DNA of 34,226 bases, taken from assembly GCA_046546295.1 (NCBI GenBank), contig JBKGYB010000001.1:1-34226 (forward strand), in the 5' to 3' direction. Shown one piece after another: positions 1-34,226 of the stretch (positions within the stretch are counted from its first letter, which is position 1; every line of letters begins with the position of its first letter). Position numbers and translations under genes: made by a program. The notes under the pieces were generated by a model. It ran no database searches. It was not told where the DNA came from and worked only from the letters and a program-made list of their open reading frames with translations. This DNA is from Opitutales bacterium. GTDB lineage: Bacteria > Verrucomicrobiota > Verrucomicrobiia > Opitutales > Coraliomargaritaceae.

Positions 1-18
1 GCGGAATGTAGGATTAAA

Positions 19-88
19 GTAGCGTGCAGCAGCAAACGTCCGTTTTAGCCTCTATAAAGACCTTACGGGGGCGTTTGCTGCACGCTAC
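19..88. repeat. Imperfect inverted repeat (stem-loop) in the 5' non-coding region
   Basis: GTAGCGTGCAGCAGCAAACG (19-38) is complementary to CGTTTGCTGCACGCTAC (72-88) apart from one 3-nt bulge. The loop is ~33 nt. No convincing T-run follows, so it is not called a terminator. Confidence 0.5.
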
Positions 89-146
89 GAAAGAAACCTG
101 TTATAGGCCGCTATGCTTGTTTGCGGGCTTGACCCCGTGACAGCGC

Positions 147-698
147 TTGCCTCATAGTAGTGACATCAGCAATCCAATACAGCAATATCGCGCGCTCATA
201 CTCCGGAGCAATCGGTTTCTTGGTTCCACCTTGGTGGAGCGGGGGCTCGTTACATCCAAGGATCTGGAGGCGGCGAACGAAAAATTCATGGAGATGGTCC
301 AATCCGAGGAGTTGCAAAACGCTTCGATTCTGACGACGCTTCTTTATGATATGAAAGCGCTGGAGGAGGCCCGATTGCTCGAATACATCATGGATGAGCG
401 TCGGATTGGACTGGTTGATCTGAGCCGAATCGAATTGCACTCGCTGCGTCCGCTGAATGTCGATACGTCCCTGTGCTGGGCGACTTCAACAATACCTTTT
501 GACAAAGTTGAAAACACTCATATGCTGGCCACTTGTTATTACTTAAGCGCTCCGGTGGTCAAACAATGGGAGAATCTTCTTGAGGGGGAAATAATCTGGT
601 ATGCGACGTCTTTGTCGTCACTGGGGCAGGCATTGGAGCGCCTTGAGGAAATACACGCCGCCGAAGACGCGGCAGCTGCGGAAGAATCGCATGCCTGA
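147..698 (+). CDS. Stand-alone T2SS-E N-terminal (GspE_N / MshEN-like) domain protein
   Basis: 183-aa ORF with a TTG start. The N-terminus, RFLGSTLVERGLVTSKDLEAANEKF, resembles the LGxxLVxxGLhxxxxL helix pair of GspE/PilB/MshE N-domains. There is no ATPase core. It lies on the same strand 28 bp upstream of the response regulators and PilB. The start codon is uncertain. Confidence 0.6.
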   Translation: MPHSSDISNPIQQYRALILRSNRFLGSTLVERGLVTSKDLEAANEKFMEMVQSEELQNASILTTLLYDMKALEEARLLEYIMDERRIGLVDLSRIELHSLRPLNVDTSLCWATSTIPFDKVENTHMLATCYYLSAPVVKQWENLLEGEIIWYATSLSSLGQALERLEEIHAAEDAAAAEESHA

Positions 699-726
699 AG
701 AAGCGGTGAAGTAAAAAACGGAAAAA

Positions 727-2034
727 ATGGCTTACAAAATTCTCATTCTCGACGATGACACGGATTTTAACAGTCTGCTCACGGATATTTACGAGCAAGC
801 GGACTATGTTGTGAGCTCAAAGGTGAATCCGACGGAGGCGCTTGAGGATTTTAAACAAAACGAATATGACCTTGTGGTGACGGATCACAAGATGCCGGAT
901 ATGATGGGCGCGGAGTTCATGCGGCGGATAAGGAAACTCAAGCCGGAAGTGCCGGTTATCATGGTTTCCGGCTATTTGGAGAATGACACGATCCGCGAGC
1001 TTATCAGCGAGGGAGTGGGCGGCGTATTCCTGAAACCTTTGAATATTTTTTCGCTTCTGGAACGGACTTCGGAGCTGATCGAAGAAACCGCCAAGATGAA
1101 GGAATCCGGCGTCCGCCGGGATGTAAACGCGTCGCCGGGCGAAGAAGGCGAAGAACCGGAGGAGGCCTTGTCTCTTCAATCTTTTCCCTGCAAGTCCGCC
1201 CCATCGGTTGAATTTTCGGAACGTTTGCACAGCCTGCGGAATTTCAAGTCCACGCTCACTTTGATAGGGGGGCCGGGAACGCATTTCCGCTCTATTTGCG
1301 AAGATATTCGGAAGTTCAGCGGAAAGGAGGGAGAACGCTTTGTTTATTTCAGCCGGGGTTCTTTTGACGAACGGCAGGCACTGGCCGTCCTTGAAGAAGC
1401 CCGGGAAAAAGGGGCGAGCCGTGTCACTTGCGTGTTGCTTGAAGTTGAGAGCATGGAAGTGGAACAGAAACGGTTGGCAGCGCAGCTGCCGAAGCGCGAG
1501 GGGCCATTTGAAGCGCTTGATATGGATATACGGGCGCTCTTTTGCATCTGCGGCGACTTGGACGCGCTTTTTGACGAGGGGTGGATCGATGAGGAGCTTT
1601 ACATTCTGATGGGCACGGCCGAAGTAAAAGTTCCCTCCCTGCGGGATTGCCCCGAAGACGTGCCGATTATGGCGCAGCAAATGGTGGCCGATATCGCCCA
1701 CAAAAAGGAGCTGCCGTCCGTTCCGCAATTTGAAAAATCGGCTTCCGATTTTCTGCGTACGCGGCGGTGGGAGAGGAATGCGGCGGAGTTGCGGGAGGTC
1801 GTAAAGTCCATCATGGAGCGTGGTTCAGGCGACGTGATTACACAGGCTGCGGTGGTGGCGGCGATGGAAGCCGGGCCGGTTGAAAAAGGCGCACGCGCAC
1901 AGCTGGAGGATTGGCTGGCGGAGATGCGGACGGGTTGCGTGCATTCCGTCGAATTACTTGTCGGAAACGACGCGGCGAAGATCGCTGAATTTTTCGGATC
2001 CGACACAAATACAATCAAAGGAATTTTGGAATAG
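727..2034 (+). CDS. NtrC-family-like response regulator (REC + degenerate sigma54-type AAA+ core + C-terminal HTH)
   Basis: The REC domain is intact: ILILDDD, acceptor LVVTDHKMPDMMG, MVSGY and LKPL. In the central region, LIGGPGTHFRSICEDIRKFS aligns to the bEBP Walker A (GESGTGKE) but lacks the Lys. No GAFTGA loop is present. RRWERNAAELREVV aligns to WPGNVRELEN. The C-terminal AAKIAEFFGSDTNTIKGIL is Fis-type HTH-like. Confidence 0.8.
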   Translation: MAYKILILDDDTDFNSLLTDIYEQADYVVSSKVNPTEALEDFKQNEYDLVVTDHKMPDMMGAEFMRRIRKLKPEVPVIMVSGYLENDTIRELISEGVGGVFLKPLNIFSLLERTSELIEETAKMKESGVRRDVNASPGEEGEEPEEALSLQSFPCKSAPSVEFSERLHSLRNFKSTLTLIGGPGTHFRSICEDIRKFSGKEGERFVYFSRGSFDERQALAVLEEAREKGASRVTCVLLEVESMEVEQKRLAAQLPKREGPFEALDMDIRALFCICGDLDALFDEGWIDEELYILMGTAEVKVPSLRDCPEDVPIMAQQMVADIAHKKELPSVPQFEKSASDFLRTRRWERNAAELREVVKSIMERGSGDVITQAAVVAAMEAGPVEKGARAQLEDWLAEMRTGCVHSVELLVGNDAAKIAEFFGSDTNTIKGILE

Positions 2035-2068
2035 TCGCACCCTGGCGGGTGGAGCGGAATATAAACTT

Positions 2069-3385
2069 ATGGCTGGAAGAATACTCGTTCTGGACGACGA
2101 AGAGAATTACGCGGAGATGCTGCGTGACCTTTTACGTGAAAATGACTACCGCGTGGATATGGCGACGCGACCGGAGCTCGCGATCGAACAGCTCGAGGAA
2201 ATCCCTTATGATCTTGTCATATCCGACTACAAGATGCCGGTGATGGACGGCGCTGATTTTTTGAAAAAAGCGCGCGAGCTTTATCCCAATCTGCCGGTTA
2301 TCCTCGTTTCCGGGCTGATGAATACGCCGGAACTCGTCAAAGTGGCCAACATGAGCGTGACCTTGGTGATGGAAAAGCCCCTCGACACCCAGGCATTCCT
2401 GCGGCACGTGGCGCGTTTTTCCACTCCGATGACAGCTGCCGAAAAGGAAGCCTTGGAGCATGAAAAGGGGGAAGCCGAGGCCGGTTCAACGGCCGGTGGC
2501 TATCGATACCCCGAGGAACCGCGATTTTACCGCGCCGTCAGTTCGATGGCGAAACGTTTTCTTCAGGATTTGTGGACAATCGCTGAAAAGAATGGAAGTT
2601 GTTTTATTTACGAGCCCAAAGGAGGCGACGGCATGCTGGCAATGAAGGATCTTTCCGGTTGGCTGGGGAACCGCGATCTTCCGGTGCGGACCTTTGATAT
2701 GGACGCTTTGCGGGGGGGCGGGTCGCACGTGCTGGAGGAGGTCCTTTCGGATGACAGCTGCAGCAATTTAGTCGTTGTCCATTTGAGCGGGCGGGAAGAA
2801 ATCGAAGAAGCGCGGCGTCTTTTAAAGAATGACTGGGCCGGGCTCGTGGCAAACCAATCCCTTTTTCTTGCCTGCCTTGTCGAAGCGGAGCTTTCGAAAC
2901 CGGAGTTCCGCGCAAGTGCGGGTGAAAACGGCAGCATAAATCCGCCCTTGGCGTTGCGTGCGCCGGACGCCGCCGAATATGCGTCACGGTTTGCCCGTAT
3001 GGGAGCCGAGCGCCTCGGCAAGTCGCAATGCGCCCGCTTCACCAATGAAGCAGCCTACGGGATACTTGCTTCAGAGTGGCCCGGCAACCGGGACCAGGTT
3101 CGCGAACTCGTGTCGGCTGCTTTGGAAAAAAGCGCCGACGGGCCATTGGAGCTTGCCTTGCTAAGCGAAGGTCTTGGGGTCGCCCTGGACGACGTGCCGC
3201 CGCCGAAGGACCGCTTGCACGCTCTCATGAGTCTCTGGCAACGGCGCTATGTTCGGGAGTGCCGGATGTCGCGGGATTTGTCGGTCCGGGAAATCGCCGA
3301 AGAATTAAAACTGGATCCGCGGCCCGCCAACGAGGCGGAGCTTGATGCATTTCCCTTGATTAAGCCCGAGCTGGCGGATCTCTAA
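2069..3385 (+). CDS. Second NtrC-family-like response regulator with degenerate AAA+ core
   Basis: REC motifs are [26 protein letters not shown] and MEKPL. The central [17 protein letters not shown] replaces Walker [15 protein letters not shown] aligns to WPGNVRELEN. The C-terminal [12 protein letters not shown] is an HTH_8-like motif. The start is set at ATG 2069 ([10 protein letters not shown]); the ORF-track extension to 1880 overlaps the upstream gene. Confidence 0.8.
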
Positions 3386-3434
3386 GTTTTTTATAAAACT
3401 TGCAGTTGTCGGAATTTCCAATAGTTGTACAAAT

Positions 3435-5195
3435 ATGGCACTGGCCAGAATTCAAGCATCCATCGTGCAGCACCTGCAAAAGATGGGGTACCTTTCCAAG
3501 GTGCAGTACGATACCATTGTTGGAACAGATGAAGAGCTTTCCGGCGAGGCGGTCGAAAAGCTCCTGCTGGAGGAATACAAGGTCAGTCAATTTCAACTTG
3601 TTCTGGCAAAGGGCAAAGCCTTTGATTTGCCGCCGATCAATGTTCGTCACTGCCTTGTCGACGAGAACAATTTCGAGAAGTTGGACAAGGAATTCTGCCG
3701 GGAAAACAATGTACTGCCCATAGGCTTTGCGGCCGATTACATGATCGTGGCAGTGGGCAACCCGTTCAATGTTCAATTGACCAGTAAAATGCAGAAAACC
3801 GCGGGAATGCGGATTTGCATTTTGCTGGGACTGGACGACGACATTGCCAACGCGCTTGAAGAGAGCAAGGAGGAGAAGCAGCAAGTTGGTTTCGGGGATG
3901 TCGTCGATGCCTTGGGCATGCAATTTAACGATGAGGAGCAGTTGGAGGAAGACTTTTCGGACGAAGAATCCGCGCCGATTATCCAGCTTGCCAATCGGAT
4001 TGTTGAGGAAGCCTACTATTCCGGCGCCAGTGATATCCATATCGAACCATTTGAAAGCGAAACCCGCGTCCGTGCCCGAGTGGACGGGGTGCTGCGAAAC
4101 CGCCTGACTATTCCACCCGGCGCCTCTTCCGCCTTGCTTGCCCGTATCAAGGTGATGGCGCAGATGGACATTGCTGAAAAGCGGAAGCCCCAGGACGGGC
4201 GTATCGTGTTTAAACAGTTCAACAAGAGAGGGATCGATGTTGACCTGCGTGTATCGACGGCGCCCCTGAACCATGGCGAGGGAGCGGTGATGCGGCTCCT
4301 CGACAAACAGAAAAGCGCGCTGCCCCTGCCCGCCCTCGGTTTTTCCGAGCGCAACCTCGGGTTGTACAGGGAGTTGATCCAGCGTTCGTATGGCATGATC
4401 CTCCATTGCGGTCCGACGGGTTCAGGCAAGTCGATGACGCTTTATTCCGCTCTCAATGAGATCAACAAGCCGGACATTTGTATCCGGACGGCAGAGGACC
4501 CCATTGAGTATACATTGCCGGGTCTATTGCAGATGCAGGTACAACCGCGGATCGGGCTTACCTTTGCCGCGGCGTTGCGTTCGTTCCTCCGTCAGGATCC
4601 GGATGTAATTCTGGTCGGTGAAATCCGTGACAGGGAAACCGCTGGTATCGCCGTCGAAGCGGCGCTCACGGGGCACTTGCTTTTCAGCACTCTGCACACG
4701 AATGATGCGCCGACCACGATTTCCCGGCTTACGGAAATGGGGATCGAGCCATTTATGATTTCCGCGTCGATTCTTTGTGTTTGCGCGCAGCGCCTCATGC
4801 GTCGTGTATGCAAATCATGCATGAAGCCTTATACGCAGGAGGGCAACGAAGCGGCGATTATGGAGCGTGCCATCGGCTGGAGCGGGAAAGTGCGGGCGGC
4901 CGGCAAGGAAGGTTGCCCGAATTGCGGGAGTATCGGCTACAAGGGGCGTGTCGGCATCCACGAACTAATGGCAACCAGTGAAGAACTGATCAAAGCCATC
5001 AACAGTGGAGAGGAGGCGGCCGTCTTGAAGCGGATTGCCATGCGCAACGGGATGATGACGCTCCACCAGGACAGTCTGCTTAAAGTCCGGGAAGGACTGT
5101 CCACCATGGAAGAAGCGCTGGGTACGGTGCCTCCCGACATGGAGGAGTATGAAATCGACCACAACGCGCCCCAGGTTGAAAAGGTGAAGGCCTGA
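3435..5195 (+). CDS. pilB: Type IV pilus assembly / type II secretion ATPase (PilB/GspE family)
   Basis: 586 aa. It has an N-terminal GspE_N-like domain, Walker A GPTGSGKS, Asp box EDPIEY, Walker B ILVGEIRD and His box [12 protein letters not shown]. The tetracysteine CKSC...[18 protein letters not shown] is typical of PilB/GspE. Confidence 0.9.
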
Positions 5196-5204
5196 GCCGG
5201 GAAA

Positions 5205-5600
5205 TCACTCGACGCTTTCGAGTGTGGCGACCAGCGCTCCCAGGAAGACGAGTTCGGTTTCGCCCGTATTGCGGATGGCTTGTGTCTCGCCGTGTCGCGT
5301 GATTTGCAACGTGCCGGGCTTGAATGGATGTTCGACGCCGTTATCCACCACGATGCCGTCTCCCGACAGGCAATAGTAGAAGTCTTCCTCCTCCTCATGG
5401 GAATGCGGGCCGACCGACCCCCCGGGTTCCAGACGTACGACGGCAACGCTTTTGATGGCGCTCCCGGGAAACAAGTCGATTAGTTTGTGGGCGTAAACCG
5501 CGCCGTTGCCTCCGCGGACCTCCTCGGCGGTTTCCGGAACAATTTCGTTAACATTGGTAATCATACCGTACGGTTTACAACCCTTGGGACGCGATGTCAT
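5205..5600 (-). CDS. Cupin domain protein
   Basis: 131 aa. GPHSHEEEEDFYYCLSGDG...VEHPFKPGTLQITRHGETQAIRN fits the two-motif cupin_2 pattern (G-x-H-x-H...E, then G...P...H...N). An alternative start exists at 5564. Confidence 0.7.
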   Translation of the reverse strand: MTSRPKGCKPYGMITNVNEIVPETAEEVRGGNGAVYAHKLIDLFPGSAIKSVAVVRLEPGGSVGPHSHEEEEDFYYCLSGDGIVVDNGVEHPFKPGTLQITRHGETQAIRNTGETELVFLGALVATLESVE

Positions 5601-5696
5601 TTAAAAAATGACCGTGAAATTAAATCTCCCGATATTCGTATTGATTGATGGGCTCACTTTTGTTTCGCTTTCCCGGTACTGCTAGCAGTCGGATCC

Positions 5697-5772
5697 GGGG
5701 GCGTAGCTCAGTGGATAGAGCAGCGGTTTTCTAAACCGTTTGTCGTGGGTTCGAGTCCCACCGCCCCTGCCA
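5697..5772 (+). tRNA. tRNA-Arg (anticodon UCU)
   Basis: Cloverleaf folded by hand. The acceptor GGGGGCG pairs with CGCCCCT, with a G-U at 1:72. The D arm is GCTC-AGTGGATA-GAGC. The anticodon arm is GCGGT-TTTCTAA-ACCGT, giving anticodon TCT. The T arm is GTGGG-TTCGAGT-CCCAC. The discriminator is G and CCA is encoded. Total length is 76 nt. Confidence 0.93.
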
Positions 5773-5879
5773 GCTTAAGGCCTTGCAAACAAAAGATTTA
5801 CGGCGTTTCAAGCTTTTGCGGTTGCAAAGCGTGCTTCGTCCTGTCTTGGTTTACAGTTTAATCACAGGAACAGCAGTGC

Positions 5880-7319
5880 ATGGATTCAGTTATGGGAAAA
5901 AGTTTATTTGAAAAAGCATGGGACGCGCATGCCGTCCGGGAACTTGCGAACGGGCAGACCCAGTTGTTGATCGGGACGCACCTGATCCACGAGGTCACAA
6001 GCCCGCAGGCTTTTGGCATGTTGCGCGACAAGGGGCTGAGCGTGCGGTATCCGCACAGGACTTTTGCGACGGTCGACCATATCGTGCCGACCAACGAGAC
6101 GGTTGAACCGTACAGCGACCGTCTTGCCCAAGGCATGATCGAGGAGCTGCGGAAGAACTGCAAAGAGCACGGGATCGAGTTTTTCGATACAAATACCGGC
6201 CATCAGGGGATCGTGCATATCGTTGGGCCGGAGCAGGGCATCACTCAGCCCGGGACGACGATTGCGTGCGGGGATTCGCACACTTCCACGCACGGAGCGT
6301 TCGGGGCGATTGCTTTCGGGATCGGGACCAGTCAGGTGCGCGATGTCCTGGCAACCCAGACGATGGCCCTTAACAAGCTGAAGGTCCGGCGTATCAATGT
6401 GGACGGGGTGCTGCCGCCGGGCGTCTATGCCAAGGATGTTATTCTGCATATTATCCGGCTGCTCGGAACAAAGGGCGGCGCCGGATACGCTTACGAATAC
6501 GGTGGTACGGTCTTCGACAATTTTTCCATGGAGGAGCGCATGACCGTCTGCAACATGTCAATCGAAGGCGGGGCGCGTGTCGGCTATGTCAACCCGGACG
6601 CAACCACTTTCGACTACCTGAAAGGACGCCCTTATGCCCCGCGTGACGCGGATTGGGACGCTGCGGTTGAGCGGTGGCGTTCTTTTGCATCCGATGAAGA
6701 CTGTGTCTACGACGACGTTGTGAATATCGATGCCGCCGGGATCCAGCCAACCGTGACATGGGGGATCACCCCCGGCCAGAGTGTTGGCATTGAAGCCTGT
6801 ATTCCCACTGTCGAGGACGGGGCAACGCAGTCCGAACGCGAGTCGATCGAAGAAGCGCTCGAGCACATGCGGTTCCAGGGCGGTACTCCGGTAAAAGGCA
6901 AAAAAATTGACGTGGCTTTTTTCGGGTCGTGTACGAATGCGCGGCTTTCCGACATTCAGGAGGTGGCTCGCTACCTCAAGGGGCACAAGGTGGCCGACGG
7001 GGTTCAGGCAATCGCCGTGCCCGGATCCCAGGTGGTGGCCGCTCTGGCCGAGGAAATGGGGCTGGACGAAGTATTCAAGGAGGCCGGATTCGAATGGAGG
7101 TCGGCGGGCTGTTCCATGTGCCTTGCCATGAATCCCGACAAGCTGGTGGGCGACCAGGTTTGCGCCAGCTCATCGAACCGTAATTTCAAGGGGCGGCAGG
7201 GAAGTCCCAGCGGGCGTACCCTGTTGATGAGCCCGTTGATGGTTGCCGCGGCTGCGGTTACCGGTGAAATCGCGGACGCGCGGGAAGTTTTCGGCATGGC
7301 CGAGGCGGCTTCGGCTTGA
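5880..7319 (+). CDS. leuC: 3-isopropylmalate dehydratase large subunit
   Basis: The aconitase-family large subunit begins (M)[14 protein letters not shown]. It contains [16 protein letters not shown], and the Fe-S ligand context appears in GSCTNAR and CSMCLAMN. leuD follows directly. An alternative start at ATG 5892 fits homologues at least as well. Confidence 0.93.
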
Positions 7320-7353
7320 AAGAGACTTTAAAAACTGCAAATAAAATTCGAGC

Positions 7354-7971
7354 ATGGCAATTCAACCTATCAAGCAAGTAGCGGGCAAGGGCGTGTATGT
7401 ACCGGGCGACGATATCGATACGGACCGGATCATACCGGCGCGCTTCATGAAATGCATCACCTTCGACGGGCTGGGCGAGTATCTCTTCCACGACGTCCGG
7501 AAGACGGAGGACGGCGAGTTGAAACCCCACAACCTGAACGATCCCCGCTTCGCCGAGGCCTCCATCTTGATAACCGGCAACAATTTCGGCTGTGGCAGTT
7601 CCCGTGAACATGCCCCCCAATCCATCATGCGGGCGGGCTATAAAGCGGTGATCGCCGGCAGTTTCGCCGAGATTTTCTTCGGCAACGCAACCAACCTGGG
7701 CGTGGTATGTGTCACCGCAAAGGAGCAGGACCGCGAGGTCCTCCGCGATGCGATCGAGCGGGATCCCGATCTGGAAATTACGATTGATTTGGGGGAGCGC
7801 CGAATTTGGTTCGACGACGAAAACATACCTTGCGACATCAAGCCCGGCGCCAGGGACAGTTTTTTCAAAGGCACGTACGACCCGCTGGCTGAATTGTTGG
7901 ACGGGGCGGAGGCCGTTGATGAAGCGGCGGCCCGCCTGCCTTACATGCATGCGGGCTGGGGGCGGGAGTAG
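7354..7971 (+). CDS. leuD: 3-isopropylmalate dehydratase small subunit
   Basis: 205 aa. DDIDTDRIIPARF and GNNFGCGSSREHAP are typical of the LeuD/aconitase swivel domain. It lies 34 bp downstream of leuC. Confidence 0.92.
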   Translation: MAIQPIKQVAGKGVYVPGDDIDTDRIIPARFMKCITFDGLGEYLFHDVRKTEDGELKPHNLNDPRFAEASILITGNNFGCGSSREHAPQSIMRAGYKAVIAGSFAEIFFGNATNLGVVCVTAKEQDREVLRDAIERDPDLEITIDLGERRIWFDDENIPCDIKPGARDSFFKGTYDPLAELLDGAEAVDEAAARLPYMHAGWGRE

Positions 7972-8014
7972 GCCCGATTTGAAGGGCAGCCAACCAATCG
8001 GCTATGACTTCAAT

Positions 8015-8590
8015 ATGGATATATTGAGCAACAGCGGCATTTTTATTTACCCACTGGCCGCCTGTTCCTTGCTCGCGCTTTTTATAACGGTCGAGCGACT
8101 ATTCGCATTGCGTCGCTCGCGTGTCACTCCCAAGCCCATGCTCCACGCATTTGTGGAAGGGGATGTCGATTCCCTGCAGGGTGACCGGAAATCCGTGCTC
8201 GGGCGGATCATTCATTACCACCGCGTACAAAAGCCGGATGCCGAAGCCCTCAAAGCGTTCGCTACTCTCGAAGTAAGCCGTCTTGAGCGGGGTTTGTTCC
8301 TGCTTGAGGTCGTGGTTGGCGTGGCGCCGCTTCTCGGCCTCCTCGGGACGGTGACGGGATTGACGCAGGTCTTTTCAAATTTCTCTGCGGAGACCGGGCT
8401 GCCCGATCCCGCTACTTTCATAACAGGCATTGCGCTGGCATTAAACACCACGATTCTCGGGCTTGCGATCGCGATACCCGCGCTCGCGGCACACGCCTAT
8501 TTAATCCGGCGGGTGGAAGCCCAGGCGGCCTCGATTAACGTCGGGGTGCAGTGTCTGGTGGACAATTCGCGGCGAAAAGAAAAGACATGA
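8015..8590 (+). CDS. exbB: MotA/TolQ/ExbB proton-channel family protein
   Basis: MDILSNSGIFIYPLAACSLLALFITVERLFALRR is followed by a C-terminal LLGLLGTVTGL...ALNTTILGLAIAIPA signature. The start is placed at ATG 8015; the ORF-track extension to 7709 overlaps leuD. Confidence 0.85.
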   Translation: MDILSNSGIFIYPLAACSLLALFITVERLFALRRSRVTPKPMLHAFVEGDVDSLQGDRKSVLGRIIHYHRVQKPDAEALKAFATLEVSRLERGLFLLEVVVGVAPLLGLLGTVTGLTQVFSNFSAETGLPDPATFITGIALALNTTILGLAIAIPALAAHAYLIRRVEAQAASINVGVQCLVDNSRRKEKT

Positions 8591-8982
8591 GCCTGATCGT
8601 CCGCAAACGTCGTCCGCCCTCGATCAACATCGTGCCGCTTGTGGATGTGCTCACGGTGTTGCTTTTCTTTTTTCTCATGACGATGCAATTTAAGCGGATC
8701 AGCGCCTTGAATATCACCTTGCCGGAAATCCAGACCGCCGGTGAGAACAAAATCGACGAGAAGATCGTGATCACGCTGTCTGAGAAGGGTGACATCCACT
8801 TGAACGAGCGCGCGGTCAGTCGTGAGGAATTAAGGAGCGCGATGGAGCTGGCGGGGGCAAACACGCCGGAAATTCCCGTCCTTCTGGTGGCGGATGAGGA
8901 GGCGCCGCTCAAACAAGTCACGGCGGTAATGGATATTTGCCGGAGCAACAAACTGAACAAGATCCGTCTTCAATCGCGTTGA
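8587..8982 (+). CDS. exbD: Biopolymer transport protein ExbD/TolR
   Basis: The N-terminus MSLIVRKRRPPSINIVPLVDVLTVLLFFFL is typical of ExbD/TolR, as is the periplasmic domain. Its ATG overlaps the exbB stop (ATGA at 8587-8590), indicating translational coupling. Confidence 0.85.
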   Translation: MSLIVRKRRPPSINIVPLVDVLTVLLFFFLMTMQFKRISALNITLPEIQTAGENKIDEKIVITLSEKGDIHLNERAVSREELRSAMELAGANTPEIPVLLVADEEAPLKQVTAVMDICRSNKLNKIRLQSR

Positions 8983-9009
8983 GGGGGGCGGCCGGAGCCC
9001 GAACGCGCC

Positions 9010-9756
9010 TCAACGCGAAATATTCCAGACATCGGAGGCGAAGCGTTCTTTTTCGGCCTGAATGTCCAGTTTGTTCAGAATGGAGGATTCACCTTCCCGC
9101 TCTTCATCCGTTAGCCGCAGTTCGAGTATTTCGGCGAGGCTTTGGGCGAATGCATTCCGGAAATTCCCGAAATCGAAGTTCGGAGGCAGCGCCTCGCGGG
9201 CGATGGAGCCTTGCAGGAGCAGGCCGGAGCGCGTGCGTTTCATGGCGGCGCCGGCTATCTTTGTGCCATCGGGACGCACGACATCGTTGTGGGCGGCTTG
9301 AAGAAAGCACTGGTCGGCGGCGACGGTCTTTTTCGGGTTTCCCGCGGCTGCGGCAGGCTCTGTGTTGCAGTCTCTCGGACAAGGCGCGAGCCCGCAGTCA
9401 ACGCCCGCATTTTGCAGGGCATCCCGGATCTTCCGGTGGACCTCGCCATACAATGTATCGGCCCGTCTACGGGCGGCGGGTAGGCCGGTTTCCAGGGCGA
9501 GGGCATAGGTCCAGTCGTTGCGGTGGTCGACAATGCCCCCGCCGGTGAGGCGGCGGCATAGCGTGACACCCGTCGGGGCGAGGGCATGGACGGCTTCGTA
9601 TTTTTGGGAGTAACCAAAGGTCAGGGCCGCTTCCGTCCACCCGTAGTGACGAAAAACGGCGGATTCCGGGGGAAGCGATGCGAGGAGGGCGGCGTCGGTC
9701 CCCATGTTGGCGGCTGCGTCGGCGCGCCTGTTCGGAGCGAGGATAAGTGGCCTCAT
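9010..9756 (-). CDS. Lipoate-protein ligase / BPL_LplA_LipB family protein
   Basis: 248 aa. The motifs HYGWTEAALTFGYSQ, RRLTGGGIVDHRNDWTYAL and KIAGAAMKRTRSGLLLQGSI match the catalytic-domain pattern of lipoate/biotin protein ligases. Confidence 0.7.
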   Translation of the reverse strand: MRPLILAPNRRADAAANMGTDAALLASLPPESAVFRHYGWTEAALTFGYSQKYEAVHALAPTGVTLCRRLTGGGIVDHRNDWTYALALETGLPAARRRADTLYGEVHRKIRDALQNAGVDCGLAPCPRDCNTEPAAAAGNPKKTVAADQCFLQAAHNDVVRPDGTKIAGAAMKRTRSGLLLQGSIAREALPPNFDFGNFRNAFAQSLAEILELRLTDEEREGESSILNKLDIQAEKERFASDVWNISR

Positions 9757-9759
9757 GTT

Positions 9760-10692
9760 TTACTTGGATTGGCGACGTTCCCGAATCTCTTTTTTCAAAT
9801 GCGGCGGAATTCGGAGTTCGTCGAGCTGTTCGTCAAAGGTGGCGGGTGTGGTTTTGAGTTTTCCCGCCACTGGATGGAGGTTGAAGGTCAGATGAGCCGG
9901 GCGGTTTTCATATTGCGGGTCGTCGCTTTGTCGCGCGGTTGTGATATTCTCTTCGGCGAGGTTGAAATGCCGGAGGATGCGTCGGCCTATTTCGAGACGC
10001 GTGAGGGTCTCCGCTCCGGCCCAGTGAAAGATCCCGTGCAGGTCGCGGCGTTCGGCAAGTTCAATGAAGACCTCGGCGGCATTGGAGGCGGAGCACGGTT
10101 GGCGAATCTCGTCTTCAAAGAGAGCGGGACGTTCGTTCCGGGCGAGAGCGGCAAGGATTTTTTCGTGGATGCTTCGTTCCCCGCGGGGGCTGTTTCCCAT
10201 GAGGATGGGGAGGCGGAGGATCACGGGATCTTCCGGATTGTGTTCGAGGACCTCGCGCTCAGCCATGAGTTTTGTTTGTCCGTACGGATTCGTTGGGGCC
10301 GGCATATCCGTCGAACGGTACGGGCTTGTGGCCCGCCCGTCGAAAACCATATCGGTGGAAGCATGAAGGAAGCGCGCTCCCAGGTGGTTCGCGATTTGCG
10401 CGAGGTGGCGGGGAAGCATGACATTGAGCGCTTCCGCAAGTTCGGGGTTCGCATCCACCGCGGCGGGAGTGGAAAGCGCGGCTGCGTTGATGATGGCGTC
10501 CGGCCAGATGTCGAGGCTCATGGAAGTGAGCGTTTCGGGCTTCGAGGCGTCGATTTGGAGGGTGCGGGCGAGGCCTGTTGCGGGCGGCGGATAGCTGTGC
10601 CAGAGGGCGATGACTTCATGCCCCCGCCGGACGGCGGTTTCGGCACAGGCGTTTCCGAGAAGTCCGGAGGCTCCTGTAATTAAGATCTTCAT
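9760..10692 (-). CDS. SDR-family NAD(P)-dependent oxidoreductase, RmlD substrate-binding type (dTDP-4-dehydrorhamnose reductase-like)
   Basis: It has an MKILITGASGLLG Rossmann motif, STDMVFDG, and a PxNxYGxTK catalytic motif (PTNPYGQTKLMAE). The start is set at ATG 10692. Confidence 0.8.
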   Translation of the reverse strand: MKILITGASGLLGNACAETAVRRGHEVIALWHSYPPPATGLARTLQIDASKPETLTSMSLDIWPDAIINAAALSTPAAVDANPELAEALNVMLPRHLAQIANHLGARFLHASTDMVFDGRATSPYRSTDMPAPTNPYGQTKLMAEREVLEHNPEDPVILRLPILMGNSPRGERSIHEKILAALARNERPALFEDEIRQPCSASNAAEVFIELAERRDLHGIFHWAGAETLTRLEIGRRILRHFNLAEENITTARQSDDPQYENRPAHLTFNLHPVAGKLKTTPATFDEQLDELRIPPHLKKEIRERRQSK

Positions 10693-10757
10693 AAAAAGGA
10701 ATGCGGGTTTTTGTTGCAATCAGCTCACGCCAAGGCAAGATCGAAGGTGAAATATCA

Positions 10758-11873
10758 ATGAAATACGCTGAACTCGCGAACGCCGGTGTGCATGAACAAC
10801 CGGTCTATGAGCCGGGAAAACCGATTACAACGGTGGCGCATGAATTCGGCTTGGATGCCGGTTCAATCGCCAAGCTGGCTTCCAATGAAAACCCTTTCGG
10901 GCCTTCGCCCAAGGCGGTGGCCGCAGGCACGCGCGCTTTGCAGGAGAGCCACTTGTATCCCGAGGCCAGTTGCCGGGCGCTGCGTGAGAAACTGGGGGAA
11001 CTTCGAGGCGTGGAGCCCGACTGCATCCTGGTCGGGAACGGGTCCAATGAATTGATTGAACTTTTGGGGCACGCTTTTTTGCGTCCGGGGCTGGAAGTTG
11101 TAGCGGGCGAGCACGCGTTCATTGTCTACAAACTCGTAGCGAAGCTCTTCGGTGCCACGCCCGTCGAAGTGGCGATGCCCGGGATGCGCCACGCCCCCGA
11201 GGCGATGTTGAAAGCAGTGACGGAGCGGACGCGCCTGCTTTTTATCGCGAGCCCGAATAATCCAACCGGGATGGCGAATTCGGAACAGGAGCTGCTGGAG
11301 CTGGCGGAGCGTCTGCCGGAGCATGTGATTTTCTGTTTTGACGAGGCGTATGCGGAATATCTTGAAGAGGCCCCCGATTTGCTTTCCGCGATCCGAAAAG
11401 GACGGAAAGTTGTCTGTTTGCGGACATTTTCCAAGATTTACGGCTTGAGCGGTTTGCGGATTGGTTATGCCTACGGGGATCCGGAGTTAATCGCTTTGCT
11501 GCAGCGGGTGCGGCAACCGTTTAATGTTAATTCAGTGGCTCAGGCCGCGGCTTTGGCGGCTCTTGAGGATACAGCGTTTACGGAAAAATGTCGCATGGAA
11601 AATGAATCGGGCCGTCAGGTCTTGTGCGAGGGATTGCGGGCGCTCGGAGTGGAGACGTATCCCGGAGACGCCAACTTTGTGCTCGCCCGGGTCGGCGCCG
11701 CCCGAGAGGTGTTCGAGTATTTGCAGCGGCGGGGCGTCATCGTCCGTCCGCTCGACGGTTACGGGTTGCCGGACTGCGTGCGGATTACGATTGGGCGCGA
11801 GGAAAACAACAGGAAATTGCTTGCGGAAATGGAGGGCGTGGCCGGGGCGTTCGCGTCGGTAACCGGGGGATGA
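10758..11873 (+). CDS. hisC: Histidinol-phosphate aminotransferase
   Basis: The motifs KLASNENPFGPSP, NGSNELIE, PNNPTG and RTFSKIYGLSGLRIGY (PLP lysine) are typical of HisC. The start is set at ATG 10758. Confidence 0.9.
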   Translation: MKYAELANAGVHEQPVYEPGKPITTVAHEFGLDAGSIAKLASNENPFGPSPKAVAAGTRALQESHLYPEASCRALREKLGELRGVEPDCILVGNGSNELIELLGHAFLRPGLEVVAGEHAFIVYKLVAKLFGATPVEVAMPGMRHAPEAMLKAVTERTRLLFIASPNNPTGMANSEQELLELAERLPEHVIFCFDEAYAEYLEEAPDLLSAIRKGRKVVCLRTFSKIYGLSGLRIGYAYGDPELIALLQRVRQPFNVNSVAQAAALAALEDTAFTEKCRMENESGRQVLCEGLRALGVETYPGDANFVLARVGAAREVFEYLQRRGVIVRPLDGYGLPDCVRITIGREENNRKLLAEMEGVAGAFASVTGG

Positions 11874-13198
11874 GCGCGCCTTTGATACATGTAGCGCTAT
11901 CGCTGGTTGCAGTGGCCTTGCTGCTCCTGTTGCATGCCTATCTGGTGATGTGCGAGATCAGCTTGGTCAAGTTCCGTTATGGAGGCGTGGAAGAGTCCGC
12001 GCTGGAACGCTTGAAGCGGCGGCGGAGCATCGCCCGGCTCATGGAAAACGGCGACCAGGTCGGGCGTGTGGTCCGTTTCAGCAAGACACTTTGTACGGTA
12101 GCGGTGGGCCTGTTCCTGATGCCCATGGTAAGCCAGTCCTTCCAAGCGTTCGGGGCGGAGCATGCGCCCGGCCCATGGGTTGTGGTAGGGCTCTCTTTTG
12201 TGGCGGCTGTGCTTGTGCATTTCTTTTTTGCCGAAATTTTTCCGCGAGGCCTTGCGATACGGGATCCTGTGGCCGGGTTGCGCCGTTCCTACTGGGTATT
12301 GTCTTTTTTTCAAGTACTCACGTGGCCGGCGATGGAGTTCTTTCGTTGGCTCAAGGGGCTCTTGTATCGGCGTTTCGGGGTCAACGAAGAGGATGAATTC
12401 AATCCCTTGGACCTTGATGTGCAGCTCCGGGCCATGGGGGAGGACAGCAGCGCGCTCTCGCCGATTGTCCGCAAAATCACGCGTCGCGCTCTACAAATGC
12501 AGGATCTGGTCGTGCAGGACATACTCCTGCCTCGCAGTCAGGTCGTGCTATACAATCTGGAGGATTCCGTGGAGACGAATCTTGAGCGCATGAAACATGC
12601 AGGGCATACGCGGTTTCCCCTGTGTCGCGGGGACCTCGACGCCTGTGTCGGGATTGTACACATAAAGGATATCTTCCGGTGGCGGGATTCCACGGAGGGA
12701 ATTGACCCGATGCGCTTAAAACGGAGGGTTGCCTCCTTCCCCCTGGAGACGCCGGTGGAAGAGGCGCTGGAGCGCATGCTGCGCGGGAAATTGCATATGG
12801 CCCTCGCGATAGACGAGTTCGGCGGCATTGTCGGGGTCATCACACTGGAGAGCATTCTCGAAGAACTGGTGGGGGAAATACAGGACGAGTTCGATACGGA
12901 GGAACAAGACCGGATTATTCCGTTGCCTGCGGGCGAGGGCTTTCGAGTGTCCGGCCTGACGCCTCTTCACGAACTCGAAGAGTATTTTGGCATCGAAATC
13001 GAGAACGAAGATGTTTCCACGTTTGGAGGATTGATTACCGGCGAACTGGGGCGGATACCATCCTGCGGGGAAGCGTTTTCCTTGCACGGCATGGAAGTGC
13101 GTATAGAAGAAGTGGACGAGCGGCGCGTGATTACCGTAACCCTTACGGATGTCAACTCCCCGAGGTCGGAGAGTGGGAGTGGTGGAGTGGTGGAGTAG
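11870..13198 (+). CDS. CNNM/DUF21 - CBS pair - CorC_HlyC domain membrane protein (hemolysin/CorC family)
   Basis: The N-terminal TM helices carry CEISLVKFR (DUF21). A CBS pair region follows, then the C-terminal CorC_HlyC transporter-associated domain (FRVSGLTPLHELEEYFGIE...TFGGLI...). The ATG overlaps the hisC stop (ATGA at 11870-11873). Confidence 0.85.
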   Translation: MSAPLIHVALSLVAVALLLLLHAYLVMCEISLVKFRYGGVEESALERLKRRRSIARLMENGDQVGRVVRFSKTLCTVAVGLFLMPMVSQSFQAFGAEHAPGPWVVVGLSFVAAVLVHFFFAEIFPRGLAIRDPVAGLRRSYWVLSFFQVLTWPAMEFFRWLKGLLYRRFGVNEEDEFNPLDLDVQLRAMGEDSSALSPIVRKITRRALQMQDLVVQDILLPRSQVVLYNLEDSVETNLERMKHAGHTRFPLCRGDLDACVGIVHIKDIFRWRDSTEGIDPMRLKRRVASFPLETPVEEALERMLRGKLHMALAIDEFGGIVGVITLESILEELVGEIQDEFDTEEQDRIIPLPAGEGFRVSGLTPLHELEEYFGIEIENEDVSTFGGLITGELGRIPSCGEAFSLHGMEVRIEEVDERRVITVTLTDVNSPRSESGSGGVVE

Positions 13199-13245
13199 TG
13201 GGAGTGGTGGAGTGGTGGAGTGGTGGAGTGGTGGAGTAGTGGAGT
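13171..13245. repeat. Tandem 8-bp microsatellite (AGTGGTGG / AGTAGTGG, ~9 copies)
   Basis: Read directly from the sequence: gagtggg agtggtgg agtggtgg agtagtgg g agtggtgg x4 agtagtgg agt. The TAG stop of the CNNM gene (13196-13198) lies inside one AGTAGTGG unit. Confidence 0.9.
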
Positions 13246-13355
13246 CCCGACCAGCGGGGCTGGTTCCCCTCGCTTGGCTCGGCGGGATTTCGCTTCGCTC
13301 AATGGGTGGACTGGGGATTAGTCGCACGCGCCATTGCCCAAATGATCCATTATTC

Positions 13356-15020
13356 CTACGAATCGATTGAGGGGAGGTCAGTATTGTTTTCGCGTAGGGC
13401 GGAGTTAAGTTTCGCGAGCAGCGCTTTGCGGTCGAGCGTGAAAATAAAGCGGTCGCTGCCCAGTTTTTGGTAGGCTTCGGCGAGAAGCTCCGTTTCCGGT
13501 CGGCGCATTTGCAGCAGGCGATTGAGCAGGCTGTTGAGCTCGCTTGTGTTGCCGAGCGCTAGTTCCGTGCGTACCAGTTCGGTGAGAAGCCGTTGGTTCT
13601 TTGGATTGCGTTTATGGCCCGCCATAAGGACTTTTCGGGCTTGAGCCTTGCGATCAATGCCAATGAAATGTTGGGCCACCGGGAGGAAAATGTTTGGATT
13701 GTCGCCTGCGTTGTTGAGGAAATCCTGCAGGTAAATTTCCCCCAGGTCCGGGTCACCCGCCCCATACGAAGCAACCGCACGCAGGCTGTTGAAAATTACT
13801 TTGCGCCTGTTCAGCCACCTGGGCTGCTCCTCACGCAGTTCCTCTGCAAATGCAAGGGCGCCCTGATAGTCCTCCGCTTTAATGTGGGCCTCAATCAGCA
13901 GAAGGGCGAATGTATCGAGATCGAATTCCTTTCCAAGAGCTTGTTCGTATGTGCGGCGAGCGAGTGCGATGTCGCCTGTGCTTGCCGCGAAGTTTGCGAG
14001 CGCTTCGAGGGCCGATGCATCGTTTCGGAATTGCCGAAGTATTCTCCGGGTTTCACGTTGTTTGCGTTCCGTAGCACCGGATGCTTCATAAATATGGAGA
14101 AGCTCGATGCGGGGCGCATGGCTTAGAGGGTCATCGACACTCCGGAGAATGGCGTAGCGACGCGCTTCGTCATTATTGCCGATTTCCCGGTGATAGCGGG
14201 TCAGCTGCATAAGCAGAGCGCCTCTTTCGGGGAATCGCCCAAGGGATTGTTCGAGTTTTGAGATCGCTTCCTTTCGGTTGCCGCGTTCCCAGCTGATTTT
14301 AGAAGAAAGCAGCATCCCTTCCAGAGCTTGCTCCAGCTCGTAGGCGTTGATGTAATCCTCGGCCTCGTCGAAGTGCCCGCGGGCGTAACCGGCGTTGGCG
14401 GCGCCTAAGGCAAGAATGGCGTTGCGCCTGGTTGGTTCCGGATCCTCCGGCAGGTAAGTGGCGGCCATATCCCGGATCTTGTCGTCCATCTGGTGACGAA
14501 GGAGGAGCCGGATTGTTTGTTTCAAGTAATCCTGATCCTCGCTTCCGCCGTGTTCCAATCCTTTAAGCATCAGTTCGGCGGAAGCTTCCGGACTATTCAG
14601 ACTCTGTTCGAAAATCGCCCCCAGAACCGCCCGGCCTTCGAGATTGTCCGGAGCGCGTCTTACGCCGAGACGGAGCAAGCGCAATCCCTCCCGGAATTCC
14701 CTCTCATTTAATTTTTCCAAGCCCTTTTCAACGTGACGGTTCCCCATGGCCTCCCGGTGCGCGTCCATTCGGAACGGGAGGGCCACCATGCCGGAATAGG
14801 TGACTGTATCGAAGTCCTGCGAGTATTTGAAATAAAAGTAAAGCGCGGCGGCGACAGTCAGCCAGCCGGCTACGAACAGACCGGCCATCGCGGCGAACAG
14901 TCGGCTCCAGCGCAAAGATATCCGTATTCGCCCGTCGGCGCTTCTTGTTTGTACGGCGAACCCGAAAAGAACGGATTTTTCCCGGACAATGGGAGATTGT
15001 TTTTTACGTTGTCGGCTCAT
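13356..15020 (-). CDS. TPR-repeat membrane-anchored protein
   Basis: After a basic N-terminus there is one TM helix (LFAAMAGLFVAGWLTVAAALYFYF). Many degenerate 34-residue A/L/Y-rich helical repeats follow (e.g. GHFDEAEDYINAYELEQALEG, GDIALARRTYEQALG). It is divergent from the polysaccharide export genes. The start is set at ATG 15020; a TTG at 15098 is the alternative. Confidence 0.7.
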   Translation of the reverse strand: MSRQRKKQSPIVREKSVLFGFAVQTRSADGRIRISLRWSRLFAAMAGLFVAGWLTVAAALYFYFKYSQDFDTVTYSGMVALPFRMDAHREAMGNRHVEKGLEKLNEREFREGLRLLRLGVRRAPDNLEGRAVLGAIFEQSLNSPEASAELMLKGLEHGGSEDQDYLKQTIRLLLRHQMDDKIRDMAATYLPEDPEPTRRNAILALGAANAGYARGHFDEAEDYINAYELEQALEGMLLSSKISWERGNRKEAISKLEQSLGRFPERGALLMQLTRYHREIGNNDEARRYAILRSVDDPLSHAPRIELLHIYEASGATERKQRETRRILRQFRNDASALEALANFAASTGDIALARRTYEQALGKEFDLDTFALLLIEAHIKAEDYQGALAFAEELREEQPRWLNRRKVIFNSLRAVASYGAGDPDLGEIYLQDFLNNAGDNPNIFLPVAQHFIGIDRKAQARKVLMAGHKRNPKNQRLLTELVRTELALGNTSELNSLLNRLLQMRRPETELLAEAYQKLGSDRFIFTLDRKALLAKLNSALRENNTDLPSIDS

Positions 15021-15293
15021 GGTTCGGGGTGTGTGGGAAATCAATAGCGCGAGTGCTTGAGACGGCAAGAGATGTACATTGTTCCGTCCGCGGGCCAAGT
15101 CAAAAAATAAGGCTCCTGCGAAATCAGTTTAAATTCGGCGCCAGAAAACCGGATTGCAAGATTTCTTAAATTTTTGCTTGATTCAGCGGGGCGGCACACT
15201 ATTCTCCTGAAACAATTGTCCCCTGCTTCATCAAAAATCAAGTGCAAGGCACGGGGGCCGCGACGTATAATCACCCTCAACAAATAAAATCCT

Positions 15294-16556
15294 ATGAACC
15301 CTCGATTCCAAAAATTCCCGCTTGCTCCCATTGTGGGCGCAATTGCCGCAACGGCCATTTCTCTGTCTCTTCCGTCCACGGCATCCCTGTCGGCGTCGCC
15401 TCTGGTATCGATCGGTGATACGATGGACGTTTATTTCAACGGCTCCACCAGTCTGCGCCATTCTTCAAATGTTTTCCGTGACGAGCAGGGCGAGGAAAGC
15501 GATTTGTATTGGACGATTTCACCCGGTTTTGAAATAAACCTGGGGCGCGGTGATTCCGATGTTAATTTCAACGTAACAACCAGATATGATATTCTCCGTT
15601 ACGACGATCTCTCCGAACTGGACGCCGAACTGTTCCACATTGTGGCGAGAGGTTCCTATGAGGGCAGTCGTTTGTCACTCAACGGCAGTGCCGCTTTTGA
15701 CGAATACCAGACCGCGACCGGGGATGCAAACATTGCCGGAGACCTGATTGAATTCGAGACGACAAAAGGCAGTGTGGACGGGGAATACCAATTTTCCCCG
15801 AAATTCAGCTTCGGCGCCGGCGCCAGCTACAACGAGAAGGAATACCAAACCTTCCAGCGATTCTTCAATGATCGGGAAACCTATTCATTCCCGTTCGACG
15901 TGTATTACAAGTGGACCCCGAAGGTGGACTTGAGCGCGGGCTATCGTTATAGCCAGACTGAAGTGGACGGGCGGACAAGCACTACTGAGCAGGTGGCCAG
16001 TTACGACACGGAAAAACACTTTTTCAACGTGGGCATGCGGGGTAATTTGCTGCCCAAGCTGACCGGCTTTTTCAAGGTCGGGTACACGACCCGGGATTCC
16101 GATGATTCAGCCCGGAGCCGCTTGGTATTCCAGAACAATCAATTTCAATGGCAGGATGATACAATTCGCCGCGACTCGAGCGGAATGCTCGGTATGGACG
16201 CGAATTTCACTTGGGCGACCACTCCGAAATTCACGACACAGCTGAAGCTTTCCCGTGACTTCGGGGCCTCGGGCGAAGGCAATGTAACGGAGAACAGTTC
16301 GGCTACGCTTATCGGGAACTACACGATCAACAACTACGTCAGCGCCAGCGGAAATCTGGGTTATACGCGTCGGGATTATCAGGACAACAACGACCGTGAA
16401 GACGACCGTATCGATGCGGGAGTAGCCTTGAATTACAGGCCGGACGAGCATTGGACGTTCAGCACCGGCTATAACTATGCGGAAAATGATTCCAATGAAA
16501 ATGATCAAAGTTGGGACGAACATGTTTTCCATTTGACGGCTTCGCTTCGTTACTAA
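15294..16556 (+). CDS. Putative outer-membrane beta-barrel protein associated with the polysaccharide export locus
   Basis: It has a signal peptide (IVGAIAATAISLSLPSTASLSA). Alternating-hydrophobicity strands rich in Y/G/N/D/S/T are consistent with a beta-barrel. The C-terminal LTASLRY is an aromatic-terminal OMP signature. It sits immediately upstream of the Wza- and Wzc-like genes. Confidence 0.65.
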   Translation: MNPRFQKFPLAPIVGAIAATAISLSLPSTASLSASPLVSIGDTMDVYFNGSTSLRHSSNVFRDEQGEESDLYWTISPGFEINLGRGDSDVNFNVTTRYDILRYDDLSELDAELFHIVARGSYEGSRLSLNGSAAFDEYQTATGDANIAGDLIEFETTKGSVDGEYQFSPKFSFGAGASYNEKEYQTFQRFFNDRETYSFPFDVYYKWTPKVDLSAGYRYSQTEVDGRTSTTEQVASYDTEKHFFNVGMRGNLLPKLTGFFKVGYTTRDSDDSARSRLVFQNNQFQWQDDTIRRDSSGMLGMDANFTWATTPKFTTQLKLSRDFGASGEGNVTENSSATLIGNYTINNYVSASGNLGYTRRDYQDNNDREDDRIDAGVALNYRPDEHWTFSTGYNYAENDSNENDQSWDEHVFHLTASLRY

Positions 16557-16576
16557 AAAGTTGGAACGTTTAATAC

Positions 16577-16612
16577 GGGAAGCGGTCATAAAAAGACCGC
16601 TTCCCTTTATTT
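16577..16612 (+). terminator. Rho-independent terminator after the OM beta-barrel gene
   Basis: A perfect 11-bp stem GGGAAGCGGTC (16577-16587) pairs with GACCGCTTCCC (16595-16605) around a 7-nt loop. TTTATTT follows. Confidence 0.8.
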
Positions 16613-16649
16613 CAGCAAGGGTTGGACCCCTACTTTCTTTACTCGTGTT

Positions 16650-17342
16650 ATGAGACGACTGACGCTATTCACAGCTATGCTACTTGCCCTGTTGCCATTT
16701 GTGCTGCAAGCCCAGGACGGCGGCCAAAGTCAAGGTGGTTATTCTTCAGGAGAGGCGGACGCTGGTACGCCCTCTGCCACGGCAAGAGGTCAGCAAGGTG
16801 GCGTCGGAGGCCCTACCGGGATGGGGATGGTCGTTGCCGAAAACTACGAGCTGAAACCATCGGATGTCGTTGAGGTTCAGGTCTATCGGGAAGAGGATCT
16901 GCATAAGCAAGTGAGGATCGAAGGCGACGGGAGCGTAAACTTGCCGCTGATTGGCAAAGTGAAGGTTGGAGGCATGACAGTGTCGGAGGCCCAGTCGCTC
17001 ATTACCGAGCTGTATGAGCGGGATTATCTGGTTAATCCTCAGGTTTCACTGCTCGTAACTTCATTTTCCCCCAAAGTTGTTCGTGTGCTTGGGTCGGTAA
17101 GCAGGCCGGGGCCGGTCGAGATCCCTTCGGATCGTGAGTTGACGCTCACGGATGCAATAGCGGGTGTCAACGGCATCACACGCCTCGGAAACCCGAAATC
17201 AATCATCATCAAACGAACGGATGAGGACGGGAAAACCCGGAACATGGAAGTGAATTTCAATAAAATTATCACGGATCCCGACAGGAAGGATATTGTCCTG
17301 CAGAAAGGCGATACGATTTGGGTACCGGAACGGATCATTTAG
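16650..17342 (+). CDS. Polysaccharide export protein (Wza-like; Poly_export + SLBB)
   Basis: A signal peptide is followed by a Gly/Gln-rich linker. Then comes YELKPSDVVEVQVYREEDLHKQVRIEGDGSVNLPLIGKVKVGGMTVSEAQSLITELY..YLVNPQVSL (Poly_export) and a following SLBB-like segment. Confidence 0.85.
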   Translation: MRRLTLFTAMLLALLPFVLQAQDGGQSQGGYSSGEADAGTPSATARGQQGGVGGPTGMGMVVAENYELKPSDVVEVQVYREEDLHKQVRIEGDGSVNLPLIGKVKVGGMTVSEAQSLITELYERDYLVNPQVSLLVTSFSPKVVRVLGSVSRPGPVEIPSDRELTLTDAIAGVNGITRLGNPKSIIIKRTDEDGKTRNMEVNFNKIITDPDRKDIVLQKGDTIWVPERII

Positions 17343-17359
17343 ATCAAGAATAGGGCGTT

Positions 17360-19633
17360 ATGAGAAACAGTTATATCAAGGGCGGCATCGATCCTGCCGA
17401 TGGGGGTTACGGCGGTTATGGCGGGGGCTACGGCGGCGGCTATGGCGGTGGTTATGGCTACGGCAGCTATGGCGGCGGCGAGGGCGGCGGCCCCCAACGC
17501 AGCGCCAAGGATTATATGCTCATGCTTCGTGAGCGGATCTGGTATTTGGTCGTCGCGTTCTTCATTGTTTTTTCGGGCGCCGTGCTGTACACCTTTAATA
17601 CGACAAAGGTCTATACGACTAGCTCCAAAGTTCAGCTGCTGCGCGACGATCCTTCTGCTATGGGAAACAGCGGACAAGTGGAGGCTCATCAGATCAATTC
17701 GAGCGAGGATCTGAATACACAGATCGAAATTCTGGAGAGCATGACCATTGTAAACGCGGTCAAGGATCGGCTCCAGGAGGAAGAACGCGAACAGTTTATG
17801 GAGCCCTACCGGGATTCGTACAGTTTCCTCCCATCGCTCAATATCTCTGAAATCCTGATGCGGAACCGGCGTATCATCCCGGAACGCATGAGCTTGATTG
17901 TGAACATTGCGTACACCCACCCGGATCCGGAAATGGCGGCGCGGGTGGCGAATCTGTTTGCTGATGAATATATTGAGTACAACCTGAGCCATAATATCGA
18001 CCAGTCGATGCAGGCGGTGGAAGACCTTCGTACCCGTGCGGATCGGCAGAGAGAGGAGGTTGAAGACTTGGACATGCAACTCGCGGAATACCGTGAAGAC
18101 AACAATGCCGTTTCTCTCAGCGAACAGGAAAATATCGCACGTCAACAACTTGCGACGCTGAATGACATTGAATTGTCGGCCAGGAACGAATTGGACAAAT
18201 ACCAGACCCGCCGGAATTTGATCGAGATGTACCAGGTCGAGGGGAAGGATCTTTGGCAGCTATCCTTTATTGCCGAACAAGAACGCGTGCGAAACTTATT
18301 GCAGAGCCTGTCCGATCTGGAAGTTGAGATCTCCACATTAAGCAAGCGATACAAGGAAAAGCATCCGGAAATGATCCGCTTGCTTGAAGCAAAGCGGGAG
18401 ACGCTTGCCGAATTACAGGAAGCCTCACAAAATGCGGTGGATAAGGTGTATGCGGGCTATGCCGAAGGCTTGGAAAACTTCGAAGTCGCCGAAAAGCGAC
18501 TTGCCCAAAAGGAACAGGAATTGATCGATTTGAGCAAGCTGCGCGTTGATTACGCTTCTTTGGAACGTGAACTTGATGTTCAGGAAGGATATTTGGAGGC
18601 GATTATCGGACGCATGACGCAGGAGCAGACGGAGGTGAATTTGAAAAACCCGAATGCCCGGATCGTGGATGAAGCCTTTGCTCCGGCGCCCGAGAATTAT
18701 TCCTCGCCCAATATACCGATGAATCTGGCTGCCGGCTTTTTTGGCGGTCTTGCCGTGGGGACCGGCCTGGTCTTTCTTGTGGCCTTTCTTGACGACCGTG
18801 TGAAGAGCGCCTTTGACATTGAAGGGACGATCGGCCTGCCTCTTCTGGGCGTGGTGCCGCGAATCAAGAAACTTGATACTAATTCCAAGGCGCAGGCGGT
18901 TGCGACGAATGCGGATCAGCATATAACGGAGATCTTCCGGTCGATGCATTCGACGCTCAAACTGAATGATGAAAGCAAGCATGCTAAGGTTGTGCTTGTG
19001 TCCAGCACCATTCCGGGAGAAGGCAAGTCGTTTATCAGCTCCAATCTTACGCTCACTTTCGCAAGCCACGGCGAGAAGACGCTGTTGATTGACGCCGATT
19101 TGCGCCTGCCGAATGTTGCCCGCTCGCTTCAGCTGGAAAACGAGGTCGGGTTGTTGAATCATCTTACGAAGGGAGACAGTTTGGATGATGTCATTCTCAA
19201 AGAGATCTATCCGAATATGGATGTGCTCACTTCGGGCGGGAAATCAAAAAATCCCACTCAAATCATGAGCAGCGCTGAGTTTGAGGCGATGCTTGCTGAA
19301 TTGCGCGACCGATACGACCGGATTGTTATTGACTCGCCGCCATTGGCTGCGGTCAGCGACGCACTGACGCTCCTGCCTTACGCGGACGGGGTGGTCTACG
19401 TCATCAAGTTCAATACAGTGAAGCGCAAGACGGCGATGGCAAACATCCGACGCTTGTGGGAATCGGATACGCCTGTTTTCGGGGCGGTGTTGAATAATAT
19501 CAGCGGATCCTTCTCCAGTTACTATTATTCACAGGCAACGGACCCGAGCTATCAGGATTATTACATCCGCCAGGAGGAGGAACTGGAAGAGGATCTGGCT
19601 GCGTCGGTTGAACCGGGGAAGGGCAAGAGTTAG
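17360..19633 (+). CDS. Polysaccharide co-polymerase / bacterial tyrosine autokinase (Wzc/GumC-like)
   Basis: It has a TM helix, a long coiled-coil periplasmic region and a second TM. The kinase motifs are Walker A PGEGKSF, Walker A' LLIDADLRLP and Walker B IVIDSPPL. The C-terminal Tyr cluster is SSYYYSQATDPSYQDYY. An N-terminal GGY repeat is also present. Confidence 0.88.
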   Translation: MRNSYIKGGIDPADGGYGGYGGGYGGGYGGGYGYGSYGGGEGGGPQRSAKDYMLMLRERIWYLVVAFFIVFSGAVLYTFNTTKVYTTSSKVQLLRDDPSAMGNSGQVEAHQINSSEDLNTQIEILESMTIVNAVKDRLQEEEREQFMEPYRDSYSFLPSLNISEILMRNRRIIPERMSLIVNIAYTHPDPEMAARVANLFADEYIEYNLSHNIDQSMQAVEDLRTRADRQREEVEDLDMQLAEYREDNNAVSLSEQENIARQQLATLNDIELSARNELDKYQTRRNLIEMYQVEGKDLWQLSFIAEQERVRNLLQSLSDLEVEISTLSKRYKEKHPEMIRLLEAKRETLAELQEASQNAVDKVYAGYAEGLENFEVAEKRLAQKEQELIDLSKLRVDYASLERELDVQEGYLEAIIGRMTQEQTEVNLKNPNARIVDEAFAPAPENYSSPNIPMNLAAGFFGGLAVGTGLVFLVAFLDDRVKSAFDIEGTIGLPLLGVVPRIKKLDTNSKAQAVATNADQHITEIFRSMHSTLKLNDESKHAKVVLVSSTIPGEGKSFISSNLTLTFASHGEKTLLIDADLRLPNVARSLQLENEVGLLNHLTKGDSLDDVILKEIYPNMDVLTSGGKSKNPTQIMSSAEFEAMLAELRDRYDRIVIDSPPLAAVSDALTLLPYADGVVYVIKFNTVKRKTAMANIRRLWESDTPVFGAVLNNISGSFSSYYYSQATDPSYQDYYIRQEEELEEDLAASVEPGKGKS

Positions 19634-19749
19634 CCCGGGTTCCCCAAGATCGGCTTGAACGCACATCCTCCATGTTATCAGGGGAGCCGTTATTTGCGGG
19701 GTTACAATGACTGATTCGTGGCCCATTTTACACGAAAACGAGCTATGCT

Positions 19750-20748
19750 CTATTGTGCGGCGGCCCGTCTGAGGCGGTCGTTGATGGCGCGCCCGATACC
19801 TTCTTCAGGCGCCTCCTCAAGGTGCAATCGCTTGTAACCGACATCGTCCAGGCGTTGTATCAGATCAAATAGATTATGCGCCATAGTGGCGAGGTCGCCG
19901 TCTTCGGACAACCAGAAAACATGTGAGGTATCCGCCTCCACCTTCGGTCTGCGGCAGAGAATATAAGCGTTGTCCGCATTTGGCGGGCGTTTATTCAGAG
20001 CTTCCGGGCTCGTGCCATGCTCAAGTAATCGAATATTCGTTTTCGGGCTGTAGTGCTTTTTCAACCGGCCGGGTGAGCATTGCGCGCCCGCGCTGTTATA
20101 GCCGGAAAGATCGTCGAGCGGGTGTTGGAGAAGTTCCTCGATGCGGGTCTTTTCCAATGGCCCGTGTCGAAGGATGGCGGGCTTTGTTTCGTTGCGCAGG
20201 TCGACAATGGTTGACTCGAGTCCGTGAGGACACGGGCCACCATCAAGAACGCAGGACAGTCGGTCTCCCAAAGTCCGGCGGACATGTTCCGGCCGTGTGG
20301 GGCTGACATAGCCGAATGGATTCGCGCTCGGCGCGGCGAGGGGAAAATCAATGCGCGAAAGCAGCTCCTGCAGGACGGGGTGTGACGGAACACGGAGTGC
20401 GACGCCGGGCAGGCCGGCTGTGACAATGGAAGGGATTTTCGGCCGTTTGTGCAGGAGCACTGTCAAGGGCCCGGGCCAGAAATGCTTGGCCAGCGTGTGG
20501 AACCTGGAGTTGAGACAGGCGCAACTTTCCGCCATGGATGCGTCCTGCAAGTGGACGATCAAGGGATCGACAAAGGGGCGGCCTTTTACTTCGAAAATCC
20601 GGCGCACGGCAAGTTCATCCAATGCGTTGGCGGCAAGACCGTATACGGTTTCCGTCGGGACGGCGACGAGCCGGCCGTTGCCGAGGGTACGGGCGCAAAA
20701 GTTGAGCGTTTCGTCGCTCGGTTCAAGGATCTGACAACTTGCCGCCAT
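19750..20748 (-). CDS. tsaC: L-threonylcarbamoyladenylate synthase (Sua5/YrdC long form)
   Basis: The YrdC domain motifs are VPTETVYGLAANAL, KGRPFVDPLIVH, WPGPLT and APSANPFG. A C-terminal Sua5 domain follows. Confidence 0.85.
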   Translation of the reverse strand: MAASCQILEPSDETLNFCARTLGNGRLVAVPTETVYGLAANALDELAVRRIFEVKGRPFVDPLIVHLQDASMAESCACLNSRFHTLAKHFWPGPLTVLLHKRPKIPSIVTAGLPGVALRVPSHPVLQELLSRIDFPLAAPSANPFGYVSPTRPEHVRRTLGDRLSCVLDGGPCPHGLESTIVDLRNETKPAILRHGPLEKTRIEELLQHPLDDLSGYNSAGAQCSPGRLKKHYSPKTNIRLLEHGTSPEALNKRPPNADNAYILCRRPKVEADTSHVFWLSEDGDLATMAHNLFDLIQRLDDVGYKRLHLEEAPEEGIGRAINDRLRRAAAQ

Positions 20749-20781
20749 GAATGGCAGTAGGGTTGGTCGGGTGGGTGCTAC

Positions 20782-20813
20782 AAAAAAATCCTTCCTTGTC
20801 TAAAAGGAAGGAT
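20782..20813 (-). terminator. Rho-independent terminator downstream of rpsR
   Basis: On the minus strand, the stem ATCCTTCC/GGAAGGAT encloses a 10-nt loop and is followed by a run of 7 T (plus-strand A run 20782-20788). It begins ~30 nt after the rpsR stop. Confidence 0.75.
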
Positions 20814-20843
20814 CGCAAAGCAAGGTTTTGTTGTGAGCCGCCC

Positions 20844-21041
20844 TCACTTCATGGTGAGCATATTGCGGGCGCGCTTGATGCGATTGGACACGCGTCGCTG
20901 TTGCTTGGCGGACAGGCCCGTCATTTTGCGGGGAAGGATCTTGCCTGTTTCCGTCACATAGCGGGAAAGCTGCGGCACATCCATGAACGTGTAGTCCAAA
21001 GGGTTTAATGATCGGGTTGGTTTTTTGCTGGTCTTGGTCAT
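20844..21041 (-). CDS. rpsR: 30S ribosomal protein S18
   Basis: 65 aa. The sequence ...[40 protein letters not shown] matches the S18 core (GKILPRRxTGxxAKxQRxLxxAIKRAR). Confidence 0.85.
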
Positions 21042-21099
21042 CTTGCAGCCAAGCTATGCGATGCGATTGAACATGCAAGAAATTTTTTTAAAAACAGCG

Positions 21100-23211
21100 C
21101 TATTCTGAAGTTCGGATAATTTCGAGAAACGGCGCCAGCACGCTGTTGGCCTTATCCGGGCCGATGCCTTTGATGGCAGTGGCCTCGGCCGTTGTTTGTG
21201 GCCGGCGATTCGCCAGTTCCACCAGTACGGCATTCGGGAAAACCGTGAAGGCTGGTTTTCCCGCTGCCGCGGCCAGTTCCCGACGTTTGCGGACCAGCCG
21301 TGTGTAGAGGGCCTTGTTTTCCGCGGTTTGTTTTTCGTTGTCGCGCTTTCCATGCGGGTCGCCCGAGGGCTCGGCCAAGGACAATGTTACGGTTTCCACG
21401 CCCCGCATCACGCGAGCGCCGCGTTCCGTCAAACCAAGAAGCGGAAAATCCTGTTCGGTTACGGTTTCGACGAGTCCGGCGGCTTCCATTGCCTCGAACA
21501 GGTTTTCTATGAAAGAGCGGCCTTTGTCTTTCAGAATGCCGTGCGTGGAGAGCTGGTCGATTCCGGCTTCCCGGAGTGGAGCGGCGTTGCTCCCGAGCAG
21601 ACTCTGCATAATTTTACGTTTCCCGAATCGCGGGGTCCATTTATCCGGGCCGTGCCGCCGGCTCATCCTTGCGACGCCGCTGAGGGCCTTGCGAACAGCC
21701 GAATATTCATCCTCCCCGAGCGGGCGGGCCGTCACGGTCGCCGTATTGGCACAGGCGTCGCAGCGGCCGCATGCCCGGCTTTCGGTTTCACCGAAGTAGT
21801 CGAGAATCCAGTTTTGCCGGCAACTGCGCGCATAGGCGAAACGGATGACCGATTTCAGACGTTCCTCGTCACGAGCCGCTTTTTCCGCAAGGGCTTGCCC
21901 GTCGATCGGGAGTTCCGAGCCTCGTTGCCCCAGTTGCCGGATGCGGGTGCCTCGAACCCGGCGTCCCGGAATATCAAAGCGCTCGATCCATCCGTGACGC
22001 GTTAAAACGGAGATGGAAGTGCTTACCGCCATGGGATTGACGGAACGGCCCATTTTTTCACAGAGTTCGTCGACGGGAAGCCTGACCTCATGGTTCGCAT
22101 CGCTTTCAGCGCATAGCAGGTCGAAGACCTCGGCAATCAGGGCTTTGCCCGGGTTGGATCCTTCGATGAAAAAATCCTGCACCCGTTTATCGGCATAGGA
22201 GAAAAGCATTTCACAGACGGCGGGCAGTCCATCGCGGCCGGCGCGCCCGCCTTCCTGATAATAGGCTTCCACACTGCCGGGCATTTCATAATGACAGACA
22301 AAACGAATATCCGCCCGGTCGATGCCCATGCCAAACGCATTTGTCGCCACGACCACGTTGGCCTCTCCGCGCATGAAGCGTTCCTGTGCCGTTGTGCGTT
22401 CTTCGTCGCGGAGGCCGCCGTGGTAGTGAATCACTTCAGTTGTCAGCGGTTGGATTTTTGCGGCCACAGCCTCCACGGATTTGCGGGTGGCACAATAAAT
22501 AATGCCGGTTCCGTGTTCCCGGAGAAGACGCTCCAGCACCTCCATTTTTTCCTTTTCAGAGGGGGTTCCGGTAACGCGGAAGCTGAGATTGTCCCGGGCA
22601 AAGCCAGCGACAAAACGCGCGGGATTCCGCATGCCCAGGTTGTGAATAATGTCATTTTGAACATCGGGAGTAGCCGTTGCGGTCAATGCGATACAGGGGG
22701 GCGACCCAAGATTTTCGCGGGCGACCCCCAGCCGCATGTAGTCCGGCCGAAAGTCGTGCCCCCATTGCGACAGGCAATGCGCTTCGTCAATGGCCAGAAG
22801 ACTGATGGCCTCGCGTGGCACGGCTTCCATGAAGCCTTGGGAACGGAAGCGCTCCGGCGCGACATAGACCAGCTTCAGTTCGCCCCTGCTCATATTGTCG
22901 AGGGTGGCGCGTTGTTCCGCGAGGCTTTGTGAGCTGTTGAGAAGTCCGGCCGGAAGTCCGCGCGCCCGAAGCGCATCCACCTGGTCTTTCATTAGAGCGA
23001 TCAGCGGGGAGACGACGAGGGTGGTGCCGGGCAGCAGAAGCGCGGGCAGTTGAAAGCAAAGACTTTTTCCTCCACCGGTTGGCATGACCACCAGAGCGTC
23101 CCGCGAGTTGAGGACTTCCTGAATAATCGCTTCCTGTGGAGCCCGGAAATTTGGAAGTCCAAAATATTGTTCAAGTGTCTCTGTTGGGGTCATAAATAAG
23201 AGACTGTGCAA
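21100..23211 (-). CDS. recQ: ATP-dependent DNA helicase RecQ
   Basis: The motifs FRAPQEAII, MPTGGGKSLCFQLPAL, DEAHCLSQWGHDFRPDY, ALTATAT and GMGIDRADIRFVCHYEMP are present. An RQC zinc region (CRxxxxxxYFGE...CGRCDAC) and a C-terminal HRDC-like region follow. Confidence 0.93.
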   Translation of the reverse strand: MHSLLFMTPTETLEQYFGLPNFRAPQEAIIQEVLNSRDALVVMPTGGGKSLCFQLPALLLPGTTLVVSPLIALMKDQVDALRARGLPAGLLNSSQSLAEQRATLDNMSRGELKLVYVAPERFRSQGFMEAVPREAISLLAIDEAHCLSQWGHDFRPDYMRLGVARENLGSPPCIALTATATPDVQNDIIHNLGMRNPARFVAGFARDNLSFRVTGTPSEKEKMEVLERLLREHGTGIIYCATRKSVEAVAAKIQPLTTEVIHYHGGLRDEERTTAQERFMRGEANVVVATNAFGMGIDRADIRFVCHYEMPGSVEAYYQEGGRAGRDGLPAVCEMLFSYADKRVQDFFIEGSNPGKALIAEVFDLLCAESDANHEVRLPVDELCEKMGRSVNPMAVSTSISVLTRHGWIERFDIPGRRVRGTRIRQLGQRGSELPIDGQALAEKAARDEERLKSVIRFAYARSCRQNWILDYFGETESRACGRCDACANTATVTARPLGEDEYSAVRKALSGVARMSRRHGPDKWTPRFGKRKIMQSLLGSNAAPLREAGIDQLSTHGILKDKGRSFIENLFEAMEAAGLVETVTEQDFPLLGLTERGARVMRGVETVTLSLAEPSGDPHGKRDNEKQTAENKALYTRLVRKRRELAAAAGKPAFTVFPNAVLVELANRRPQTTAEATAIKGIGPDKANSVLAPFLEIIRTSE

Positions 23212-23245
23212 ACGTTCATCTTCATGCCAAGAAAAAGCGTATTAT

Positions 23246-24277
23246 TTACGGTGGATTTTTATCCGGGGCAAGCAGGTGATGGGTGATCCGCCATTCTTTG
23301 CCTTCATGGTAAGCGAAGAGCTCGGAGAATGCCATGTAAAACAAGCGCCAGCGGCGCCACCAGACGCGGGAGTCACTTGGCGCGTAGCATCGGCTGAAGA
23401 TCTCCGTGATTTGATCACGGGCGGCGTCGTGGCGCGCCAGCCATGCCTCCGCCGTTCGGCTGTAGTGTTGTCCGTTTATTTCCCATGAGGCCTCCTCGTG
23501 AAAAACACCTTCGGCGGCAGCTGGGAGGAGCGTCGACGAGAGCATGACTCCGCCGGGGAAGAAATGATGGGCCAGCCAATCGTTGGAGCTTTTTGTCTCA
23601 AAGAGATACGCGTATTTCCGGTGCGAGAAGCTTTGGATAAAAAGCTTGCCGTTTTTCCGCAGCCAGGCGGCGGTTTTCTGGAAGAGCTCCCGGTGGTTAC
23701 GGGTGTGTTCAAACAGTTCGACGGCCAGGATCCGATCAAATTCCTGTGCGGGCTGGTAAGCATGGATGTCTTTTCCGACCACCCGAAGGTTTCGGATGTT
23801 GCGCCGCTCGCATTCGTTTTTGATGTAGGCCTCCTGTAAGCGTGAGTTGCTCAGGCATACAACGGTTGTAGCCGGGTGGTTTGCGGCGATCCACAGGCCG
23901 AGGGCGCCCCATCCGCAACCTGCGTCCAGGACATTTTGGCCGTTGCCCACCCCGGCGCGCTCACAAGTCAGACGAAGCATGGCGGTTTCGGCTGCGGCAA
24001 GGTCGGGGCAGCCTTCCGGCCAATATGCGGAACTGAATTTCAGCTGCGGACCGAGGACGGTTTGAAAATACTCGACAGGTATTTCGGGCTGTTCCGTTTT
24101 GACGGCTTCTCCAGTCCTATCGGGGGGACGCGCCTCGATGCGGCGCAGCCAGTCCCAATCGCTCAAATTTTCCCTTGCGGCGGCACGCAGGCGTTCGCGC
24201 AGCAGTTGCCGTACGCCGGCCCGTATCCAGCGGTCTGAAAGGCAGCCCCGTTCGGCAAGTTTAACGACGGCGCTCAT
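23246..24277 (-). CDS. Cyclopropane-fatty-acyl-phospholipid synthase family SAM-dependent methyltransferase
   Basis: The N-terminus ERGCLSDRWIRAGVRQLLRERL is typical of the CMAS family. The SAM motif is VLDAGCGWGALGLWIA. FDRILAVELFEH and the C-terminal WRRWRLFYMAFSELF are also typical. Confidence 0.8.
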   Translation of the reverse strand: MSAVVKLAERGCLSDRWIRAGVRQLLRERLRAAARENLSDWDWLRRIEARPPDRTGEAVKTEQPEIPVEYFQTVLGPQLKFSSAYWPEGCPDLAAAETAMLRLTCERAGVGNGQNVLDAGCGWGALGLWIAANHPATTVVCLSNSRLQEAYIKNECERRNIRNLRVVGKDIHAYQPAQEFDRILAVELFEHTRNHRELFQKTAAWLRKNGKLFIQSFSHRKYAYLFETKSSNDWLAHHFFPGGVMLSSTLLPAAAEGVFHEEASWEINGQHYSRTAEAWLARHDAARDQITEIFSRCYAPSDSRVWWRRWRLFYMAFSELFAYHEGKEWRITHHLLAPDKNPP

Positions 24278-24560
24278 CGCCTTGCATGATCCGGATCTTA
24301 TTGGCGACTTCTTCTTCCCGCCCCGTTTCCGTGCGGATGAAGAGTTCCTGCAAGCCGCGGGCTGACTGGGTGACTGCTTTCAATCCGCCCGGTTCGGAAC
24401 GCTGGATATTGACGGCGCCGGTGCTCCGGTTTTTTCCGAGTGATTTACCGCCGTAGGAACGTCCGATGATCACCCCGAGTACGCCGGAGACGTTTTCGAT
24501 CCGATCAAGGATCCTGCGGCATTCCTTCGATGTTGTCTGGTGGCGTCCGCGGGTAGGCAT
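24261..24560 (-). CDS. Hypothetical small protein (99 aa)
   Basis: This is the only long ORF in the interval, and it runs co-directionally with the methyltransferase gene downstream of it. Its stop overlaps the methyltransferase start by 17 bp. I recognise no motif, and coding status is unproven. Confidence 0.35.
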   Translation of the reverse strand: MPTRGRHQTTSKECRRILDRIENVSGVLGVIIGRSYGGKSLGKNRSTGAVNIQRSEPGGLKAVTQSARGLQELFIRTETGREEEVANKIRIMQGDERRR

Positions 24561-24637
24561 GAGCTGCTTGCATTGGAGTTATGAAATGTTCTTCGAAACT
24601 TGATTTACGGTGTTTTTTGAAGGAGTTTATATTGTAT

Positions 24638-25789
24638 ATGACGGAAATGGCAAAAACGGACCCTAACAAGAAAGTGTATCCGGCGCAAGGAGGCAAGTTC
24701 AGTATGATCGATCTTCTTCGGAGTTTTGCGGACCCTGAACTTGAAGTGGATGGAATGCCGCGGATTTCGGATTTGCACCTTAAGGCGGGGGATCCCGTCC
24801 GCTACCGCTTTGACGGGGAACTCGAAACCATTGACGAGGGCGAGCCCCTGACCGAAGAACTGGTGCGGGAACTGGTTTTTCCGCTCTTGAGCGAGGATCA
24901 ACGGGAGCGCCTTACATCGGACACGTCTTTTGATCTGGATACGGGGTTTTCGTGGGAGGAAGAGAATATTAACTTTCGTCTGAATGTCTTTCACGACCGG
25001 GACGGGATGGCCTGCGTCATGCGCATGCTCCCCAAGCACATCCCCGAAATTGATCAACTGGGCTTTATGAACCCCCAAGTCTGGCAGGACCTCGTTACGT
25101 TGAAGCAGGGGCTCGTCCTTGTTTCGGGAGTAACGGGCAGCGGCAAATCAACGACACTCGCGAGCCTGATCGACTACATCAACAAAAGCCGGAAGGTTCG
25201 CATTATTACGCTGGAAGATCCGGTGGAGTATGTTTTTCACAGCGAACAGGCGTTGATTTCCCAACGGGAGCTCGGGCGACATTTAACCACTTTTGCATCA
25301 GGCCTGCGCAGCGCGCTCCGGGAAAACCCGGACATTATTTATGTTGGCGAGATTCGTGATCCGGAAACCGCAACCCTGGCCCTGACAGCTGCCGAAACCG
25401 GGCACTTGGTGCTTTCAACCCTCCATACAAAAGACGTCAAAGGCGCCTTCAGCAGGATTGTCGACATGTTTCCCGGCGAACGAAGCAACGAGATTTCGGC
25501 TCAGCTGTCTTTTACCTTGGCGTATGTGATCAGCCAGAAGCTGCTTCCGCGTGCGGAGGGCAACGGTCGGGCGCCGGCTTTTGAGGTGTTGAAAAATACC
25601 ACCGCGCTCGGCAATATTGTCCGGACCGGAAAAACACACCAGATCTACGGCAAGATTGAAACAAGCGCCAACGAAGGAATGAATACGATGGAGCAGCATT
25701 TGATCGCACTGTACCAGGAAGGAGTCATCACAAAAGAGGATGCTGTCGCGCACGCCAATGACCCGGCGATCGTCGAGCGCTTGCAATAA
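24638..25789 (+). CDS. pilT: Type IV pilus retraction ATPase PilT
   Basis: The motifs are [15 protein letters not shown], Walker [27 protein letters not shown] and [10 protein letters not shown]. The PilT-type C-terminal motif is [10 protein letters not shown] (cf. AIRNLIREGK). The start is uncertain: ATG 24638, in-frame TTG 24632 (6 nt after AGGAG) or ATG 24704. Confidence 0.88.
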
Positions 25790-25890
25790 CGTCTCCAGCA
25801 GCCCGTCGGACTTGCCTGCGGCCCACAGGGACCTGCGGTTATTTAGATTTGTCAAAAACGTTCCGCTTCGGAAATATATCAGCTTTATTT

Positions 25891-27291
25891 ATGGCAAAAC
25901 AGGAAAAACAAGTGACTTGGGGCGGACGTTTTACGGAAGGCCCATCGGATTTAATGGTGCGTATCGGGGAATCGGTCTCTTTTGATCAGCGCCTGGCCTG
26001 TTTTGACGTGCAGGGTAGCAAGGCGCATGCCGCCATGCTGGCCCATGTCGGACTTTTGGAGACACAGGAGCGCGATGCCATTCGGGCGGGGCTGGACGCG
26101 ATCCGGGAATCCATTGAAGCGGGCGCCTTCGAGTGGGATCCCCGGCTGGAGGATGTGCACATGAACATTGAACAGGCGTTGACCGCGCGCGTGCCGGCTG
26201 CGGCCAAATTGCACACCGGCCGGAGCCGGAACGACCAGATCGCCACGGATATGCGGCTTTGGTTCAAGGACGCTTGTGATAAAATCGATCTGTCGTTAAG
26301 CGCGGCCAGTTCGGCGCTGGTGGAATTGGCCGATCGCACGAAAGAAGTGCGACTACCGGGCTATACTCATTTGCAACGGGCGCAGCCAGTGTCGATGGCG
26401 CATCATTTGCTCGCCTATGTCGAAATGCTGGATCGGGACAGGCGCCGCTTCTCGGCCGTCCATGAGCAGGCCAATGTTTGTCCTTTGGGGTCGGGTGCGA
26501 TCGCCGGAACGACCCTGCCGATAGACCGTGCGTACGTCGCCCGCGAGCTGGGGTTCGTTGATGCAAATGGGCAGCCCCGGATCACCCGGAACAGTATGGA
26601 CGCGGTCAGCGACCGGGATGTGTTTATTGATTTCGCCTCCGCATGTGCGACAACAGGCGTCCATCTTTCCCGGTTGTCCGAAGATCTGATTCTTTGGAAC
26701 AGCGGGGAGTTCGGTTTTATTCATTTGCCGGACGCCTTTACAACGGGGTCCAGTTTGATGCCGCAGAAAAAGAACCCCGATGCTTTCGAGTTGATTCGGG
26801 GCAAATCCGCGCGTTTGAGCGGCAACCTGCAATCATTGCTTGGGATGGTGAAAGGTCTGCCTTTGACCTACAACCGGGATCTGCAGGAAGACAAAATCCC
26901 GGTTTTCGATTCCTTTGACCAGATTCATTTGATGCTCGATACGGTGGCCGCATGCATTGCAGGGGTTCAGGCAAACAAGGAACGTTGTGAGGCGGCCGTT
27001 GCCGATCCCGCCCTCCTTGCAACGGATGTCGTCGATTATCTGGTTCTGCGGGGCGTGCCCTTCCGTGAGGCGCATCATGTGGTGGGATCGCTCGTCCGTG
27101 TTGCGGAAGAACAAGAGGTGCGTCTTGATTGTCTGCCCTATGAGTCGGTGGTTGCCATCCACCCGAAACTCGGGGAGGACTGGAACCAGGTGTTCGATCT
27201 CGACCGGGCCTTCCGTGAGCGGGAAAAACCGGGCATGCCGGGCCCGCGGGAAGTTGAAGGACGGATTGAGCGCTGGCGCAGTCAAGTCTGA
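25891..27291 (+). CDS. argH: Argininosuccinate lyase
   Basis: [29 protein letters not shown] and the signature [12 protein letters not shown] are present. The start is set at ATG 25891 ([14 protein letters not shown]). Confidence 0.93.
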
Positions 27292-27298
27292 CAGGCTG

Positions 27299-27658
27299 CT
27301 AAATGTCGGCGAAAGAAAAAGGACGTTCCGGGGAGCCTTCGTTGATGGCCAGACGATCCCTGACAATGGGAAGGGTCAGGATGACCGCGGGCTTGTTGTC
27401 GGCCTGCCCGCGGTAAGTGGTCTGGCCCAGCCACGGGCTTCGTTTTTCAGCGAACCGGTAGCCCCGGCTTTCCAAATCCTTCCCGAGCGCCACCATTTTT
27501 GTGCGGCTCATGCCGGTTCCTTGAAAATCCAGGACCAAGTGTCCGTTGTCGCCCTTTTCGACGTCGAGCGTGCATTCGACCTCGGGTGTGTGTTTTTGGA
27601 TGTAAACGAGGACTTTTGCGGCTCTTTCGAGCCGGTGCCGTAGAATGCGCGGTTTCAT
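27299..27658 (-). CDS. Hypothetical protein (119 aa)
   Basis: This clean ORF fills the gap between argH and the UDG gene and is co-directional with the UDG gene. No motif is recognised. Confidence 0.45.
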   Translation of the reverse strand: MKPRILRHRLERAAKVLVYIQKHTPEVECTLDVEKGDNGHLVLDFQGTGMSRTKMVALGKDLESRGYRFAEKRSPWLGQTTYRGQADNKPAVILTLPIVRDRLAINEGSPERPFSFADI

Positions 27659-27706
27659 GGCGAAGCAACTTACTCCAATCTTTCTCCGGAATCAAGAAGC
27701 GCCTTC

Positions 27707-28633
27707 TTAAAGGAAATAACGACGCTGCTTTTCGCTGATGGGAAGGCTGAGTTGCTCCATGACAGCGAGCATGTCTTCCCAGACCCGGCGTTTGGTCTTC
27801 AAGGTATCGTTGCGGAGAATATAGGAGGGGTGAAAGGTGACCATGAGGGGGATATCCGAAAAGCTGTGCCAGACGCCGCGTATCCGCCCCATTTTCCGCG
27901 CAGGATCGTGCCCGAGGAGTCCGTCAACGGCGGTTTTCCCGAGCGCAACCACAACTTTCGGTTGAATGATCTCGATCTGGGCATGCAGATAAGGCAGACA
28001 GAAGCGCATTTCCTCCGGGGTGGGCGGGCGGTTGCCGAATGACTTGTCATGTTCGGGACGCCATTTGAGAATATTCGCAATGTAAACGGATTCACGGTCC
28101 AGGCCCATGGCTTTGATGATCTGATCCAGCTTGTGGCCCGCTTTGCCCACGAAGGGCTCGCCGCAGGCCGCTTCCTCGGCGCCCGGCGCCTCCCCGCAAA
28201 ACAAGAGCTCCGCTTCCGGGGAGCCAGCGCCGAATACGATTTTGCCGTCCGGCTCAAGGCGTTCATTGCAAACCGGGCACGCTTCGACCTGTTTTTTCAG
28301 TTTTTCCAGGCGCGTGGCGGGATCGCCTGCCGGGATTTGAACCGAAGGCGGGGATTCCGGGATCGGTCTGGTCTTTGATGTTTCCCGCTGCGACGTCTCT
28401 TTGCGCGTTGATTTGGAAGGAGCGACGGGCAGTGATGCGGCGGGGGTACGGGTAGACGCATCGGCTGCGGCACGCGGGCGGGATGTGTCGCTTTGAGCGC
28501 TTCCGTCCCCGGCGGGGCGCGGCGCTGATTCGGTTAACGTGGTCCAGGCCGCTTCGCTGACAAAAACCTGTTTCGTTCCCGTGTTGCGGAGTCGTTTGAG
28601 TTCTTCATGGATTGCTGCAAGGGCTGCCTTCAT
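27707..28633 (-). CDS. Uracil-DNA glycosylase, family 4, with long N-terminal extension
   Basis: The C-terminal core carries CPVC (Fe-S ligands), GEAPGAEEAACGEPFVGKAGHKL (family-4 GEAPG motif) and TFHPSYILRN (HPS motif). A Pro/Ser/Thr/Ala-rich linker of about 80 aa precedes the core. The start is set at ATG 28633 (MKAALAAIHEEL); an alternative ATG lies at 28729. Confidence 0.85.
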   Translation of the reverse strand: MKAALAAIHEELKRLRNTGTKQVFVSEAAWTTLTESAPRPAGDGSAQSDTSRPRAAADASTRTPAASLPVAPSKSTRKETSQRETSKTRPIPESPPSVQIPAGDPATRLEKLKKQVEACPVCNERLEPDGKIVFGAGSPEAELLFCGEAPGAEEAACGEPFVGKAGHKLDQIIKAMGLDRESVYIANILKWRPEHDKSFGNRPPTPEEMRFCLPYLHAQIEIIQPKVVVALGKTAVDGLLGHDPARKMGRIRGVWHSFSDIPLMVTFHPSYILRNDTLKTKRRVWEDMLAVMEQLSLPISEKQRRYFL

Positions 28634-28897
28634 GGAACCGGATCCTGAAAACCGGAAGGGCCGGAGGCAAGAGCGCAAATGTTTTTGCCTATAAATCGGG
28701 GCTGCGTTGAATCGCACGGAATCACTCATCGCTGGAAAGCCCCGCTTTTCTTATTAATCTTTTTCTGGCGCCAAATTAGCAATTCTTATTGTTAGGATTC
28801 TTGTTTCTAAAAAAATTGTAAATACCGAATGGTTTTTATTTGAACCTTTACACGAATTTATCCTATGTTATACGTAGACTCAGGACAAACCTGCCAG

Positions 28898-28927
28898 CTA
28901 TATCCCATCCTAGTGTCTATATCCCAT
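28898..28927. promoter_or_regulatory. 11-bp direct repeat CTATATCCCAT (x2, 19-bp period) in the AT-rich upstream region; candidate operator/promoter element
   Basis: CTATATCCCAT occurs at 28898-28908 and again at 28917-28927. A partial third copy, GAATCCCGT, follows. The repeats lie 29-58 bp upstream of ATG 28956, inside a conspicuously AT-rich 226-bp intergenic region. Their function is inferred only. Confidence 0.3.
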
Positions 28928-28955
28928 TATAGAATCCCGTTAATGACAAATTTAT

Positions 28956-30182
28956 ATGAGTGAAAAGGCGACGCTTTTGGAGAAGACGCCACCGATTGCA
29001 AAAGCGGGCGAAAAGTCCGGTCAAGCGGACACGGGCGGAGAATCCGGTCAAGCGGACGCGGGCGGAAAGTCCGGTCAAGCGGACGCGGGCAAAGAGTCCG
29101 ATCAAGCTGACGCGGGCGAAGAGTCCGATCAAGCACAAGCGGTCGGATCGGAGACCGTCGCCCAAGAGGTAGAGCCCCAGATGACAGTGTTCCAGGCAGT
29201 GACATACGGGTCCTTTGTCCTGACCTTTTGTTTGGCGGGTTTCGTCGCACTCGTTCTGTTCCGAAAGCTTGCGAAACTCTTGGAACCACGGTTTATTTTC
29301 GGCGCGAAAGCGCTGGGGGCAGGATTTGTAATAGTCGCGTTACATGGAGTTTTTGCCACCTACCTCTATACAAACTTTCTTTATGGTGAGTCGGAAGCCA
29401 TGCCCGTGGTGTTTTCCATGGCCTTGTGGATTGCGCTTGGCCCATGTGTAGGGGTGGTTCTCGGGCATTTGCTTACACCGGGAAAGCGACCTGAGCGTGC
29501 TCGGCTGATTGTCAATACCGCGTTGTATGGCATTGTGTTTTTTCTTGCCACACTCAGTCTCGCCAGTGGCATTAAAGAGAACGCAGCGCTGATTTTCTCT
29601 CTCCTTGCGATGTGCTTGTATATCGTTCCGCTTGCGCGTATGCTTGTCGATTTCCACACCGCGAAAGCCCGGCATTCCGAGCTGCGGGGAATATGGAATC
29701 AGTTGCTCATTTATGGATTGGTCGTTTTTCCCGCGCTCATTCTCTTGCTTGGTTTTGTTCGGCTCTGCGGGCTCGATGCCGGATTAACCCAGTTTTTGAT
29801 CAATTTCCTGCTGTTTGACTTTGTTCTTCTGAGCGGAATCGCCATGCTCGGGGCAGCCGACGAAATGACGGAGGCGGCCACCGCGACTTCGACGGATGCC
29901 GCAACGACGCAATTGAACGCGAAGGCGCAAGACGACGACACGTCTTCGAAGGCCAAGCCGAAATCACCTGCGACGGCTGAGCCGGATACGGCTGTTTCAT
30001 TCGAAGCGGAGAAACAAGAGGATCATTCCCCGGATGCCGCAAAGCAACCTTCCCGGGAAAAGCCCCAAAGCGAGCCTGTTCCCCCGAAAAAGCCCGGCCG
30101 CTCGAAGTCGAAGGATAAGCCGGCGGCGCCGAACGCGCCCTCGCGCCTGAAAGCGCCGTCTCGTCCGAAGAAACGCTTCTAA
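28956..30182 (+). CDS. Seven-TM membrane protein with N-terminal acidic 9-aa repeats and a Lys/Pro-rich C-terminal tail
   Basis: 408 aa. Residues ~17-60 are G-x-x-S-G/D-Q-A-D-A repeats. Residues ~80-300 hold seven hydrophobic helices with short loops. Residues ~300-408 are low complexity (PKKPGRSKSKDKPAAP...PSRPKKRF). The family is not recognised. Confidence 0.75.
   Translation: MSEKATLLEKTPPIAKAGEKSGQADTGGESGQADAGGKSGQADAGKESDQADAGEESDQAQAVGSETVAQEVEPQMTVFQAVTYGSFVLTFCLAGFVALVLFRKLAKLLEPRFIFGAKALGAGFVIVALHGVFATYLYTNFLYGESEAMPVVFSMALWIALGPCVGVVLGHLLTPGKRPERARLIVNTALYGIVFFLATLSLASGIKENAALIFSLLAMCLYIVPLARMLVDFHTAKARHSELRGIWNQLLIYGLVVFPALILLLGFVRLCGLDAGLTQFLINFLLFDFVLLSGIAMLGAADEMTEAATATSTDAATTQLNAKAQDDDTSSKAKPKSPATAEPDTAVSFEAEKQEDHSPDAAKQPSREKPQSEPVPPKKPGRSKSKDKPAAPNAPSRLKAPSRPKKRF
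29007..29141 (+). repeat. Five tandem copies of a 27-bp in-frame repeat (GGCGGAGAATCCGGTCAAGCGGACGCG consensus)
   Basis: The units are 29007-29033, 29034-29060, 29061-29087, 29088-29114 and 29115-29141. The last is diverged at its 3' end. They encode GEKSGQADT/GGESGQADA/GGKSGQADA/GKESDQADA/GEESDQAQA. Confidence 0.9.
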
Positions 30183-30218
30183 AAAAATTAAAGCTAAAAC
30201 CAAAACCCCAGCCACGCA

Positions 30219-31181
30219 ATGATTATGGATATATCCGGAATGGGTTTCACCGATGAAGTCAGTTCACTTCAGCCGGGAATGGAACTCGGCAATCTGCAAA
30301 TCGTCAGTTTCGTCGGCAAGGGAGCGATTGGCGAAGTCTATCTCGCTCAGCACGAGACACTTGGCAAGGAATTCGCTGTTAAAGTAATTCCCAAAGGGTT
30401 TACTGAAGACGAGGCGCAATCGGTTTTCAAGCAGGCTGCCCGAATCCAGAAAAATTTGGACCACCCCCATATTGTGCGGATAGATGATCTGGGTGAAGAG
30501 GATATGTTTTACTGGTTGCGGATGGAGTCTATTGAAGGCGAGCTTACCGCCGACAACATCCGGCTTCGCTCACTGGAAGACCTGATGCAACACACCAAAG
30601 CTCCCCTGAGCGAGGAGGAGGTGTGTTATTATCTGTACTATCTGTTGCTTGGTCTGGACCATGCGTTTCGGCAGGATCTTGTCCACGCCGACTTGAAACC
30701 TTCCAATGTGCTGTTGGCTGAAGAGGGTGTGAAAATCGCTGAACTTGGAGTTACGGATTTGATCGGACATGCATGGGACGACTTTCACTTGTTGCGGCAA
30801 AATCCCCGCTTGGAACCTACTCCGTTTGATCCCCTGCCCGGGTTCAGTCGTCTCCTTCCCGCACTGCTCAACACTTTCGAGTACTTCAGCCCGGAACAAC
30901 GCGCGGGTAAAGCCCCTTCCGTTCAAAGCAATCTATTTACCGTAGGTCTTATGGCCTACCGCATGCTTACCGGGCGCAATTGTCATTCCGTGGATCCTCC
31001 CACGCATGTGGTCAACGGGATCAATCCCAAATGGGACGCGTGGATTGAGCGGGCGCTTGCCTATGATGCCGAAGACCGCTTTGAATCCGCAACCGAGATG
31101 CTGGAGATGATGCCGGGCCTCGAAATCGAAGAGACGGAAGACGAGAGTTCGATGGGCAGCGCTGAAGCGTCTGCCGGTTGA
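30219..31181 (+). CDS. Hanks-type Ser/Thr protein kinase-like protein (atypical: DFG replaced by ELG)
   Basis: The Gly-loop is GKGAIGEV, the VAIK-like Lys is in FAVKVI, and the catalytic loop is HADLKPSNVLL. KIAELGV (30741-30749) stands where DFG is expected. The activation segment is long (~50 aa) and ends in SPE(Q). There is no additional sensor domain. Confidence 0.8.
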   Translation: MIMDISGMGFTDEVSSLQPGMELGNLQIVSFVGKGAIGEVYLAQHETLGKEFAVKVIPKGFTEDEAQSVFKQAARIQKNLDHPHIVRIDDLGEEDMFYWLRMESIEGELTADNIRLRSLEDLMQHTKAPLSEEEVCYYLYYLLLGLDHAFRQDLVHADLKPSNVLLAEEGVKIAELGVTDLIGHAWDDFHLLRQNPRLEPTPFDPLPGFSRLLPALLNTFEYFSPEQRAGKAPSVQSNLFTVGLMAYRMLTGRNCHSVDPPTHVVNGINPKWDAWIERALAYDAEDRFESATEMLEMMPGLEIEETEDESSMGSAEASAG

Positions 31182-31244
31182 ACGGCGGCTTAAATAAAAA
31201 GAAAACTCAAAACCGAAAATATTAATCCGAACCCAAAAATAACC

Positions 31245-31958
31245 ATGCAGCGCAAATATAAAGTTACTACTTCTATCACCCAATACATGTGGGCGGCTTC
31301 ACGTGCGGATGCTGAAAAATACCAGGAAGAACTTCTTCACAAAGGCAAACTGGATGTATTCCGGCACGGTGAAACGGATGTTCGTTTTTGTTTTACCGGG
31401 GGGGGAGAGTTTATTGAAGCTCCCGAAGATATTTCGAAAACACGCGACCCGATCACGGAACCCAGGCGCGGCGATTGGTTGGAAGTCGGGCATGGGGATC
31501 TCAAGACATACGCTCTCGTGCGGCGTTTAACACGCCGCAAAGTATATTACTACGAAGGGCATTCCAAGACCGAGCGATCGGTTGATCGTGAGCGCTGGGA
31601 ACATTGGGCTTCGCAACATTGTGTTCACCCGTCCTACGACGGGATCGTGCCGCCATTCATTGTCGAAGAAGCCGTACAAGCCCATGAGGACCGCGGTTTG
31701 ATCAGTGGGTTAGCCGCAACGCCGGACTCTTCCTTAATTCTCGAAATCCTTGATAAATACGATTACGTGCCGGATGATTATGATCTAGAAAACGGGTATT
31801 GGGCCGAAGTGTATATTGACCGGGTCATTTCCGAAAAAATACTCTCCGCTTCGGGGAACAAATCGTCTCTGGCGACCGGAACCGACGGGGACTTGGAGAG
31901 TGGTGATTTTTCGGTTGGATTCTCCGAAGAGCTTCCTACAATTGATGAATTTGAATAA
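31245..31958 (+). CDS. Hypothetical protein (237 aa) with a strongly acidic C-terminal tail
   Basis: This clean ORF is on the same strand, 63 bp after the kinase gene and 51 bp before the ParA-like gene. No motif is recognised. The tail is ...DGDLESGDFSVGFSEELPTIDEFE. Confidence 0.6.
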   Translation: MQRKYKVTTSITQYMWAASRADAEKYQEELLHKGKLDVFRHGETDVRFCFTGGGEFIEAPEDISKTRDPITEPRRGDWLEVGHGDLKTYALVRRLTRRKVYYYEGHSKTERSVDRERWEHWASQHCVHPSYDGIVPPFIVEEAVQAHEDRGLISGLAATPDSSLILEILDKYDYVPDDYDLENGYWAEVYIDRVISEKILSASGNKSSLATGTDGDLESGDFSVGFSEELPTIDEFE

Positions 31959-32009
31959 TAACAATGAAGCGGGCGCGGAACCGCCTGATTCTTTTTAACT
32001 AACAAAATC

Positions 32010-32927
32010 ATGCCTCGAAAACTTGCTTTTATCAACTATAAGGGAGGGGTCGGAAAAACTTCTCTAATCGTCAACATCGCAGCCTGTCTTGCAAAAAAGG
32101 GCAACCGTGTGTTGCTCTGCGATCTTGATACACAGTCTAATTCCAGTATCTGGCTGCTGCGCATTGAAAGGTGGAACCGGATCAATATGGAAAAGCGGGG
32201 TTCCATCTATTCGATTTTCGACCCCGGCGAGGAAAGGTTGAAAGATATCCTGGTGAAGGACGCCGTTCAGGACAATCAGGGGAGGCCGCAACTACCCGGA
32301 CTCGATTTGTTGCCGACGACTTTCAACTTCATTGACATCGAGAACGAATATAAGATCAATCCCCAGAACCCGCATTATAAGATATTCAACGAACAGATTC
32401 GGGAAATCGAAGGGGATTATGATTTCATTCTCTATGATTGCCCGCCCAATGTGCTCAACGCTTCGCAATGTGGGATTTTCAGCGCGACGGAACTGTACGT
32501 GCCTGCCAACCCGGACGCTCTGTCACTTATCGGGTTTACATTGATGATTGAAAAACTTCTGCTTTTTTACCGACGGTCCTCCGGCTTTCGAACTCCTGAA
32601 ATGGGCAATTTTGCCCGGGTTGCCGGCATTATGTTTAATTCGATCAAAGCTAATGTCGACATCGGCGTGCCGAAGATGCGCATGCAGCTGCGGCTCAACC
32701 AGTTCAAAAAACAACGACTGGTTTCGGATAGGGCAAAGATCTACGATGCCTGTGTTCGCGATGCTACAATTGTACGTCGAGCGGTAACGCTCGGTTTGCC
32801 GGTGTGCCTTGTTGAAAGTCGCGATGTCGCCGACGGAGTTGGCAAGGACTACGATGATTTGGCCGAAGAAATTCTGGCTCATAATGTGAATGACGCCGTA
32901 AATGCCTCTTTGGCATCCGCTTCTTGA
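32010..32927 (+). CDS. ParA/MinD-family P-loop ATPase (deviant Walker A)
   Basis: The deviant Walker A with signature Lys is KLAFINYKGGVGKTS. Walker A' is VLLCDLDTQSNSS and Walker B is FILYDCPPN. At 305 aa it is longer than a typical chromosomal ParA/Soj. Confidence 0.85.
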   Translation: MPRKLAFINYKGGVGKTSLIVNIAACLAKKGNRVLLCDLDTQSNSSIWLLRIERWNRINMEKRGSIYSIFDPGEERLKDILVKDAVQDNQGRPQLPGLDLLPTTFNFIDIENEYKINPQNPHYKIFNEQIREIEGDYDFILYDCPPNVLNASQCGIFSATELYVPANPDALSLIGFTLMIEKLLLFYRRSSGFRTPEMGNFARVAGIMFNSIKANVDIGVPKMRMQLRLNQFKKQRLVSDRAKIYDACVRDATIVRRAVTLGLPVCLVESRDVADGVGKDYDDLAEEILAHNVNDAVNASLASAS

Positions 32928-32964
32928 AAATCCCGGAAAAACATGTATTGTAATTTTCCCTGAC

Positions 32965-34011
32965 ATGAGTGAAAAAAAAGACACAGCGAATGTGTGCGAC
33001 GAAAATATGGAAGCCTTGGCTGCCCGGTGGGATGCTGTGGCTTTTCGGGCGCAGGGCTCTCCTTTCGAGGACTTGACCGTTGCCTGTCTGGCAAAAAATT
33101 CGGGGGTGCGAAAATGGTCTCAGGGTGCAAGCAAAACACGAGGAGTGGATCCCACCCTCGGACGCTACATCTACCTCAGTTTTGAGGAATTGATGGATAG
33201 TGAAGGGTTGGATATAAGGCGTGCGAAGCAGTTGCTTGAGATTTGTGAAGCGACTTTTTTGCTTGAAGAGGAATATGAGAGTTTCGGGACTTTTGATGAA
33301 ATCAACAAGGAAGCCGAAGCCCGGCGGATGCGTTTTGTGGAAGAGTTCGGGCTTTATCAGGATTTTCCGGTAAAGTTGTCCAATCTCGATTCGGATTTAC
33401 GGGAGCTTTGTGAGGACGAGGGAGTGGAGACTTTTCTTGACTTGATGCGGTTTCTGGATCGCCTGGCCGACAAAGCATGGATTGATGGAAGCTACCGTAA
33501 TTTACAAAATGTTTTTGCTTATGGGGACGAAGAAGGGTTGACCCGGTATTTTCCGTATCGGCGCGGACATCGTGGCTTCCACCTGCCGGAAGCAGCAGCT
33601 TTTTGCTTGAGCCGTTTGTCGCAGAAAGATTTACAGGCTGTTCGCGATTATCACGAACGACGCCGGCGGGGACGTATGCGTGTGTTAGGCAAGCGGATGG
33701 ATCTGCCCGTTGTTGTTGAAAAACAACTCCTGCCGGAATTGCTGGGATGCTTGCATTATTTTGGATGTCGCCAGCCAAAACTTCTTGTGCGATTGCACGA
33801 CTCCGCGTATCTATGTCGCGAATTGATGTTCCTGAAAGATCCTCCAACGGAGAGTCTGCTCCACTGGTTGATCTTTTTGGCGCTCGGTTTGTTCAAGCCG
33901 ATCCAGGAGCTTGAGCCGGAAATAGGCGCTGAAATAAGAAATCTTTCGGGGCCGGTCCGGTCTGACATTTGCAAGGAACTCCGGGCGCTTGTTCAGGAGA
34001 GTGGAACTTAG
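32965..34011 (+). CDS. Hypothetical protein (348 aa), candidate partner of the ParA-like ATPase
   Basis: This ORF lies on the same strand 37 bp after the ParA-like gene. The start is set at ATG 32965 (MSEKKDTANV); the ORF-track start at 32902 overlaps parA. No ParB/HTH signature is recognised. The segments LSFEELMDSEGLDIRRAKQLLEI and LSNLDSDLRELCEDEGVETFLDLMRFL look helix-hairpin-helix-like by eye. A basic patch HERRRRGRMR is present. Confidence 0.6.
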   Translation: MSEKKDTANVCDENMEALAARWDAVAFRAQGSPFEDLTVACLAKNSGVRKWSQGASKTRGVDPTLGRYIYLSFEELMDSEGLDIRRAKQLLEICEATFLLEEEYESFGTFDEINKEAEARRMRFVEEFGLYQDFPVKLSNLDSDLRELCEDEGVETFLDLMRFLDRLADKAWIDGSYRNLQNVFAYGDEEGLTRYFPYRRGHRGFHLPEAAAFCLSRLSQKDLQAVRDYHERRRRGRMRVLGKRMDLPVVVEKQLLPELLGCLHYFGCRQPKLLVRLHDSAYLCRELMFLKDPPTESLLHWLIFLALGLFKPIQELEPEIGAEIRNLSGPVRSDICKELRALVQESGT

Positions 34012-34132
34012 GGCTTGTCAGCAAATAACCGTAGCAATCCGACTTGTTCTTTTGGCCGGTGACTGCGTTGCCTTTAAGACGATTGATGGTTGGATTTACC
34101 AGTCTGATTGTCCGGCATAGCCGTTCGACCCA

Positions 34133-34180
34133 TCGGCAAGCTCCCTTCGACCCCTTCGGCAAGCTCCCTTCGGCAGGCTC
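34133..34180. repeat. Short direct repeat TCGGCAAGCTCCCTTCG (x2, 23-bp period, plus a partial third copy) in the 3' non-coding region
   Basis: Identical 17-mers occur at 34133-34149 and 34156-34172. A partial TCGGCAGGCTC follows at 34170-34180. The repeats lie downstream of the last gene. Confidence 0.7.
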
Positions 34181-34226
34181 AGGATTCACAAACAGGACTG
34201 GCAAGCTCACCACGGGCCGGAACCGC

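Follow-up and report, generated by a model that had tools for sequence, protein, structure and literature searches.

What kind of system do five adjacent genes encode at the end of a 34,226-nucleotide stretch of DNA from an Opitutales bacterium (the window, analysed here over its whole length)? An earlier note, made from the sequence alone, had described these genes as a cluster on the + strand that it could assign to no named system, and had proposed a phosphorylation-controlled positioning or partition module or, alternatively, a defence or conflict system.

Layout and inheritance of the gene cluster

The ORF list placed all five genes, termed G1 (28956–30182, 408 aa), G2 (30219–31181, 320 aa), G3 (31245–31958, 237 aa), G4 (32010–32927, 305 aa) and G5 (32965–34011, 348 aa), on the + strand with intervening gaps of 36, 63, 51 and 37 bp, exactly as described before. 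The assignments of a seven-transmembrane (7-TM) protein, an atypical Hanks kinase and a ParA were also reproduced, by seven hydrophobic segments in G1, a Pkinase match in G2 and an AAA_31/CbiA match together with the KGGVGKT motif in G4.

The genes follow an AT-rich leader or promoter region (28730–28955, + strand, 34.5% GC), common to the divergent UDG gene, in which the direct repeats reported previously were found as two copies of CTATATCCCAT (28898–28908 and 28917–28927, + strand). This repeat occurred nowhere else in the window (chance expectation 0.2) and in none of 66 related loci, and a promoter scan scored no higher than shuffles. The more than 200 bp of non-coding, repeat-containing DNA noted on the 3′ side corresponded to the 215 bp from G5 to the window end, which held no convincing ORF. 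A 23-nt direct repeat in 2.2 copies (34124–34172) in this non-coding DNA is probably an intergenic repeat with no relation to the cluster.

About 34 species-representative genomes, all of the Coraliomargarita/Puniceicoccaceae clade, carry the full set of five genes in collinear order, which supports the idea that they act as one unit, and the 56 species-level loci found overall were all from Opitutales. UDG, ClpC and HflX flank the locus in C. akajimensis and L031 too. Identity to clade orthologues was 76–90% for ParA, 57–77% for the kinase, 58–78% for G3 and 45–64% for G5, versus 37–62% (about 50%) for the neighbouring UDG over the same comparison. Conservation of G2–G5 thus equals or exceeds that of the flanking housekeeping genes; G1, with 25–45% overall identity to its orthologues, is the exception. 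Identity of the cluster declines with taxonomic distance. We concluded that the cluster is a real, vertically inherited gene unit of marine Opitutae.

The AT-richness noted from the kinase gene onward was real and modest in size: the GC content of G2–G5 was 0.49–0.52 versus 0.55–0.60 in most window genes, and their GC3 was 0.50–0.58 versus 0.62–0.74 elsewhere in the window. The lower GC3 would suit a horizontally acquired anti-phage defence or other conflict island, as would the matches to the PADLOC kinase and P-loop models PD-T4-6, mad6, mad8 and PDC-M28B. However, these matches were to generic domains, and G1, G3 and G5 matched nothing; the GC difference nearly vanished in C. akajimensis; ParA was strongly conserved; and no relatives were found in plasmids, phages or IMG/VR. 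Neither flanking integrases, tRNA sites nor patchy strain-level presence or absence of the cluster was seen. With a single, fixed chromosomal locus beside constant housekeeping genes across many genera, and with G2–G5 well conserved, the proposal of an acquired or fast-evolving island was not upheld, and a defence or conflict function is extremely unlikely.

The ParA-type ATPase and its downstream partner

G4 belongs to the ParA/MinD class and carries a deviant Walker A motif, KGGVGKT (32040–32060, + strand). Its nearest models were those of Soj/ParA and plasmid RepA, and ParA identity across the class Opitutae was 60–66%. Its C-terminal third is basic, with a net charge of +9 and ten conserved K/R residues, and no amphipathic helix was found at the C-terminus. 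In this type of protein, a basic C-terminal face goes with nucleoid binding and a membrane-targeting sequence with membrane binding (PMC11407121). We therefore infer that G4 binds the nucleoid, because it has the basic face and lacks the membrane helix.

Just 3′ of ParA lies G5, an all-alpha protein whose start at 32965 agrees with the N-termini of its orthologues. The family falls into 114 clusters when grouped at 50% identity and 839 when grouped at 90%, and every named match was from Opitutae. The ParA-G5 pair was also present in L062, L063, L064 (Oleiharenicola) and L065 (Rubellicoccus), where ParA identity was 60–65%. The expectation that ParA has a partner encoded immediately downstream is borne out by this pairing, which persists across the class Opitutae, and ParA and G5 are, as judged from sequence, the core pair of the module throughout the class.

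In most lineages other than the window's clade, the C-terminus of G5 is an amphipathic basic tail of the KKGFFARLFGRK type, found in 106 of 113 non-clade members, with obvious variants in the other 7, and in none of 120 clade members. The tail is nearly identical to the C-terminus of E. coli MinD (EEEKKGFLKRLFGG), most G5 proteins sharing with it the membrane peptide KKGF(L/F)xRLFG; G5 of the window's clade lacks this MinD-like membrane-targeting peptide. MinCDE resembles the cluster further in having an ATPase of the ParA/MinD class, and both are candidates for division-site control. In contrast to MinD, which bears the membrane peptide on the ATPase itself, the peptide here is on the partner G5; the C-terminal region of G4 is basic and ParA-like, G4 scores far under the MinD model cut-offs, and the cluster has no MinC or MinE homologues.

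The Soj-Spo0J and RepAB types of ParABS share with the cluster a partner gene directly downstream, and Soj/ParA proteins are the best structural and sequence relatives of G4, although the Soj alignment covers only G4 residues 5–187. Together with the conserved all-alpha body and, in most lineages, membrane helix of G5, and with a Rubellicoccus module that adjoins SMC, this relationship is what could be expected if G4 segregated or organised the chromosome with a DNA-binding G5, acting as a centromere-like partner or as a Noc-like nucleoid-occlusion protein that tethers DNA to the membrane. However, G5 has no ParB domains, and neither G3 nor G5 matched ParB/HTH, ParBc or another DNA-binding family; a weak match to the RpoA alpha-CTD (HhH, E=1.4) was gone with a broader profile. 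No conserved parS-like repeat and no fold match for G5 were found, and we consider such a partition or tethering role improbable.

In most non-clade Opitutae, the next gene after G5 encodes a coiled-coil protein whose N-terminus carries a conserved basic peptide. This gene is absent from the locus in the window's clade, where G1 and G2 are present instead; their gain coincides with its loss, and the membrane tail of G5 was lost later. In Puniceicoccales, G3 was added to the ParA-G5 module. The 7-TM protein and the kinase joined this older module late and stand outside its core.

In L029 and L031 the locus is reduced to G3-ParA, and in L061 to G5, so the components can be separated or encoded elsewhere. 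Might the five genes then be functionally unrelated and adjacent by chance? G3 is divergently transcribed from ParA-G5 in some loci, others are without G1, G2 or G5, and a GC-rich hairpin followed by a T-run (31970–31987, + strand), which could act as a partial terminator or attenuator, stands between G3 and G4 in the window, where the total of the hairpin scan was no higher than in shuffles. Nevertheless, the adjacency of G3, ParA and G5 outlasts rearrangement and order-level divergence, and the joint gain of G1 and G2 fits the exchange described above, so that a chance association is very unlikely.

The membrane protein, the kinase-like protein and G3

In G3, an N-terminal alpha/beta unit is followed by a small SH3/KOW-like barrel (aa 78–114), then by a helical domain and finally by a tail that is acidic and disordered and whose end, FSEELPTIDEF, is conserved among orthologues (31905–31955, + strand). 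The family is limited to Puniceicoccales-type Opitutae and always adjoins ParA in the 56 G3-seeded loci, where contigs extend far enough. Searches of Pfam, NCBIfam and PADLOC gave no match for G3 or G5, and their predicted models no significant fold match. The two are families without earlier description, and the view that no named system fits the cluster stood.

G1 has, in order, a variable acidic N-tail, seven TM segments (aa 84–298) and a disordered tail of about 110 residues rich in P, K and S, which we take to be cytoplasmic; no Pfam family scored above threshold. The N-tail, whose length ranges from 39 to 163 aa among orthologues, contains acidic 9-aa repeats encoded by a 27-bp tandem repeat of 4.9 copies (29004–29134, + strand). 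At the other end, the C-terminal peptide NAPSRLKAPSRPKKRF-COOH (30132–30179, + strand) was near-invariant in about 38 loci, the tail of clade G1 proteins ending in the basic KAPxKPKKRF. Conservation of the TM core is low, and a single TM helix can take its place, the terminal peptide alone being invariant: in L035, a KPKKRF-type peptide is kept on a single-TM substitute for the 7-TM body. Because of this pattern, an anchor suits G1 better than a sensor, and G1 is predicted to be a membrane anchor or adaptor. The KPKKRF peptide occurred in about 38 loci and the coiled-coil protein in 16, and no locus had both; in four loci (L008, L043, L048 and L060) the kinase was present and a G1-type peptide undetected. 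The peptide is a candidate for docking on, or activating, the ParA module.

G2 is a stand-alone Hanks-type kinase fold (Pkinase, 9e-29) with degenerate motifs. The window's protein keeps the Gly loop, the VAIK Lys, the HxD Asp, the catalytic-loop Asn and SPE. Its HRD reads HAD (aa 156–158), its DFG reads ELG (aa 175–177), Gln replaces the alpha-C Glu, and the segment from ELG to SPE is about 50 aa long. Of 43 orthologues, 12, that of C. akajimensis among them, have Ala or Asn for the catalytic Asp of HRD; almost every clade member has Glu for the DFG Asp, and the alpha-C Glu is unconserved. Since the catalytic Asp is lost in these 12 and DFG reads ELG, G2 is probably a pseudokinase, while the window's protein may retain residual activity because the HxD Asp and the VAIK Lys are kept. 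Hanks-type pseudokinases are found in bacteria, for example as the MviN pseudokinase domain of mycobacteria. Like them, G2 combines the kinase fold with decayed catalytic motifs, is under strong purifying selection and presumably works as a scaffold; unlike them, it is a free-standing cytosolic domain with a genetic link to a ParA module, has a long ELG-to-SPE segment and retains the Gly loop and Lys that bind nucleotide.

These features also bear on active phospho-signalling, in which a 7-TM sensor of an external cue would activate G2 as a Ser/Thr kinase and phosphorylated G4, G5, G3 or G1 tail would control positioning. G1 and G2 are neighbours without exception and joined the locus together, the G1 tail is Ser/Thr-rich, and the residues kept by the window's G2 would permit it, whereas the substitutions among orthologues and the poorly conserved, replaceable TM core speak against it. 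We regard this explanation as rather unlikely; the suggested phosphorylation control is doubtful, the catalytic residues being unconserved among orthologues.

A proposed nucleoid-referenced positioning model

Interactions among the cluster proteins were inferred from gene order and motif conservation. In our best reading, the cluster is a nucleoid-referenced ParA positioning system for a membrane-associated scaffold, with a layout like that of PomXYZ. ATP-form G4 dimers would reside on the nucleoid, and a membrane-associated assembly of G5 and G1, to which G3 and G2 would contribute as scaffolding or regulatory components, would dock on them. A short basic terminal peptide would stimulate ATP hydrolysis by G4, the C-terminus of G1 doing the job that the N-terminus of the coiled-coil protein does elsewhere. 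As a pseudokinase, G2 would bind nucleotide and serve as a scaffold or switch instead of acting as a phosphotransferase. Docking on nucleoid-bound G4 and peptide-stimulated hydrolysis would together set the position of the assembly on the membrane with reference to the nucleoid, in the manner of the gradient mechanisms of PomXYZ, McdAB and ParABS.

Partners of ParA/MinD ATPases activate them via short, positively charged terminal peptides on diverse scaffolds, and in PomXYZ, which positions the division site of Myxococcus xanthus, this is the short basic N-terminal peptide of the coiled-coil partner (PMC7993993). PomXYZ likewise combines a nucleoid-binding ParA-type ATPase with two adjacent non-ParB partners, one of them a coiled-coil scaffold, and the ancestral Opitutae arrangement of ParA, G5 and a coiled coil with a basic N-terminus matches this architecture, in layout only and with no homology apparent. 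Differences are the membrane-targeting peptide of G5, as opposed to a PomXYZ complex that has been described as associated with the nucleoid, and, in the window, the exchange of the coiled coil for a membrane protein whose basic peptide is C-terminal, with a pseudokinase and G3 added. Against our reading, known ATPase-activating peptides are N-terminal and that of G1 is C-terminal. McdAB and other orphan ParA-adaptor systems also pair a ParA gradient on the nucleoid with an adaptor that is small, evolves fast, is specific to a lineage and bears a charged terminal peptide (PMC11407121); in contrast, the Opitutae locus has no carboxysome or BMC context, G4 retains the signature Walker A lysine, and the adaptors are larger, partly membrane-bound and multi-component.

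No conserved linkage of the cluster to fts/dcw genes was seen. Placement of division-site or envelope machinery is our guess for the cargo, and the most plausible one because the ancestor of the PVC group is reported to have lost MinCDE (PMC2474590). On balance, we favour the view that the cluster is a ParA-type positioning module, specific to its lineage in the class Opitutae and inherited vertically, and that it is probably a cell-organising machine and not a defence island.

Layout and inheritance of the cluster

The five + strand ORFs, their gaps, the AT-rich leader and the domain calls of the earlier note were confirmed. G1 (28956-30182, 408 aa) encodes the seven-transmembrane protein, G2 (30219-31181, 320 aa) the Hanks-type kinase homologue, G3 (31245-31958, 237 aa) a protein without family assignment, G4 (32010-32927, 305 aa) the ParA ATPase, and G5 (32965-34011, 348 aa) a second unassigned protein; the intergenic gaps are 36, 63, 51, and 37 bp in this order. 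The G5 start at 32965 was backed by orthologue N-termini, and a longer ORF from 32902 is also present. The 226-bp leader (28730-28955) has a GC content of 34.5% and contains two copies of the direct repeat CTATATCCCAT, which occurs nowhere else in the window. Since this repeat was not conserved among relatives, we make no claim of an operator. Promoter and terminator scans gave a signal no higher than that of shuffled sequences, and an Rfam search of 27000-34226 returned zero matches.

No convincing ORF lies in the 215 bp 3' of G5 (34012-34226), where a 23-nt repeat occurs. As hflX follows G5 in Coraliomargarita akajimensis, this stretch was tested as the C-terminus of HflX, which it does not encode. 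The repeat itself is GC-rich, direct, and of the GGCAAGCTCCCTTCG type (34124-34172); it may represent an intergenic element of the REP kind, in a region that the end of the window truncates. On the other side, a gene for a UDG-superfamily protein with a low-complexity N-terminal extension of about 165 aa (27707-28729, - strand) is divergent from the cluster and is its conserved left neighbour in most genomes of the window's clade (Coraliomargarita/Puniceicoccaceae).

Elsewhere the window has the content of an ordinary chromosome, including leuCD, argH, recQ, sua5, a cluster for EPS export, and genes for pilus/secretion ATPases. The export cluster (15294-19633) encodes a beta-barrel porin (BBP2_2), a Wza-like Poly_export/SLBB protein, and a 757-aa protein combining Wzz with a ParA-fold, tyrosine-autokinase-like part; its bulk GC is 0.50-0.54, also below that of its flanks. 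The 757-aa protein is the second ParA-fold P-loop protein in the window and is unrelated to G4. Two T2SSE-family ATPases are encoded at 3435-5195 and 24581-25789; one resembles GspE/PilB and bears an MshEN domain, and the other is PilT-like. The stretch 727-3385 holds two genes for response regulators, one of which has a sigma-54 AAA+ domain.

The AT-richness of G2-G5 was borne out by both GC (0.49-0.52 vs 0.55-0.60 in the rest of the window) and GC3 (0.50-0.58 vs 0.62-0.74). From it the earlier note had suggested an acquired or fast-evolving island; the note also named a defence system among the possible functions. In the cluster of C. akajimensis, the GC difference is all but gone. Gene order there is identical (UDG on the - strand, 408 aa, kinase, 240 aa, ParA, 341 aa), and the cluster sits between clpC/mcsB and hflX. 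Synteny was tabulated with tblastn for 56 species-representative genomes; about 34 have all five genes in this order, and the chromosomal context was fixed across genomes. Identities to the window proteins were 76-90% for ParA (G4), 57-77% for the kinase (G2), 58-78% for G3, 45-64% for G5, and 25-45% for G1, and those of the neighbouring UDG were 37-62%; all cluster genes except G1 are conserved at least as well as this housekeeping neighbour. Homologues of G3 and G5 were found exclusively in Opitutales (Coraliomargarita, Thalassobacterium, Puniceicoccaceae, Cerasicoccus, and Ruficoccus), and searches of plasmid, phage, and IMG/VR collections with both proteins returned no relatives. The full Opitutales cluster also occurs in three MAGs named Polaribacter, Zhongshania, and Yoonia (L024, L034, and L036), labels that are probably binning errors in public records.

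PADLOC gave only generic matches, to G2 as a kinase and to the P-loop region of G4 (its first ~40-90 residues), and none to G1, G3, or G5. Membership in a known defence system (PD-T4-6, MADS, PDC-M28, BREX PglW) requires the full complement with specific matches, which the cluster lacks; the MAD6 model scored 80.9 bits against a cut-off of 460. Taken together, the conservation, the fixed context, the lack of mobile relatives, the generic PADLOC matches, and the GC of C. akajimensis leave both the island and the defence reading unsupported. A low GC content, a kinase, and a ParA are thus insufficient to call a defence island.

The ParA ATPase and its partner G5

The motif KGGVGKT, a deviant Walker A with the signature Lys, was invariant in 57 orthologues of G4, and G4 matched the Pfam models AAA_31 (113.5 bits, cut-off 27) and CbiA (49.6 bits, cut-off 25.4). 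By these sequence features, G4 is a member of the ParA/MinD (deviant Walker A) ATPase superfamily. The MinD subfamily was rejected, as the protein ends in ...NDAVNASLASAS, without an amphipathic basic peptide or C-terminal membrane-targeting helix, and scored 35.7 bits with minD_bact (cut-off 212.9). None of the NCBIfam equivalogs was reached, and an alignment with Soj covered only residues 5-187. The conserved C-terminal third carries a net charge of +9 and ten conserved K/R and has no amphipathic tail; under the review criteria for nucleoid versus membrane binding (PMC11407121), G4 is therefore predicted to bind the nucleoid and not the membrane. ParABS was considered as well and discarded: a ParB-type partner is absent (neither G3 nor G5 has a Pfam or NCBIfam match), the lone upstream repeat is unconserved, and ParA_partition scored 59.9 bits against a cut-off of 180. 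With these defining features tested and not found, the cluster is outside MinD, ParABS, and any PADLOC system.

Judged by gene content, ParA and G5 are the invariant pair of the module, with exceptions at three loci. At L061, G5 stands alone, and L029 and L031 (7838-13130) have the variant order ClpC-UDG-181 aa-G3-ParA-HflX, where G1, G2, and G5 were not detected; their G5 may have been lost or have its gene at another site. The pair was present in Cerasicoccus/Ruficoccus-type genomes, in two distant metagenomic contigs (L062 and L063), in Oleiharenicola (Opitutaceae, L064), and in Rubellicoccus (L065), and the ParA of these loci is still 60-66% identical to G4. A profile search of 1.84 billion representatives collected 114 G5-family clusters, and a second search collected 839 clusters at 90% identity, the named members of which were all Opitutae.

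Nearly all G5 proteins outside the window's clade end in a peptide such as KKKGFFARLFGRK, which was compared with the C-terminus of E. coli MinD, EEEKKGFLKRLFGG. The MinD-like motif was found in 106 of 113 members of the broader family, the other seven being obvious variants, and in none of the 120 members from the window's clade. The comparison rests on direct sequence similarity, because the hydrophobic moment of the terminal peptides did not discriminate. Unlike in MinD itself, this membrane peptide is thus carried by the partner and not by the ATPase.

The AlphaFold2 model of G5 was all-alpha (pLDDT 76.6). It had no PDB match with E<0.001 in Foldseek; sequence profiles against the PDB gave nothing significant, and Pfam, NCBIfam, and PADLOC gave no match. 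A hint of an RpoA alpha-CTD/HhH element at residues 58-93 (E=1.4) was lost with the broader family profile and was dropped. A predicted protein of 3555 aa from a Logan assembly (P0249) matched G5 residues 226-316 in 35 stretches and starts and finishes with the same peptide; it appears to be an artefact of assembly or of tandem repeats, not a genuine giant protein.

The exchanged partner, the probable pseudokinase, and G3

Outside the window's clade, the gene 3' of ParA-G5 encodes a coiled-coil protein of 200-250 aa with a conserved basic N-terminal peptide, M..P.PPKKKRxISLRP. It lies on the - strand at 6665-7294 of L003 and 7057-7662 of L051, and on the + strand at 7979-8728 of L064, 7986-8615 of L065, and 6975-7727 of L063. 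An HMM search at the locus found no coiled-coil gene in the window, in the loci of its clade, or in L044; G1 and G2 lie upstream there in lieu of it.

G1 has seven hydrophobic segments and, by the positive-inside rule, an N-out, C-in topology. No Pfam model reached its threshold (the top one, OST3_OST6, gave 17 bits against a cut-off of 27), and NCBIfam gave zero matches. The described 7-TM receptor, rhodopsin, and 7TMR-DISM families were rejected, as no family HMM matched despite the seven segments. G1 is poorly conserved except for its near-invariant C-terminus, NAPSRxKAPxKPKKRF-COOH. At a Puniceicoccaceae locus (L035, 8105-8998, + strand), a 297-aa single-TM protein replaces the 7-TM body and retains the C-terminus KAPSKPKKLF. 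A KPKKRF-type protein was encoded at about 38 of 66 loci and the coiled-coil protein at 16, and the two occurred together at none; four loci (L008, L043, L048, and L060) have the kinase and no detected G1-type peptide. By this pattern of presence and absence, the window's clade has exchanged its third partner, the coiled-coil protein, for G1 with G2. L044, which has G1 and G2, and L048 both retain the G5 membrane tail, so the tail was lost later than the partner was swapped.

G2 has a kinase fold (Pfam Pkinase, 9e-29, 101 bits, cut-off 31.7), and its closest PDB relatives are StkP and PknB. It retains the Gly loop, the VAIK Lys, the catalytic-loop Asn, and SPE. In the window's G2, the alpha-C position is Gln, HRD is HAD, and DFG is ELG; among orthologues, the alpha-C Glu is variable, DFG is ELG or EFG, and the HRD Asp is replaced by Ala or Asn in 12 of 43, including C. 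akajimensis (HTALKPSN) and the deepest-branching copies. An active Hanks-type Ser/Thr kinase is not what the alpha-C Glu, HRD Asp, and DFG Asp positions indicate. Degenerate catalytic motifs in a protein that nevertheless keeps 57-77% overall identity are the signature of a pseudokinase scaffold, although the window's G2 (HAD...ELG) could retain weak activity.

G3 joins the module in Puniceicoccales-type lineages, either divergent from ParA or collinear with it. In its AlphaFold2 model (pLDDT 80.3), an alpha/beta N-domain precedes an SH3/KOW-like barrel and a helical domain, and the disordered acidic tail finishes with the conserved FSEELPTIDEF. Pfam, NCBIfam, and PADLOC returned nothing, sequence profiles nothing significant, and Foldseek no PDB match with E<0.001; only the short SH3/KOW-like barrel had a high local probability.

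A candidate positioning module

We consider it rather probable that the cluster is a vertically inherited ParA positioning module with a pseudokinase. What stood of the earlier interpretation is a functional unit with a ParA-partner pair; the island and defence readings fell away, and phosphorylation control is doubtful. A literature search found no relevant report of an Opitutae or Verrucomicrobia ParA system or of a ParA-pseudokinase pairing.

The ancestral Opitutae operon would have consisted of ParA, G5 with a membrane helix, and a coiled coil with a basic N-terminus. As a rule, the partner of a ParA/MinD ATPase activates it via a short positively charged terminal peptide, which sits on very different scaffolds, and PomX is a coiled-coil scaffold bearing such a peptide (PMC7993993). 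By this rule, the ancestral operon resembles a system that positions a membrane-associated scaffold with the nucleoid as reference. For the window's clade, we propose that the peptide for activation or docking moved to the C-terminus of membrane-anchored G1, on a flexible tether of 100-200 aa, that the membrane helix of G5 became dispensable, and that G2 and G3 serve as scaffold or regulatory subunits. Such gradient logic is akin to that of PomXYZ, McdAB, and ParABS. The PomXYZ architecture (ParA, a coiled-coil activator with a basic N-terminus, and a second activator) is matched solely in Opitutae loci other than the window, which has no coiled-coil gene, and this likeness is one of layout.

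The bacteria carrying the module are FtsZ-containing cocci. MinCDE has been inferred to be lost in the PVC ancestor (PMC2474590). Together, these points make placement of the division site or of envelope machinery the most attractive guess for the cargo. A division-site role is nonetheless a guess that we hold to be doubtful, and no linkage of the cluster to fts/dcw was seen. Tentatively, a hitherto undescribed Opitutae ParA system made up of ParA, a novel all-alpha partner with a MinD-type helix, and an interchangeable basic-peptide subunit may place a membrane scaffold relative to the nucleoid, and might be the missing division-site selector of Min-less PVC bacteria that have FtsZ, with the window's clade having swapped the coiled coil for a pseudokinase and a TM protein whose long disordered tether displays the activating peptide at its C-terminus.

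Among the structures that ParA/MinD ATPases organise are chromosomes, division rings, carboxysomes, flagella, and chemoreceptor arrays. To our knowledge, each partner set added to date has brought to light a new cargo or another mode of coupling to the ATPase. If the proposal is true, this would be the first ParA/MinD system coupled to an integral membrane protein and a pseudokinase. The module is conserved throughout an entire class of Verrucomicrobiota that abound in the sea and in soil, with partners that have no described family or fold match, and its history resembles a natural domain-swap experiment, in which the helix is on the partner, the coiled coil was replaced by G1, and a pseudokinase was recruited. 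Since the PVC ancestor is reported to have lost MinCDE, the cluster is a concrete, testable candidate for division-site choice in Min-less PVC cocci.
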